A stretch of 64,000 nt of DNA from Takakia lepidozioides (taxonomy: Eukaryota; Plantae; Bryophyta), in the NCBI GenBank assembly GCA_030704615.1, contig CM060734.1, positions 10,106,001 through 10,170,000 on the forward strand, in the 5' to 3' direction. Made by a program: the position numbers and the translations under genes. Positions 1 to 64,000 of this stretch are shown here, piece by piece. Numbering within the stretch: the stretch's first letter is position 1; every line of letters starts with the position of its first letter. The notes beneath the pieces were generated by a model, which was given only the letters and a program-made list of their open reading frames with translations, did no database searches and was not told the DNA's origin.

Positions 1-3000
1 CCTGATTTGCTATCAATGCCCGTCCTGTGATTGATAGGAATGTTGAGCCCCAGAAAGAGAGATTTCTTTTGATCTTTGAAAGGATAGGGGCAAAGCGTTG
101 CTCATCTGAGAGGTCAACCCCGAAGGTATAGCCTAGCAGGGTGGTCGTCTGACCCAGTTGCAGCCAAGAAAGACCTATATTAGTTCCCCAGGAGGGTGAA
201 GGCCCTAGGCGGGATTGGGAAGTATCACCCACCAGAAGGGCGCAGGTTTTGTTCCAATTAACTTTGAAGCTCGAGGCCGCACAGAAGGAAGATAAAGTGG
301 CAGAGGCACTGTCTAGATTGATTGGGTTTGCTTGAAGCATAAGGAAAGTGTCATCTACATACATAGACTCCCTGATCTGTATAGGCTGATTAGTGATGTA
401 GCTAGTGAGTTTGAGTCTTGTGATTCGCTGATTTGCTTGCAGCATGTAACCCAAGGTGTCCGCTGCAATGATAAAGAGAAAGGGAGCCAGAGGGCAGCCC
501 TGTCTGACAGAACGCTGAAGATAGACAGGCTTGGAGACCGAACCATTAACAATAACTCTACTAGTTGATCCTGACAGGAGAATGCGTACCCTTGGCAGAA
601 GTTGGGGGGTAGACCAATCTTGGCAAGGGTATCTAAGAGAAAGGGCCACTCCACCCTATCGAAGGCCTTTTCGAAGTCGAGGAGAAGGAGGGCTATAGCC
701 TGTTGGGTTTTGAGAGCGTAGTGGGGTAACTCTTGGGCTAGCAGCAGGTTATCCATAATGTACCTTCCTTTAATGAAACCTGACTGGCTTGGTCTGATGA
801 TGGAAGGCAAAAGAGGTTGAAGACGGAGTGCGAGCCCCTTTGCTATAATTTTGTATGCTACATTCAAAAGGGTAATAGGTCTGTAGTTGGTCAGGCTAGT
901 TCTATCTCCTTTTTTAAAAAGAAGAGTAATGACTCCCTATGACATTGAAGCAGGCATGTGGTTTGAGAGGAAGATGTGGTTGGACATTGCTAGAAAGTCC
1001 TCTGAGATGCGGGGCCATAGTTTCCTGTAGAACTCCACTGGGATACCGAGCCAGGGCACTTCCCCTCTTTAAGTTTAGACAAAGCCTCTGATAGTTTGTC
1101 CTCAGAGAGGGGTCCTTCCAGGGAAGCGGCAACAGCAGGAGAGACCAGGGTGGGTGTATTGGCCAGGCAGGATTTGTGCTCTGTTGAGTCAACAGGGACA
1201 TCACTGCGGAAGAGGGCTTGAAAGTGGTTTGCGGCAAAGCGGGCCATGGGTTTAGCGTCTAAGAAGGATGCACCAGAGGAGAGATCGGTGAGTTCAGATC
1301 TAGATTGGGATGCTTTTCTGAGTTTGGTTTTAGCGAAGAAATACCTGGTCATTTTTTCTCCCTTGGAAGACCAATTGATCCCTGCTGAAAGTTTGAGTTT
1401 TTGCTCTTGCAAGTTGTGGAAGTTTTGAAGATTATGCTTGGCTTTCAGGTAGGTATTGAAGGTTTCTTCGTCACACCGAGGTGACTCCATTTTCTTTTGA
1501 CAGACTGAAAGGCACTTGGTAAGGGCTCTAACTTTCTTTTTCCTAGAGGCTGCTATATCTCTACTTAAAAGCTGGCTCGCCACCCCCACAGCCTTCGAGA
1601 GGAACCTTTCTGTAGGGTTTTGGGAGCCATTGCCAGCTTGAGACCATGCTGTCTGCAAGCCCTGGGTAAAAGCAGGGATTGAAAGAAGGGAAGCATTCAT
1701 CTTATAGAGGCCCTTACCCTTGGGGAGAGTGTTTGGGACTGTGAAAGAGGCCTGGATCATAGCGTGGTCAAACCCAGGTTGGATAGGCAGTTGGGGGAGT
1801 CTCTGGGCCCATTGGATGCAATCCATGGAGGCATAAAATCTATCCAGCCTCGCCATTTGGAGATCCAGGAGGCCCCTATTATTTGACCATGTGAAGATGG
1901 GGGCTGCAGGAGAGAGAGAACCCTGGTGAATTGCTTCTACTTCAACGAGGTTGTGATTTAAGGTCAGGTTGTGCCAGTGTTGGGTCTTTGTAACGTCTGG
2001 GTTGAAAGATCCGAGGCCTCTCCTGTCGGCTGGAGACTCCACCATATTGAAGTCTCCCGCCAGGATCCATAAATCCACAGCCTGCTCAGCGATCATGTTT
2101 AATTTGATTGACTCCCAAGTTTGAGCCCTCTCAGCCGGGTGTTTGGTGTGTAGATGTTTACAAGGCCTAGCCTGCCCCATTTGGAAGGGAGGTCAATGGA
2201 GCAAAATTGTATCATGCCCGGAACCCAGGAGCTTTCTGAGACTAGAAAGGGGTAGAGGGATGGGGATAAGAGGATGGATGCACCGCCTCTGGACCCCAGG
2301 GAGGTTGGTTGCCAGAGAGAGTTGGCACGAGGCCAGAGGTAATCAGTGAGAGAGGATATTTTCCGGGCGTCCAGCTTGTGTTCTTGCAAGAAGCAGATTG
2401 CGTTTTTGACTAGGTAGGGGGGCAGGGCTGCTTTAACAGAGGCATGCTTCGCGGAAGCATGTTCAGACCCTAGACCTTGATGTTCCAGGAGACCATGTCA
2501 ATCAACATGAGGATGAAAGCAAGGCGGAGATGGTCAATCTCATTTGATGGCCCTGGGGAGAGACAATTGAATTTGACCCTTTTGTCGTAAGTGGGAGGGG
2601 AGAGGGGCCTAAGTTGTATTCGAATCATTAGGAGAGAGGAAGGGGTTGGCTGGGGAATAGAGAGTGGGAGAGTTTGGATTTGATGGGGATGGGGGGGCCT
2701 GCAAAGGATACTGGGTTTTGTGGGGAGGTTCTGGAAAAAAAAGGTTTTGGGAACTGATGATGTGAGATTCGTTCCGTTCGGAGAGGAGAGGCAGGTCCGA
2801 GAGGACTGTCTTTGGTGGCAGACTGATGGATGGCAATGTTTTCCTTGCTGATTTCCTAGCAGAGGCATCAGGATGCAAGCAAAGCACCCAACAACGTTTC
2901 CTATCCCTGGAGTCAAGCTGGAACAGAAAACAAGGAAGGGGCTGGGCAAGTACCTCAGTGCGTGGAGAGCTGATTTCCAGCGGAGCAGTAGGAGGGGAAG

Positions 3001-3330
3001 GGGGGTCGGGGTGGTTGCTGGGATAGAAAACGAGTTGATTGCAGCTTGGACCTCCTGGATGGAGGGCAGATGAGAGGCTGCGCTGTGTGAAATCTCTGCA
3101 GGCTGGACGAGGAAGCTGGGTTGAGCCAGAGCGTAATTGTTCCTGGGAGCAGCCTCAACTCCATCATCAACCAGGGGCTGCACACCAGAGATTCTATTAG
3201 GTGGAGAACCCCCACCTTCGAGAAGAAAGCAAGAAAGAACAAAAAAAAAAAATAACACGAAAGGGGAAAGGAAAACAGGCCCAAATTGCTGCTCGAAGAC
3301 AGAGGACCTTATGCCAAGCATTTCTGCTGT
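1..3330 (-). mobile_element. L1-clade LINE, degenerate, runs off the left edge of the window
   Basis: Frameshifted ORF2 pieces. APE endonuclease: SWNI (~2480), LQEHKL, GDFN, RLDRFY, FDHA (ORFs 2099..2389, 990..2180). RT: QSGFIKGR, LLLDFEKAFDRVEW (355..867), VRQGCPLAP (~490-515), YVDD (~350-362). The 5' boundary is approximate. Confidence 0.9.
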
Positions 3331-3814
3331 TTAGTAGAGTCAGAAAACCAGCCTGGGTGTCAAACACACTCTCTAGAAACAAAAGAAATTCCTGATTGAA
3401 CTAGCTTGCTCAAAAAATCCCCACCTGCCTACAAGGCAAGGCAAGTGGGTGGGTACTTGCATGGTTTGCAGTGCTCGCACAAGCAGCTTGCACCTAAAAA
3501 TGGAATATAGAATCCAGGTAGCTGCTAACTTAGATCCTGAATATAGCTATCCACCTTCCCTCCATTCAGCGGAAACGTAGTTAAACAAAGGGGTTGCTGA
3601 AGTACATTCGCCTCAACAAAAGCCTACCAAATTCCTTTTAGGTATCCCTTCTTGAAGAGTTGAACTCAATGCTTGGTACCCCAGTGGAGTGATGCAGCTG
3701 CAGTCAACTGACACGCACCACATGACGCGCTTTTAGTCGCCGTCATCCCTAACCTAAATGGCTTCCATAACACAAAGCAGTGCTCTGCTTAATTACGAGG
3801 TTGACATGTTGCAG

Positions 3815-4981
3815 GCAACATTGGTGAAGGAGAAGGCGGTTTTACAGGAATCCATGTCGTTAGTCAAGTCACTTGAGAGGGAGGTCCAGCAAGGGACCCC
3901 ACATTGTCTGACACACAACGGCAAAATTGGTTGAGGTGAAGTTAGAGCTCCAGCATGTTAAGTCTGACTTCTCTAGTTTAAAACTGGTCGTCAGTGAGAA
4001 AGACGTCGAACTACAGGCGGCTCAGAAATCTGTCGAGGCACTTCAAACAGAAGCGTCTAGGGTCAAGGGTTTGTTGCAGGCAAAGGAGGAACAGCTGGCT
4101 CGTCTTACTCGCCTTTTGCGGGAGAAGGAGGAGGAGCTAGCTTCTTTACGAGTTGATTTGGATGACAGCCATGTGCAACTTTCGCAGGCCACGTCAGTAG
4201 TACAACAGATCACTGCATTGTCGCGGGCACTTGTGGAATCCACAGCACGACATGGTGTCATGGAGGAGGATTCAGTGCTGATGCGGACCAACTGTGAGCT
4301 GTTCGCCACCAAGCGTGCTGTGCTGGAGACAAAGATGCAGGTGGAGTGGCTGGAGGATGGAGCATGGCGTCAGGAGATGGAAAGAGAGCAGTGAAGGGGT
4401 TTCTATATGATAAGGACCTGCAGCTGGTTGCAGCCCAGCATGCGCTAGCTAGCAAGGACCATGACCTGAAGCAGCTGCTGAGTCGCTGGGAGGCTCGTGA
4501 AGCTGAACTTGCCCAAATGCGGGAGGCTGTCATGGAGGGAGCTAAGAAAGTTAGTGTACTGCACACTGTGGTCCAGCCACAGGGGCAGAAAGTGTTGGGG
4601 ACCCAGCAATCGGGCAATCGGAGGTAGAGATTGCAAAGCTGGAAGCAGAGACAGCTACGTCTGCTTTGCGCAGCCTAGCAGAGTTGAGTCAGGAGCTTAT
4701 TGAAGAACTGTGTGGATGATTCATGTCCTGAATCAAGTCACAGTCCAGTGTCGTCATCTTCTTCAATAACCCATCAGCACAATGGGAGTGTTGCAGCTCC
4801 TGTACTGATGGAACACATGGAAAGTCTGGAACAACTGAAAGCAAGATTAAGTGAGAGGGATACAGCTTTGGAGCTCACCCAGAATGCATTGGATAGGCTC
4901 AAAAGCTTAACTAAAAGGTTACTCTTGGAAGCAGGGCTTGAAAGTTCATTACAGCCTATAACTGCTGCAGTGGGTCCTTGA
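3815..4981 (+). pseudogene. Long coiled-coil terminal exon resembling the C-terminus of plastid MRC/PII1 (myosin-resembling chloroplast protein); several frameshifts
   Basis: Acceptor ttgcag just before 3815. Joined frames read LVEVKLELQHVKSDFSSLKLVVSEKDVEL ... EIAKLEAETATSALRSLAELSQEL ... RLKSLTKRLLLEAGL*, which match my recollection of MRC/PII1 C-terminal motifs. Frame breaks near 3900, 4385, 4615 and 4700. Confidence 0.6.
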
Positions 4982-5946
4982 AGCATTTAGTCTGTGGTTG
5001 TATAATAGCAACAGTAGGCATCTGCCAAATTGAAGAATGCAGCGAGCATTATGCACAGCATTGCTTGGTTCGGTATCATTGAGTGAGGAAAATTAGCTCA
5101 GGCTTAAGGTTGCTTACCAAAACTTGTTTTATTTGCCAGTGAGGCTTGTAATCTGATTGCACTTACAGATTGACCTTGATTGCTAGGATCCTCCATATCA
5201 AAATATTTTGTCTATACCTGTTCTTACTACTGACAAGGTATTGTACTTCACTGTGTACACAATGCTGAGTGGGGTGTGTTCGTAGGTACATGTGTATTTT
5301 AAGAGGTCTTGCAGTCTCCCTCCAACATTACAAAACAGATTTGATTTCTTCCAGGAATCCACCCAGTTCACTTGTCAGTGATGGCTTAAATTCCTATGTT
5401 ACCAATGTGGAAGGGTGGAAGGTTGGCATAGAAGTAAATCTGCATTATTGTGAGGCCTTTGTCAATTCATCATCCAAGAGTTGCCTCATTTGTCACCTTG
5501 AGACACAACCACCACAGTCATAACCTAGTCTTTATTGGTTCTCTTGTAGAGAGAGACTTTGCAACATGTTGAAGTCAACAGAGAAAATGTGGTCAAAGGA
5601 CCTTACACCCTGTCAAGGCTCGGATTGGTGTGTGTGCTGAGTCATGCCCCTTACTCTCACCTTCCTCTTATATTTTGCCAAAGCAAGAGAGCCAATCGCC
5701 ATTTTAGGCTTGTTTATTTATATGATGGGCATGTATTGTGCATCCCCTAAGCTGTCTTGCAAACTGACCGACCCTTTCAGGTCTAAGCCTTCAATTTCTA
5801 AGTCAAAATGCTACAACTAAGTGCAACCAAAGAATTCAGTACTAAAATCTAGAGTTGATGATCATTAGGCTCTGCCCAATTGTATCACTTTCGTTGAAAA
5901 ACCAGTATATCTAAAGACTTCCAGCGATGTATTCCAACTGCCTCTC

Positions 5947-8900
5947 CTATGTTGACGTTCTTACACTGGTGTCCAAGTTGAAGGGTGACCCTGCAGGAGC
6001 TGCCAAACCCAGCTGCCGCATTATGCGCAACCGTCGCAGCTTTCGCTCTGGCTTCCGGTGCACTCTCTCTTCTTCCTGCCACCCATCTCATGGTCATCAA
6101 TTCATGATCTAATCCACTATTAGCCCTTCTAGTTGACCATAGGATATGCAACACCAAAATCAAGCAGCACTTCCATTGCCTCTTCCCATATTTTTTATTT
6201 ACATGAATCTATATCCAATGGGTTTGCTGGGGGACTTCTGAAGTGTTGAGCCTGTCAAGCACCTCAATTCAACCCTACTGCGACACATCAGCGTTCTGTG
6301 TAGGCATGAGGCTGGCTTCTACTTACATGCACACTATTGAATCTATGTCCTTTGATTTGGCAACCTTATCATCCATTCTAAAAGACCGGAGTGAAAGGTG
6401 CTTGTTTCATGCAAAGATGACCTGAGCATCACATTCAGGACGAGCATATAAGCTTTAGGAACTGAATGCTATGCTTGGATGTTTGAATGACGGACTGTGT
6501 TTGTCAAAGACACAGGCCATTTAACACCGGAGTTTACTGTCACAAAGGGTCATTGATTTAAGACAATGCTTAAAGCAAGAGGATGGAGGACCAAAAGGGA
6601 GAGGGGGCACCTCATACAGCACTTTCGGCTTCCGTTTTCTGGCTGCGCGTCTCTGTTCCGTTCCCTCGTCTTCTGGAGTAACCTGCTTTCCCACACCTGC
6701 AACTCCTACACAGTAGTCCTTCCTGGTTAATATTTAAGCTTTGCACATTGATAGTGGTTCTAGACATGTATGTGGCTGCAAACAGAGATAAAAAGAAGGA
6801 CTTGTACTAGAAGGAAGAAAGAAATGAAATGAAATGAAATGAAATGAAATGGTACTTTATAACATCCGCGGAAAGCTCAAAGAGCTTATGGGACAAAATG
6901 GAAAAAAACAAGAGAGAGGAAACAAAACCAGAGCCAAAAAACAGCCCAAAAGCAACTACTGCTCAAGGGATTGTCTAAGGGTCAAGGCCTCGTGCAGGTA
7001 AGCTGCCAAACATTTCTGATCCTCGTAGTGGAAGACTTCAGTGAGTGATTGAGTTCCACGGAATAGACAGTGGAATCTCCCGCGGATCTCATAATATAGA
7101 GGGCAATAAAAGACGTGTTCTTTAGTTTCAATTTTCCTGGTTGCGCCCGGTGAAAGCTGGGCAGAGGCGGTCCTCCCGTTGCAGGTTTTCCCATCTGCCA
7201 GTCTCTATCCGCAGATTGTGGGAGCCCACCCTGAACCGCCCCAATGCCCTCAAGAGGGAAGGAGATAAAGGCGCCGAAAGATAATTGGGCCACAAGATTC
7301 TATCATCGCAGAGAACCAAGAATGTCTCTCGATAGGAATGGAGTTTTGTGTGAGATTGGGTAGCTTCCAAGTTCTCCTGACACGTAGTTCCATAAGTTCC
7401 CTTCTAATGAGTCTGTTGCGATCCTGTTTCGATGTGATTTCCACCCCTTCTGGAATTTGTGGCAATAGTGAAGCATAGAGAGTCCATTGCGCTCAAAAAA
7501 ATTGCACACTCCAGCATACCAGGAGTGCTTGAAACCTGCTGTTTTGAGCCTAATAGATGTTGCGAGGGCTCTTGCCACGAGCCCCTTGGGTGGAAGGGCT
7601 TGTAACCTTTTAAGAAAGATTGTAAGCCAGAAGAGGGCCTCGGTTTGAAGTGGCGCGCATGCAAACTCTGCACATAGGCTGTGCGATGGAGTTGTGCCTC
7701 TGGCGCCAAAGATGACTGCAATGGTTCCAGATTTTTTTCCCACCAGGAAACTTGGACACCAGGTGCCCAGAACTCACAACCATAAGTGGCGGCCGGGGTG
7801 ACAACGCTGTCAAATAACCACTTTTTGGTTGGAGGGTGGCGCAGATGTATCTGTTTGCATTTGGCCTGAAGGCGGATGGAGGCAGCCTTGCCCTTCGTCA
7901 ATCTGTCCAGGGCAGTTGATGCAAACTGGAATTTGGGAGAGTGGATAACCAGACCTAGGTATTGGTATGATTTGGCAATCTCAATTCCCTGTTGGTTGAA
8001 GATGAATTTGCAGTCCGCCCTTGAAAACCATGATCTTACTTTTGCTTAGATTGACTTGTCTTTGGAAAACTCTTCCAGGATGCAAAGGTGGCCCCAACTC
8101 CATGGTTTTTTGAGATGTAACCCTCCAAAGCGTCAATGGAGATCCCGAAAAGGGTAGGTGAGAGGGGGCAGCCCTGTTTGACCCCAATGTTGCTATGCAC
8201 CTCTGCTGAGAATTCCCCCGCGACGTTGACCATGCCATTGACAATCTCATAGATGGAAAAGATGGCATATAGGATGTCCCGAGGGACTCCCACCCTATGG
8301 AGCCGTTGGAAAAGCCGAATCAAAAGCCTTTCGAAAATCTACAAAGCAAACATACACCATTTTGTCATAGCTTGCACGTTCTACCATAGTCTGAAGAGTG
8401 AAAATGTGGTCAAGAGTGGATCTGTTGCGACGGAAACCTGCTTGCCCCATAGCACGCATGTGAGAGGATTCAGCCCAATCATCCAGTTCCATGGCCACTA
8501 CTGCCCCAAACAGTTTGGCCAGTAACGAAGACACCATAATTGAGCGATCATTGGTTGGTGCAAGCCTGTCACCGCTCTTGAAGAGGGGGTGGATGATGCT
8601 CTTTGTCCAATCTGTTGTAAAGCCATGTTGCACTGCTGCATTGAAGAAGTGTGCTATAAATGGGGCCAAAGTTGTTCCTGCGTTCTTGATGAATTCACTC
8701 TGTAGCCCTGATATATCCAATGCCCTGCCATTTTGCAATTCTTGACTTCCTTGCAGACATTGGCTGTAGTGAGAGAAGTGGGAAAGGAGGATTGGCTTGG
8801 GGAGTGATACAATGACTGAGCATACTCATGTCAGACATGAATGTCGGTCATTGGGGGCGGGTCTCTGTGAGGTTTAAGGAGGGACCAAAAGGAATAGGAG

Positions 8901-11900
8901 AAAGCCTGACCTTTGCAAGGAAAGTAGATTGTAGCCTGAGAGTGCAAGCTCTCTTTTTGGATCTAATGAGGGGCTAATAGTGCTTGAGAGCTAGGTTTTT
9001 GGAATCTGGAGAAGAATGGATATCAAGGAGCAGAGATTTGATGTGATGTCTAGCAACTTTGCATTCTTCGTCATAGAATGGTGCATATCTATGAGTGGAG
9101 AAAGGTGAGGAGGTAGATGGGAGGGTGACTGCTGAGTCCCAAAGAACGTCAGTGAGATAGGAAGCCTTGTCATTAGTAGATGGTAGATTCATGATGGAGG
9201 GGAGGATTGACGTTAGGCATGTTTCATATTCGGCGTCGTGTAAGTGAGTGAAGGGATGTATTAAAGTGAATATGTGAGTGTGAAAGGAGAGAAGCGGAGG
9301 AGTCCCGCATGGGGTAAGAGATGGAAGGAACTGCAAAGGAAAGGCAAGAGTGATCAGAATCCAGGTTCGTAATGTAAAAAGAGCTAACCCTATCAGTTGT
9401 GTTGGGGCTCCCCAAGAGATAGTCGACCACGCTCTGTCCTTTGTACGTGTGGCAGGTGAACTAACTGGAGGATTTGTAGTTGATAGTGCCATTGTAGATG
9501 ACAAGCCCTTGAACCTCACAAAATTTGAGTAGTGATGACCATAACTTGTGATTTCACTAGAGACGTCTGTACCTTGCCTCTCCAAGGCCATATGTGAGTG
9601 TTGGATGTGTAGAGGATCCGTGGGGTTGACGGATGGCGCATGTAGTAATCCTGTACGGGCGTTGAAATCTCCAACTAAAAATATGTCTGTGTGTGGGGTA
9701 CAGGGACGGGACATATCCTCTTCCAATGGAACATACAATGAATCTGTTCGCATGTGAAGGCCACTGTGTGGAGATGCAGCCGGGGCAAAATAACATCCCA
9801 CCAATAAAATGTTTGGTTGAGGATCATAGCCCTTGATGTGACACCAAATGTACCTTGCCAGTGGGTCTTTGTATGGGAAGGAAATGTACGGTGGAAGCTA
9901 GTCAGTAAAGTAACAAGCCACTCCACCAGAGCCTTTGAGACCTGTGCGTGGACGAGTCACTGACTGGAAGCTATATCCGAGAATAGAAGGAGGGTCGTTT
10001 CCTTCATACGCATGAGTTTCCAAGAGAAAAAGAACATCATACTTTGAGAGGATATCAAGAAGCCCTTGCGGATGGCTCCACAATGAGCCATTGCAGTTTC
10101 ATGAGCCGATATTCAGATGTGAGCGTGCGTTGGTCTCATGGGGCCCCAACCCCTATTTAGTGTTAGAAGGGCGACGTTCTTGCTGTCGAATAATGACCCA
10201 CCCTCCCATCTCGATAAACAACATAGTGCCCCTGTGCCCGAGCCTGTTTGACTTGAGAAAGGTGAGCCCGCATGGCATTGTATTGCATGGGTCAAATCAT
10301 CGTTGAGGTACATTCCCTGTCCTCTCAATTGAGGCCTCTGTCTAAGAACCCCATCCTGGGCACCTTTATCTTTGAATCTTATGAAGAGGATTTTGTGCTT
10401 CAAAGTTGATGCACGCCAAGCCCGTTCAATGTCACTCGCTCCCCGTGGTAGAGCAAGGTTTTGTTGAATGAGGGTGGTGGCCGCATCAAGAGGGTCTCCC
10501 TTTGCAAGGGTACCTAGTTGACCAGTGACCCAGATGTTCAAGGCTTTGAAAGCCCGTTGCTGCTCCTCAAGCAAGGTGGCTGAAACTGTTTCTTCCATAG
10601 TATGGGAACTCTTGTTGTATTGTGCTGTGCTGCCCTTGACGATGTTAGTGCAAGAGGAAGCCTCTGCCTTATGGTCCTTGAGCTCCAGAGCAATTGTAGA
10701 CATCGTTGCCTTGTGGGTCTCCAAATCTTTAGTGAGGGTTAGCACAAGCTGATGAATATTCGCCGTTTGGGGCGTCTCCGAAGCATGACTGTGCACCATT
10801 TGCTCCATACGACCGAGTTTGTCCTTGAGAGTCTTTTCCAAGTCGATTTTCAGTGCGCCTAGTTCCTTTTCCACTTGGGCCAAGCGACCTGAGAGGTCCC
10901 TCTCTGTGAGGGACCTCACTTCACCCTCAAGCTTAGAGATGCGAGTGTTGGTAGTCTTTATATTGAGCTGTTTCAACAGACCATCAACCTTGCTGTTGCT
11001 CTCCACAAGAGAAGCCTGCAAATTGGTGAGCTCTACTCGCAGATTCTCCATGTCCTTGTCCTGGGCTGCAAACAACTACTGCAATGTCTCCTCGGAGATT
11101 AAACGTGCTTGCAGGAGAGCAGATTGATCCTGAATATGTTGAATGTCAGCACTCCTTGTGGTGTACTGGCTCAAGGGTGAAGCATGTTGAGAGGCCGGGG
11201 CAGGAAGGAGAAGCGGAGGAGAGCAGTGTGATAGGTGGTGCACAGGATGGCCCTCTCCGTCGAAAGTCCTTTGACATTTGGACGAGGACATGGTGGAGTG
11301 GAGGCGGCGCTGGCGTGCCAACGAGCGTGAGCAGAGCGCCGACGCGCGTGGCAAAGAGAGGAAGCAAGAAAGCAAGAAAGAAAGTTTATAACAAACAGAA
11401 GGAACTTCTCATCCACAGGAAGCCAAAAAAGCTTCTTGGAAGAATTAGTAACAAAGAGAGAACAAGAGAGAGAGATGCAGTGCTCACTGGACTGCCTGCC
11501 ATATCCTTGTGGCCAAAGAGAGAAAGGAAGAGAGTGGTGCTCAGGAGGTATGGGAACACACACTGTTGTGATTGTGTCCACAACAAGGTCCAAACACTGG
11601 AGAAGTATTAACATTTCCAATAACTTCAGCAAGGGAAAGGCAAGCAGACAATCTGAAACTGGTTTCATTCTACCCACCGTTACTCTGAACTTTCTTTGGA
11701 GTTTTTGGCTGTGGCTCTGGAGACTCAATGGCCCAGGATGCAGGCAGATTTCCTGACTTCCTGAACTCCAATGCCTGCATCACACATACATAGAGAAATC
11801 TTCATTCAATGTTGTCCAAAATAATTCAAATCTTCTCCCTTAATGGCACAAAGTGACCTCTCTCTAACACAACCCTCGATAATCTAAGTCCTCCAAAAGC

Positions 11901-14041
11901 AATAAGCATCAACCATGCCACTACTGCATAGTGACAAGAATCCTGGTTTCCACATACCCAAAGGCACCCCCGTTCAGGACAAAGAGTTTTTTGGCCACAC
12001 CCTGTAATCCATGTCAAGAAAGCTAAAATAATATAACCAAATCATAGCTGGCTCTCCTGTGAGGCCAACCCACCTCCTCAATGCCCTTTTGCAGTGCCTT
12101 CTTCCGGATGCGACTCCTTTCTTGAAGTTTCTGTGAACCAGAGATGACATCCGTCACAACATGTATCACAAAACAAGGGACACGCCTCCTAAAGCGAGAG
12201 CACGCAAGGGACAAAGTCTTAATTGCTGCAATTACTGCTAACAACAACATTTGATGTGCCCATGGAGCATTTAGAGGATGCAGGTCTCAACCCAGCCCCA
12301 CTTCCGGTATTACTCTATTTGTATTTGCCCATAAACAAGGAAGAAGAGGGACACAATGAAGTCCAAAATATAAGACAACCCATGAATCAGACTAGTAGAA
12401 TTGAAATGAACCTGACATCTGAAAAGCCATAGACCCTATGGAACAAAAGAGCAGTAGAAATGAGATGGAAAACTAGGGGTCCTGGACATACAGAGCAACA
12501 TGGTCACAAGCATATACAGAGGGTGCCAGTGAGTTGAGTGTGCATACCACATCAAACTCAGACAAGCCAACAGCTCGGTCCACCCACCCACTGCACCGAC
12601 CACCGGCCATGTTACTATGTCAGACCAATTAGGCATGCATCAGACATTAACCCCCCACTGGACACATTGAACCATGGTGTAAAAAAGTTAAACCGAAATA
12701 AAAGCTGCTCACTGACTCCTGTACAGACTCTGCGCCTACGGCTTTTGGCACCGAAACAGCCTTCATTTGATAGACGTGTCTTTAGCTAACCAGTCTACTG
12801 CACAGAAACGATGTGTTACACTTTCACAGAGACTGCCATGACCTTATATCACTCACACAGCAAAACAAAAAAGACAATGAGAACAGATTAGCACTAGTTG
12901 ATTGAAAGAAGAGAAGACAGTTAGAGAAAGAAAGGGCAATAGAGAACAAACTAGTCATAGGTTCCGAAGAAGCGCACCAAAACATCAGTGTCCTTCCCTC
13001 CATCACCCCCTGTGCCTTCTTGCACTGTTCTTTCATCAGTCACCTGCTTACCCAACCATGCCATTTATCAATATTGACCTAGAATTGCCAAAGGTTGGCC
13101 CAATTTACTGCAAGGCCACTCTAGTCTAATCCAACCAATTGATTCTGACACTTGATGCTAATTAACTAGGAAACTGTCCAAATCTGTTAGTCGCTTTTGA
13201 AAAGCCTAAACAAGGGTGGCACTGTATTGGGACCTGAGCAGGCCACCATGGAAAGCGAGCAAACTTGGCCCAAACAAGTTGTCCTGGCACAAAGCGTGGA
13301 GTTGTGTCCTGGGCCACTGACGAAGTGCCTTCCGTCAGTCCTACCTCTGTACCTTCACCCACATCAGAGAGATGGGGGTCCATGCCTACTGCACCATTCG
13401 ATTCAGCATCCTCATGCTCTTCACTCTGAGTTGGAGCCATATCTGAATGAAGTGGTTCAAACATTGATTGATACACACAATTAGTATCTAGTTTTGGATC
13501 CTTGAAATTCCATAGGCCCATTGACAAAAATCCAATAAAAAGCAGTAAAATACTGCTGCAGAAGTATACTGAACTCACATTGTGCTGCCATTGAAACTGT
13601 GCACTGCATATAGTGCAAATCATCCACATATTTGCACGCGGTAGCCAGGGTTTCACCTGGATACTCTAACCCCAGAGGTCTGACAAGTAGGCTCTTCATT
13701 GCCATCAGCATGCTAAAAGGTGTCGCCTGTCTCCCCCTGCAAAGCTATGCACTCTTGAAAAGGCAACTAATGAAGGAGAGGAAAAAACTGTCACCTGAAT
13801 CCGTGGAGATATCATCACCACCCGCCACAGAAGTTTCACTGCGGGACTGGGCCTCTTCTTTCATGGAAGAGCGCCCTCCGTTATCACTGCTGGCTCCAAC
13901 ATCAGACTCTCCTTTCCTCGCGCTCTGGTACTCGTCATCTCCTGCACTTGCAAATCGCATCAGACTTAGAAGCCCCTCACACACTGCCTTTGTTTCTGAA
14001 ACCTTGTTTTGAGTTGGTCGATTATCTGCCACCGGGATCAC
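5947..14041 (-). CDS. PWWP-domain chromatin protein, spliced; 5' end unresolved
   Basis: Phase-compatible GT-AG exons: ~14041-13795, 13442-13234, 13043-12952, 12590-12548, 12130-12074, 11774-11678, 6696-6611, 6075-5947. They give FVPGQLVWAKFARFPWWPAQ|VTDE...VLVRFFGTYDY|GWVDRAVGLSEFDV|KLQERSRIRKKALQKGIEE|ALEF...|ARKRKPKVLYE|EEER...RRLRIMRQLGLAAPAGSPF...*. A possible upstream exon lies at ~14928-14787. Confidence 0.85.
6821..6851 (-). repeat. (CATTT)n LINE 3' tail
   Basis: Six GAAAT units on the + strand at the 3' end of the minus-strand LINE. Confidence 0.85.
6982..10118 (-). pseudogene. LINE ORF2 (APE-RT-Cys/His domain), multiply frameshifted
   Basis: ORF pieces 9898..10083, 8974..9804, 8295..8738, 8036..8323, 7404..7901, 7303..7743 and 7128..7370. 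No YxDD is visible between GVKQGCP and VNLSKSKIM, suggesting an internal deletion near 8090. Confidence 0.8.
10113..11075 (-). CDS. LINE ORF1 protein (coiled coil plus RRM-like domain)
   Basis: 320-aa ORF with heptad coiled coil, then NIWVTG...IERAWR...ILFIRF...LRGQGMYLNDDLT, directly upstream of the APE domain. Confidence 0.75.
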   Translation of the reverse strand: MFAAQDKDMENLRVELTNLQASLVESNSKVDGLLKQLNIKTTNTRISKLEGEVRSLTERDLSGRLAQVEKELGALKIDLEKTLKDKLGRMEQMVHSHASETPQTANIHQLVLTLTKDLETHKATMSTIALELKDHKAEASSCTNIVKGSTAQYNKSSHTMEETVSATLLEEQQRAFKALNIWVTGQLGTLAKGDPLDAATTLIQQNLALPRGASDIERAWRASTLKHKILFIRFKDKGAQDGVLRQRPQLRGQGMYLNDDLTHAIQCHAGSPFSSQTGSGTGALCCLSRWEGGSLFDSKNVALLTLNRGWGPMRPTHAHI

Positions 14042-15288
14042 TAGTACCTCCAGGGCTCAACAGTCTATCAGGGCTCAACAGTGGCAAAGCTTCTCAGGCC
14101 TTCAATCTTGTGTCACCTGTGGTCATTTGATGCTTTACTTAGCCTACTTCGACGTCGAATTTCTGTCCATTGCTGTATACCGAGTGAGTTTGCAAGTCAC
14201 GAGTCACCCACACTACAATCATACCTGACTACTAAGTTGAGGCGTACATGCAGATTGCTCAATGCAGAGAATATCCATGTGTTCTTTGATCATTTCATAT
14301 CAGTGTCAGCCACCGGGGCAGGCTGGCATCGCGCAACTTCACACATACAAGAAGGTGCGGACAGTTGCACAACCCGGCGCTTAGAATTGAGTCCGCAATC
14401 GCCTACTCAATACATGATTCGACTATGAGAGTGAGAGGAGATAGGTCTCTTTTAGGCTCTTGAATAAGCTAGAAAAATCTCAGAATGAAGGTAGAATTGT
14501 CAGCATGAGCATTCATGCAAACAGCGCAATGCCTGCAAATCACAGGCTGCTTTTTCACCTACATCTCAAGACAGCGAGGAAAATAACACTCCCCTTACAA
14601 AAAGAAATGTTCAGCCCTTCTCTCACCTCCGATCGGAGTTGTGATATTTGAAAATTGCTTGCTTCTCAGCAATTGTGGCTTTTTCAAAGCAAAAAATTAA
14701 GTGAAACTACATCTGCAATGGTTATGAGAGAAACAACACACACACGCACACAGAGGAGCAAGAGAAAGAAGGAACAGAGAGGAAACCTCGAAGGTCGATG
14801 ACATGGTTCTCAAAACTGTCAGAGTCATAAGTGACAGCCTTCACCTCTGGCGTTTTCCCATTCACAGTTTTCTTATTCCCTTCCTTCTTCCGTAAGCCGT
14901 TCGTCCGCGTTTGCCCAGTCGCCCGCATAGTCACAGAAAAAGAAAGCACCAACCTCCCACCCACGCAAACCCACACACCCCCCCACCCTCCACAGACAGA
15001 CACAGACAAACACACACACGAAAAAAACCAACTACCAAATCACCTCGGAGCACATGCCTGTTGCAGTGATGATGACCACTATCACAGAGTCTGATCGTAG
15101 GACGAATTTAGGAACCTCGGATGCAGAAACTGTGCTGCAGCCTGCGAGAGACGGACAGAGAGAGCCGCTGCTCTCCCTGCCATGCTTTCTTCCTCTGTTA
15201 GGGACTCGGTAGCTTCCTGAGGCACGATTCCATCTGAGCTGTTAGATCTATAAATAATTTTCTTTTCTTCTTCTTTTTTCTTTTTCTT

Positions 15289-15319
<31 letters not shown>

Positions 15320-18300
15320 CTTTTTTTTTTGGTTGGAACAGGGGAAGGCCCTGAATTAACTTTATTGAGTTTATTGTGGGGAAAAAAATTAAAATCCCAA
15401 AATACACCATGAGGTACACACACCGTAGTCAGTGATGAACGAACTAACCTCCCGAAGGGAGAAGATCAAGACAACCTAGGGTTACAAGCCCTATGTAGAA
15501 GTCACACCCGTAGGGGGTTGCTTTGAATGTAGGCAGTCGCTTCTGGAATGGTGAGATCTACAAGGAATCCATGAGGTGAATGGCTTAGCAACCGCTTGGA
15601 ACCTGTCGGAAGCTTATTTGTGTGCACGAATGGATCTCAGCGAAATTTCAGTCTAGCAGCCGATTTGATGTGGCGCCAATTGATATCCCTGTCAAACTCG
15701 GGGGACGCCGCCATGGAGGGGTGTGTTGAGTTCTCGCCATCGATCTGGCGGTTGAGCTGCCCAGGCACAGTGGGATGGTGGCAAGCTAGTGCAGAGAAGA
15801 CCGTTTCTTGCCCAAGTGCTGGCGAACTGACCGTGGATTGCTGCCGCTTGTTGGGGTCTTCTTGCGACATCTGCACAGAGTTTTGCCCAAGCCTTCCTCC
15901 CTTCAATCTGCAAGTCCCAGAATACTCTAGAAAGCAAGGTAGATAAAGTGCAGGTAGTACCCGAGAGGGTCTAGGCACATCTAACTTTCCATATGTTCCA
16001 CATTGTAGAGCTGCGAAGGCAATCGTAGACTGGGCAGTTTGAAGCCTTGGTTTTTGAATTTGAGTCGTAGTTGAGTAGCAGATGTACAACTGAGAAGTCT
16101 TGGGTATCCCAATGTCTATAAAATTCTTTAACGATAGGAAAGACTTTCCTGGGGGTAAGGCAACAAATAAGGCAATGTTCCAGGGTTTCAACTGCCCATA
16201 GGAGCAACAAGAGCAAAGCAAGGCTTCCTGGAATTGTAACCATTCTCCCATCTTAAGGACTCTGTTGGCAATAGAAAGGCGGACATCTTGGCTGGCCTTG
16301 CTCAGTCCAGATCACCTGCAAGCTCTGTAAATCACATCAAGTGAAGTCCCTCACCTGCGCCCGTCCCAAAAACAAACACAAAACATGTTTTGTGTGTTGG
16401 TGAGGATGCGCGAGGTGAGTCGCAGGACTTCACAGTTGCTATCCATGTCAGAGGTGAGCTACAAAGCAGGCAAAGAGATCAATTGGACAAGCATAAGCAG
16501 AAACAACCAAAAACTTTCAAAGTTAGTGGAACTAGTGGATTTTGCAGTATAACATCCAAGATCTGGCATATGACAAAGCAAAACGCAGTAGCTTTGCTGC
16601 AGGGGAGAGAAAACAAGCCTCCACAAATCAGTTATGGCGCCGCTGCAGCATAAGTGCACAATGAAAGCTATCTCCGGAAAGCATAGCAGCGGCTCGGCTG
16701 CCAGCATGTGGAGTGAAGACACCAGCAGGGGTTAAACATAGGAGCCATCAAGATCAAAGGAAAGAGGAAGAAAGGACCGTACTCCCCTAAAAATACAAAT
16801 GGCGTTGCTTCTTCAACTCGATTCCAATCAACTTCAAGCTTTAAAATCCATGTTAAGTGAGGACCCTCACCTGGTCCCATCACATGCAATCAGAAACAGT
16901 TAAGTTAGAGACGATGTGGAACCCCAGGTGAATCGCAGGTCTCACGCTTGTTATCGATGTACAACATGCAATACAAAGCAGGGGCAGAAAGGAAACAGAG
17001 CATATGCAAGCCAATACCTTGATGGCTTGTGGAAGAGAGGCCTGCGCCATAGCTCTCAAGACCAGCAAACAAAAATGCACAACAAAAATGTACAAAGCAT
17101 GCACAAAGAAAGTGAATCGCCCAAACTTAAAGAGTTCAGACACTTCCCTAAGGCCTTAAGATCGCCGCTTGTATCTTAATGATCAATGAAGGTCACAGCA
17201 AGCAACCACAGCACAGGTAGATCGCCCGCCAAGCATTAGAGACAACCGCCACAGGGAAATTGCAGGTACTGCCGCCATTGCGCACCCCAAGAGGGGAAGA
17301 AGGTATTGAATCTTGCCAGAACACCTAAATGCCTTAACGGCGCAGCTCCATAGCATTCAAGGGCGCCTGAATCGAGCTCCATGCGCCCCCCGTCACCATC
17401 TCTCAGCTCCCAGCTCCAGCCATCCCTTGAGCACGATCGTCGTGCAGAGGGTTAGGGCACAAAATTTGCAATAAAATGTTGCATTTCATTGCTATGACGA
17501 GTCCACTGGTGCCAAATTCCAACTTGATATGACCCTATTTCCGTGCCTCCTAACCCTATTTCCGTAGACACACAATGGTCCGCTCATGCTTTTTTTTTTC
17601 CCGCTCATGCTCATGCCGCTCATGAAATAGCAACCCCCCAACCGATCAATGGTGGGATATGAAACACTGCTATAATTGAATTTAGGAGGGGTATCTTGGC
17701 TCGGACTTCCAGGGGACGATTCGGACATCTTCCACATCGAAGGCTAGTGTGCAATGTCATATGCAAATTGGTTATCTGGAGGATGTACCATTGATATGAA
17801 ATATTAAGCATATAGTGTACAAGCTATTTTTGAAGCTTTGCAAGTAGCATCCCGTTTTTGGTGTCAACGGGGTTAGAATGGTTGAGTCAATTTGGTAAGG
17901 GGCCTCTTACATGGCACATTGAACATAGTGGCCAAGTCTCAAAGCGAAACAAAATCATTTCGATGGCCAACCATCCGTTTGTTGTTGGGTCCAACCCTAC
18001 CATGGCTTTACTGTCATGTAGGCTAAACAGAGTGCATGCGCCTGAGGGATGTGTCTTAATGTTGCTCTTGGAAGTTCTATTAACATATTTCACACCATGA
18101 TCTGGAATCTAAGTGTGCATTATGTGTTGGATATTTGCATGGCAGTGATATCATTCTGGGCGTGCATTGATGTGCTGCTATTGTTTGCCTATCCAACACC
18201 GAAACGTCGAACCCCCAACTTTGAATACCACACAGCCTTCAATGGTGTTGCGTTTGGTGTGGTATGCTACATACTTTGCTTATTCAATTGCGCAAATTTT

Positions 18301-18568
18301 AGACTGATCTGTAGATCTTTATGATTGGATTTGACTAATGAGTGATTGCACTTGAGGACCACATGACATAAAATGGAGGGAGGAAAGTAAATTTATCATG
18401 ATTCTAGATGGAGAATGGATGAGGCCGTTAAAAGCGAATCCTCGCTCAAGTGCACGCCACCCAAGCAAGTAACCAGAATATTTCAAAGTGGGAGCTCACT
18501 TAATGATTACACGAGTTGGCTTTTTAAAAAAAAATCAATTGGTGTATTTTGCAAAAAGTCTGTATAGT

Positions 18569-18671
18569 TGTAGATGCATAAATGGGTACAATTTTATTTT
18601 TGGATCGTTTTTTATTTTTAGCTAGGCAGTTTCGGCATTGTACTGCCAAAACATGACAAGTTGTTAGTTAT
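18569..18671. repeat. ~100-bp repeat, inverted copy at 51943-52046
   Basis: tgtagatgcataaatgggtacaatt...catgacaagttgttagttat is the near-exact reverse complement of 51943-52046. Confidence 0.9.
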
Positions 18672-19662
18672 TGGAATCCACAAGGACAGACCTTGGGATG
18701 CGAGGCACATAAGGTGCGGTAATCTAACCCAACTTTTAGGAGTAGGACTTGTTTTATATGACATAAGCTAGGAAAGCTATGACCATTCAATTGCCAAGGT
18801 AGAAGATTTCATACGTCTTCACTGCTAATCACTTGTTGTGAGTTTCTTTCCTCTTCACCAAGTGAAGAACCACAGGTGTAGGAATGGGAACAATGGGATG
18901 GCCTATATATGCACTCTTGTTCAATGCATACTGTCAATCATTACCTGTCTTTTATATCACAGAATATATATGTGTCCGCTCAAAAGCATATCTCGAAGAA
19001 AAATAATGCTTGCTGCATCAAGCATTCCGCAGTATATCGATGCTCCCTGTATGGAGCACTGCAACTTCTCGTACGGGGATTCTAACCTTAGACCTTTTGT
19101 CATTTCCCCTTATAATCCCGCTGCAAAATTCCTCATAGAAACAGAAAAAGTTGGAAAAACAGTGAGGGGGTAGAAGGTGAGTTTTAGAGCAGTGGTTGTT
19201 GTTCCCCTCACATGAGTGAAGGATGTGAAGCACATGAAAACCCAGAAGGGTCTGTGACCTCTTTTCATTAGGAAGTTATAAATGGTGCGTTACTCCAGGG
19301 TAGGGTCCACTGAGGTTCACAAAGTAGTTAATCATTTCCAAGTCAGTCATTTCACCACGAGCTCGGCAAAATCCATGAGAGGTCCCTGCGAGCAATTGTG
19401 AGAAGTAGTTTTAGGTCACATTTTGGTGCGTTTACTATGCGTAGGGTCCTCGAGTATCCAATCTTTTCCGTTATGGTGGGATCAGCCCATTGAGGCGCAT
19501 CCCGGGAGCGTCCTGTTATGAGCATCCCCATGATTAGGTCTTAGTTCGGGGCACCCGAAGAAGTTCCGGCGCACCCATGGAGTTGGGTCCTCGGGTATCC
19601 AATCTTTTTCCAGTTCAAGTATTTCACCATGAGCTCTGCAAAATCCATGAGAGGTCCCTGCG

Positions 19663-20388
19663 TGTCGCGCACCTCACTTCGGTAAGCTCCCCTTCAAGTC
19701 ATAGTTACTTGCTTTGATGCGCGCGCCTAACTCCCAACCTGGCCGCCGGGCCAACTCGGAGCTTTGGCTGCTCACCGGGACATAACGGTCCCCCTTTTTC
19801 CACCAACAGACCCTCCGCCAATTTGGGCCTAGTGGAAATTCCCTTTGGTAGATGGCAGTCCGGAATAGCTCCCCACTCCTTGGTCGCTTTCCGGCTCGCT
19901 CGCTTACTCACTAGTTTTTGGTCACCAACGGGCTTGCACCGTTCTCGGGGTTACTACTCCCTATATATACACTTCTGTAACTGTCCGCGGGGGTCTCACA
20001 AACAACCATGCCATTTTATGGCGAACCACCACGAAGACCCTCAATTCCCGGTGATGAGTCGCGGTGAGTCTTGGCCCACCCACCATGGCCCCATTGGACC
20101 GTGGTGAGTCCCAAGACTCCCCATGATTCCCACCACAAGGTCTCCGCCCCATGGTGAGTCCTATGCCACCCCCACTAAGTCCCACTAAGCTACCACCACC
20201 CCTTGTGGAGCCACCCCCACCGCAACCCGGTGTGCGGGGCTCCACCTAGTGAGTGCCTCCACCTCCTTGAGTGCCTTGGGCACTCAAGGGTGCTTCAGCC
20301 CCCCGTACCTATTGTTGCCACCGCCCCCACCACAGGGGCAGCCCCTCTGCATCCCGACCCCCTGCCCTCAAGGCAAAGGGCCGCGACA
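19663..20388 (-). mobile_element. 3' LTR of the chromovirus whose 5' LTR is at 52478-53195
   Basis: Reverse complement of 52478-53195 (about 3% divergent by eye) with TGTCGCG..CGCGACA termini. Preceded on the minus strand by PPT GGTAGGGGTG (20391-20400) and followed by CGCAG. Confidence 0.95.
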
Positions 20389-20445
20389 CACACCCCTACC
20401 AACAGGGAGTCGATGTCCTCATCGAGTCACGGGCTTACATAACCT

Positions 20446-20646
20446 ATCACAGTCAGTCACAGCTTGACACAGCTTGTCACAGCCTGACACAGCCTGACAC
20501 AGTTTGTCACAGTCTTACACAGCTTGACACAGCCTTACGCAACCTTACATAGCCTATCACAGCCTATCACAGTCAGTCACAGTCTATCACAGTCTATCAC
20601 AGCCCGACACAGCCCGACACAGCTCGGCACAGTCACAGCCCGTCAC
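20446..20646. repeat. Degenerate ~10-bp tandem repeat with (T/G)(C)ACAGC core
   Basis: tcacagctt gacacagctt gtcacagcct gacacagcct ... Confidence 0.85.
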
Positions 20647-21151
20647 AACGTTCACAGGGAACGGTTATCATTGGCAGGGAATGACTGTGTGGGAACGACA
20701 ATTGCAGAGGGAACGTACATTCTGTCTTGGATGACAGTTAGTTAGTTAGCCGGTTAGAACAGCTTGCAGGTAGAATAGGCAGAGTAGCGACATAGAGGGG
20801 TCACTTCTTGAAGATCACTTCTTGGACATCATTGGGGGAGATCAGGCGGAGAGCACGATCTTGGAGCGCAGGGATGGAGATTACACAGAGGAGGAGATAT
20901 GACGAGATGATGCTTGATTCATGCAAGCTGTAGAGATGCACTGTAGAGCAGATTAGAGACACCATGGCTTCGGCCTGATACTTGATAGATATTAATCCGA
21001 TATATATTTCATACTCACACTGTGTAGAGAGACCTGAGTGAAGCTGTGGAATGAATGTTTGGGTAGATGGAACATGGAAGATTGCAGAAGCAATCTGATA
21101 CTTAATCATAGACAATAAGGTAACTTGCTAATATGAATGCGAGAAGGAATA

Positions 21152-21236
21152 TGTCGTGCACATACATATCGCTACACAACTACATCGCTGTCCAAACCAC
21201 ACCACACATATATGCACAATAAAGTAGTCTGCCACA
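21152..21236 (-). repeat. Terminal repeat B2 (85 bp)
   Basis: Direct copy of 21597-21681 with 3 mismatches; TG..CA ends. Confidence 0.95.
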
Positions 21237-21237
21237 A

Positions 21238-21594
21238 TGATAACCAAACTAGAAAAGGACACACACTCTCAACACAAGAAATATGCAATCCCTCAACATC
21301 ACTCTTTAAGATAATAGTCGAGCCAGGGGCACCCCAAGCTATGGGGACTCCACCCCACAACAACCTACACTCCCATCATAAGCACACTCAGATCTGAAGA
21401 ATGCAGGAGCTCGGTCGCGCAGGCTCAACTCGAGAGAGATGAGCCGCGCGACTGCCGCTCTCGTGAAGATAAGACGGACCAGGTGTCAAACTAAACTTGA
21501 CACCTGATTTAACACTTGACCTAAATCCAAGTGTTAAATACAAATAACTAGTTTTATTCTAGCTGTTTTCACACTGTGCTTATTTAACTTGACA
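21238..21594 (-). repeat. Repeat A2 (357 bp)
   Basis: Direct copy of 33171-33526 (about 3 differences). Confidence 0.95.
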
Positions 21595-21596
21595 GC

Positions 21597-21681
21597 TGTC
21601 GTGCACATACCTATTGCTACACAACTACATCGCTGTCCAAACCACACCACATATATATGCACAATAAAGTAGTCTGCCACA
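21597..21681 (-). repeat. Repeat B1 (85 bp), directly after the PPT
   Basis: Joined to A2 by the palindrome GACA-GC-TGTC (21591-21600). Confidence 0.95.
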
Positions 21682-21693
21682 ATCGCCCCCCTA
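21682..21693 (-). promoter_or_regulatory. Polypurine tract
   Basis: Minus strand TAGGGGGGCGAT immediately before the TG of B1. Confidence 0.75.
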
Positions 21694-21941
21694 GCTGGTG
21701 GATAGGTCCCTCTACCTCCAGATAGCTACAAGATGAAATAGCCACAACCGTACTAAGTCCTCTATCACTGTCCCTATTGTACTCAAACTCTATAGACCAA
21801 GAGGCCGGGTACAAGAGTAGCCCCATCGTTAATCGCCGTCTTGCAATCTGTGAACTTGAGCCAGGATCTCGTGTGTTCAAGGTCTCCTAGTAGCTGGGCC
21901 TTGCGTTTCTTGTTAGCCTTCCATGGTTGTATCCACTCCCA

Positions 21942-23200
21942 CTATCCAATGCAATGTGGACATAACCAATCCCCATCTGGAACCATCTCAAGAGGTGGAG
22001 TCAAGCATCCCATATGCCAACCTCTAGAGCATCGATCACACCAGCATGGTGGCTGCCCCTTTAGCAGACCCACACAACATGCACCTCAAACCTGCAGATA
22101 CCACTGCCAGATTTGGGTCAATCCTGCCATCGACATTCGGAAGGTGACATGGCACACAATACGCACATGGTCCTTCCAAGTTATGCCATCCCGACCCTCC
22201 AAGACCAAGACGCCTGAGGGCAAGACCTCTCGAACCCTCAAAATAACACGTCCTGCAGTCACATCCAGGGTCGTAGGAGCAGTCTGCTGCAGATAGACAT
22301 AGTCACCAGGGTTGAATCTCCGAACCCCAGGACGATAGCCCCCACCACGTATGGTAGCATACCTCAACGTATCACGGTGTTGAGCAATGGCAAGGTTCTC
22401 GAAAGCCATGGACATGACTCTCTTGAACAATTCTGCACGCTGCTCACATGCACGTGCCCACACGTCCGGATCGTCAAGGTTAAGAACTGTAGCAGCTTCT
22501 CTACGAATGGATGTAGGCAAATCCGGCTCTCGGCCAAAGAGAAGAAAGTATGGTGAGAAGGAGGCAAGTGATGCTTGCTTGCTGAACCTGTAGCCCATGG
22601 CTAACCAGGGTAACTGAAGGTCCCAATCTCCTAGGTGTCCCTTCTGCAAGCCATACTTACGCAAACCCCTCTTTACTGTCTGAACAACTCTCTCTGCCAA
22701 GCCATCGGCCTCAGGATGATCCCGAGAAGTGGTGCGGTGGTCTATCAAGGCCTTGTCACACAAAGCCTGAAACTCCCCCAAGAACTCTCTCCCTTGGTCC
22801 GTGAGTACCTCAGCTGGAGCACCGAATCGGCTAAGCACACAATCCAGGAATACATACGCAGCTCCCTCACTAGCCTTATCAGGCAATGGAACCAATTCAA
22901 TCCACTTGGAGAAGTGCTCCACCATCACCAACACGTACTTGTTGTGGCGCATGGTCAGTGGCAACGGCCCTGCGAAGTCAAGACTCCACCTGTAGCCCAA
23001 TCCCATGATCGGAAGAGGGTGCAATTGTGGAGTAGGGGCGTTGAATGAAGCACGCACCCTGTCACACACCATGCACCTAGCCACAAATTGTTGTACCTCT
23101 GTGTGCATACCACGCCACCAATATTGCCCCTGCAGTAGACTATGAGTGCGTCGCACCCAAAATGCCCCAACTCCTCATGGGCATGGCGCACTAACCGTGC
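21942..23200 (-). pseudogene. DDE (rve) integrase with C-terminal PHD finger; frameshifted
   Basis: HAHEELGHFG...CMVC zinc finger; WSLDFAG / LTDQGREF / GLAER catalytic triad (ORF 22086..23156). After a shift: CMLC...LV(C)DRCSRGWHMGCLTPPLEMVPDGDWLCPHC* (22083-21942). Confidence 0.9.
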
Positions 23201-23203
23201 CCG

Positions 23204-24900
23204 CTATGTTGGGTGAGGCACAATCCTCACTCGACCATCCTCCCACACTCGGAGCAGGTGTGTCCCCTCCCACCTGAACCTCTTGGCTCGTTGTAGGATC
23301 CGATCCCTCTCCTTGGCAGTCACAGTCGCTGCCGTGTCTCCAGTGCGGAGGTAGTCCAACACAACTGAATCCTCATGTATATCTTTGGCGCTACCTTGCT
23401 CATTGCTGGCCTCAGGGTCCTCACACACTTGATCTACAGCCATCCCTGTTGCAGGTCCAACCTGGCCTTCCGCTGCCAAGATACACAGAAATGCAGATGC
23501 ATGCCATCCGGGCACCATCTCCTCGTCCGTCTCACCATGCCACCGAGCTCCAGTGTCATCATGTTGGCTCGTGCATGGATTGCGACTCAACCCATCTGCA
23601 TTGCGATTGACCAAACCCGGTCGATGCACCACCTGAAAGTCATACTCTTGAAGGATGAGTGCCCACCGTGCAAGCTTCTCCGTAAGCTTGTCTAACTCCA
23701 TCAACCACTTGAGTGGTTGGTGATCCGTGACAAGGGTGAAGAGATTGCCGTATAGATAGCACCTGAAGTGTGCCACGGCCCACACTGCAGCTAAGCATTC
23801 TCCCTCATATGAGCTATACTTAGACTCTGCAGCATTGTTCGAGAGGCTAGCATAAGCCACTACGAACTCTCTTCCCTCATCATCCACCTGTGTGAGCACC
23901 CGCTCCAAGCCCTAGCATGCTCCAATCTGTATGCAGCTGAAAAGGACGCCCCCTGATAGGTCGTCTCAAGATGGGCGCCGAGGTCAACCTCGCCTTGAGC
24001 TCTTGAAAAGCTTGTTCTTGCTCATCTTCCCTCTTCCCACTGCCACTCCTGGTCCACCTTGGTCAGCTTGGTTAGAGCTTTTGCAATGGCACTGAATCCC
24101 TTAACAAACCGTCTGTAATAGTTTGCTAACCCCATGAAAGCTCGAACTCGGCTCACATCCGTGGGGCGTGGAACCTGTGCAATGGACTCTACCTTAGTCT
24201 GCTGTACCCCCAATCCTCCAGGATATATCATGTGACCCAAATACTCAATCTGGTTGTGGAAAAACTTGCACTTGCCCGGATGTAACTTCAATCCGTGCGT
24301 CTTAAGCGCTCAAATACCCCCTGAAAGTGTCTCTCATGCTCCTCCACCGTAGCACTAAGATGATGATGTCATCTATGTAGCACCGAGCAAACTCCACCCC
24401 TGCTAGAATCCTGTCCATGACTCTTTGAAACTCAGCGGGAGCGTTTTTTTAAGCCAAATGGTAAGAACCGCCACTGGTATAGGCAATCCTTCCCGTGCTC
24501 ATTGATCCCCCAGAATGCCGTCTTTTGCTTATCCGCCTCCTTGATCGGCAACTGGTGATATCCGGATCGTAAATCCAACGTGCTAAAGACCTTGGAATGC
24601 CCAATGGCATCAAAGATCTCCTCTGGTGTTGGCATGGCATACTTATCGGACTTGGTCTGACGATTTACAGGCCGGTAATCACCGCACATACGTCTCTCCG
24701 TCCAATTGCCATAGACATCCTTCTTAGCTGGCATCACTGTGGCTGAAACATACTCTCCACCGAGAGCTCCACCAAACCTGCCTCCCAGAGATCTTGAGTC
24801 CTCATCTGAATCAAAGACCTCTCCATGTCACTGTATCTATAGGGTCTCCAAAGATTGGCGTGTCAGTGGCCAACTCAATACGGATCTCTTGACCCTTCAG
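23204..24900 (-). pseudogene. Reverse transcriptase and RNase H; frameshifted
   Basis: RRMCGDYRPVN, LDLRSGYHQ, LPFGLK, CYIDD (~24368-24382), KCKF..EYLGH, FMGLANYYRRF, YEGECLAAVWAV, TDHQPL, NADGLSR. Confidence 0.92.
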
Positions 24901-25369
24901 TGCTCCCAAGTCCTTCAAACTGAAGGCAAAGCAATTCCTATAAGCCCTCAGGAACCGCCGTATACGTCGTCTCTCTCCTCCGGTGACAATGGGTCCAATG
25001 TCAGGCTCCCAATTGTCCTCCGTGACTGCAACCTTAAGTCCAGTGGGCTTAGAGGTAGAGGACGCGTCCCGTGGTTGATATGCTGCAACCTCTTGAGCAG
25101 TACTTCCTTCCTGCTCAGTCAATGACAATGCCTCATCCTGCCCCATCATCTCATCATTGAGAACCTCCTCATCCCGAGAAGAATCCCCAACCTCATCCAT
25201 CACAGCTGCTTTGGCTGCCAACTCCCTCTGAACCTCGACCACCTCCCACGTGTGCCATGGATGTCTACACCCCGTGGTCCTCACCGGCTCGCCCCCACTC
25301 GCTGCCTGTACCGTCTCGGTAGGCAGAGAGACCGTCCAGGGAAGTGCGCTCCGCACTCTACGTTGCTCA

Positions 25370-26330
25370 GCCATAGCCAAGCTGATAATCCAGGTCAAGC
25401 AATTGAGATCCATTGCTTGCCCCAACACCTGCCGACGTGATGCCTCAGAAAGAGAAGGCACCGCCGTGGTCCCAGTGGAAAACCCCATAGCCTGCTCTCG
25501 CTCGTCGGCATTTGGCTCCACTAACTGTTGCAACTGGCTATCCCACAGGAGGCCAGGTCCACCATCCCGAAAAGCATGGGATCCTGGGAAGCTGAGCAGT
25601 GTAGGTAATGCTGCTCGTGGTTGACCCACCCTATTGACCACTGCCAAAGGCGAACGGTCATCGTGTCTCACACGTTGAGACTGCCTCCCTGTGTCCAAAA
25701 TGCCATCCACGGTAAGGTGTGCTGGCCGCTGCACCCCATCAAATGCACGCTTGAGTAGTGCGGGTGGCATCAAGTTAGTCCACCAAAGCCGTGGACGATG
25801 AGTCCGTGACCCCACTGCAGCTGCATCCAGCAACACTGCTGACCCAAGCCACGACCGGACTTGATGCACACTGGCCATCACCCTGGCCCGAGAATCACCC
25901 ATCAGTGGTACATTCTCCAAGATGTATGCTGGAGATACAACTTGATGAAGCTGCAAGCAGCGCAAAATCTGCACCATCTCCCAAAACAGACCCGTCCTTG
26001 AGTCTCGCAATCCATTGCCATGCCCGGCTGATGAATGCCCTTGGCAGGGCCAACCTGCCACTACCAGATCAATGGAGCCAACCTGCTCTAAATCCTGCGC
26101 CCCCAGCAAGAAATGTCTGCTGGCAAGGCTTGTTGGAATCCACGAACTGCAGACACTGGCAACAAGTCAGGGTATTGTTGTACCAACTGAGCAACATGGC
26201 GCAGTGAGACGCGTCGTGCAGTCTCATCCCTCTCCACATACAAGTAACGTCGAACTCGTACACTGCCTGTAGCACATCAGCCAATCCGGTGCTGATCCCG
26301 CCAAACAAGTCCAGAAGGCAATGCCTTCAT
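25370..26330 (-). CDS. DNMT3-like C5 cytosine DNA methyltransferase domain within pol
   Basis: Motif I LDLFGGISTG (~26315-26285); II YLYVE; IV IDLVVAGWPCQG; LFWE; VI ILENV; VIII HRPRLWWTN; IX-X EREQAMGF...RRQVLGQAMD. Motifs IV-X lie in the unbroken ORF 24811..26109, which continues into the RT N-terminus. There are small frameshifts N-terminal of motif IV. Confidence 0.92.
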
Positions 26331-26633
26331 CCGGATACTGCCACACAATAGGTGTGGTATCCATGGTGACAACTGAGGTGGTCCTGGTGCAATACCCGCA
26401 CTCTCCTCCTCTCCTGACGGAACAAAAGCCTCTACCCAGGCTTGTTGCACCCGTCGATCAGCAACCTGCTGCAAATCCTTGCTCGTACCCCACAATGGAG
26501 TGTGAGCAACCCATGGCAGGCAACTCCGCCATACCATGCATGTCATCCTGCTCTGCTGGAGGTGGCACATCCTTTGCATGGGCATTGCCTTCCAGCAACT
26601 CTCCAGGCCAACTAACTGCAGCTGTAAAGGCGG

Positions 26634-27060
26634 CTAGTGTGGCATCTTGCCCCGCTGGGCAGCCGCTATACCCCCAATGAATGTCACAGGGAGCTGTGCA
26701 CGGCGACCATCGCCTGACTGCCATCCAGGCCTGTAGGATGCTGACTCCTCCCAAAAGTCCAGGGTGAAGCCCATGGGGTATAACACTGCCCCACCAACGA
26801 GGACATCGTAAGAGACTGTGTCTGTCACAATGGCATTGGCTCGCATTACTGAGCCATCGATATGATGATCCGGCTGCAGTCTAATGGCCAACTGATGCCG
26901 TGTCATGCCCCGAGCCTGCTCTGATCCTCCCAGAGATGTCTGTATCTGGAAAGGGCAAGGCTCCATATCCGCCTCCATGAGGCCCAAACCTGCAATAGCA
27001 GCTCTGCCCAACATCAGTGGCTGAGCTCCCGAGTCCAACAAGACCCGCAGTGGCCGGTAC
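26634..27060 (-). CDS. Retropepsin aspartic protease
   Basis: VLLDSGAQ active site and YDVLVG motif. Confidence 0.85.
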
Positions 27061-27168
27061 TTCTTGCCTGCCGGTCACTCAAAGTGAAAATGCCTCCCTG
27101 GTTGTCTAACAAGACAACTCCAGGTGTCACCATGGCGCGCTCAAAGGCTGGCCTAGCTGGCAGCTCCG

Positions 27169-29276
27169 TCAACCTGGCAGCTGCAGCTTGCCAGGCGCAG
27201 CCGTGGCAGTCTTGACCCTCAAATCCGAGGATCCCTCTGCCACTATACCTTCCACTAACTCCGCAGAAGATGAAATGACCTCCCCACTCTCATAGAGTGT
27301 TGCTGCTAGTCTGAACACTGCAGCTGGCCTTACCCCCGGCGTGGCAATCATTGTTGCCGAGAACAGTGGGGCCTGACACACAGAGGTGGCTGCCCCCAAT
27401 AACACACCGGCCGCACTAGCCTTGGCAGCAGGAGTCAATGCTGCACGTGTAGCTCTCCCCAATAGCATAGTAACCTCCGCCTCGGGAACAGTCGGGCGAG
27501 AACTAGGTGCCATGGATGGCATCGATACAGTCTCCGCCAATGTGAATGACTGAGGAAGCCTCGCCTGACGGCTTGCCTCCCCACGCCGTGGATCCAATTC
27601 CACCTCTGCACCTCGTGGCTCAGGAACTCGTGCTGCTCCTCGAGTCACGGCTGCAGCAGACTCCACCTGCTCTAGTGGTAGTGCTGCTCCGCACATAAAT
27701 CCCATGTCTCCCATATCTCCTCCCTCAGGAGCAGGAGGTGGACCATCCCGCCTGGGAGCCGGTACCCCCGCCTGAGCTGTAGCCATGGCAGCGAGCCTCT
27801 GCTCTAGCTGCTGAAGCCGGTTGGCCATGCCTTGATCAACATCCTGACTTCCGCGTCCTTGGCCATGTTGAGCTTGCCCTTGGCCTGCACCTCGTGCCCG
27901 ACCAACTCGTCCTCTCTGGGCTGGTCCACCTCGCCCCCGGCCACCATTGTTCCCTTGGAACTGGCCTGGGCGCAACTCAGGATGCAAGTCATAACACTGG
28001 GCATCTCCATGCCCATACTTGCCACGATGCCCACACTGCAACTGTGCAGGCTGTGCTTGTGCCGGCCTTCTGCCACTCTCTGGGCAATCTCTCTTGACAT
28101 GGGGTCCTCCACATGTCCAACATATCACCCCTGGTTGCTGTTGGCCTGCAAAAGATGCCACGGGCCTCTGCACTTGAGGTCCCCTGTAAGCTCCATGGAA
28201 CTTGGGTTGGGAAACCTTGCCCCCCTGACCACGGTGCTGGGCAGTACCTTGTGCCTGTGGGCTGGCAGCTGCGCCTCGTGCAGGCATGTCCTTGCCAAAT
28301 CCAATGGTGACAACTCGCTCCTCCACCATGTTGAGCTCAATCCGCTCAGCCAGCAGAAACACATCTGCTAATGTGGGTTGGGCTGCTTGTAACAAGGTTG
28401 CATCTCGCACCCTTCTCTTGAGCTCCTTGTCCAGAATTCCATACCAAAACTGGATTGCCTGAGCTTCAGTAACCCCTTGGGTCACACTTATCAAGCGCCT
28501 CATACGAGTGTACGCCTCTCGCAGGCTCTCACTGGGTTTGCGCTGAAGTCTTGCAAACTTCGCAGCTTCTCTGTCCGTACACCTTGGTAGTTCCTCCGCA
28601 ACTCCTGGAAGAACTCCACCACCGGGTTGAATCTAGGCACATGTGTTGTAGTAGTGGCAGGAGGAGTAGTAGCACCTTTTGAACTGGTACCACCTACAGA
28701 AGTACCAGCACTACTTGCTCCACTACTAGTGCTGGCAGTAGGAGCTATTGGTACTGATGCAGCTACTGGTCGCGTCGTGCCTCGAGTAATGGAGACGTAG
28801 TCAGGTGACCAATACATCCTCCACTCCTCAATCTCTGCTTCATGTCCTCGCCTGAACTCGTGGTAATCGTCCATAGGCGGGCCTTCCAAATGCTGGAACA
28901 GTCCCTTCCACGCCATGAATGGGGTGAATAGCTGTGGATTGCGCATCTGCTGCAAATCACACCAGCTGTCGAACTCCTGGATAAAGTCATCCAACTCGAT
29001 TGTGCCCACAGCTCCAGAGTACCTACGAGGCCCCTTGGTAGCTCCATACATCTCCTCCATGTCGTCCCACAACAATGGCGAATGAAAGTGCACACCTGTT
29101 GATGAAGCCTCCGAGTCTGTGTCTGACTCTACAGTAATTGAGGGTGGCGGTGAAGGTGGTCTGAACCGAATACCTCGTCTTGTGAACCCACTCTCACTGT
29201 TACTGCCTGTAGCCGTACTCCCCTCAAAACCCTTGGGTAACTCCGTAATGACACTCACAATGTGCACCTCCTCCAC
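27169..29276 (-). pseudogene. Gag (frameshift near 28510)
   Basis: ELDDFIQEFDSW capsid-like region; zinc knuckles CWTCGGPHVKRDC and a degenerate CGHRGKYGHGDAQC. Confidence 0.85.
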
Positions 29277-29795
29277 GTGACACTATAAGGCTCTAGTACT
29301 AATCTAATAGTGACACGGGTGGGCACCTGTTGCAGTCTAAGGGTCATATCCCAATGGCTCAGGGCACCTGCACCTGCATCCACCGCAAGAACTCCTATGG
29401 TTGGCTGGTCATCAACCCAGCCTCACCATAGAAGAAACACTGGTGGTCTTGCTGGTCATCACTCCAGCCTCACCACCGACAGCATACTCTAGGATTGATC
29501 GGTGATCAAATCCGGCCTAATCCCTATGAAAGCAAGCGCCCACACAAAACCAACATGGCGCACAGTCAAGCATGCAGGTGTTGGGGGGGATCCAAACACA
29601 AGAAATCAAAACATCAACACCCCCACACCAAAATCCAGCTGCAATGCTGATCCTGCAGAATATCCCAGCCCAAAACCCCGGACTGACTGGCCTCCACCAA
29701 GAGAGGCTTTGGCAACTACGAGTACAAGGTAATGAAAATAGTACAGAGATGGAGGGGAAGAATAGAAGCCCGCCCAAGCAAGATCTAATCCTGAT

Positions 29796-30545
29796 CTATG
29801 CTATCAACTTCCAGACTTCTCTCAAAGTGCCTCGCTCTGCGTGATGGTAAGGTGTAGGAGGTATATCTATGTCCAGAAACCTGCCACTAACCTTGTCCCA
29901 AGCTACAGTAGCTCGCTCTAACCAACCCTCCTCCTCTTTCTGCCAGGTAGAGACAAAGCAATACTCCCCTATCTCCCGCTCACTGAACACTAAAGAAAAC
30001 AAAGGTAGGGTCTGATAGTCTCTCAACTCGAAAGCTTTGAGACGGTTGCGGGTGTCCTCATTGCGAATGACTGCATCTCCTTCACGCACAACAAACATGT
30101 CATTGCTGATGAACCCCCGCTCGTGGTTGCCCTGTGCAGAGCGTATCCGGCTGCAACCATGTCTGATTGCACAAACTTGTGTAGCTCCTGCTCCTCTGCT
30201 CCAGTACACCACGGCCTTGTGACTGAACACCTTGGTCCCCGGGGCTGTCTTTGGCTGTGTTCCAAGCCTAGCTTTCACCCACTTTGGTATTTCACCTACA
30301 GCTGCAGAACTGCTGGCTCCAACAGAGTTCTGACTGTCCAAGGCGATATTGAGGCCCTCAATGCCAACTACAGCAGTCTGTTGTCTACTGCTAATGCCTG
30401 ACTCCCAGTATGCAATCAACTCGTCCAACTGTTCTCCACTCAAATCAGTCTGAGTTCCTTGGGAAACATAAATCCTGTCCCCTTGTGTGCACAGACTAAG
30501 AGAACAGACCTGCCCTTCAATTACGTCCTCATTTCCCCCAGCCAT
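29796..30545 (-). CDS. Extra 249-aa ORF of unknown function upstream of gag
   Basis: Intact ATG-to-stop ORF on the element's sense strand with globular-protein composition; no motif recognised. Confidence 0.5.
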   Translation of the reverse strand: MAGGNEDVIEGQVCSLSLCTQGDRIYVSQGTQTDLSGEQLDELIAYWESGISSRQQTAVVGIEGLNIALDSQNSVGASSSAAVGEIPKWVKARLGTQPKTAPGTKVFSHKAVVYWSRGAGATQVCAIRHGCSRIRSAQGNHERGFISNDMFVVREGDAVIRNEDTRNRLKAFELRDYQTLPLFSLVFSEREIGEYCFVSTWQKEEEGWLERATVAWDKVSGRFLDIDIPPTPYHHAERGTLREVWKLIA

Positions 30546-30802
30546 GCAAGGAGTACATCCACCAATTTGTCTCTCATATAGACCAGCACAGGTTCTAGAG
30601 ACAGGATTGTGGATCTTTCATGGCACACTCACACTCTAAAAATTCCATAGATTTTTAGCAGAGTCCCCAAAACAGAAACCAGGTTTAGATAGGTAGATTT
30701 CCCCTTTCTGCAGCTATCCCCCCAAAAACTGGGTCAAACAGAGTCCATTTGACAAAGATATGATGAATTTGGCTCCAAATCATTCAAATTAGATTAAAAA
30801 GG

Positions 30803-30842
<40 letters not shown>

Positions 30843-31957
30843 CAAGTTTAAAAATTCAAAGTTACACCCAAAATATCTGGTAACTGGTTCCCGGTTCCCT
30901 AAGTTCTATATGGCATCCTAGGTTCCCTGGCCACGTGCCTGCTGTTCCCCTCCATTTCATTTGAGTTCAACAGCTCACCATGCTTTGGAATCCCAACCGT
31001 CTTCTACCACAAACCGTGGTGACGATGGAGGTCGTGAAGCGATTCTTCCCAGTGAACCCTCGAGAGACGAGTCCCCTGCGCACTTATATACACTCTCTTA
31101 ATAGAGATCAAAATCAGCAAGGAGACACCATTGACGACACCCAGAGATCAGAGACAAGTACTTGCGCAGTTCGGAGGCCACAGCATCCCCTCTGGACACT
31201 GAGCGGGGAATAGCTGCTACACAGCAGCTCAGTCTATCGTCAGCTCCTATACCTACTAGCTTCCTGCCCCTGCCCCTCCTTCTTCACAACAAGATTGACC
31301 GTGGATATGCGGAGAGGTGGTCTACCTGGGATCACCATGAAATTGCACAGATCGGGAATATCTGGTCGGCATCAGCACTATAGTGCCAGGGCACATAAAC
31401 CAGATTGTAGGAACAGCTAGAGGAAATGCAGGTTATGCCAGCATCATCCAGACCATCCCTGCATCTTGGATATGAATCCTCCAGCAGGGGCCGTTGCCTC
31501 CATTGCCCGACACTTGGGTTACATGCTCAGCTAGACCTAATCAGGTCATTTCCGTGACAGATTTCAGCGGCATTCAAATCACTGGCCTCGCTATGCACTG
31601 CTGCCCTCAATCAAACATCCTGCAAAGCTGTCACACACGATGCAAAGCTGGCTGTCTTTCTCTGGCAGATCGCACATAGAATTCTAAAGGTAGGGCGTTG
31701 GCTTCAATTCACCCGTGCACTGCTCTGCTTATGCTGCTCGCTTGGGGTTTCAGAATCTCTGGAACACTGCCTACTGCCATGCAACATACCTTCAAAAATC
31801 TGGCCCAAAATTCACTGGCTGCTCGGACACTGGCATGACCAAACCTCTTTAACTCCAATCAGCCTGCTACTGAATTACGATCCCATCACCAAGCAAAATC
31901 TATCCCAATGCCCAGTTGAGCTGCCAGTCTCGCATTCACTTTCCCCACCAAGGCAGC

Positions 31958-32172
31958 TGCAGTACACTGACTGTCTTAGCTCCCTCCATGACAACCTCCC
32001 GCATTTGGGCAAGTTCAGCTTCACGGACCTCCCAACGACTTAGCAGCTGCTTCAGGTCATGGTCCTAGCTAGCGCATGCTGGGCTGCAACCAGTTGCAGG
32101 TCCTTATCATGTAGAAACCCCTTCACTGCTCTCTTTCCATCTCCTGACGCCATGCTCCATCCTCCAGCCACT
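31958..32172 (-). other. Captured host-gene fragment (copy of ~4345-4563)
   Basis: Reverse complement of the MRC/PII1-like exon segment with few substitutions and one small indel. Confidence 0.9.
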
Positions 32173-33154
32173 TCACTTGTTTCAGGCACCCAGGTCCCTA
32201 TGGGCAGGTCACATGCTCCTGTGCCAGCCAGAACAGTGACATTCGACCCCTTCGTCTTCAGGAACAAGCTGGTAGCTTCCTTGATGTCATCAGTTTCCTG
32301 GACACTTAAACGGCAGTATGGTCGCCACCTCTGATTGAGGCAGTAGTGGTGACGAAAGGAGAAGGGAACACAGGGAAAGAGCGAGGAAAAATAAGGGCGG
32401 AGAACTGCTCATGTCAAAAGGTCAAAGCCAAAGAGGTCGAAACATTGTGCGAAGGGGGACTGTGTTTCTGCTGCCCTCTCCCACTTCAGCGCAACATTCA
32501 GCGTCCAGAGAGTGAAGTCCCTCTTTAAGGTAGACCTCCACGGTAAAGAAGATGAAATGCCCGCCACTTTCTATCAGCTTTCTGTCTTTGCATATGACTC
32601 CTATCCCAAAGTGCAGGCCTGTCGTGCGGACCTCAATCCAGACCAGCTTCCATTCGATCCACTCGCTTCCACCACACAGCTGAAGTCAGCCAGTTCGAGC
32701 CGCATATCAACAGCCTGAACGGGCTGTTCCCCCTGCTGTAGAGATACTCGAGCGACCAAGAGCCGCCACCATCAACCAGACCCTTGCCGCCACAGCCGCT
32801 GGCTCTACCTGGACTCCCATTCACTGCTGCCCCATTCGCTGCTCCCATTCACCGCAGCGGGCTCTATGGGGCCTTGACATCACACCACCAGCTGCCATCG
32901 ACATATCCTCCGCAGACGGGTGACGCCCTTATAGTGGAAGCAGACCTCGCCAATGCCAACAGAAATATGGGCAGACCACCATTACTCTCTCTTCTACCAC
33001 ACCATTGCGACTGAAGATGTGAGACGAACTCAAGCTAGAGCCGTTCTATGCTCATTGCTTGAGCTGCATACAAGACCATGACCATCTATATTATAATAGT
33101 GCTTAAAAAAAACAAAAACATCATATCTAGCTTAGCACTGGAAAACTAGATAGA

Positions 33155-33170
33155 GCTCAACTCTCTCGAG
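33155..33170 (-). promoter_or_regulatory. Self-priming primer-binding site
   Basis: CTCGAGAGAGTTGAGC immediately after A1, complementary (15/16) to 33361-33376 inside A1; no TGG tRNA-type PBS. Confidence 0.7.
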
Positions 33171-33526
33171 TGATAACCAAACTAGAAAAGGACACACACT
33201 CTCAACACAAGAAATATGCAATCCCTCAACATCACTCTTTAAGATAATAGTCGAGCCAGGGGCACCCCAAGCTATGGGGACTCCACCCACAACAACCTAC
33301 ACTCCCATCATAAGCACACTCAGATCTGAAGAATGCAGGAGCTCGGTCGCGCAGGCTCAACTCGAGAGAGATGAGCCGCGCGACTGCCGCTCTCGTGAAG
33401 ATAAGACGGACCAGGTGTCAAACTAAACTTGACACCTGATTTAACACTTGACCTAAATCCAAGTGTTAAATACAAATAACTAGTTTTATTCTAGATGTTT
33501 TCACACTGTGCTGATTTAACTTGACA
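33171..33526 (-). repeat. 5' terminal repeat A1 (356 bp)
   Basis: TGTCAAG...GGTTATCA on the minus strand; copy of A2. Confidence 0.95.
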
Positions 33527-34474
33527 AATACAAATAGGAAGCACCCCCATGATACACTAGCTGTAGGTCATGACTAATTGTTTTGAGCGGGCTGAGTGCT
33601 TAGACATTTCCAACTCTTCTATCTTGGAGTTTCACCTCGGATAGCTAAGGGATGGGTGCATTTGGCGACCATACTGGGGAACTGAGTCAAGAACAACCAA
33701 ATGTGACAGGCATCTGGTGGGATCATGGTAGATGGAGAATCAAAGAATTTGATGTGAATCAAATTCCCTGTGGAACTGAGAAAGAAAAATTGTCCAAACA
33801 ATTCTTTCAGAGGTTCTTGGAATTGCCAGACGGTTGCAAGGAAAACATTCTTAAGAGAGTGCATGATGCTGATCCAGAGTGGGGTCTGGAGAAAGGAGTG
33901 ATAAAGATTTATCAAGTGGCCTGTAGAGGGAGAGCAAGTTGGTTACCAACACTGGTTTATGTGATAGCATTGCTATCCATTAAACGAGTGGAGTTTGAAA
34001 GCTGGGAGGAACGAAAAATAAATGTTTTTACTCCTATGCATGAAGAACTTGTACTGGTAAAGAATTGGATTCCTAAGGATATTTTGTGGATCAAACTTAC
34101 ACCAAGAAGAGCTTTTCAGACGTGCTTGCCATATGGTTATATGGTAACGGAGCCTTCTAGTATAGCCAAGGCCGGTGCATTAAAGCTTGAGCATACGAGA
34201 GACACTACAGAAGAGAGTTTTGATTATTGCCTCATTAAAGATATGAAAGACATGGGACATGAGTGATGAAAGGGAAGCTAGACTCCACAGATATTCAGCG
34301 AAAAGAGAAAGTTATTTGAAAGCTAATTATCCATATCTCTGGGAGAGAGGAATAGACATAGGGGAATCATTTAAACCTCTCACACCATTAAGGCCAGAGA
34401 GTACATCACCCATACCGGAAGAACCAGATTTGGATGCCACTCCTTCTTAATCTTTACAAGAAAGATTAAGGGAT

Positions 34475-37400
34475 TTGGTACATGAAGAAGATCAGCCACG
34501 AGGGGAAAGATCCGAGGTACATCCCTGGGTTAAAGATTTGACAGAAATCTTTGATCTGAGTTGGCATGGAACACCAAGAGCAGGAATTCCAGTTTCTAAA
34601 ACACAAGCCAAAGAAGGAGAGGAAGATGTGGCAGAGCCAACGGAGAGTTCAGACTCTCCAATACCACTTCAGTTGCGTTATATGAGTGAGGAAGAAGAAA
34701 TCCAACAGAAGAACTTGGAAGATGAAAACAGAGAGAAGAATTTGGAAGATGAAGAGTATGAGGAAGTAGACCCAACAGTTGAGGTTGAGACTACAACCAA
34801 GACATCCCAACCTATTGGACCTGGATCAAGTGTACACATCAGCCAATTTGAGCACATGTGTATTGTGAACAATGAGAATGGCGATGATGCCAAGATGAGT
34901 TTGTTTCCTTGTTCACTTATCAAGAAAGCAAGTGAATGGTATGCAAGGTTTCCTAATAATCATTTCCTAACCTGAAATGGTCTTAGTACAACATTCCGAA
35001 ACATGTTCATGACAAGCAAAACTGAGGATGAAGTGTATGGGAGTTTACAACAGTTAAGGCAAAAGAAGCATGAAACTGTTGAAGAGTACATGGAAAAGAT
35101 GGAGTTAATGATGAAAAAGCTGGCTGTTGTACCGGCACCAGGATTACAGAAGACTTGGTTTGTGAGTGGGCTAAGACCTAAATTACAAAAGAAAGTGGAT
35201 ATGCTACCACATAATACAGTGGAGGAGGCATTCAAAACAGCCAACAGAATTGAGCAATTGGGAATGCTTAGAAGAGATAAAAGGGATGATGACGACTCCG
35301 AAGATGAGTAGGAAGGAGAGCAAGAGCTCAGGAGGAAGAGCAAGAAGAAGGAAAAGTTGAAGAGGGACAACTATGAAAAAAGATTGGAAGAAATCTTGAA
35401 AAAGTACGCCACAGAGGCTGCAACACATTGGAGGAAGGGTGTTTGGTGTGCAAAGTGCCAAAATGAAGGTCATACCACAACTTACTGCCACATGAAGGAG
35501 AAACACTGTACTATCTGTAAAATGGATAACCATTCTACTGAGAATTGTTATTACAACAGAAGGACAGTTGCGATAGAACCTAGGCAAGTGAGGGTGCATC
35601 AAGTGCAACCCCAGCCAAGAAGAAACAATGATCAGGACCATTATGGTAGGCCTGGTGGATATAACAATGGTATGGCAGGAAGAGATAATCCAAGAGGGAA
35701 TTACCAAGGCAATTCCAGAGGCAACTATCAGGGTAATCCAAGGGAGAATTACCAGCCAGGGAATCAGGATTATAGAAATAATCCCAAAATAGACCAAGGG
35801 CGAGGACCCAACGGTGAGGAACTGTGTTACTATTGTAACCAGGCAGGACGTCGCAAAGCAGCCTGTCCATTCTGGATCAGACACCAGAATGAGATGAGAG
35901 CTCCTGTGAATGAAGGCCCAGTAGTGGCAGCTCACATGGTTATGCCATGTTTTGTACCAGAAGTAAGTACGATTATAGTTACCAGAAGCAAAGCTAAACT
36001 AATACCTCCAGTGGATGAGGAGGAAGATGTAAATGAAGATGGCAATGATGTGCCTGAAGATGTTGAGGCTTGGAGAGATGAGAAGGAACTGCACAAAGAA
36101 GTGGCTGATACCATAAGGGAAATGCAGAAGGATACTGATATCCCTATGGATTCTTCTGACTCTGAAAGAGAAGATGAAGAAGGTGAAGAGGAAGTGAAGC
36201 AAGAGGCTTCACAGGTGCAGGATAATGAAGGGACTTTGGCTGAAGTAATATGTCAGTCCAAAGCTGAGATTACAATTGGGCAGCTATTGGCTCTGGTACC
36301 CCATTGTAGACACAGGTTGTATCAAGCAATCAATCAGATTGCTCATGAATGGTTGAAGCTCATCAAACAACCATGCGTTGACGCAAGGTAGTTTGAGAGT
36401 CCTGCCAATGTCTCTTTTGCCTTCACTCGAACACAGACCTGAATAGCAGAGTGACAAGTTATAATGTGAAGCCTGAAGGGCGAGAAACAGTCATGGACTT
36501 TGATGATTCCATGCCAGTAATCCAATTGAGAATTGGAAACACAGACTTGACTGATGTACTGATAGATGGAGGCTCGGGAGTGAATATTATGACAGACCAA
36601 TTAAGGCAGAAGCTTGGTCTAAGTAACATGAAACCAGCCCCATTCACAGTAACAATGGCAGATCAAAAGAGTGTACAACCATTAGGCTTCATAAGAGGAG
36701 TAAAGATACAGATTCAGAAGATGATCTTTAAGATCATAGTGACTGTGTTGAAAATGGATGATGTCATGGAAGCTTACTCCTTATTGGGTCAACCATGGCT
36801 TAAACAGGCCAGGGTAATCCATGACTGGAATTCCCAGTTACTAACTGTGCATGATGGGGAGCACAAGATACAGATCACCACTAAGAAATATGGTAGACTA
36901 CCTGCTACACGGAGACCTCGTGGAGTCAGAGAGTATGACTAGAGGGGAGGGCTTGATGAGGAGCAGGAAGCTACACTGTTTGCTGCACACCCAGAGTGGG
37001 AGCAGGTTGCATAAATGCAATTGGGAGGCTTGAGTTGCTTTAAAGGTATCTGCTGTGGTGCAATAACAACAACACCAATTAAGGAGGAAACAAGCAGTTA
37101 CCCACCACATTTCTATGAAGAAAGAGATGGAGAAATAGAAATCCTAGAGGAACCAGCACTGTGAGTTTACAGGATGAAGTAGTGGTTGGATGGACAATCA
37201 CAACTGAAGAACAGGTGAGAGAAGTGAATGTGGGAACTGAGGAGGAACCAAGAATGGTGAAAGTTGGGGCTGACTTGGAGCCGGAATTCTTTGAGGAAGC
37301 TAAGAGCCTGTTTATCAAATACAAAGATGAATTTGCTTGGAGCTATGAAGATCTGAAAGGGATACCACCTGAGATCTGCCAGCATAAGATTGAACTAGAA

Positions 37401-39960
37401 CCAGGGTCAGTACCAATCAAACAGGCAAGGTACAGGATGAATCCCAACTATGCACAGAAGGTTGGGGATGATATTGTGATAGTTCCCAAGAAGAATGGCA
37501 AACTGAGAGTTTGTGTGAACTATAAGAAGTTGAATGATTGTACAAAGAAAGATCCCTTTCCTTTGCCATTCACAGAAGCTGTACTGGACATTGTGGCAGG
37601 CCATGAGATGTACTCATTCATGGATGGTTTCAGTGGGTATAACCAAGTACAAGTAGCTGAAGATGATCATGGAAAGACAGCTTTCATCACAGACTGGGGT
37701 GCTTATGCATACAAAGTCATGCCTTTTGGACTTTGTAATGCACCAACAACTTTCCAGAGAGTGATAAGTGAATCTTTTCAAGAGTATTTGGATGATTTCA
37801 TGCAAGTGTTCTTAGATGACTTCAGTATGTACAGCTCTAAGAATGAGCACTTGCAGAAGTTGGAGTTATGTTTGGCCAAATGCATGATGAGAGGTCTTGG
37901 TCTAAATCCAGAAAAGTGTACTTTCTGTGTGACCTCAGGGGACACATTGTGTGTAAGAAGGGACTGCTTGTGGATCCTAGAAAGACTGAGGCCATTAAAG
38001 CATCCCCATCAATAAATATTAAGGCTCTAAGAGATTCCTTAGACAAACCAACTACTACAGAAGGTTTATCAAGCGGTATGCACAGATGGCAGCACCATTG
38101 AGCAAGCTTTTGAAGAAGGATGCAGTGTTTGCATGGACAGCTGAATGCCAACAGGCATTTGAGGCACTTATAATGTCAGTAACAACTACACCTGTGTTGA
38201 TTAACCCTCACTGGCATGTGGTATTTCATGTACACTGTGATGCCTCAGGAGAAGCATTGGGGGTTGTGTTAGCCCAAAATGTCACAGGAAACATAGATTC
38301 ACCTGTGTACTATGCTAGCGGATTGTTGAACAGTGCTGAGAGGAACTATAGCACTACTGAAAGAGAAGCTTTGGCAATGATTTATGTAGTCAAGAAATTT
38401 AGTCATTATCTACTGGGAAGGAAGTTTATGTTTTATGTGGATCATCAGGATTTGATTTATCTGGTGAACAAGCCTTTGATAAGTGGCAGGATAGCAAGAT
38501 GGTTGATTATCTTGCACGAGTTTGAATTCGAAGTTGTTTGCAAGTCGGGATGTTTGCATCTTGTGGCAGATCATTTGTCACGCCTTTCAATAGGAGAGCC
38601 CGCCACATGAGTAGACGATCAACTGCCTGATGCCAGTTTATTCGCAGTGGAGGTGCAGGGAGCAGATGATTGGTTGGATTGGCAGTGGCCAATCAGATAC
38701 TACCTTACTCATGGTCAGTGCCCACCCAGTTATGGGAAAGAGCAAAGGAAAAGAATAGCTATCAAGGCATTACCATACACTATGATAGGTGGAAGATTGT
38801 ATAAGCTAGGACCTGATGGAGTTCTTAAATGATGCTTGTACCACCATGAGGTAAATAAAGTTTTGGAAGAAGTTCATAAAGGAGTGGCTGGCGGTCATTT
38901 TGGAGAAGAGACTACCAGTAGGAAAATACTACTTGCAGGTTACTGGTGGCCTACTTTATTCAAGGATGTACACAAGTTTTGCAAGAATTGTGATGAGTGT
39001 CAGAGGCTAGGACCTTTGCAAAGATCTGGGAAGATGGCTTTGCATCCTATGATGCCTACTGAACCATTCCAGAAATGGGGATTAGACTTTGTTGGACCAA
39101 TTAATCCACCAGCCAGGAATACACAGAACAAGTATATAATCACAGCCACTGATTATACCACAAAATGGGTGGAAGCTAAGGCTCTGAGGGACAACACAGC
39201 TAAGTCCACATCAAGGTTTCTATATGAGAACATTCTCACAAGATTTGGCTGTCCCCTGGAATTTATCAGTGACCAGGGAAGTCATTTCATTAATGAGACC
39301 ATTGAACTATTGACTAAGGAGTTTATGATTGTGCATAGGAAGAGTGCAACCTATTACCCACAGGGCAATGGGCAGGCAGAGGCCACCAACAAAATACTAT
39401 GCACTATTTTGGCTAAGATAGTCAATGCAAACAGGACAGACTGGGATACAAAGCTGTTGACAGCTTTGTGGTCATACATGACTTCATATAAAGTCACCAC
39501 CAAGTATACACCATTCCAATTAGTTTATGGTATGGAAGCTTTACTTCCAGTGGAATTCTTATTACATACCATGAGAGCTGGATGGGGAAGGAGAATGGAA
39601 TTGGAGGATTCAATTAAAGTAAGGAAACATGAATTATATCATGTGGAAGAAGTACGTGCTGATGCAGTAGATAACATGACCAGAATTCAGATGAAGAGGA
39701 AAGATCAGTTTGATGAAGGTAAATTGAAGACTTTTAAGACGGGTGATTTGGTACTGTGGTTGCCGAAGAAGGGAAAGGTTAAAGCTTCTAAGCTTAAGTC
39801 ACCATGGAAATGACCTTATATCATACAGAAGATGTATGATAACAACACAACTATATTACAAACCATTAACAAAGAGATGCTTGGTAGAGTCAATGCCAAT
39901 AAGTTGAAGGGATACAGTGGTATCCATGATAGACCATTGCAGCATGATTTGCATCTTGAA
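34475..39960 (+). pseudogene. gag-pol with stops and frameshifts
   Basis: gag LFPCSLIKKASEWY and CX2CX4HX4C knuckles; PR LIDGGSGVN; RT DGFSGYNQ, MPFGL, FLDD; RH CDASG, TEREAL; INT GGHFG..CDEC, WGLDFVG, SDQGSHF, NGQAE. Confidence 0.92.
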
Positions 39961-40932
39961 ACACAGATGCAGTCACAGGCTACACCAGTAGCACCAGCGG
40001 AGCATGAAGCACTTGTCATAAAGCCGAATGTGAATGGTCATAGCAGAGAACACAAATGTCCACACAGCCATCACAACCCACCACAGTCTAACACAACATA
40101 TCACAGCTTACCACAGCCTGTTACAGCCCAACACAAGCAACACAACCCACACAGGTCGTACAGTCCATAGGGGCAGTGACAGATGGACGCAAGATAACGT
40201 CAGTTAGCTGGCCGGCAAGTGTAAAGACAATTTGGAAGTCAAATTCGAAGAATATGCCACGCGGTCAGAGGAAAACGGAAAAGTGTTTGAATTCAAACAC
40301 GTGGCCTAAGGGGCAAAGCACTCCGCATTGCATGTACTGCAATAACGGCCGTCATCACACAAGAAAACAAACAGGGCCGTCAAAGTACCTACCCGGTACA
40401 TCAGCCGAAACTTATTACAAGCCCATTAATGCATCAAGAGGACAAGTAACGGAACCCTTTACGCGTCCGGCAAAGGGGAACCTTTGCCACATATGCAGTC
40501 CTAGTGGTCATTCCAAACGGGAATGTGAACAGATTAGGGTAAAAATGAGAAGTTACCTAATGAGGCAACGACCAATCAGCAACGTGAATTTTGTGCAAGA
40601 GATTCCATTCAAGAAACAAGAACAAGAAATTAAGAAGATTATGAGCGGAAGAATAGGTGTTATTCCGGATAACCGATGTCTCGACGGGAGAGGCAATCAA
40701 AGCTATAGCTTTGTAGCTATGGCGGATATCACGACTATACACTAGCTCTACTTCTTATGTAGTGGTGCAAGGAAAGACAGGTTGAAAGTACTTTCTCTCT
40801 CACTCACTATTTGCAAGCCCCGTAGGCTTACACTCACTTGCCTGTTCCATTCTGTGCTAACCACACTTTCATGCTCTACGCCTTACAAGCTTTCCTATAG
40901 TTATTCCAAACAAAGCCTTCTTGTTTGTCCGG

Positions 40933-43900
40933 GATGAAGAGAATTAGAGAGATGGAGGATCTCCGGGTGAAGAGCACGACGATTCTACGTAAGCAAACAA
41001 TCGCTACACCACAGGCAGTGCAGCTGTTGAAGGAGTTGCGGTTGGAGGGGTTGTTACGCAAAGAGTGGTCTTTGCATCATTGAGATTTGATGATCCAGTT
41101 CATCAAGAACTTTGAGCCACGGACAAGAGTTACCCAGGTGAAGGGCGTAGATATACATGTTACTCTGCAGTACTTGCAACAACTTTTTGAACTACCATCT
41201 GGTAATGTGAGCGTGGATGAGCACATGGCAAGATTGCAAATAGGAAATCTTTTCCAAGAAACGAGTTTCTTCAGGAACCAGAGATTCACTTGCACCAAAG
41301 CCGAGTATCCAGGGTTGAGGGAGATTGGCCAGATACTAAACATTATGTTTGCCATGAAACAGAATCAACAGTATCTTAGCAGATCTTTCACGGAGGAGGT
41401 TCTGAAAGCTTTGAGAGAAGAGGTGTAGCTTGGGCGGAGATGATGTACAGTGGTCTGGTGGAGGAGATGAAATGGTTACAAAATACTGCTGCCAAGTCCC
41501 CAATCATTGTGTTTGGCCCAATTATTGCACAGATTATCTTTGATTCTTGCTTGTTTGATGCCCGAGAACGCAAAGTAATGGGGGTGTTTGAGGCAGCCAC
41601 AACTGCAGTTGAGGAGCAAGGCTCTTCATGAGGTGAAGGGGGATTGGAGGGGCAGCACCAGTCCAAGAGAGAGAAGAGGGACGCAATTGTAGTGGCAGAT
41701 CCACTCGCCACAATGAATCCTCAAGATGATGTTTCCATAGCTCCTGTGCAGGATGAGGAGCAGCAGCACAATGGGCTGTTATTACTGGAAGCACGGCCAT
41801 CAGGGAAAGAGGAAGAAGTCACCTCAGTACCACAGCCACCACAGCAAGCTGACCCGGTTGCCCCAGGGGTAGCTCAGATTGGAGATGTTGTTACACCGGA
41901 GTCTCTTACTGTGGAGAGAGAGGGGTTGGACATTCCCACTACAGAGCAAGTAGTGGCAGAAATTGAGAAGGGGCGACCTTCTCTATGAAAACTCTGGCAT
42001 GGTCGGAGAACCCATAGTACCAAAGATGCAGAGTCTGCCCAAGGAAATCCCTGCTATGCAGGTTATGCCCAAACCTGTGGCGGAGGTTAAAGGGGTAAAG
42101 GGTAAGGGTACTGCAGCACCTTGGAGGATGAGGTTGCTCAGGAAGAAGATCTCGTGGGATCATGGCCTGACTGGTTTGTGAAACATCAAACTGTGGAGAA
42201 TCAGGAAGAACAGTAGTAAATTCTCCATGAAGACCCACAGCAGGCCATGCTTATGAGTTCCATAAGCAGGACTCTCAATCTGTTGGGCACCTATGTCAAG
42301 ACTCATGTTCCTTCCACTCAATTGGCAGCATTACGGGAGGAGCTCAAGCAAGAGTTTGAGGCAAGAATTGCCACTGAGTGTGCAAACAAGATGGATGTAG
42401 AGGCCAACCTCAAGTTGCAGAAAGAGTTGGAGGACACTAAAGCTGCCCTACAGCTTGCGAAGGAAAATTTAATTGAAGCAGGTTTTGAGCAGGAGAAGTT
42501 GCATGAAGTGCATAAGCAATAGCTATATCAATTGCAGGTTAAGCATGAAGGCAAGTTGCAGGAAGTGAAGTTGCTTCATACAGAGTTGGAAGCAGTCCAT
42601 CAGAAAATGACCATACAGTGTGCCACACTAACGACTAATCTGGAGCTGACTGCACTAGAAGTTAAGAACCAAGCTGAGAGATGTTTAATGGCGGAGACAG
42701 AGTCAATGGAGCAGGTGAAACTCATTGCTGACATGAAGGCTACTATCTGTCACAGTGAAGATACTACTCAGCAATTCCACCAGGTCGATGCCCAGAAGGA
42801 CAGGTACATCTTTGAGTTGCAGCAAACCATCACAGTAAGGGACAATGAACTTTCTGTGAGTGAAAAAGCCTGGAAAGAAGTCAATAATCTGTCAGTTGCC
42901 TATGCAGCTCTGGTTGAGCCTCATGCAAAGCGCATGGAGACTTTACAGCAGCAGTTGGACACATACAGACTCAAGGAGGAGCAGGATCTCCGTGGTGTTA
43001 CACAGAACTTGGTGGATAATTATCTTTTGCAAGAGTGGTTAACACAAGGGCCAGTGGAAGGGAAGGCACCAAGAAAGCTCACCCAAGATGAGATGAATGA
43101 TCTCAGGCTACGGGTGCAGAACATTGCCACAACCACTATAGACAATGTCTATAGTTGGATAGCTGAGTTGCAGGAGGATGTGGAAGGGTTGCAGACTCAA
43201 GTGGATGACTTGAGCTCCAACATTGATAAAAAGGGCCTTTGTTGCTGAGGAACAGCTCATGGCTACTTATTTGCACGTCAGGTCTTTGATTTTCCAATCT
43301 TCAGCACAGGAAGTGCAGGACTTGCCAACATCAGGAGGGACTGTGGCAACCGCATTACAGCAACCGCGCCAGGTCGACAGTGTTGATACCATGGCACTGC
43401 AGCAATCACTGTCTCAGGTTTGGGGTGATGCTTCTTTTAACCCACCTACTACTCCTGCTGCACTTGAATACAATTGGGCTATGATTCTACCCTTCAACCA
43501 AATTCCCATTGTTATGGATTTGGCTTGGAAAGAATTCAGTCCTCCAGAGTCTTTGGCACACTATTACCAGATTATGCGCATTTGGTTGCCAGTGGCAACT
43601 CGGACTAAAGTTCTTCCAAATGACAGACCCATTGAAGATCACCATTTTGCACGGTACTGGTCTGAGGCAGGCACCATGCTGAAGGAATTAATTGCCTTCC
43701 AGATTGTTCATGGATACATCTACACCAAGACCAAGGAGGTACCTAGTTTGGTCATGGGTTGTGGACTGTATTATGCTGTTTGTTTTATTTTCACGCTATC
43801 ACATTGAGCAGCAAAAGATGCAGATGAGATTTCAGACTTATTCCAATGGGGAGCATTGGGTGTTACCTTCAGTTCCATCACATACATATCTGTATGATGT

Positions 43901-44189
43901 AAGGATCATGCTTCAGAAGGATCCCCAACTTCGTTCTTGGTTTACTTTTGCTCTGGAGAATTTGGTCAAGGAAAACTTGGGTCTTGACCACATTTTTCCT
44001 AAGGGGCATGAAGCCAAAAAGTGGTTAGACTTTTCCAATGTCATTGGCACACCACTCAGCTATACAAACGATGAACTGAGGGCATACACTAATTTTGCCA
44101 GAAAGCGGTTGATACAAGTCTTAAAGTTTAAGCTTCCAGACAAGGTGGGCATACACTGTATGCCACTCAGGATTCCTGAGAGGGTTTAA
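40933..44189 (+). pseudogene. Degenerate 3' accessory ORF(s) at the env-like position, with a coiled-coil centre
   Basis: Collinear same-strand ORFs 41087-41428, 41440-41631, 41644-41988, 41963-42181, 42247-42522, 42532-43248, 43223-43807 and 43692-44189, separated by single stops or shifts. Confidence 0.65.
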
Positions 44190-44197
44190 GGTGCAAG

Positions 44198-44720
44198 CCT
44201 AGGGGATGATGTATGTATTGACTCTCGGGTCCAGCGCAAGTTCAAGGGCAGCCTCCTGATGCCTAACATTGGTTATGGGTCAAACAAGAAGACAAGGCAC
44301 CTAGGGGATGATTTGTGGACTCTCGGGTTCAGCGCAAGTGCCTAGCATCGGTTATGGTTCAAACAAGAAGACAGTGCACCTAGTGGATGATGTATGGATT
44401 ATGGGTTTCAGCGCAAGTCCAAAGGCGGGATCCTCATGCCTAACATTGGTTATGGGTCAAACAAGAAGACAAGGCACCTAGGGGATGATTTGTGGACTCT
44501 CGGGTTCAGCGCAAGTTCAAGGGCAGCATCCTCATGCCTATTGTTATGGGTCAAACAAGAAGACAATGTACCTAGTGGATGATTTGTGGACTCTCGATTT
44601 TAGCGCAAATTCAAGGGCAGCATCCTCATGGGTCAAACAAGAAGACAAGGCAGTCGTTTCGTCAATTTCTGTTACACAATGTTGAAAGACCCGGAATTCC
44701 TCCTCATGCACAAACGAGAG
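44198..44720 (+). repeat. RPL32: Five ~80-100-bp tandem units of PPT + ribosomal protein L32 (eL32) coding fragment
   Basis: Unit 1 translates [29 protein letters not shown]. After unit 5 the sequence continues FRQFLLHNV..EFLLMHKR. Units start with cctag(g/t)ggatgat at 44198, 44300, 44379, 44477 and 44571. Confidence 0.88.
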
Positions 44721-44894
44721 TCAAATTGATTTTGTATGTTGTTGTGTAATGGTCCTGATGAAAAACCATAAAAGTTGTAGTGCTCTCGTAAGACACATGA
44801 GCACATTTCTACCTCACTGGCAGGGGCAGCAAGATGCATTGGAGTCCAAACCATGTTTAGCGTGGTCAGGTGGTTTTTTGCGGGAAGTATAGTT

Positions 44895-47800
44895 CGGAAC
44901 GGCCCAAAAGACGATGATCATCCCTCCCTTTGGCACGTATAGATGTTTTTGCTTGTACCGGAGTAGTCCATTGTGCAAGTGGAACTGCGACTTAAACCCC
45001 CAGCCTCAAGTCCCTCATCACGGACTTTGCCATCTCATCATTTCGATAAGACTTCCGGATCTTCCTTTGCAGCTCCGTCTCGCCTCTATACACCAACATG
45101 AGCTGTTGCTTTCTACTCAGAGCATCGGTCACCACATTGTCCCGTCCCGGTTTGTACTAGATATCCACGTCGAACAATGCCAAAGTGTCTTGCCACCTAA
45201 TTTGTTTTGGGGACAACTTAGGCTATGTGGCAAAATACTTCACCGTGACATTGTCCATGAACACCTTCACCGGGTTGGAACCAACATAGTGGCGCCAAAG
45301 CTCAAGGCAATGCACCACCGCCTTCATTTTTTTCTCATGCGTAGGCCACCGTCGCTCCACTTCATTCAGTTTCTTACCTCGTAAGCCACTGGACGTCCAT
45401 CCTGCATTTGCATACCCCCCATTGCGAAGTCCGACGTGTGGATCTCAAATGGACGGTCGAACTCCGGGATCTTCAAGACTGGAGCTTCCGCCATCCGCTG
45501 CTTCAACTCACTCCATTCTCGGTATCACCTCAATCATATGGTCGACCCCTCTTCGTGGTGGCAAATCCTCCGACATCACATCTTGGTATTTCTCCAAGAT
45601 CCCCTTGATCCAATCTGGGCTTGGCTCCCTATTGACTTCTCTTTCCACTTGCCTCACGTAAAGCAAAAACTCAGGCTCGTGTGACCCCTCCACGGCCCAC
45701 TCCTTTGCTGACAATATATTTATTCGCCCTCCCACACGATTGGGCGTATCCGATTTCTCAAAACTTCACTACGTCCCCACACGGCAGCGTGACCAACCGT
45801 TTGCGGCCATCTATGACCACTCCGGATTTGCTCAAAAATGACATCCCCAAAATGAGATCCACTCTATCGATCTCGTAAATAGTGAAGTTCTCACGCCCCT
45901 CCCAACTTCCTAGCTGAAGAGGGACGTTGAACGCCACCCTCGTCGCTAGTTGTGATTCTCCCTTAGCAGAACGCACTTCAATAGAAGCCCCCACATCACT
46001 CGTCGGGAGTCCCAACTTCCGTGTCGTTGTCGGTGTCATGAAGGTGTGCGACGCTCCTGTATCCACCAACAACGACACGTTAGTTCCGGAGACTACCCCG
46101 CACACAAACATCAGCTGACTTTCTTTACGCAAAGCTCCCGTCTCCTGATATAACTCACAAGAGTAGTTGCCTACCTTGCCAGTCTTGGCGACCACCGCCT
46201 CCACCAAGCGGCTGATGGAGTCTTCGGACAGCTCCGTGGTCACCCGGATCATGTTCAATTGTCGGGGCTTCGCTCAAAGGTCACCTTCTGTCCGCCGTAG
46301 GCCACCGCACCCGATTCTTTCGGAGCACCGGGTGCCGCCTTGACGTGTAAAGGCCCTCCCTTCGATTTCCATGTGCCATTGTCGCCGCGTGGCCTATCCC
46401 ACTTCTTTTCCGGTCGAAAGGAGTAACCCTCCCGCCGGACCTTCTTGTGGTTCAGCTCCGTACGGCCCTGCCTTTCGCCCCTAGGGACATCCGAGAAACA
46501 TTCAGCCCTCTCAATTGCCTCGTTCAAAGTCTTTGGTGGCCTCTCCTCCAACTTCCGCTTGGCCCATGGACCAATCCCGCCACAAAGTTGAAGACCATTT
46601 CTGGTTCCGCCATATCCTCGACTTCGAGCAAATATAGCACATTGAAAGCCTGAACATATCCCCGAATTTCATCCGTTTGCTTCAAGTTCCTCATCTTGTC
46701 CCGGGCGAGCCAGGACGCGTTGAGGGGCACAAACTGTCTTTTCATAATTTCCTTGAACCCACTCCAGCTCAAGGTTTATGGGGTTTGGCCCTTGGTCATG
46801 AAGGTGCTTCTGCCACCATTGTTGAGCGTAGCCCCTCAAATAGGTGGGAGCCACTTCCACCCGATCCTCGTCACTCAATTTGGCCGCCCGGAAGTACTAC
46901 TCCAGCTCCAAGAGCCAGGTATTGAGTGCCTACAAATTTTGGACGCCCTCGAAGGTGTCGGGTTCCTTAGGCTTCACCTTAAACTTCGTCTTAGTGGAAG
47001 TGGCATTAGCCGCCCTCATCACGTTTTTTAGCGTCCCGCCAAACTGTGCCAACAACCCTTCCGAAAAGGCTGCTGGCATGGGAGGCATCTGTTGGTCTGG
47101 CGGAGCCTTTGGGAAGTCCTCGGGCTCTGACTCCCCTGATTCCTCCCGCTCTTGAGCGGCCTCGCTTTCAGAAGCATAAATCGCCTATTCCATTTGCCGC
47201 TTTGGTGACACGTCGCCCCCACCGGGCTCTTGAGAGAGTGCCACGATGGCCCGCTTGCAGGCCACGGTGGAGCTAAGTGCACCGCGGCACTCTGGAAGAA
47301 AGAGTATTTCTAGCCCAAACTGAGGGAGGAGGCTGAGGAGTATGTCAAGACATGCACCACATGCAAACAAAACCGGAGCGAGTATAAAAAGCAAGCGGGG
47401 CTGTTACAACCTTTACCGATTCCAGAGGGGTCTTGGGATAGTGTCTCAATGGATTTCATGACTGCTTTGCCGATGTCAAAATGATTCGATGCGATCATGG
47501 TGGTGATGGATAGGTTCAGTAAAATGGAACATTTCATCCCCACCAAGAAGACGACAATGGCGTAGGAGACGAGGCGACTTTACTTCGCCCACGTCTTCAA
47601 GCATCATAGACTCCCGAGGATATCGTCTCAGACCGCGATCCAAAGTTTACAAGTAAATTTTTTAGGGCACTTTGAAAGAAGATGGGGACGAGGCTCAAGG
47701 TGAGCCCGACCTTTCGACCTATAATGGATAGCCAAATGGAAAGAGTAAACTCCGTGGTGAAGCAACTCTTGCGGAATTATGTGTCGGCAGACCAGTCGGA

Positions 47801-47915
47801 CTGGGTGGAGCACTTGGATGCGGCAGAGTTCTGTTATAATAACACAGAACACTCCACAACGGGGGCTTCCCCTTTTGTATTGGTCTATGGAAAAGCACCT
47901 CTAGTTGTGGCCCCT
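44895..47915. mobile_element. Degenerate, internally inverted and RT-deleted copy of the chromovirus family at 52478
   Basis: gag-PR-RH on the minus strand (44920-47227) and the integrase core on the plus strand (47228-47915), both highly similar to 53278-57125. Confidence 0.88.
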
Positions 47916-50900
47916 CAATGATAGTATCGGGGTGGTAAGAACAGCTGGCAGGAACTCCTCGGATGTGGGAGACGCTCGCTCTCGAACCCGTCCTCTCCCG
48001 GGCTGACTCATATCGGCCAATCCACAAAGGCGGGGCGATGACCGCAGATAGCGTGTCCCATACACTCTCTCAACGGAGCTGATCGCCAAGCGGTCCTGTT
48101 GTGTGTGTACAACAGGGTATCTGTGATAGTGCGACACAACGCACAACAAGCCAAGTAGGCCACCTGCCACGCAAGATGGGCCTCAAGGGCTGAGTCAAAA
48201 TGAATATAAGCTACAAATGTGGCTGACAACAACCCGGCCAACGTGTGTTGAACCGGAAAGACGTAGAAATGGGAGCCGTCTGTGCTTCGGGTCGTCAGGG
48301 TCCAACCCGGGCGGAAATCCAATACCCACGATACTCCTCTGCAATGGTCAAAATACGTCGTCGCATCAACCTGCAAATCAATGTGGCCTCATGGGCCGGT
48401 ACGTCTCCAGTCTTGGTGCTGGAAATGATGCGATAGAGTCTGATCACCCGGTACTCAAAAGAATGCTCACGGCGAGGGGACTCCGATGATGCAGCCATAC
48501 TGCAACTCCATGAGAGCCATGATGTTAGTACATCACTAACTCCCTCCCTAAGCTATTCAGGATGTTCGCGAGTGTGCCACAGTAACGGCCTTCGCGTGTC
48601 TCAGAAAAGTATAGTAAATGAACAATAATGAATACAAAAAAACATAAAGAGCAACAAAGAGGATAAGGATTATCAGGCCTTTCCCCATGTAATCTGCATG
48701 GAATCATGACTAATTACTCACCTCCCGGCAGACGCACCATTTATATGACGAGCCCTGGACGCGCGCGGTCAGGGTGACGACATACTTGCTAGGAGGGGTC
48801 GAGGTGTGTAGCGGAATGGGTTGGGCGCCCACCCGACTGTGGTTAGTGCAGGGGGTTCCGCGGTAATGCCAGTGGCGGCTGCTAATCTAAATCTAATTCT
48901 ACCGACAAAGAAGAAATCAAGTTCTCCTTCATAGGACAATATTGCGTTTCTAAGTCATACGGTATATTTTTGTATTTCTAGTCTTGTCAATTGTCTTCCA
49001 AGTCTTTGTTTTATTAGCTAACTCCTACTGGCCTAAACCCCTTAACCGCTAATAGCCAGGACCTAATCCATTGTCCCTTCACAAAGCACTTACCGGGTTT
49101 AGGGAGGAAGAGGAACTGACTCTTCCCAATGCCCCTCCACTCCTGGGTGGTTGAGCTCAACCCACCTCTGAGGAAGGGCAAAACCTCCTTTGAAATCCCC
49201 CCCCCAATCCGGGGACTAAAACGGTCAAATTAAATCCAAGTTCCTATGACTAAATTTCCCTATTTATCCATGCAAACAAAGGGCAAAAATTAATAAAGAA
49301 ATAGGAAAATAATCATAAAATATTCCTAGAAAGAGAATCTCCTCTAGATTCCAGGGATCCAAAAATTGCCTGTAGGGGGTACGGGGAACAGCCGAGGAAT
49401 GTACCTTCTATGTGGGAACCCCAGGGAACCGCTGCCCCTACCTTAATGGATGAAAAAATAGAGTGGCGGATGAAGATCGTTGTTCATCCGCAAGCCAAAA
49501 CATGCATGGTTATCCTCTAAACCACTTCCCCTGATGGGACCGGCCTTTTCCTTCTCCAGGTGCACATAAAAATCATTAAATAAGTGGGGAAGGGCGCTTT
49601 TCCTTTCTAGAATGCGTCATCCTCTTCCTCTCACCACTCACTATTCCCTACTGTAGCCTTAAAACACGGGTAGAGTATTTTGCATCCAAAAAGTTTTCTC
49701 TCGCTGTCTCGGCATGTAGCTCGGAGCTAGGGACTCCCCTGGAGCTGAGCCCCGACTTAGTAGACAGGTCTCTCTTGAGGCACCCCCCCTACCAGAAACC
49801 GAGATTTTTTCTACCTGTCCATCAACATTTTATCACAAAAATCAGCCCAAAAGGGGTTCACCAAATATACATTAGTGGAATGGTTTAAAACCCCCCCTTA
49901 AAACCAGCCGCGGGGCTGTCTGCTGGGTAAAGTGCTCCCCCCGCCACGTGGCAAGGCGCAGGCGGTCGCGGTCCGCGGATGTCACCTATCCCGCGGTCCG
50001 TACAGCGGTCGCTGCCGGTGACCAGCGGTCCGCCACCCTTTCCGGGTAACCAGCGGCCCCTGGCGCGGGGCCTCCCAACTTGCACGCTTCGTCCTTGTGC
50101 TCAAGTACCGTACCCTAGTCAACATTTGGGGAGGGCCCCACGGCGCGTGGCTGCGGGGGGGCCTATGGCTATAGCCTGCTTTGACCTTTGGGCTATGGCG
50201 CCTCCAGCCGTACCTGAGCGGGCTACTATGGTGCCCAGGAAAAAAAAAAAAAAAAAAAAAAAAACAAACAAACAAAACCCCCCCCCCCCCCTTTTTTTTT
50301 AAAGCTTAATCTTCCCCCTTCTTGGGGGGGGATTAGTGAGTTAGTATGGCCCCTTGGCCTATATAAACACCACGGATCCTTGCTGGTCCTCCCTTCTTTG
50401 GACCTCTCTTGCTAAGAACTTAACACCAAACATATAAATGAAATGAAAATCAGCTCCCTACAGCTTATGGCTTAAGACTAGACCTTCATTCCCTCTTAGA
50501 CTTAAGGAAGTTTCCTTCTCCTTAACAAATGAACCTCTTCACATGGAACAAAACATCAATGGAGTACCTTCTGCTTTAACAAGTGAACCTTTCACTTAAA
50601 CCAAGCTCTCCTCTCACATTAGAGGGTTATCATATAAGAGACAACCACTCAGGGGCTTGTCTTGAACACTCGACATGGAATATCAAAAGGTAAATAACAA
50701 ATGCAAAGCAAGGGGAGTGGTGTATCAACCTTAGGAGCAATGTGAGCTTGGGATGCTCTAATGGCTCGATGGTGTGGCACTTTTGAGGCCCTCATAGGTG
50801 CTTGTCAACTTGGTCCACCCACAGCTCTCTACTCGTCCCAAGTCTCTCCAATCTACTCTCTTGTGATCACAAACTTCCTCCTTTATAAAAACCAAATGGC

Positions 50901-52477
50901 ACCAATGCCAACCAAGAACTAGACACCTTGCCTTAGTTCTAATAACACCTTCCTACACTAGGGAGTTTCAAGCTCCACTCCCTAGGACCTAGGCTCCCTC
51001 AAGCAAACTAGATTACAACAAAGCAAGAGCAAAGCAAACAAATGACTAGGTGAAGAAACAATGAAGCCTTGCTCTTCTTTTATACTCTTTTTGGGGCTCT
51101 TAAATTATTGTAGGATAGTCTTAAACTACTATAAACTAGAGGGAGATATAATTAAAACTATTAAAATAAAATAAACAAATATTTGGATGGAACTCATCCA
51201 GAGGACAGGTCAAAGGGTTCTTCCTCATCCTCTTGGACGGCTAGGTGACGTTTATCATCCAAACAACCCTAGGGCGAATTTGAGCTTTTTTCTCCAATGA
51301 AATACATAGAAAATCATTTAATTCGGTCGCCACAAGTGCCGTAGGCCTTGTAATTTGGTGCCACTGCAAACCTTAACCAAAAATCACAAAACTTGGTAAT
51401 AAATTATGATTAGGTGCTCCATAAGTTCCTGTAAATTCTCAGGTCAATCAGAGTTAAAAACCTTTCCAAACGCCGTTCTTCGTGGATCCGTCGTATAGGA
51501 AACTCGTTGCTTCTTTGGAAAAACATTCTAATGGTGATGCCCCTGGAGTTCCTGACCCCGCCACTTGATCGTAAAAGTTTGGAAGTCACCTCCAACTACC
51601 ATTTGCACAGTCGGCTTGCCCACGCTTCGCTCCAAAGTCGTCCGTTCTGCCGTGGTTCCGAAGCCGCATCCAGCTGTGTTGCGATATCTCATCGCTTTAC
51701 AATTTCGAACTCTCTACATTGCCAACTGCCCTCACTGTGTGAACCTACTAGATAAGAGAAGAGGGAGAAAAGACAGATTGCAACCCGTCCTCACAGTCGC
51801 CTCATACAATTCAAACGGTTCCAAGTTGCCGCTATTTGTATCGAGTTGGTAGCCTACTACGCTGTCTCTGCAGCTTTCTACTGTCATTTTGCCCATCTCA
51901 GACCCTATCTAAGTTCTTAAGTGCTTCATCAGCGGTTCCCAGATAACTAACAACTTGTCATGTTTTGGCAGTACAATGCCGAAACTGCATGGCTAAAGAT
52001 AAAAAAACGATCCAAAAATAAAATTGTACCCATTTATGCATCTACATATATGGCGACCAATGGGGAACACTCGTCCCGAGTGTAAAAGAATCCAGGATCT
52101 CTGGTTCGTAAATCCCCCTACTAAGGTATCCCTGATATCCCTTTGAGTCAAGGACTCTCTTGAAAAACTGGAAAAAAATGAAGAATGACAGTTCCCATAG
52201 GCGCTTCCTCTGCGGAAGAGTTCAAATCTTCCGAGAGAGAGAGGAAAACTAAAAAGAAAAAGACAAAATTTGTTTCAAAACCACTCGACTCGCCCTCTTC
52301 GGAGAGAGTTGGAGTTCCCAGATAAAAACGTTTCAAAACCGTCTTTCTCCCCCACCAGACTGGGTTTGAATCCCGTAGATGATGAACGAAGATATGCGCG
52401 GTGCAAGTTGATGGTCCTAATCTAAAACAGTCTTGGAAGGACTTTTGGTTCCTAAACTAACTGATCATGGCTCGCAG

Positions 52478-53195
52478 TGTCGCGGCCCTTTGCCTTGAGG
52501 GCAGGGGGTCGGGACGCAGAGGGGCTGCCCCTGTGGTGGGGGCGGTGGCAGCAATAGGTACGGGGGGCTGAAGCACCCTTGAGTGCCCAAGGCACTCAAG
52601 GAGGCGGAGGCACTCACTAGGTGGAGCCCCGCACACCGGGTTGCGGTGGGGGTGGCTCCACAAGGGGTGGTGGTAGCTTAGTGGGACTTAGTGGGGGTGG
52701 CATAGGACTCACCATGGGGCGGAGACCTTGTGGTGGGAGTCGTGGGGAGTCTTGGGACTCACCATGGTCCAATGGGGGGTGGGCCAAGACTCACTGCGAC
52801 TCATCACCGGGAATCGAGGGTCTTCGTGGTGGTTCGCCATAAAATGGCATGGTTATTTGTGAAACCCCCGCGGACAGTCACAGAAGTGTATATATAGGGA
52901 GTAGTAACCCCGAGAACGGTGCAAGCCCGTTGGTGACCAAAAACTAGTGAGTAAGCGAGCGAGCCGGAAAGCGACCAAGGAGTGGGGAGCTATTCCGGAC
53001 TGCCATCTACCAAAGGGAATTTCCACTAGGCCCAAATTGGTGGAGGGTCTGTTGGTAAAAAAAGGGGGGCAGTTATGTCCCGGTGAGCCGCCGAAGCTCC
53101 GAGTTAGCCCGGCGGCCAGGTTGGGAGTTAGGCGCGCGCATCAAAGTGAGTAACTATGACTTGAAGGGGAGCTTACCGAAGTGAGGTGCGCGACA
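52478..53195 (+). repeat. 5' LTR
   Basis: TGTCGCG...CGCGACA termini; preceded by CGCAG. Confidence 0.95.
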
Positions 53196-53197
53196 CT

Positions 53198-53209
53198 TGG
53201 TATCAGAGC
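53198..53209 (+). promoter_or_regulatory. tRNA-iMet primer-binding site
   Basis: TGGTATCAGAGC, 2 nt after the LTR. Confidence 0.95.
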
Positions 53210-53250
53210 TTAGAGTTCAGTACGCGATCGTCCTTGGGATCGGCCTCATC

Positions 53251-56200
53251 ATGGGGTCGGGCAAGCCAAAGCAAAAGCGGAATGGCCCGAAAGATGATGA
53301 TCCTGGTGAGCACGATAGGGGCGACGTGTCACCGAAGCGGCCATTTGAGGAAGCGATGCATGCTTTTGAAAACGAGGCCTCTCAAGAACGAGAGGAATCT
53401 GAGGAGTCGGAGCCCGAGGAATCCTTGAGAGCTCCAACAGACCAACAGATGCCTCCCATGCCAGCAGCCTTTTAGGAAGGGTTGTTGACGCAGTTTGGCG
53501 GGACGTTGAAAGACGTGTTGAAGGCGGCTAATGCCACTTCCACTAAGGCAAAGTTTAAGGTGAAGCCTAAGGAACCCGACACCTTCGAGGGCATCCAAAA
53601 TCAGAAGGCACTCAACACCTTGTTCTTGGAGCTAGAGCCGTACTTCCGGGCAACCAAGTTGAGTGACGAGGATCGGGTGGAAGTGGCTCCCACCTATTTG
53701 AGGGGCTATGCTCAACAATGGTGGCAGAAACGCCTTCACGACCGAGGTCCAAACACGGAAACCTTGAACTGGAGTGGGTTCAAGGAACTGATGAAAAGAC
53801 AGTTTGTGCCCCTCAACGCCTCCTGGCTCGCCCGGGACAGGATGAGGAATCTGAAGCAAATGGATGACATTCAAGGATATGTTCAGGCTTTCAATGTGCT
53901 GTTGCTCAAAGTCGCTGACATGGCAGAACCAAAAATGGTCTTCAACTTTGTGGCGGGACTGGCCCCATGGGCCAGACGTTAGTTGGAGGAGAAGCCTAAG
54001 ACTTTGAACGAGGCAATTGAGAGGGCTGAATGTTTCTCGGATGTCCCTAGGGGCGAAAGACAAGGCCGTACGGAGCTGAACCACAAGAGGACCCGGCGGG
54101 AGGTTGACTCCTTTCGACCGGAAAAGAAGTGGGATAGGCCACGCGGCGACAATGGCACGTGGAAATCGAAGGGAGGGCCTTCACACGCCAAGATGACACC
54201 CGGTGCTCCGAAAGGAAAATCAGGTGCGACGCCTTATGGCGGACAAAAGGCGACCTTCGATGGAGTGTGCTTCAATTGTGGGGAGCCCGGGCACATGGCC
54301 AAGAGGCGGTGGTCGCCAAGACTTGCAAAGTAGGCAACTACTCTTGTGAGTTGTATCAGGAAACTGGCGCCTTGCGTAAAGGGAATCAGTTAATGTTTGT
54401 GAGTGGGGTAATCTCCGGAACTAACGTGTCGTTGTTGGTGGACACAGGAGCGTCGCACTCCTTCATGACACCGGCAACGGCACGGAAGCTGGGACTCCCG
54501 ACAAGTGATGTGGGGGCCTCTATTGAGGTGCGTTCTGCTAAAGGAGAACCACAATTGGCGACGAGGTTGGCGTTCGATGTTCCTCTTCAGCTCGGGAGTT
54601 GGGAGGGACGTGAGAACTTCACCATTTGCGAGATCGATGGAGTGGATCTCATTTTGGGGATGACCTTTTTGAGCAGATCCGGAGCGGTCATAGATGGCCG
54701 CAAGAGAGTAGTCACGCTACCGTGTGGGAATGGTGGTGAAGTTTTACGAGTATCGGAAACGCCCAACCCCGTGGGAGGGTGAATAAACCTTCTGTCAGCA
54801 AGGGAGTGGGCCGTGGAGGAGTCACACGAGCCCCAGTTTTTGCTTTATGTAAGACAAGTGAAGGGAGAAAGCAATGGGGAGCCGAGCCCAGATTGGATCA
54901 AGGGGATTTTGGAGAAATACCAGGATGTGATGCCGGAGGATTTACCAAGCGGCTTGCCACCGCGAAGGGGAGTTGACCACAAGATTGAAGGTGATACCGG
55001 GATCGGAGCCGCCTGCCAAGGCGCCCTACCGGTTGAGCCACATAGAGTTGGTCGAGCTGAAGACTCAGCTCAAAGATCTAATGTCAAAGGGGTACATCCG
55101 GCCGAGTAAGTCACCTTACGGAACCCCGGTGCTATTCGCAGACAAGAAGGATGGGACGTTGCGGATGTGTGTCGACTACAGGGCTTTGAATAAGGTGACT
55201 ATCAAGAACCGGTACCCTTTGCCAAGAATCGACGACCTCTTTGATCGGTTGGTAGGAGCGAAGTATTTCAGCCGGATCGATTTCCGCTCCGACTACCATC
55301 AAATCCAAGTGGCGGAAGGAGATGAGGAGAAAACCACGTGCAAGACAAGATATGGTTCGTATGAGTTCTTGGTGATGCCTTTTGGACTCACCAATGCACC
55401 CGCGACCTTTAGCACGCTGATGAACAGCATTTTCCAGGAGTGGCTAGATGACTTTGTGATCGTGTACATCAACGACATCTTGGTATACTCGAAAACAAAA
55501 GAGGAGCACTTGGAGCACCTCAAAAGGGTGTTCCAGAAATTGCGGGAAGGGAAGCTGCATGCCAAAGCTTCAAAGTGCGAATTCGGGGTCACAAAAGTGG
55601 AGTTCCTGCGGCATGTGATTACATAGGATGGGATCAAAATGGATGACAGAAAGGTGAGGGCGATCTTGGACTAGGAGCCTCCAACTTTGGTCCCGGGAGT
55701 GCGATCCTTCCTAGGACTCGCCTCCTATTACCGGAAGTATGTGAGAAATTTCGCCAAGATCGCGGGGCCGCTGTCAGACCTTCTGTGTAAATCCAAAGTC
55801 TGGGTATGGAACACCTTTTGTGGTCAAGCTTTTGCCGAGTTGAAGCAGCGGATGGCGGAAGCTCCAGTCCTCAAAATCCCGGAGTTCGACCATCCATTTG
55901 AGATTCATACGGATGCGTCGGACTTCGCTATAGGGGGTGTACTCATGCAGGATGGACGTCAAGTGGCTTACGAAAGTAAAAGAAACTGAATGAAGTAGAG
56001 CGACGATGGCCTACGCATGAGAAGGAAATGAAGGCGGTGGTGCATTGCCTTGAGCTTTGGCGCCACTATGTTGGTTCCAACCCGGTGAAGGTGTTCACGG
56101 ACAATGTCACGGTGAAGTATTTTGCCACGCACCCTAAGTTGTCCCCAAAACAACCTAGGTGGCAAGATACTTTGGCGGTCTTTGACGTGGATATCCAGTA

Positions 56201-57735
56201 CAAACCGGGACGAGACAATGTGGTGGCCGATGCTTTAAGTAGAAAGCAGCAGCTTATGTTGGTGTACATGGGCGAGACGGCGCTCCAAAGGAAGATCCGG
56301 AAGGCTTACCGAAAAGATGAGATGGCGAAGTCCGTGATGCAGGACTTGAGGATAGGGGGTTAAATTGCAGTTCCACTTGCAAAATGGACTGCTCCGGTAT
56401 AAGCAAAAATGTCTCTACGTGCCGAAGGGAAGGATCAGAGATAGTCTCTTGAGAGAATGTCATAATGGCCCGCTTGCGGGCCACGGCGGAGCCAAGCGCA
56501 CCGCGGCATTCTTGAAGAAAGAGTATTTCTGGCCCAAACTGAGGGAGGAGGCCGAGGAGTATGTCAAGACATGCACCACATGCCAACAAAACCGGAGCGA
56601 GTACAAAAAGCAATTGGGGCTGTTACAATCTTTGCTGATTCCAGAGGGGTCTTGGGAAAGTGTCTCGATGGATTTCATGACTGCTATGCCGCTGTCAAAA
56701 GGATTCGATGCAATCATGGTGGTGGTGGATAGGTTCAGCAAAATGGGCCATTTCATCCCCACCAAGGAGACGGCAACGCCACAGGAGACGAGAGGACTTT
56801 ACTTCGCCCACGTCTTCAAGCATCATGGACTCCCGAAGGATATTGTCTCGGACCGCGATCCAAAGTTTACGAGTAAATTTTGGAGGGCACTTTGGAAGAA
56901 GATGGGGACGAGGCTCAAGATGAGCACCGCCTTCCGACCTACGACGGACGGCCAAACGGAAAGGGTGAATTCCGTGGTGAAGCAGATCTTGCGGAAGTAC
57001 GTGTCGGTGGACCAATTGGATTGGGTGGAGCACTTGGTCGCGACAGAGTTCTGTTATAATAACACAAAACACTCCGCAATGGGTGTTTCCCCTTTTGTAT
57101 TGGTCTATGGAAAAGCACCTCTAGTGCCGACAAGTTGGGCTGCCCAAGACGTTGAGGAACCGGCAGCAGCAGCGGTGTTGGAGGAACGCGAGCGCTTGTT
57201 GAAGCTCGCAAAGTATAACATCGCCAAAGCTAGGAAACGGTATGAACGGCAGGCAAATCGGAAGTGGAGGGAAGTCAAGTTTGAGGCAGGCACGGAGGTC
57301 TGGTTGAACATCAAGAATTTTTTACTACCTCCGGAAGTGAGTCCGAAGTTCGTACCTCCGTATGCGGGCCCCTTTCGCATCCGGAAGGTTATGAGTGAGG
57401 ATGTGTATGAATTGGAGCTGCCGGCAAACAGCAAGGTGCATCCGGTATTCCACGTCTCATTTTTGAAGCCTTACTTCAAAGATGAAGCGCGTCCGAATCG
57501 GCATCAAGTGTTGCGTCCGCCACCTGTGCTGTTGGATCATGAAAATGAACCTGAGTACGAGGTGGAGGCAGTGCTTAAGTCGAGGAGGTTCAAGAATCAA
57601 GAAACGGAGTATCTCGTGAAATGGAAGGGCTATCATCATGCGGAGGCATCTTGGGTACATGCCTCAGAAATGGGAAACGCATCCGAGGCGGTTGCAGCTT
57701 TCGAATGGCAACCTCAAAAGCGGAAGAAGCATTGA
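53251..57735 (+). pseudogene. gag-pol with chromodomain; stops and frameshifts
   Basis: CFNCGEPGH; LVDTGASH; [25 protein letters not shown] (YIDD mutated); TDASDFAIG; SMDF / SDRD / GQTER, PYAGPF; chromodomain YEVEAVL...YLVKWKGY..ASWV. Confidence 0.93.
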
Positions 57736-58696
57736 TGGGGACATCAACCTTGGATCGTGGGGGAGGAAATGCATGCTTAGCCCGGCTTAGCTAGCTCAGG
57801 AATACGATTGCAAAAACTTGTGTTGTACAAATTTTGTTATAAATGAAATGGTTCCAAAATGTTGCGCCTCCTATTTTGTTTGGAATGGTGATGCATGGTA
57901 TGGTTGGCTAGTGTGTAGAATGCATGCTAGCTTACAAAAGTGGGAGAGGTAAATTGGATTAATCGTGTGTTTGCGTAGTGCCGAAATCGGGTGACTCCCA
58001 TCCAAGGGGCAAGGAAACTTGTGCCTTCTTTGGGAGTTCACGTGCTAGTGCGCACTTGGCGCGTGCGCGTACAATAACTGCGCTACCGAAGGGGTTGCCT
58101 TGTAGTGCGGGCTAACGCGGAAGCTACGTGCTTCCGTTCACGTACTATAATCGTGTAGCCTCGGGATGAAGTCGTAGTGCGGCTTCGGCATGTTCTCGTA
58201 CCTCAGGCCAGCATTCCAAGGCGGACCCAATTGTAGTGATTGGGGCGCACGGTTGGTTCAAGGTTATCTTCCTAGTCAAAAAGGGTTCAAGGTGAACCTT
58301 TGCTCAAGGTGATGCCAAAAGCAGCATCATGAGTGGTCGCAAGCAATGTTGTTGCAGTTAGGCGATTCAATCCTCGGGGAGGATCGTTTCTTGGCCGTGA
58401 AGTGGGCCAAGAAGAGTGCACTGGGACTCGGGAGGAGCTTGAGAGGCTCCACCCTTGGCCGGGACTTGGAGAAAGTCGGCCGAACTAGCTAGTGGAGAGT
58501 AGAGTCAAGTGTGGGGTTTGGTTCTTTGCCATGGGACGCCATGGTGCGGAAACAAACTCCTTGATGTGGGATGCCACAACTTGGATGTTCGTTTCTACAA
58601 AATGGACAGAGGCACATGTGTGGGCAATACATGCACAGTAGGACTTTCCTTGTACAGACTTTGCACTTCCTGTACCATTGTGTGAGCCTGCCTACC

Positions 58697-58778
58697 ACCC
58701 CCTAAGGCCTGTGTCTGTCATCCCTAAGGCCTGTGTCTGTCACCCCTAAGGCCTATGTCTGTCACCCCTAAGGCCTCT
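58697..58778. repeat. ~22-bp tandem repeat, about 3.5 copies
   Basis: (c)cccctaaggcctgtgtctgtca repeated. Confidence 0.85.
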
Positions 58779-58799
58779 GTTGGTCTGAATCTACCATCC

Positions 58800-59570
58800 G
58801 TAAGTCTGCGCAAAATTAAGGGTACCCCACAGAACCCGTAAAACTGTCTAAGTCCCAGACAACCCTCTAACAGCAGCCCATCTGGAATGTCCACAATCAC
58901 CATGTCGGCACCATACGGTTTCTGAGCACCATTGACCCAACACTGCCCCTTCGAAACCTGAAAACAGACAGAAGGCAAAAATTAAATCACTATCCAAAAT
59001 GGAAAACATTAACAACAACAAACAGTGGGAATTGGCTTACCGACTCAAGGAATGCACACAGCTTGCCCCAAGTTCGAGAGAGTTTTCCAGTGTAACCAGA
59101 TTTTCTGCTCTCCATCATGGCAAGGAATGAATCATTGACAAGCTCGCATTTACATTCTCGCTGGATTCTGGATGGGTGCTCCACTGTGTCGTATGGCTCA
59201 AACTTCCCCTTGCGTTTTCGTTCCTTGTTTGCAATTGGGGTCTGCGCTGCCTCACCCCCCGCAGCCTCCCCTTGGGTGGCCTTCTCCTTCCCTTTGTCCT
59301 TTGTACCCTTTCCCGTTCCCTTCCCTCTCGCATGAGTTTTGTTGGCTATGGGTTCCTTCTCAGTGAGGTTCCGCAGATTCCTCTCATGCAATTCCTTGTC
59401 AGTTAGAGGGGCTAACGACTCCGCATTGTCGTTCTGGTTCCGTGTCTACAACTCATACCAGGGGCAATCTGGTTTGGGAATGTCAAGATACCAGCAGCAG
59501 TCCTTCAGGTGATATCTCTCGTAGTCCTTGAGGATGGCTGCCGTGTACATGTTCTGATTGTTAGAGGAGT
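58800..59570 (-). pseudogene. Spliced gene fragment of unknown function
   Basis: Coding-like 59570-59041 (one in-frame stop), intron gtaagc...ttttcag (59040-58959), then VSKGQCWVNGAQKPYGADMVIVDIPDG. Confidence 0.4.
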
Positions 59571-59689
59571 GTCGATCACTTTTTCGGATCATAATTTAGA
59601 ATAGCACATTTGATGTACATTAGTATATATTTTATGAAGTTTAGTATGAAATCATATTAAGAAATCATAAATAAAATGGAATTCTAGCA

Positions 59690-60310
59690 ATGGCAGAGAC
59701 GGAGGACCAGTCGAAGGACAACTCCTTGATTCCGGGATTGACAGACCATGTGACACTAGAATGCGTTGCACGGGTGCCTCGCTCTTATTATTTACCGTTG
59801 ACAGGTGGTTGTAAGAAATGGCAGAATGCGCTAGCGGTGGTTGATGATGAAGGCCGCAACGACGTCTTTGAGATTCGCAAAACGGGTAGAGATCAAGGAA
59901 GAATGGGTTTACATGTTGGCTGGTCTTGCACACAATGTACAGCCTCTCATAAATGCACGGAAATGGTGGGCGTTTGATTCCGGTAGTACGCGTTGGCGTT
60001 GTCTGCCAGGCTGCCCTATGGATTATACCTTTGAAGTTTATGACAAAGAGTCGGCAGTTACAAGAACTCAACTTTTGGTTTGCGGACAGTACTCTAGAGA
60101 CTACATGGTATGGAGGTATGATCTAGAAATCAATGAATAGTCTTCAACGCCAAGAATGATTCAAGATCGATGTCTTTTTGACTCAGCAAATGCAGGAAAA
60201 TATGCTTATCTTGCTGGAGGATCTCACCAATAGACGACTCTCAAAGCAATCAAGCGCTACAACTCGTTACTTCAAAGCATGGGAACCTCTCCTCGATCTC
60301 AACACCGCAC
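59690..60310 (+). pseudogene. F-box/kelch-repeat protein pseudogene
   Basis: F-box LIPGLTDHVTLECVARVP; EEWVY..WWAFD..RWRCLP; DKESAV; VWRYDL; RCLF..YAYLAGG. Frameshift near 59882 and stops at 60138 and ~60231. Confidence 0.88.
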
Positions 60311-60897
60311 GGGAAAGGGAGATAATGGAAAAACAAGGATAAATGTGAACCGCTGGATATTGGTTGATCAAGGGTAAGGATCCCCACTTTCCAAATGGAT
60401 GAATGACATGGATGAGGAACAACATTCATGAGGATTTAAAACGGCTCATGTATCAATGAATGTTGGTCATGTACCAACTTAAGCTGGTCATGTCCCTGGA
60501 TGGATGAAAATTATGAGGAAGAATGAAAATGGATGAAATCAGCGGATGGAACCATGGATGGATGGATTACGGGCTGGATCTCTGGACGGATGACAATGGA
60601 TGGAGGAAAAACACGTGGTTCGATCTGGACCGTTCAAGTGGAGGGTGCAGATCTGAAGGATTAAAAATAAAAATAAAATATATCTTATATTAATGAACAC
60701 TCTAGGGAAAATTAATTAAAAACTCTAACTAGGTGTCGGTGCTTAAATGCACCAGTAGTAATTTATTATTTTTGGAGAAAGAGATGGATGAAAGTAGTCA
60801 AAACAAGTGACGGATGTAGGACGACGGACTGAAATAAATCAGCCGGCGAAAGAGAGAACGGGGACAATCTAGTTCCTCTCTTGTTCTTCCTTCACTT

Positions 60898-63800
60898 TGT
60901 CAAGTTATTTTACCACTAGTGTGAAACTAGCTAGGAAATAGCTAGCTTTTACATATTGACATTTGGGATTGGCCCAAGTGTCAATCCAGGGGTCAAGGCA
61001 GATTTAGGCCCTGGAGTGGTTATCTTCACGGCAAGCGCGGAAGGCTCATCTTTCTCGAGTTGAGCCTCACCGCGCCTAGCTATGGCGCCGTAGTGTGGAT
61101 TCCCCATGGCGTGGGGTGTACTTGGCTTGACTTGTATTTGAGTGATGAGGTTATATATGCATGAGTTTATGCTTCAGCTTTGTGAGTTCGCATGAGCTTG
61201 TGCTTGTATTCTTCTTCTTTATCACTCGAGAAAGATCAGCTCGTATCTATGAGTGCTAGATACGAGTTAGTTGTAGCACTTGTGGTTTTTGCTTGAGAAT
61301 GAGAGAAACCAAGTTGTTATGCAAGGAGCACCGTGGAGCTCTTGGTTGTTAGAAGCGGAGGCGATGTGGGTTACGAGGTGGTAAACCTTGGCATTCGATC
61401 TTCAGCTTCAGAGATGAAAGCACCATACTGCAGGTAATTCCAGAGCACCTTGATGGTTTCAGATTGTGTACATGCATGAGCAAGCACGATGGGAAGAGGA
61501 CCAGTCAAGAGCAGGTTATAGTGGCTTTGGTGGCAAAGCTGAGAACTGGACTTGGGAATGCGAGCTTTCATTGTGTGAAGGATTGCAGGACCAAGCGAAA
61601 GGGCTGATTTGGCTTGGGGCAAATCAGTGCACTTTGTGGAGTATGGTGAGATTGGGGTTTCAATCTCGAGCTTCAGCATTGAGAGGGCTCTTGTCATGGC
61701 GAGAGCAGGGCTGGAACAGGAGCTAAGAGAAGTGTCTTGTGGCTGAAAATGTAAGCCTTAAGGTTTCAGGAGCTTGGCAAAGGCTGTGGAGTGCTTAGTC
61801 TTGTCTTAGAGAGCATCAAGGAACCAAGGAGCCAAGATAGGGGGCTGATATCTCTTGTGTGAAGAGTTGCATGTGTGGAGCATGCTATCAGCCTGGTGAA
61901 GGCTTGCACTTTCAGGTGTGGGAGTGCAAGAAAGGAAGGAAGGGGCTGGTTTCCCTGTAGGGCATGTGGAGCATGCTTTCAGCCTGCTGAAGCTTGTATT
62001 TTCAGGTTTGTGGGTGCAAGAAATGAAGCAAAGGAGTGATTCTCTTATGGTGAGAGTAGGGCATGTGTGGAGAATGCCTTCAGCCCATTGAGGCTCTTGT
62101 TTTCAAGCTTTAGAGAGCTAGAACGGAAGTCTAGGGCTGGTTTCCACTTGGAGTGAAAGAAAAGCACTTGTAGGGCCTATGTGAGTTGGGGTTTCAACTT
62201 CAAGCTTGAAGGGAGCGCAACTTTGAAGCAGCAGGTGTAGGGGGCTGGAATAGGCTCTAAGACAGATGCTATGGCCAAGGAGAGTGCTTGAATGAGTGCT
62301 CACAAGGGCTGGGAACCAGCAGGGCTTGGTTGTTTGCCATTGAGTTTAGTGGCGTGTTGGGAGGCTAAGTGAGAAAGAAGGCTTGGTTTGTGGCAACCAC
62401 CTCATGGCTTAGGGCTACTATGGTGGTGTGTGCCGAAAGAGCAAGAATACCTTGCTGATTTCCTCACAGCCGCCATAGCTCAATGGAAAGAAGCCTAGAG
62501 TCCAAGAGACACAAACCTGATTGGCGTGGCTAAACCCTTGGAAGAAATGGCTAAATTGCCAGAGCGGCCATGGATGGGGCTGTGATGGGCTGTGAGGGGC
62601 GTGACAGGCGTGCTAAGGCCTTTGAGGCATATGAGGCTGTGAGGGGCTGTGACAGGCTGTGCCCATGGCCTTTGGGGCTGTGATGGGCTGTGAGGGGCTG
62701 TGACAGGTGCCGTGCCTGAAGGCCTTTGAGGCTGTGAGGGGCTGTGAGGGATGTGACAGTGCCTGTGCCTGAGGCCTGTGGGGCTGTGAGGGGCTGTGAG
62801 GGGGACTGTGTTGTAGCAACCGTGCCTTGAGGGGCTGTGGTGGCTGTGACGGGCTGTGACAGGCTTGTGTGCCAGTGGCCTGTGGGGCTGTGAAGGGCTG
62901 TGACAGGCTGTGGCCCATGGCCTTGGGGCTGTGATGGGCTGTGAGGGGCTGTGACAGGCCGTGCCTGAGGCCTTTGATGCTGTGACGGGGATGTGACGGG
63001 ATGTGACGGGCTGTGCCCATGGCCTTTGGGGCTGTGATGGGCTTGTGAGGGGCCGTGACAGGCCGTGGCTGAGGCTTTGAGGCTGTGCAGGCTGTGAGGG
63101 GCTGTGACAGGCCGTGCTGAGGCCTTTGGGGCTGTGAGGGGCTGTGAGGGCTGTGTCAGGCCGTGCCCTGAGGCCTGTGGGGCTGTGATGTGTGTGTGTG
63201 TTCTGGGCTGTGGACTGTGACGGCTGTGGTGAGCTGTGTGGGCCTGTGCTGGTCTGTGGTGGCCCGTGTTGACCTGGGGGCCTGTGCTGACTCGTGGAGG
63301 CACTGGTGGACTGCCTAAGGACTGGCATGTGGTCTGGAAGGCCGAATTTTGAAGCTCGTGGAGGGCGGTTTGAGGAGTATCTTCATGATATTCCCATGGT
63401 CATGCAAGTGAGGGAGAGAGGAGAGGAAGAGTGTTGGGATGAGGGCATGCTGGGGTTAGGCATTGCTTTAGCTTCTCTTCCTCGTAGTTTCCACCCTCTC
63501 ATTAGGCCAAGACCTTTCCGTAGGTGGAGGCAAGAGTCAGTCCGGGTTTGGGCTGGGGTGTCCTTGCAGAGCAACACCGTGGAGTTGTTTTTGGTGTGGG
63601 GGAGTTGTCGTTCTGATTTCTTGTGTTTGGATCCCCTCCATACCTGCATGCTTGACTGTGCGCCATGCTAGTTTTGTGTGGGCGCTTGTTTTATAGGTGA
63701 TTGGTCCGGATTTGATCACCGGCCAGTCCTAGAGCATGCTGTCGATGGTGAGGCTGGGGTGATGACCAGCCAGACCATCATTGTTCTCCTGTGGTGAGGT

Positions 63801-64000
63801 TGGAGGTGATGACCAGCCAACCATAGGAGTGCTTGCGGTGGATGCAGGTACAGGTGTAGCTATGTTAGGAACTTAGTATTCCAAACCATAAGCCGCAACA
63901 GGTTCTCTACCCGGTTACCTTGTGGAGAGGGGTTTAGGGACATGTTCATGACCGGTTGAGTGTCAACACGGAGGTGCCACTAGTTGCTGGGGACAGTGCC
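60898..64000 (+). mobile_element. 5' part of a second, diverged member of the split-repeat element family
   Basis: A-like repeat TGTCAAG..TTTATCA (60898-61224), PBS CTCGAGAAAGATCAGC (61225-61240), and ~63500-63860 matching the reverse complement of ~29360-29720 (pre-gag leader). Confidence 0.85.
62575..63290. repeat. GGCTGTGA-core degenerate tandem repeat in the element leader
   Basis: Many copies of gggctgtga(g/c/t); this explains the spurious P/S/T/H/Q-rich ORFs here. Confidence 0.9.

Follow-up and report, generated by a model that had tools for sequence, protein, structure and literature searches.

A gypsy-type retrotransposon with split direct repeats has been noted briefly before, in the green alga Klebsormidium: KnitGypsy-Dnmt3 of K. 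nitens is described, in the legend to Fig. 4c of de Mendoza et al. (2018, PMC5890265), as having DIRS-like repeats together with Gypsy domains. That paper takes the acquisition to be confined to K. nitens and does not give termini, target duplication (TSD), palindrome, primer-binding site (PBS) or mechanism. Elsewhere the layout A1..B1-A2-B2 is the hallmark of DIRS-order elements of the PAT, Ngaro and TOC type (PMC4157794), whose internal B1-A2 junction consists of the joined element ends; these carry a tyrosine recombinase gene and insert without duplicating their target. Ty3 (Metaviridae), in contrast, has two identical LTRs and a tRNA primer, with neither a DNA methyltransferase (DNMT) nor a PHD finger. 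Tf1/sushi and plant Tcn1-clade elements possess a chromodomain as well as ordinary LTRs, and their PBS pairs with the predicted 5' end of their own RNA rather than with a tRNA; self-priming is reported for the Tcn1 clade (PMC6317226). Finally, foamy virus and HIV-1 integrases produce 3'-processed ends by cutting a palindrome built from a pair of att ends (..CA nn TG..; PMC1180852, PMC1905944, PMC4372172), which for the PFV and HIV-1 enzymes is the palindromic 2-LTR junction (PMC1180852, PMC1905944). As this retroviral palindrome exists at the circle junction only, cutting it restores an ordinary linear genome.

The window, a 64,000-nucleotide stretch of Takakia lepidozioides DNA, contains an element, e1, whose split-repeat layout (A..B-A-B, TGTC..GACA termini, internal palindrome) was proposed in the initial annotation and is confirmed by the coordinates 21148-33530 (Table 1). 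On the minus strand the order is AATA, A1, PBS ... PPT, B1-GC-A2-B2, AATA; the internal palindrome is GACAGCTGTC, and the 3' end, in B2, reads ..GCACGACA. A1 and A2 differ by two substitutions and one indel over 356 nt, B1 and B2 by three substitutions over 87 nt. We took B from the first base past the conserved GGGGGGCG, and A up to the base preceding the 11-nt PBS; it is because of these boundaries that A2 abuts B2, that B measures 87 nt and that A measures 355/356 nt. The extra T formerly placed between A2 and B2 is a matter of boundary choice only, and the rest of the layout stands. A full B-GC-A unit is found at the 3' side only, the 5' end being A alone, so that e1 lacks a pair of identical LTRs.

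Table 1. Features of e1 and of a second family member, e2, in window coordinates
Feature	Position	Strand	Details
TSD AATA, 3' side of e1	21148-21151	.	identical to 33527-33530
B2, terminal repeat	21152-21238	-	87 nt; 97% identity with B1
A2	21239-21594	-	356 nt; begins TGTCAAG; 99% identity with A1
X site within A2	21428-21438		complementary to PBS
Palindrome GACA-GC-TGTC	21591-21600	.	GACAGCTGTC, 10 bp; B1 end + GC + A2 start
GC dinucleotide	21595-21596		between A2 and B1
B1	21597-21683	-	87 nt; directly 3' of PPT
PPT	21684-21692	-	AGGGGGGCG; last part of conserved block ..GGGACCTAnCCACCAGCTAGGGGGGCG
Integrase	21951-23171	-	H2C2 zinc finger (PF17921), rve core (PF00665), C-terminal tail
RNase H and connection region	23156-23911	-	PF17917, E 4e-28; aligns to L132
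Reverse transcriptase	23913-24755	-	PF00078; frameshift-broken, pieces in frames -3 and -2
C5 cytosine DNMT domain, Dnmt3-like	25342-26109	-	PF00145, E 1.7e-11
Protease-region homologue	26109-27053	-	aligns to residues 701-1002 of L132 ORF1
Gag-like region	27196-29024	-	frameshifted; aligns to residues 69-630 of L132 ORF1
Leader	29025-33160	-	~4 kb; no recognisable ORF
PBS	33161-33171	-	ACTCGAGAGAG, 11 nt; complementary to X (CTCTCTCGAGT) inside A
A1	33172-33526	-	355 nt; sole repeat at 5' end
X site within A1	33360-33370		TATA-like TTATCT ~34 nt upstream
TSD AATA, 5' side of e1	33527-33530	.	
e2	60898-64000	+	5' part of second, diverged member
A of e2	60898-61223		
PBS of e2	61224-61236		

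e1 is a decayed, frameshifted copy in a bryophyte gypsy-type family with its own DNMT. L132, an intact relative, has the DNMT at the end of ORF1 and reverse transcriptase (RT) at the start of ORF2, with a PHD finger after the integrase; the gene order of the lineage is gag-PR-DNMT / RT-RH-IN-PHD. The integrase region of e1 aligns to residues 624-1030 of L132 ORF2, its tail with the PHD-finger end. The methyltransferase domain sits between protease and RT in an ORF at 24814-26109, and its best PDB match is DNMT3A (E 2.8e-4). The protease region of L132 ORF1 has a weak Asp_protease_2 match, and no Pfam match was obtained in the Gag-like region of e1. Within the leader, the stretch 31958-32179 recurs at 4338-4563 of the window. 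The RT-RH-IN polyprotein is clearly homologous to that of Ty3 (7q5b, E 5.6e-101), with which the family shares the Pol order RT-RNase H-integrase, a Ty3-like RT, TG..CA ends and a short TSD.

Homology to the algal polyprotein KFL_009030040, which carries DNMT, RT, RH and IN and which we assume from its domains to be a published KnitGypsy-Dnmt3 copy, extends over the integrase (58% identity over 315 aa, E 3e-113) and, collinearly, over the DNMT-to-RT stretch (35% over 425 aa, E 5e-61). In both elements a Dnmt3-like DNMT precedes RT among gypsy-type domains, and the A..B-A-B repeats of e1 have their counterpart in the DIRS-like repeats stated for the algal element. They differ in host, bryophytes here (liverworts and Sphagnum), and in the division of the L132 genes, with the DNMT ending ORF1, RT starting ORF2 and the PHD finger beyond the integrase. 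We place e1 in a streptophyte Ty3/gypsy-type lineage related to KnitGypsy-Dnmt3. The earlier statement that none of the described Ty3/gypsy families was known to have this layout is incorrect, a homologous one having already been so described (PMC5890265); the same annotation also overlooked the Dnmt3-like DNMT, the PHD finger of the relatives and the PBS of self-priming type.

We surveyed some 14 copies, decayed for the most part. The A..B-A-B layout with its own 4-bp duplication is present in Marchantia (L131), Calypogeia (L001 and L003) and Sphagnum (L004), all from chromosome-scale assemblies, as well as in e1. For Riccia (L005) and two metagenome contigs (L035 and L056) only the 3' end, B-A-B, was read, and for L011 and e2 only the 5' end; e2 begins TGTCAAG where unrelated flank ends, and no B precedes it. 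The checks called for initially, of TGTC..GACA ends and 4-bp duplications in independent insertions, gave both in all seven complete insertions, from five assemblies (AATA, AGGT, AATG, ATTC, GGTT, AATT and TTAC). The duplications lie just outside TGTC..GACA and differ in each insertion. The per-insertion chance of a matching 4-bp duplication is ~0.4-0.5%. A lone copy with an AT-rich duplication might be fortuitous, as the initial annotation itself cautioned, but replication of different duplications in seven insertions excludes chance. An ordinary LTR element altered by a one-off rearrangement, a nested solo LTR or an assembly artefact is refuted by the recurrence of the layout with differing duplications in Marchantia, Calypogeia and Sphagnum, and of the B-A-B 3' end in Riccia; conventional B+A LTRs at both ends were seen in none of the ∼14 copies, and we give this explanation practically no credence.

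Members of the lineage are normally integrated as TSD-A-PBS..PPT-B-GC-A-B-TSD, as the agreement of the Marchantia, Sphagnum and both Calypogeia copies confirms for what had been suspected from e1. B begins at the base adjoining the PPT and A stops at the base adjoining the PBS, positions that define a B-GC-A unit as the predicted LTR product of reverse transcription, and the A2|B2 join is an exact U5-end|U3-start junction of 2-LTR type; both points bear out the initial reading. A|B joins are exact and blunt in every copy. The palindromic junction recurs in Calypogeia, Sphagnum, Riccia, Marchantia and L132, with a spacer that in Calypogeia is GC twice in one copy and AC in the other. The PPT is kept in six of seven aligned copies, and outside the coding regions no stretch of the family is better conserved than the 3' ~45 nt of B1. 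Throughout, B is the short repeat (87-114 nt) and A the long one (296-398 nt). Within a copy the B repeats are 97-100% identical, compared with 61-80% across lineages; since B1/B2 and A1/A2 are near-identical per copy yet diverged between lineages, the repeats are remade at each transposition. In the Marchantia copy identity is 99% between the A repeats and 100% between the B repeats, and ORF1 is intact at 1278 aa.

Such a layout might suggest integration of the DIRS/PAT/Ngaro type by a tyrosine recombinase, acting in cis or in trans, of which it is the hallmark. However, a tyrosine recombinase domain (Phage_integrase, PF00589) is absent from all e1 ORFs of at least 80 aa on both strands and from the intact relatives, in keeping with the original description of e1 as encoding an rve integrase and no such recombinase. 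RT and integrase are moreover Ty3-like, and the TG..CA ends with a 4-bp duplication in every copy are the signature of a DDE integrase. We therefore consider recombinase-mediated integration exceedingly improbable.

The PBS is complementary over 10-13 nt to X, inside A, with compensatory changes across seven copies, which suggests Tf1-like self-priming; a TATA-like box lies 28-34 nt upstream of X in family copies. The transcription start at X and the poly(A) site are both predictions. Family members differ from Tf1/sushi and Tcn1-clade elements in their permuted repeats and, as seen in L132, in having a PHD finger in place of the chromodomain after the integrase.

How does the A..B-A-B form arise? 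This form implies that integrase cuts a palindrome located within the repeat, and we propose the palindrome at 21591-21600 as its recognition and cleavage site. The best explanation, which we advance with moderate confidence from comparison of the copies, is that B-GC-A cDNA ends are joined and that integrase cuts at the palindrome in the PBS-proximal LTR. Transcription would begin at X, within A, and the RNA would prime minus-strand synthesis at the PBS with its first 11-13 nt, as in Tf1. Reverse transcription would give a linear cDNA flanked by B-GC-A LTRs. Integrase would then pass over the cDNA ends, recognise the 10-bp palindrome GACA|GC|TGTC inside the LTR and cut both strands after CA in the PBS-proximal copy, producing 3'-processed TGTC.. 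and ..GACA ends with GC 5' overhangs, which would be inserted with a 4-bp duplication. The ends defined by reverse transcription would be joined blunt, either before the cut (as a 2-LTR circle) or once strand transfer has taken place (by break repair), and either order would yield A..B-A-B with the GC lost. That loss, suggested initially, fits the dinucleotide left by integrase 3' processing. The proposal shares with foamy virus and HIV-1 a palindrome built from two att ends and cut by integrase, but here it lies inside every LTR, and the integrated copy would therefore be circularly permuted.

The initial annotation had envisaged a circle opened at the palindrome. Taken literally, a free covalently closed 2-LTR circle would form first and integrase would open either of its identical palindromes at random. 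This accounts for the exact A|B join, the GC loss and the TSD; integrase cutting of circle junctions has precedent; and the order in the L132 contig, PPT-[B-GC-A][B-GC-A]-PBS, is that expected from such a circle. However, the same order is obtainable by loop traversal in short-read assembly, and the two ends of the contig do not overlap. A literal circle also predicts A-B-A..B as frequently as A..B-A-B, yet all 11 of the 5' ends consist of A only, against nine B-A-B 3' ends (0 versus 9 under equal use of both palindromes, p ~0.002). With one-sided products only, a randomly opened, free symmetric circle does not fit unless strongly biased, and we think it unlikely. Of the circle as originally proposed, the fit of join, GC and TSD stands; the mirror product was never seen, and the circle itself is something that we infer. 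Of the alternative products sought, A-B-A..B was absent and A..B, without the extra unit, was present in L129 and L130. These two copies, together with L001, which carries two extra units, could be alternative integration products or the outcome of later unequal recombination.

One-sidedness would have a reason if the cut came first and the join later, a sub-case of the best explanation. The PBS-proximal LTR would become double-stranded early in plus-strand synthesis and integrase would cut its palindrome there; the A end and the short piece of B would stay together in one complex and both be inserted into the target. The break then left in the chromosome, where the A end faces the B start, would be closed either by end joining or by a polymerase that copies the B fragment. 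The one-sided product, the lengths of B and A and the exact, blunt joins are in accord with this. On the other hand it is purely conjectural, leaves a chromosomal break that needs precise repair each time, and we know of no integrase that routinely inserts two separate pieces of DNA; we judge it a rather unlikely course of events. A further possibility is that the A|B join is the work of RT, which would switch templates end to end and leave a linear cDNA with LTR units in tandem; integrase would then process TGTC and GACA inside it. Exact joins in all copies would follow, as would the two extra units of L001, in which the three A copies differ from one another to much the same degree (6, 8 and 10 differences). 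Yet either 3' end could switch, which leaves the one-sidedness unexplained by switching alone, and integrases rarely process hundreds of bases from an end, making this an improbable route.

In this family, the ends made by RT and those used by integrase are separate, and we infer that the only simple way to reconcile them is through an intermediate whose ends are joined and which is cut at a palindrome inside it. Slightly short of an even call, in our estimation, is the stronger claim that the lineage integrates solely via a molecule with joined RT ends, its integrase being a site-specific cutter of an LTR-internal att palindrome. In the 1980s a 'circle-junction' integration route was put forward for retroviruses, and it was later set aside; if our claim is true, this would be an obligate, natural instance of it and would parallel the DIRS/Ngaro strategy by means of an integrase.

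LTR finders would pair A1 with A2, leave out B2 and overlook the duplication, and such elements, those of the model plant Marchantia polymorpha among them, would thus be mis-bounded or discarded. The split-repeat layout is not bound to tyrosine recombinases, and the methyltransferase-bearing gypsy lineage is no peculiarity of Klebsormidium, spanning charophytes and bryophytes. The young Marchantia copy therefore makes routine integration of a circle-type junction by a DDE integrase testable in a tractable organism.

The element e1, on the minus strand, runs from 33526 to 21152 in the order A1, primer-binding site (PBS), internal sequence, polypurine tract (PPT), B1, GC, A2 and B2, where A and B are split direct repeats. 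Its termini are TGTC and GACA, AATA stands on both flanks, and a perfect palindrome, GACAGCTGTC, lies within B1-GC-A2 at 21591-21600. Comparison of the repeats bore out the positions given by the initial annotation, with one revision: the spare 'T' between A2 and B2 vanishes when B is taken from the first base after the PPT and A up to the last base before the PBS, and A2 then abuts B2 exactly. An LTR consisting of A alone, or of A+B, is ruled out because the PPT adjoins B and the PBS adjoins A.

Components and coding regions of e1
Feature	Position (strand)	Size or sequence	Placed by
A1	(-)	355 nt	
PBS		11 nt	
Internal sequence		~11.5 kb	
PPT		AGGGGGGCG	
B1		87 nt, then GC	
A2		356 nt	
B2		87 nt	
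gag	29024-27196 (-)		L132 alignment
Protease region	27053-26109 (-)		L132 alignment
DNMT	26109-25342 (-)		L132 alignment
RT	24755-23913 (-)		L132 alignment
RNase H	23911-23156 (-)		L132 alignment
Integrase + tail	23171-21951 (-)		L132 alignment

Pfam scans covering both strands of e1 and all ORFs of 80 aa or more revealed a C5 cytosine methyltransferase, RVT_1, an RT-type RNase H, an H2C2 integrase zinc finger and an rve core, with no other domain and no tyrosine recombinase. Pol is Ty3-like (match to 7q5b, E 5.6e-101), and among solved methyltransferases DNMT3A comes nearest, though it matches weakly (E 2.8e-4). The full gene plan is seen in L132, an apparently intact relative, where ORF1 (1334 aa) carries a gag-like region, an aspartic protease (weak match) and the methyltransferase (DNMT), and ORF2 (1043 aa) carries RT, RNase H, integrase and a C-terminal PHD finger. 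The window coding regions were placed by alignment of the L132 proteins; several frameshifts fall across them, so this copy of the element is dead. Two chromatin-related modules thus share one retrotransposon, a Dnmt3-like methyltransferase (window 25342-26109 (-)) and the PHD finger (L132 ORF2 residues 986-1030); whereas chromoviruses have a chromodomain at the integrase end, intact relatives of e1 have a PHD finger at that place. A leader of unusual length (3-4 kb), without a recognisable ORF, separates the PBS from gag (window 29025-33160 (-); L131 7135-10000). A 226-bp piece of the e1 leader (31958-32179) is repeated at 4338-4563 (-) with 93% identity; possibly a separate small repeat lies within the leader or is shared by it.

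Relatives were found in bryophytes using the DNMT ORF as query, and the surrounding loci were fetched. One metagenome scan with the 15-nt junction GCACGACAGCTGTCA returned 120 loci, nearly all chance matches, among which only L011, L035, L056 and L078 were related; two human-gut metagenome contigs among the matches were left out. The reading covered ∼14 copies in all, the majority decayed. The A..B-A-B layout first observed in e1 was confirmed and extends to other copies, and B-A-B followed by flank is seen in partial copies from Riccia (L005) and metagenome contigs L035 and L056. Flanking sequence leads directly into A-PBS at 11 of 11 5' ends, and B-A-B stands at nine 3' ends. Contig L011 begins with flank then A, its 3' contig end falling after B and part of A, and in e2, a second, diverged family member (60898 onward, +), TGTCAAG directly follows unrelated flank.

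Layout, flanking duplication and PBS/X pairs of individual copies
Copy	Layout	4-bp duplication	PBS	X
Window e1	A..B-A-B	AATA	ACTCGAGAGAG	CTCTCTCGAGT
Window e2			ACTCGAGAAAGAT	ATCTTTCTCGAGT
Calypogeia L001	A..B-A-B-A-B, one extra unit	AGGT	ACTTAGAGAACT	AGTTCTCTAAGT
Calypogeia L003	A..B-A-B	AATG	ACTTGGAGAACT	AGTTCTCCAAGT
Sphagnum troendelagicum L004	A..B-A-B	ATTC		
Marchantia polymorpha Tak-1 L131	A..B-A-B (A 99%, B 100% identical)	GGTT	ACTCGAAGAACTG	CAGTTCTTCGAGT
L129	A..B	AATT		
Sphagnum jensenii L130	A..B	TTAC		
L011			ACTCAAAGAA	TTCTTTGAGT
L132			ACTTGACAAGAAT	ATTCTTGTCAAGT

Among the copies read, none has B-GC-A at both ends, and so the finding that the initial annotation had set against its own reading, conventional B+A LTRs at both ends of most copies, did not materialise. 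A rearrangement or assembly artefact is excluded by the A..B-A-B and B-A-B layouts in other copies. Of the two alternative products that had been suggested, A..B was found (L129 and L130), while A-B-A..B is absent from the copies read, with their 11 5' ends and nine B-A-B 3' ends.

Several loci were set aside. L002 (Logan run SRR327418, 94% identical to e1) stops a few bases into B1 and is uninformative on the ends; an older Marchantia assembly (L006) has an assembly gap before B, leaving the number of units unreadable; and in L128 divergence is too great for the repeats to be visible. Calypogeia L127 is rearranged, its 3' part being inverted (at 12682-14588, PPT-B-A-B inverted relative to the 5' part, then a further partial B in forward orientation), and was excluded from the tally. 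The metagenome contig L132, with its intact ORFs, has at 8505-9535 the order PPT-[B-GC-A][B-GC-A]-PBS-leader, as in a 2-LTR circle or tandem. The contig has no terminal overlap and the order may also be an assembler's loop path; we did not count it as evidence of either structure, since a short-read assembler can make that path from A..B-A-B copies.

In every copy checkable on both sides (e1, L001 at both junctions, L003, L004 and L131), the last base ahead of the PBS is followed at the A/B junction by the first base beyond the PPT, and no nucleotide is missing or inserted. Judged by sequence, this is an exact join of U5 end to U3 start, as a 2-LTR circle would have. Furthermore, the two B repeats of a single copy share 97-100% identity, against 61-80% for B between lineages; each transposition therefore makes B2 anew from the template used for B1, and B2 is not separately inherited.

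In the seven aligned copies B follows the PPT immediately; the tract closes a conserved block (..GGGACCTAnCCACCAGCTAGGGGGGCG) in six of these and is more diverged in L132. At the other side, the 10-13 nt directly after A are the exact reverse complement of a site, X, ∼150-180 nt into A. PBS and X covary between copies (seven pairs), and each of the seven has a TATA-like box 28-34 nt upstream of X. This arrangement is that of Tf1-type self-priming, which Neumann et al. (PMC6317226) predicted for the plant Tcn1 clade. A tRNA-type PBS was rejected: no TGG-initiated PBS follows A, and self-complementarity accounts for the site better. We infer transcription starting at X and, as the product of reverse transcription, a B-GC-A LTR, in which U3 would extend from B through GC to ∼155 nt into A and the remaining A would be R-U5. 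The integrated ends, TGTC at the start of A and GACA at the end of B, are the two palindrome halves from the middle of this B-GC-A LTR.

Other features surround these sites. In Marchantia (L131 ∼6980-7010) and Calypogeia (L001 ∼6995-7025) a copy of the PBS sequence lies in A just upstream of X, with which it makes an inverted repeat. The window elements differ in that their X occupies the loop of a GGCTCA/TGAGCC hairpin, and the PBS/X pair of e2 differs from that of e1 by a compensatory change. The last ∼45 nt of B (window 21597-21640 (-); L001 15505-15551) are the most conserved non-coding sequence, in which GACAGC occurs a second time, together with a repeated CGATGTATGT-like motif. At the A start only TGTCA is conserved, and the two integrase-side ends are very unequal.

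Our proposal is that the two ends of a linear cDNA with B-GC-A LTRs become joined, and that integrase cuts both strands after CA of GACA-GC-TGTC in the PBS-adjacent LTR. The cut would leave a pair of adjacent 3'-recessed CA ends, each with a GC 5' overhang, whose insertion would give A..B-A-B and a 4-bp duplication, that GC being lost. Cleavage of exactly such a palindrome is documented for foamy-virus and HIV-1 integrases (PMC1180852, PMC1905944, PMC4372172). The initial annotation had proposed a free 2-LTR circle opened by integrase at the palindrome. The layout and the exact U5/U3 join support this in part, but random opening does not explain the one-sidedness of the insertions. The two palindromes of a symmetric 2-LTR circle are identical and either could be opened; A-B-A..B is expected half the time, yet we find zero against nine (p ∼0.002). 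One possible reason for the one-sidedness, which we can only infer, is timing. The PBS-proximal LTR would be double-stranded through most of plus-strand synthesis and the other LTR single-stranded until the end, and integrase may engage the PBS-proximal palindrome first, the ends being joined afterwards. Possible sources of the A..B copies, and of the one with an extra unit, are one-LTR or multi-LTR intermediates, or later unequal exchange between tandem units. The three copies of A within L001 differ at 6, 8 and 10 positions in a star-like manner, which suggests, on small numbers, that the extra unit is about the same age as the insertion.

The window is rich in transposons. At 60898-64000 (+), cut by the window end, e2 has an A ∼70% identical to that of e1 and an internal stretch 84% identical. 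Other Ty3/gypsy-type pol remnants at 37506-39549 (+), 55006-57309 (+) and 45109-45512 (-) are distant (∼26-44% identity in aligned segments), and a run of 10-bp-period repeats (CACAGnnnnn-like) occupies 20500-20641, ∼500 bp from the e1 3' end.

The layout had been thought undescribed. This is wrong: it is given, as DIRS-like repeats, in the Fig. 4c legend of de Mendoza et al. (2018; PMC5890265) for KnitGypsy-Dnmt3, a gypsy-type element of Klebsormidium nitens mentioned in no other searchable paper. Identity between the e1 integrase and KFL_009030040, a K. nitens protein in which DNMT, RT, RNase H and integrase domains are combined, is 58% over 315 aa, and the DNMT-to-RT stretches are collinear with 35% identity; these identities place e1 as a bryophyte member of the KnitGypsy-Dnmt3 lineage. 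The lineage reaches well beyond Klebsormidium, to Marchantia, Riccia, Calypogeia, Sphagnum and many metagenome contigs. Our literature searches found no account of bryophyte members or of any mechanism, and nothing on the termini, duplication, internal palindrome, exact U5/U3 join, self-priming PBS or PHD finger. The kind of element to which e1 belongs is already known and barely characterised; the mechanistic implication of its layout is new and testable.

Follow-up and report, generated by a model that had tools for sequence, protein, structure and literature searches.

The window, a stretch of 64,000 nucleotides of Takakia lepidozioides DNA (contig CM060734.1), contains a copy of a multicopy Ty3/gypsy retrotransposon family whose members encode a DNMT3-like cytosine methyltransferase between the protease and the reverse transcriptase. 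The window copy is a dead member of this family. Taken as a whole, the evidence makes it fairly probable that the methyltransferase closes the Gag-protease frame, is packed in numbers like those of Gag and methylates the cDNA of the element, and that insertion proceeds from a circle through a palindrome lying inside the end repeats.

The element and the state of the window copy

The element is 12,375 bp long with TGTC...GACA ends, placed by a repeat map and by an empty-site joint (21147-33527, with 4 shared letters) found in four of four runs, each joint in run X1 being a single contig. Outside the methyltransferase and the end repeats, its parts are the following.

21152..33526, minus strand: whole Ty3/gypsy element
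33527..33530: upstream copy of the 4-bp target-site duplication
30881..33115: low-copy segment inside the 5' leader (summed contig depth in X1 about 200-fold under the rest; contig depth is not the copy number of the element)
29799..30617, minus strand: 273-codon stop-free frame upstream of gag
27169..29282, minus strand: gag in two frames, zinc knuckle at 28105-28122
26637..27074, minus strand: aspartic protease, LLDSGA at 27024-27041, homologous to the protease of relatives
24100..24960, minus strand: reverse transcriptase, frameshifted, YIDD at 24368-24379 (PF00078)
23600..23935, minus strand: RNase H (PF17917, E 2.7e-28)
22100..23174, minus strand: DDE integrase with zinc finger (PF00665, PF17921)
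22968-22982 (D), 22791-22805 (D) and 22680-22697 (E), minus strand: integrase catalytic motifs
21945..22100, minus strand: PHD finger at the integrase C-terminus, frameshifted (PF00628, 30.7 bits against a cut-off of 24)
21148..21151: downstream copy of the 4-bp target-site duplication

The order gag, protease (PR), reverse transcriptase (RT), RNase H (RH) and DDE integrase (INT) is that of Ty3/gypsy elements, as are the TG...CA ends with a target duplication of 4-6 bp; 4-bp duplications flank all nine independent two-ended insertions (six perfect, three with one mismatch). Two Ty3/gypsy features are missing, namely a matching LTR pair at the ends and a polypurine tract beside the terminal LTR. 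In the family as a whole, the domain order is Gag-PR-DNMT-stop-RT-RH-INT-PHD. No match to a tyrosine recombinase was found in the ORFs of the window element or in the intact locus L031, which have an rve integrase instead, and the chromodomain that may follow an integrase is absent from the window element, where the PHD finger stands. One gag piece is 78% identical to Marchantia P0002, the protease matches PF13975 at E 0.002 (under the curated cut-off), and the frame at 29799..30617 has no match in Pfam, in Atlas or among the related loci and proteins compared. The segment 30881..33115 is probably peculiar to the window copy, which is itself broken because motifs I and II of its methyltransferase sit in two other frames.

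The methyltransferase domain

The earlier note had read C5-methyltransferase motifs between protease and RT and likened them to the catalytic domain of DNMT3. All of them were located on the minus strand.

25360..26340, minus strand: DNMT3-like C5 cytosine methyltransferase domain, motifs I-X in canonical order
26297-26317, minus strand: motif I, LLDLFGG
26223-26243, minus strand: motif II
26038-26058, minus strand: motif IV, AGWPCQG
25909-25923, minus strand: motif VI, ILENV
25789-25800, minus strand: motif VIII, HRPR
25480-25503, minus strand: motif IX
25417-25437, minus strand: motif X

Although the domain is frameshifted in the window copy near 26319, at about 26260 and at 26109, the Pfam check that the note had proposed gives a clear PF00145 match (44.6 bits against a cut-off of 22, E 1.7e-11). 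The likeness to DNMT3 is likewise borne out by a profile of 32 homologues searched against PDB (DNMT3A at E 3e-20, DRM at 5e-9, M.HhaI at 1e-5), by Foldseek, where DNMT3A comes top for a weak model of the domain of a relative (pLDDT 62, TM 0.41), and by the unpermuted motif order. The domain is thus nearer to DNMT3 than to DRM or to bacterial enzymes.

A chance fragment of a host DNMT3 in a single copy, or an assembly artefact, might be suspected, since the window copy is full of frameshifts and short-read assembly can misjoin repeats. This explanation is refuted by contig depth, which over the DNMT equals that over RT and INT (the gap of run X7 over the DNMT core was given no weight), by the domain order common to proteins of Marchantia, Sphagnum, Closterium and Klebsormidium, and by the target duplications and the empty site. 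Together with the sister copies and with homologues in other genomes, the even depth identifies the domain as a property of the family and not as a one-off insertion.

The dN/dS test suggested for the domain supports purifying selection between families, as judged from sequence comparison: pN is 0.13-0.23 where pS is 0.64-0.76, and dN/dS is 0.09-0.33 where unsaturated, with two pairs at 0.09-0.11, like the protease. Within the Sphagnum-like family the DNMT ratio is 0.6-1.0, on few changes that are mostly post-insertion decay, and in the pair L047-L049 the ratios of RT (0.37) and protease (0.31) lie below that of DNMT. The DNMT evolves faster than RT and INT, which would suit a domain that no longer methylates and is retained as a particle component that binds nucleic acid or gives structure, as would the lack of activity in yeast of the Klebsormidium domain, an outcome called inconclusive by its authors (PMC5890265). 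Such a loss is nevertheless quite improbable, because among the homologues covering each site the catalytic Cys is kept in 186 of 190, the motif VI Glu in 209 of 221 and the two motif VIII Arg in 205 of 231 and 210 of 227, the SAM-binding motif I is intact in all six intact domains aligned, and the domain was retained in a second clade in which it has moved to a place between RH and INT.

The stop codon between methyltransferase and reverse transcriptase

25072..25080, minus strand: stop-codon site of the family in a CAA-CCA context, probable readthrough signal (TAT here, TAG in sister copies)

An unbroken frame of about 432 codons from DNMT into RT had been taken to mean that the enzyme is part of pol. 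The window copy does hold a stop-free frame at 26166-24811, of which about 432 codons remain because the first 19 or so are off-frame, but this does not extend to the family. Codon 25080-25078 is TAT in the window copy, while the TAG-making base at 25078 accounts for 898317 of 904921 summed depth in X1 and for all depth in X5, X6 and X7, and the homologous codon is a stop in 53 of 57 related loci from six sequence families (of the other four, two have TAC and two are unreadable in frame). By this comparison the unbroken frame is a private mutation of the window copy. Given the in-frame stop in sisters and relatives, the DNMT does not head a continuous pol, as had been supposed, and instead ends a Gag-PR-DNMT frame, RT-RH-INT being therefore likely reached by readthrough. 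A +1 frameshift before RT, also considered, was dropped once the DNMT frame had been placed correctly.

In plants, UAG followed by CAR-YYA gives readthrough, as at the leaky stop of the TMV type (PMC2754532), and this signal is frequent at the stop of the sister copies and related loci. The exact CAR-YYA follows the stop in L031, L106, L096, L077, L079, L036, L085 and L086, whereas the main moss family has CAA-CCC; in L031, two intact in-frame ORFs are split by TAG-CAA-TCA. A stem 3' of the stop is well folded in L031 (z -4.2) and modestly so in the window (z -2.3), whereas in L036 and L049 it does not fold well, and the consensus fold is weak. Tca2 also has a stop between gag and pol (PMC2194720), whereas here it follows protease and DNMT. 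Ribosomes would thus, very probably, mostly halt after the DNMT and occasionally read through into RT-RH-INT-PHD, and a leaky stop of this kind predicts many DNMT molecules per particle.

It is rather likely that the DNMT, whose activity is predicted, acts on the cDNA, and there most likely on CG sites; a new copy would then be pre-marked or protected. An alternative substrate could be chromosomal DNA, whether at the insertion site, in copies already present or in rival elements, and the PHD finger may then guide the enzyme: this finger closes the integrase, the RNA-to-DNA step is not the sole access to DNA, and a product made at Gag level could be in excess. We regard this target as improbable, however, since the stop separates DNMT from PHD, since the CpG ratio of the element (0.51) falls inside the 0.14-0.85 of neighbouring elements, and since the Klebsormidium methylome is described as ordinary and plant-like (PMC5890265). 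Neither CpG nor CHG ratios single the element out.

End repeats, palindrome and putative self-priming signal

The ends of the element follow the layout A-body-PPT-B-GC-A-B, where PPT is the polypurine tract.

33171..33526, minus strand: repeat A1, 356 bp, 99.2% identical to A2
33360..33370, minus strand: putative self-primer at the likely transcript 5' end, an 11-nt complement to the primer-binding site
33161..33171, minus strand: putative primer-binding site from the last base of A1, without the tRNA-type TGG start
21684..21692, minus strand: polypurine tract directly before B1, common to relatives
21597..21683, minus strand: repeat B1, 87 bp, with GACA at its end, 96.6% identical to B2
21591..21600: palindrome GACA-GC-TGTC at the B1/A2 joint, putative internal integrase cutting site
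21238..21594, minus strand: repeat A2, 357 bp
21152..21237, minus strand: repeat B2, 86 bp; the A2/B2 joint is the putative circle junction

The earlier note mentions neither the permuted repeats at the ends, nor the palindrome inside them, nor the signal for self-priming. Ends of the form B-xx-A-B recur in eight independent copies. The palindrome occurs once in the whole window and is exact in L031, L047, L053, L094, L096, L109 and L112, thus even in the distant RT-RH-DNMT-INT group (L109, L112). Primer-binding site and self-primer change together across four sequence families, and the complement begins at the last base of repeat A in 9 of 18 tested ends, with four different sequences; of the other ends, five have no self-priming match, two are matched elsewhere and two over only 8 nt. 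Judged from sequence, the element therefore has the complement that replaces the tRNA primer site in chromoviruses. In Tf1/sushi and Tcn1 self-priming is likewise predicted in place of a tRNA primer (PMC6317226), although these elements have ordinary paired LTRs and a chromodomain where the window element has permuted repeats, a DNMT and a PHD finger.

From the end layout, the palindrome and the self-priming signal it follows that the real LTR is likely B-GC-A. By analogy with Tf1, the element RNA would in all likelihood prime itself, and with priming directly after A and the polypurine tract before B, ordinary reverse transcription would yield a linear cDNA that begins and ends with B-GC-A. 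The two cDNA ends would then be joined into an A|B junction, integrase would open the left repeat by a single staggered cut at GACA^GC^TGTC, leaving two CA-3'OH ends with 2-nt overhangs, and the opened circle would be inserted as A-body-B-GC-A-B. The linear cDNA, the end joining and the palindrome cut with insertion have, taken jointly, a better than even chance of being correct. The end-joined B-GC-A is supported by broken copies whose joins fall precisely where B starts: this start is the landing point of truncated or filled joins in L066/L072, L102/L103 (which carry 9 nt of the primer site) and L097, and in the window's own family four of the 15 joints listed, out of 17, land on it. Seven independent copies have the form A-body-B; they were not counted as support, because one-LTR circles, B1-B2 recombination or assembly collapse would all fit them.

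The same ends might arise without a closed circle, through a jump of RT from the right to the left cDNA end, through host repair after linear insertion, or through copying of B2 from RNA. Copying of the latter type has been proposed for DIRS/Ngaro elements with split repeats. This alternative, which we hold to be unlikely but with appreciable weight, could account for the mirror product A-B-GC-A-body-B being absent from all 17 independent 5' ends, whereas a circle has two equal sites and so requires an unexplained bias towards the left one. The fillers at the joints fit template jumps as well as end-joining, and B1 and B2 are no more alike within a copy than between copies (distance 0.074 against 0.076-0.081; in the window the difference is 3.5% for B1/B2 and 0.6% for A1/A2). 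Rare letters common to B1 and B2 number four in six same-copy pairs and eight in 30 between-copy pairs, but in L064 three rare letters are common to B1 and B2. Even without a circle, moreover, the palindrome is still required as a cutting site, and the B2 of the RNA lies past the first strand transfer, uncopyable by the standard route, since the primer site follows A1 and the polypurine tract precedes B1.

Relatives and known systems

According to the earlier note, DNMT-bearing retrotransposons were reported from dinoflagellates and Klebsormidium and were not known as a described feature of land-plant genomes. Homologues of the domain are present in Calypogeia, Marchantia, Riccia, Sphagnum, Closterium and Klebsormidium, and the elements are therefore of the KnitGypsy-Dnmt3 kind (described from Klebsormidium nitens by de Mendoza et al. 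2018, PMC5890265), extended to land plants. KnitGypsy-Dnmt3, a Gypsy element, combines a domain of Dnmt3 type with DIRS-like A-coding-B-A-B repeats (PMC5890265); the window element shares its domain order and repeat layout as well as purifying selection between families. The K. nitens protein KFL_009030040 (PR-DNMT-RT-RH-INT) is 45% identical to the window DNMT over 245 aa, and in a quick RT tree, with only two long outgroups, it falls in the broad group of the window but not as its sister. KnitGypsy-Dnmt3 is known from one alga, while the window kind occurs also in liverworts and mosses, and here in a host with liverworts as its closest named relatives; in the available portion of PMC5890265 the DNMT is assigned to the Pol ORF, and nothing is said of a stop codon, of self-priming, of a palindrome or of how the repeats would work. 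In the second clade, 47 of the 50 proteins in which RH and INT stand far apart have the DNMT in that gap.

L031 sits in a bin labelled as a cyanobacterium and is taken as a eukaryotic contaminant of that bin, not as a bacterial transfer, and ORFs of these elements are listed in databases as plant methyltransferase gene models. Among viral contigs, a single-protein search found no relative, a profile search only weak phage-type methylases, and 14 palindrome matches were accompanied by no retroelement domain. A literature search, with most subscription journals outside its coverage, found no land-plant Gypsy-DNMT3 and no such end mechanism; papers of 2025 and 2026, in the portions available, speak of 'streptophytes', and their supplementary trees may include land-plant sequences.

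SymbioDIRS-Dnmt3, DIRS and Ngaro elements resemble the window element in the A-coding-B-A-B repeats and in a circular intermediate, for the window a proposed one, and the DNMT3 of SymbioDIRS carries out de novo CG methylation in yeast (PMC5890265); they differ in relying on a tyrosine recombinase, whereas the window element has a DDE integrase, TG...CA ends and target duplications of 4 bp. In foamy virus and HIV-1, integrase cuts the palindromic LTR-LTR junction and 2-LTR circles can feed integration (PMC1180852, PMC4372172), but this is a side route at a junction of cDNA ends, whereas the window palindrome, with its 2-bp spacer, is encoded inside the repeat, and a fertile copy would arise in no other way than by its cleavage. 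EpiLTRs (bioRxiv 10.64898/2026.05.21.726589) are also LTR elements with a cytosine DNMT, although theirs is DNMT4-related and accompanied by DAM and a chromodomain, and their authors separate them from streptophyte Gypsy-DNMT3.

Implications

The widest reading, which we put forward tentatively and slightly below even chances, is that of a Ty3/gypsy clade spread across green plants (chlorophyte algae, charophytes, liverworts and mosses), with its integrase sites in mid-LTR, inserting only from a circle that is closed by end joining and opened again by a single staggered cut, loading DNMT3 at Gag level before a leaky stop and self-methylating every new copy; methylation may also choose which of the two sites is cut. 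Elements of the window's kind would be missed or mis-delimited by finders that depend on paired LTRs. If the circle route is true, an LTR retrotransposon would normally follow a path that in retroviruses is a side reaction, and this would connect the replication of LTR elements with that of the DIRS type. Previously, a DNMT-carrying Gypsy was known from one alga, without reported activity and without a host for testing; the presence of such elements in Marchantia and Sphagnum, together with the intact L031, makes self-methylation of the cDNA testable in a model plant.

The Methyltransferase Domain and Its Relatives

In the Ty3/gypsy element of the window (21152-33526, minus strand), gag and protease lie upstream of the methyltransferase (DNMT), and RT, RNase H, a DDE integrase and a PHD finger lie downstream. 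The C5-MTase motifs described in the earlier note were located again at the same positions, and the frame 26166-24811 matches PF00145 with 44.6 bits (cut-off 22). The likeness to DNMT3 also held, as a profile of 32 homologues retrieved DNMT3A (E 3e-20), DRM (5e-9) and M.HhaI (1e-5), and DNMT3A is the top-ranked match of the structure predicted, with a modest pLDDT of 62, for the DNMT domain of a relative. Judged by profile and model, this domain is DNMT3-like. The enzyme had been claimed as the element's own and not a neighbouring gene, which agrees with a contig depth over DNMT equal to that over RT and integrase in the host's DNA; the domain is part of the element family. Among homologues spanning the site concerned, 186 of 190 conserve the catalytic Cys and 209 of 221 the Glu of motif VI. 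The dN/dS comparison suggested in the same note speaks for constraint between families (0.09-0.11 in two unsaturated pairs, like protease; pN 0.13-0.23 at pS 0.64-0.76); inside the Sphagnum-like family, values of 0.6-1.0 exceed those of RT and protease.

DNMT homologues are found in Calypogeia fissa (72%), Marchantia polymorpha (70%), M. paleacea, Riccia sorocarpa, Sphagnum fallax, S. troendelagicum, Closterium and Klebsormidium nitens, whose protein KFL_009030040 has the domain order of the window element and a DNMT identity of 45% over 245 aa. The Gypsy-DNMT3 kind is already known from Klebsormidium; in the portions of the literature consulted, no report of land-plant elements was found, though two later papers say "streptophytes", nor any description of a DNMT-RT stop, self-priming or an internal palindrome in Gypsy-DNMT3 elements. 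A quick RT tree puts the window, at support 97, in a 13-row group with Calypogeia, Marchantia and moss-type sequences, neighbours that make a seed-free land plant the likely host. RTs of Haematococcus and Tetrabaena fall in another clade (support 94), whose order is RT-RH-DNMT-INT-PHD; the related loci L108, L109 and L112, the database proteins P0046-P0073 and others have DNMT relocated in this way, and among 50 proteins in which RNase H and integrase are separated by a long gap, 47 have the domain inside it.

A Stop Codon between DNMT and RT

The unbroken DNMT-RT frame of the earlier note did not stand as a property of the element: codon 25080-25078 is TAT in the window, but TAG in sister copies (99% of the depth in sequencing run X1 and all of it in X5, X6 and X7). 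Among 81 related loci, 57 cover this linker, with a stop in 53, TAC in two and an unreadable codon in two; many come from one moss family or are one insertion in two samples, and six sequence families are represented. The stop position is followed by CAR-YYA, the TMV readthrough consensus that works in plants (PMC2754532), in the window and in L031, L106, L096, L077, L079, L036, L085 and L086, the main moss family having CAA-CCC. In L031 the stop separates intact frames of 1355 and 1047 codons, and many database proteins terminate at it. Since relatives carry this stop and proteins end there, DNMT is likely the C-terminal part of a Gag-PR-DNMT product made at Gag level.

Motifs I and II are out of frame with the rest of DNMT in the window copy, and sister-copy reads differ from it by 1-2 bases at 12 places listed and 85 more; the copy is therefore dead.

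Element Ends and a Proposed Integration Route

The window element (33526-21152) is flanked by a 4-bp target duplication, and the joined empty site was found in all four runs. The insertion target (20600-21151 plus 33527-34000) is a multicopy repeat itself, present in joined form in these runs. Such duplications occur at 9/9 insertions having both ends, with one mismatch in three. The layout A1-body-PPT-B1-GC-A2-B2 (A and B, end repeats; PPT, polypurine tract) is present in eight independent copies, and the same DIRS-like arrangement was noted in KnitGypsy-Dnmt3 of K. nitens by de Mendoza et al. (PMC5890265), a paper in whose available parts no mechanism for it was found. The B1|A2 joint forms GACA-GC-TGTC, a palindrome that seven relatives share exactly, among them L109 and L112 of the RT-RH-DNMT-INT clade; in seven old copies it has decayed.

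No tRNA-type primer site was found directly after A. Eighteen ends were tested for complementarity between a mid-A site and the stretch that begins with the last A of repeat A: nine have it, in four different sequences, two match elsewhere, two match over only 8 nt and five have no match. This complement fits self-priming of the Tf1 type, which has been predicted for moss Tcn1 elements (PMC6317226, in part).

Given a primer site that follows A and a polypurine tract that precedes B, reverse transcription would yield a cDNA with B-GC-A at both ends, and the integrated form is a circular permutation of this molecule. The cDNA ends would join, giving A|B, and the left palindrome would then be cut; a single staggered cut after each CA would give two ends, each with a 2-nt overhang, which is what retroviral integrases in general insert. 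The exact A|B joint fits blunt joining of the predicted ends. End-joining also fits the aberrant copies, namely L066/L072 (RT-truncated DNA fused to the start of B), L102/L103 (A, 9 nt of primer site, then filler), L097 (filler) and 4/15 joints, among those listed, of the host's own family (single contig each). The proposed cut can be likened to that of foamy virus and HIV integrases, which cleave palindromic circle junctions (PMC1180852, PMC4372172). It is possible, instead, that an RT jump or repair after insertion made the A|B joint: the mirror product of the circle route is missing from all 17 independent 5' ends, which counts against that route, and B1/B2 kinship tests gave no clear signal for either side.

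Other Features of the Window

355-2192 and 7303-11075, minus: remains of LINE-like endonuclease and RT frames, assigned by eye
13162-14056, minus: probable exons of a host PWWP-domain gene
20408-20654, 40062-40148, 62568-63159: short CACAG/CTGTG-type tandem arrays, in or adjoining retroelements
29799-30617, minus: frame of 273 codons preceding gag, at multicopy depth; Pfam, Atlas and local searches gave no match
35312-39813, plus: another Ty3/gypsy element, CpG ratio very low (0.14)
52477-57735, plus: chromovirus with chromodomain PF00385
60898-64000, plus: a second, diverged element of the studied kind, present by its 5' end and cut by the window end

In the second element the A repeat is ~70% alike and the leader, at 63506-63856, 84% alike; it has a self-priming pair of its own, 13 nt long. 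Low-copy DNA within the leader of the first (30881-33115) adjoins a long sense-strand poly(A) at ~30805-30835 and may have arrived by capture or retroposition; part of it (31958-32179) is repeated inverted at 4338-4563. A 728-bp piece of the chromovirus's upstream region is repeated inverted at 19662-20389, and a decayed relative lies near 44900-47900.

Proposed Role of the Methyltransferase

Symbiodinium DNMT3 methylated CG in yeast, and the Klebsormidium enzyme gave no methylation there, a result called inconclusive by its authors (PMC5890265, in part). The CpG content of the window element has no methylation signature. A Gag-fused enzyme would encounter DNA first as particle cDNA, and therefore methylation of the element's own cDNA, the role proposed by de Mendoza et al. 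in the same source, is our best guess, somewhat favoured. An intact element (L031, 1-9285) exists as a circular assembly in a genome bin that bears a cyanobacterium label; it is probably eukaryotic contamination, and a good natural template for assays.

Follow-up and report, generated by a model that had tools for sequence, protein, structure and literature searches.

A probably self-primed Gypsy retrotransposon with split repeats in the moss Takakia lepidozioides and its likely integration by way of an internal LTR palindrome

Introduction

A broad survey placed the self-priming of plant Gypsy elements in the Tcn1 chromoviruses, whose plant members are described there with a chromodomain (100%), a 5-bp target site duplication (TSD; 100%), a mean length of 6.4 kb and ordinary LTRs (PMC6317226). 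KnitGypsy-Dnmt3 of Klebsormidium nitens is a Gypsy element with DIRS-like repeats according to the legend of Fig. 4c in its description (de Mendoza et al. 2018, PMC5890265). The passages on this element give no priming mode, polypurine tract (PPT), TSD or integration model (PMC5890265), and within the full-text literature searched it is named in that one paper only. Gypsy-7a_cRei of Chlamydomonas reinhardtii is described as active, with a PHD finger and with a left LTR in which the final 8 bp of the right one are missing; solo LTRs were not seen (bioRxiv 2022.06.16.496473). Foamy-virus integrase is reported to cleave the palindromic LTR-LTR junction of 2-LTR circles (PMC1180852). For retroviruses and LTR retrotransposons alike, it has long been asked whether LTR circles can serve as substrates of integration.

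We analyzed 64,000 nucleotides of Takakia lepidozioides DNA (contig CM060734.1, positions 10,106,001 to 10,170,000; hereafter the window), which hold on the minus strand, at 21152-33526, a Gypsy element that has split repeats and codes for DNA-methyltransferase and PHD domains. This element resembles KnitGypsy-Dnmt3 in having a C5 methyltransferase before RT in a Gypsy pol and repeats in the order A-coding-B-A-B; in contrast, KnitGypsy-Dnmt3 is reported in its description from K. nitens only (PMC5890265), whereas the closest named relatives of the window element are in liverworts and Sphagnum. Gypsy-7a_cRei, as described, likewise combines Gypsy with PHD (bioRxiv 2022.06.16.496473). The Gypsy domain order is that of Tf1/sushi and Tcn1 elements (PMC7175516, PMC6317226), and as in Tf1/Tf2 and Tf1/sushi the primer-binding site (PBS) adjoins the 5' repeat, is complementary to a stretch inside it and is no tRNA site; the duplex is however 11 nt in Tf1 (PMC7175516) and 15-17 nt in the window group. 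Unlike Tcn1, the window group has a PHD finger, a 4-bp TSD, a length of 7.7-12.4 kb and split repeats. The window element is not a Tf1/Tcn1 chromovirus, as it differs in chromodomain, TSD length and LTR layout; the reference to Tf1/sushi-type elements in the preliminary description of this locus applies to the probable priming mode and not to the family (no chromodomain, 4-bp TSD, split repeats).

Two other groups invite comparison. PAT, Ngaro and VIPER elements share the split direct repeats in the order A1-coding-B1-A2-B2 (PMC4157794), but the window element has a DDE integrase, a protease, a PPT, TG…CA ends and a 4-bp TSD, and no tyrosine recombinase was seen in it. The Phygy and Selgy elements of bryophytes and lycophytes are, like it, non-chromovirus Gypsy elements of non-seed-plant hosts with a 4-bp TSD and no chromodomain; they differ in their tRNA-Trp or tRNA-Ala PBSs, with no extra domain listed in the survey (PMC6317226). 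The NCGN target given there for Phygy (PMC6317226) is also not that of the window group, whose TSDs are not NCGN, and neither window copy has a TGG PBS.

Results

Identity, coding domains and relatives of the element

The coding region runs from 29282 to about 21950 on the minus strand, in the order gag, protease, C5 DNA methyltransferase, RT, RNase H, DDE integrase and PHD finger (Table 1), and is interrupted in the window copy by several frameshifts. The Ty3/Gypsy order PR-RT-RH-IN with a DDE integrase is evident from the ORF list and Pfam, both here and in the intact relative L001, and the methyltransferase domain is also present in complete relatives. No Pfam match was obtained for the gag-like region. 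Behind the integrase of the window element there is no chromodomain but a PHD finger in its place; PF00385 is not among the domains of the 240 integrase relatives listed, and another Gypsy element in the window does carry it. Among the scanned element ORFs of at least 131 aa an rve integrase was found and no recombinase match.

Table 1. Positions in the window of the features of the split-repeat element and of its diverged copy.
Feature	Position	Strand	Basis
TSD AATA, left copy	21148..21151	+	empty site in contigs
Repeat B2, 3' end, ends GACA	21152..21237	-	A2|B2 junction 21238/21237
Repeat A2, 357 nt	21238..21594	-	repeat comparison
Palindrome GACA-GC-TGTC, B1 to A2; putative integrase attachment site	21591..21600	.	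spacer comparison
Repeat B1, 87 nt; putative first part of U3	21597..21683	-	96.6% to B2
PPT, immediately before B1	21684..21692	-	sequence
PHD finger behind integrase, frameshift-split	21950..22083	-	three-frame translation; PF00628 in intact relatives
DDE integrase (H2C2 + rve)	22086..23174	-	PF00665 E 1.3e-13
RT + RNase H, split over several frames in window copy	23204..24827	-	PF00078, PF17917
C5 cytosine DNA methyltransferase domain in pol, PCQ motif	24811..26166	-	PF00145 E 1.7e-11
Aspartic protease	26634..27074	-	PF13975 E 0.0019, below curated cut-off
Gag-like region, two frames, zinc-knuckle-like motif	27169..29282	-	ORF list; suggested by position and motif
Small hairpin directly after PBS	33124..33152	-	predicted fold
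PBS, non-tRNA type (no TGG)	33155..33171	-	sequence; perfect complement in most contig depth
Repeat A1, 356 nt, 5' end, starts TGTC; putative U3-3'part/R/U5	33171..33526	-	99% to A2
Hairpin burying primer when U3 sequence present	33346..33384	-	predicted fold, -28.6 kcal/mol
Predicted self-primer, 17 nt; putative RNA 5' end ~33376	33360..33376	-	16/17 complementary to PBS
TTATCTT, 28 nt upstream of primer, non-canonical TATA-like candidate	33398..33404	-	sequence/alignment; common to diverged copy
TSD AATA, right copy	33527..33530	+	empty site in contigs
Diverged element's repeat A (5' end), self-primer 61044-61060 inside	60898..61224	+	~70% to A1 over 174 nt
Diverged element's PBS	61224..61240	+	16/17 complementary to 61044-61060

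The integrase is 85% identical to proteins of Calypogeia fissa and 56-57% to proteins of K. nitens, among them KFL_009030040 (57%), which has the order DNA_methylase-RT-RH-IN; other named relatives come from Riccia, Marchantia and, at 49-51%, volvocine algae. Named homologs of the methyltransferase are from Calypogeia, Sphagnum, Riccia and Marchantia. Judged by these identities, the window element has close relatives in mosses and liverworts; no relative was found in viral contigs. Two scans yielded 82 loci with 51-81% integrase identity (among them the best 80 of 404 metagenome matches), drawn from short-read metagenome assemblies in which repeats can collapse. Eight of the 82 are complete A1…B1-A2-B2 elements, and their A and B sequences are unrelated. 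L001 (1-9285) and L002 place a plant-type retrotransposon on contigs of a cyanobacterial assembly, likely by eukaryotic contamination.

The 3.8-kb leader contains a 273-aa ORF (29796-30617, minus strand) with no Pfam match and no counterpart in the 82 loci, and an antisense LINE-like zf-RVT fragment (31558-32043, plus strand); the stretch 31958-32179 is present again, inverted, at 4338-4563. The element sits in another high-copy repeat, as contig depth is very high right of 33527 (33527-33620) and the uninterrupted form of this host repeat at 21148-21151/33527 was seen in three runs. Another Gypsy pol (PR, RT, RH and IN, no chromo or PHD match) at 33649-39813 on the plus strand is possibly the internal region of the host repeat. 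The window also holds a chromodomain Gypsy (53476-57735, plus strand; Chromo, SH3_Tf2-1) with a second, rearranged copy at 44893-47905. Several elements, and among these the diverged copy in its leader, hold related 10-nt tandem arrays of the CACAGC type (20408-20654, 40062-40148 and 62568-63230). An ORF at 13162-13665 (minus strand) weakly matches part of PWWP, over 18 residues (E 3e-05).

Termini, target site and internal palindrome

Two complete terminal direct LTRs, with a PPT before the 3' LTR and a PBS after the 5' LTR, are not what this element has: its termini are A1 and B2, and its PPT precedes B1. Contigs run from 21118-21147-like sequence straight into 33527 (X1, 15; X2, 10; X6, 1), and this empty site fixes both termini and the 4-bp duplication. 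In X7, from another study, A ends at 21594 and B at 21597 against new flanks. We also considered A1 and A2 as ordinary LTRs and rejected this, as there is no TSD and no PPT adjoining A2.

The same organization recurs in the relatives. A G-rich tract precedes B in 34/34 B-A-B loci listed (L036, a low-complexity repeat, was excluded). When the nine complete elements, window included, were scored for TSDs, six had an exact 4-bp duplication, two a 3/4 match and one none, with a 5-bp TSD in 0/9; the end of L081 was read by eye for this scoring. Complete A…B forms gave an exact 4-bp TSD in L026 and L039 and none in L045, and L073 was too decayed; L051, like L045, is without a TSD. No B was found upstream of A1 in the nine complete elements (full 300 nt checked in seven) or in the diverged copy.

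Between B1 and A2 a spacer of 2 nt was best in 26 of 27 loci, the exception being L041 (a tie), which is the same insertion as L034. The spacer is accordingly 2 nt in 26/26 distinct insertions (GC 8, AC 7, AT 5, GT 5, AA 1), a pattern such as would be expected of an inherited site decaying by C-to-T change.

In L081 (1147-1628, minus strand) and L028 (604-810, minus strand) the B-A-B end of a second family member lies on the opposite strand near another element's 5' end. L079 (6482-7484, in B) and L080 (11000-15610, in the PHD region) carry a foreign insert, apparently the same repeat in opposite orientations.

Pairing of the PBS with repeat A in the two window copies

The preliminary description had proposed tRNA-independent self-priming for this locus, from a 15/16 pairing between the sequence after A1 and a motif inside it, a similar pairing in a diverged copy and the lack of a TGG-type PBS. 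All three observations hold. Positions 33170 to 33155 pair 15/16 with 33376 to 33361 on the minus strand, 61225-61240 pair 15/16 with 61044-61059, and since each duplex reaches one base into the final nucleotide of A it extends to 17 nt with 16/17 paired in both copies. No TGG occurs within 50 nt after A1 or after the diverged repeat. None of 5000 dinucleotide shuffles of either repeat reached 15/16 (maxima 14 and 13), and when each 16-mer of the window was scanned against the preceding 356 nt, at least 15/16 was found at both PBS sites and at one unrelated site, ~46035-46064. This third inverted match falls in the protease region of the chromodomain Gypsy copy at 44893-47905.

The joint change of both partners claimed for the diverged copy is also present, as C/T in the primer and G/A in the PBS. 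This single compensatory pair is nevertheless not what supports self-priming, as it amounts to one transition and could be copied from primer to PBS by reverse transcription. The much less conserved surroundings given in the preliminary description need a qualification: the conserved block is about 25 nt, wider than the 16-mer because the primer sits in a conserved hairpin, and the first 174 nt of the two repeats are still about 70% alike. The region before gag in the diverged element (63506-63856) is 84% like 29365-29713, in matching orientation.

The one mismatch of the window duplex, at 33160, is private to the window copy: 97-100% of the depth in contigs from public runs shows the perfect complement (17221/17713 in X1, 354/366 in X2 and 135/135 in X5, X1 and X2 being the same sample, and depth not being taken as copy number). 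No variant is listed within the primer 33360..33376, and 33377 varies in about 60% of the depth. Directly after the PBS, at the position of the small hairpin of the window copy, a 10-bp hairpin of different sequence is predicted in the diverged copy.

ARAGORN found no tRNA anywhere in the window, and Rfam over 32900-33600 gave no tRNA-like match and one weak miRNA match (E 0.31). The sequence TGGTTATCA just inside the end of A1, which we take to resemble an initiator-tRNA PBS, was rejected as such, as it belongs to the repeat and is missing from the diverged copy.

Pairing is kept across families

We scored the pairing over 18 5' ends, 17 of them distinct since L005 duplicates L011. L001 and L014, which read B-GC-A-PBS directly and are possibly collapsed assemblies, were used for pairing only; The two ends of L001 overlap, and its reading is the one expected of a 1-LTR circle or of a collapsed repeat. 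At least 13/15 pairing at the same place in A was found in 15 of 18 ends (14 of the 17 distinct ones), which extends over many copies what the preliminary description had proposed from two. In the 15 pairing ends the partner lies 148-184 nt into A, and shuffles scored as high in 0/300 for 11 ends, 1/300 for three and 6/300 for one. L039, L026 and L021 pair at 10-11/15, the level of shuffles, yet at the same position in A.

Primers of different families share as few as 4-8 of 17 bases, and those of the window, L011, L051 and L076 families only 4-7. PBS and A from matched families nevertheless pair at 14-15/15, against 8-12 for clearly different families and 13 for the close pairs W_A1/W_A3 and L001/L014. 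For each PBS the best partner is the A of its own element. The change of the PBS sequence together with the internal motif between families excludes a full-length tRNA primer. Self-priming is thus supported by the comparison of families and not by the single compensatory pair.

The pairing could instead reflect a long-range RNA structure with a role in packaging, dimerisation or translation control, priming being left to a host tRNA fragment or another RNA. The primer does hold the palindrome CTCGAG in a hairpin loop, by analogy like a dimer-initiation site. In pairing elements, however, the 3' end of the duplex lies 1-3 nt from the repeat end, which is the geometry that a primer needs; the PBS is wholly different between families and yet tracks the internal motif; and this reading, with neither a TGG nor a tRNA-like match (Rfam, ARAGORN) to offer a host primer, is in our view very unlikely. 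That the pairing arose by chance, and the layout from a one-off rearrangement or an assembly artefact, is scarcely credible: it is contradicted by the shuffle and window-wide controls, by the recurrence of the layout in relatives, eight of them complete and many partial, whose A and B sequences are unrelated, and by the empty-site contigs. On the strength of these comparisons we consider it highly probable that the element primes reverse transcription with its own RNA and not with a tRNA.

Putative transcription start and RNA folding

Copies of the L050 group have a canonical TATA box (8/8), placed 31-34 nt before the position at which the primer begins. A TATA box at -31 to -34 has the spacing expected for a plant transcription start. 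The window copy has no canonical TATA box but the TATA-like candidate given in Table 1. The distance between the predicted start and the base opposite the first nucleotide after A is 12 nt in the L050 group.

RNA folding was sensitive to the assumed start. With RNA starting at the primer, the duplex is predicted in 11/11 elements with a mean pair probability of 0.55-0.97. With 15 nt of upstream sequence added, it is predicted to be gone in 4/11, including both window copies, and with 40 nt in 5/11. For the window copies the duplex is predicted only for RNA starts no more than about 5 nt away from 33376; a start 15 nt earlier lowers its predicted probability from 0.79 to 0.01. The duplex is lost in the longer RNAs because the hairpin at 33346..33384 then buries the primer. 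A similar hairpin is predicted in the diverged copy, L011, L076, L001 and L014, and is weak or absent in the L050 group; it may mask the second primer copy in A2. Taken together, TATA spacing and predicted folding suggest that the self-primer consists of the first bases of the transcript, whose start would lie near 33376. If cleavage occurs at the end of the duplex, the primer would be 16-17 nt long.

Variation at the A2|B2 junction

In the window the A2|B2 junction joins the primer-defined right end exactly to the PPT-defined left end. Six complete elements of the L050 group, with an A1|PBS boundary of equal length, show three A2|B2 forms, one of them with an extra G as in the PPT. Placed on a tree of 13 insertions, which omits the duplication forms L044, L054 and L067 and the duplicate L041, junction forms require six changes against a shuffled mean of 6.3 (as low in 106/200), with no clustering. 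When duplication forms and the duplicate insertion are included the forms do cluster (8 changes vs 10.0, 7/200); the tree is weakly resolved, with three starred branches. L067 and L080 are different insertions with a common 17-nt duplication beside the junction, so that some junction-proximal variation is inherited.

Loci that end cleanly in a single B number 18 distinct ones, against 25 distinct B-A-B; L061, L066, L073, L079 and L028, decayed, interrupted or at a contig end, were left out of this count.

Discussion

We read the window element as a split-repeat Gypsy of the order A1-PBS-gag-pol-PPT-B1-GC-A2-B2 that likely primes itself and likely uses a palindrome within its LTR for integration, and we give this reading a probability of roughly 0.62. 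The tie between the primer site and the split-repeat layout, which the preliminary description did not contain, is the more unusual part.

As the PBS follows A and the PPT precedes B, the true LTR is likely B-GC-A. The RNA would begin near 33376 and pair its 5' end with the PBS; RNase H would release the primer, as in Tf1, minus-strand strong-stop DNA would transfer to A2 and the plus strand would initiate at the PPT. The outcome would be an ordinary linear cDNA with B-GC-A as its LTR (B-GC-A…B-GC-A), the ends of which would be without an attachment site, the TG/CA sites standing back to back within the LTR as GACA-GC-TGTC. Joining of the free cDNA ends, in a 2-LTR circle or by repair at insertion, would make the A|B junction anew in each cycle. 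The DDE integrase would cut after CA on both strands of GACA-GC-TGTC, dropping the two spacer bases, and insertion with a 4-bp stagger would leave A1…B1-GC-A2-B2. If a 1-LTR circle were cut in this way, the product would be A…B, a form that does occur among the loci.

The scattered A2|B2 forms and the fixed spacer fit a junction rebuilt by end joining and a palindrome that serves as integrase site. From this pattern it is probable that integration uses the internal palindrome and that the cDNA ends are joined. Whether a free circle is the intermediate is a more tentative matter, to which we give slightly less than even odds; a cut inside the LTR with joined ends is better supported than a free circle. 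With its two palindromes, a symmetric 2-LTR circle would be expected to yield A-B-A…B as well; this form is absent from the complete elements, some of which have short upstream sequence, and its absence counts against such a circle. The single-B forms are compatible with 1-LTR circles, as they are with B1-B2 recombination, with repair at insertion and with assembly collapse.

It is also conceivable that no circle is formed and that, with self-priming kept, integrase works on the internal palindrome of the linear cDNA while host repair joins the dangling ends. This would give the same products, A…B-A-B by end joining and A…B by annealing of the repeats; it could account for the many single-B forms (18 distinct against 25) and, provided that the longer A repeats anneal efficiently, for the lack of A-B-A…B, and three of nine contig joints, each in single contigs, start at the A2|B2 junction. 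It needs, however, a double-strand break at each insertion, and later B1-B2 recombination, 1-LTR circles and assembly collapse are other possible sources of the single-B forms. We regard this route as unlikely.

Still less likely, in our estimate, is replication as in PAT and Ngaro elements, in which the RNA would reach B2, the junctions would be templated and the primer-PBS duplex would serve priming or folding within that scheme. The A1-B1-A2-B2 layout is identical (PMC4157794). The duplication beside the junction that is common to L067 and L080 also agrees with templating. In the model for PAT, Ngaro and VIPER elements, insertion takes place at the B|A junction. Against such replication, the positions of the PPT (before B1) and the PBS (after A1) are those of a plain LTR cycle, close sisters differ in junction form (three forms in one starred clade), and in place of a tyrosine recombinase there is a DDE integrase, with a TSD of 4 bp.

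The internal-palindrome reading has a parallel in foamy virus, where integrase also cuts in a palindrome built from two attachment sites; there, however, the palindrome arises where the two ends of a side product meet (PMC1180852), whereas the window group inherits it as part of its LTR and would have no attachment sites at the true cDNA ends. By analogy, Gypsy-7a_cRei possibly uses the same mechanism with a very short B. More broadly, we tentatively propose, as an idea a little short of an even chance, a green-lineage Gypsy clade of charophytes, liverworts, peat mosses and perhaps volvocine algae with attachment sites in mid-LTR and obligatory circle integration, in which 2-LTR circles would give live A…B-A-B copies and 1-LTR circles dead-end A…B copies. 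Within the full-text literature searched, which takes in few subscription journals and not Repbase, no description of self-priming, a 4-bp TSD or internal-site integration was found for this group.

Self-priming in plant Gypsy elements is, on these comparisons, probably not confined to the Tcn1 chromoviruses, and if true the present case would be a second, independent origin of it among them; it also suggests how split-repeat elements may be primed. Such elements would probably be missed or mis-bounded by LTR finders that require a pair of terminal LTRs and a TSD, and this blind spot may explain the scant description of a high-copy bryophyte family with a DNA methyltransferase. With its defined 10-bp site, its predicted products and possibly a relative that jumps in laboratory algae, the family is a natural case for the question of LTR circles. 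If the proposal holds, it would be a DDE-integrase retroelement with LTR circles, usually called dead ends, as its obligatory substrate.
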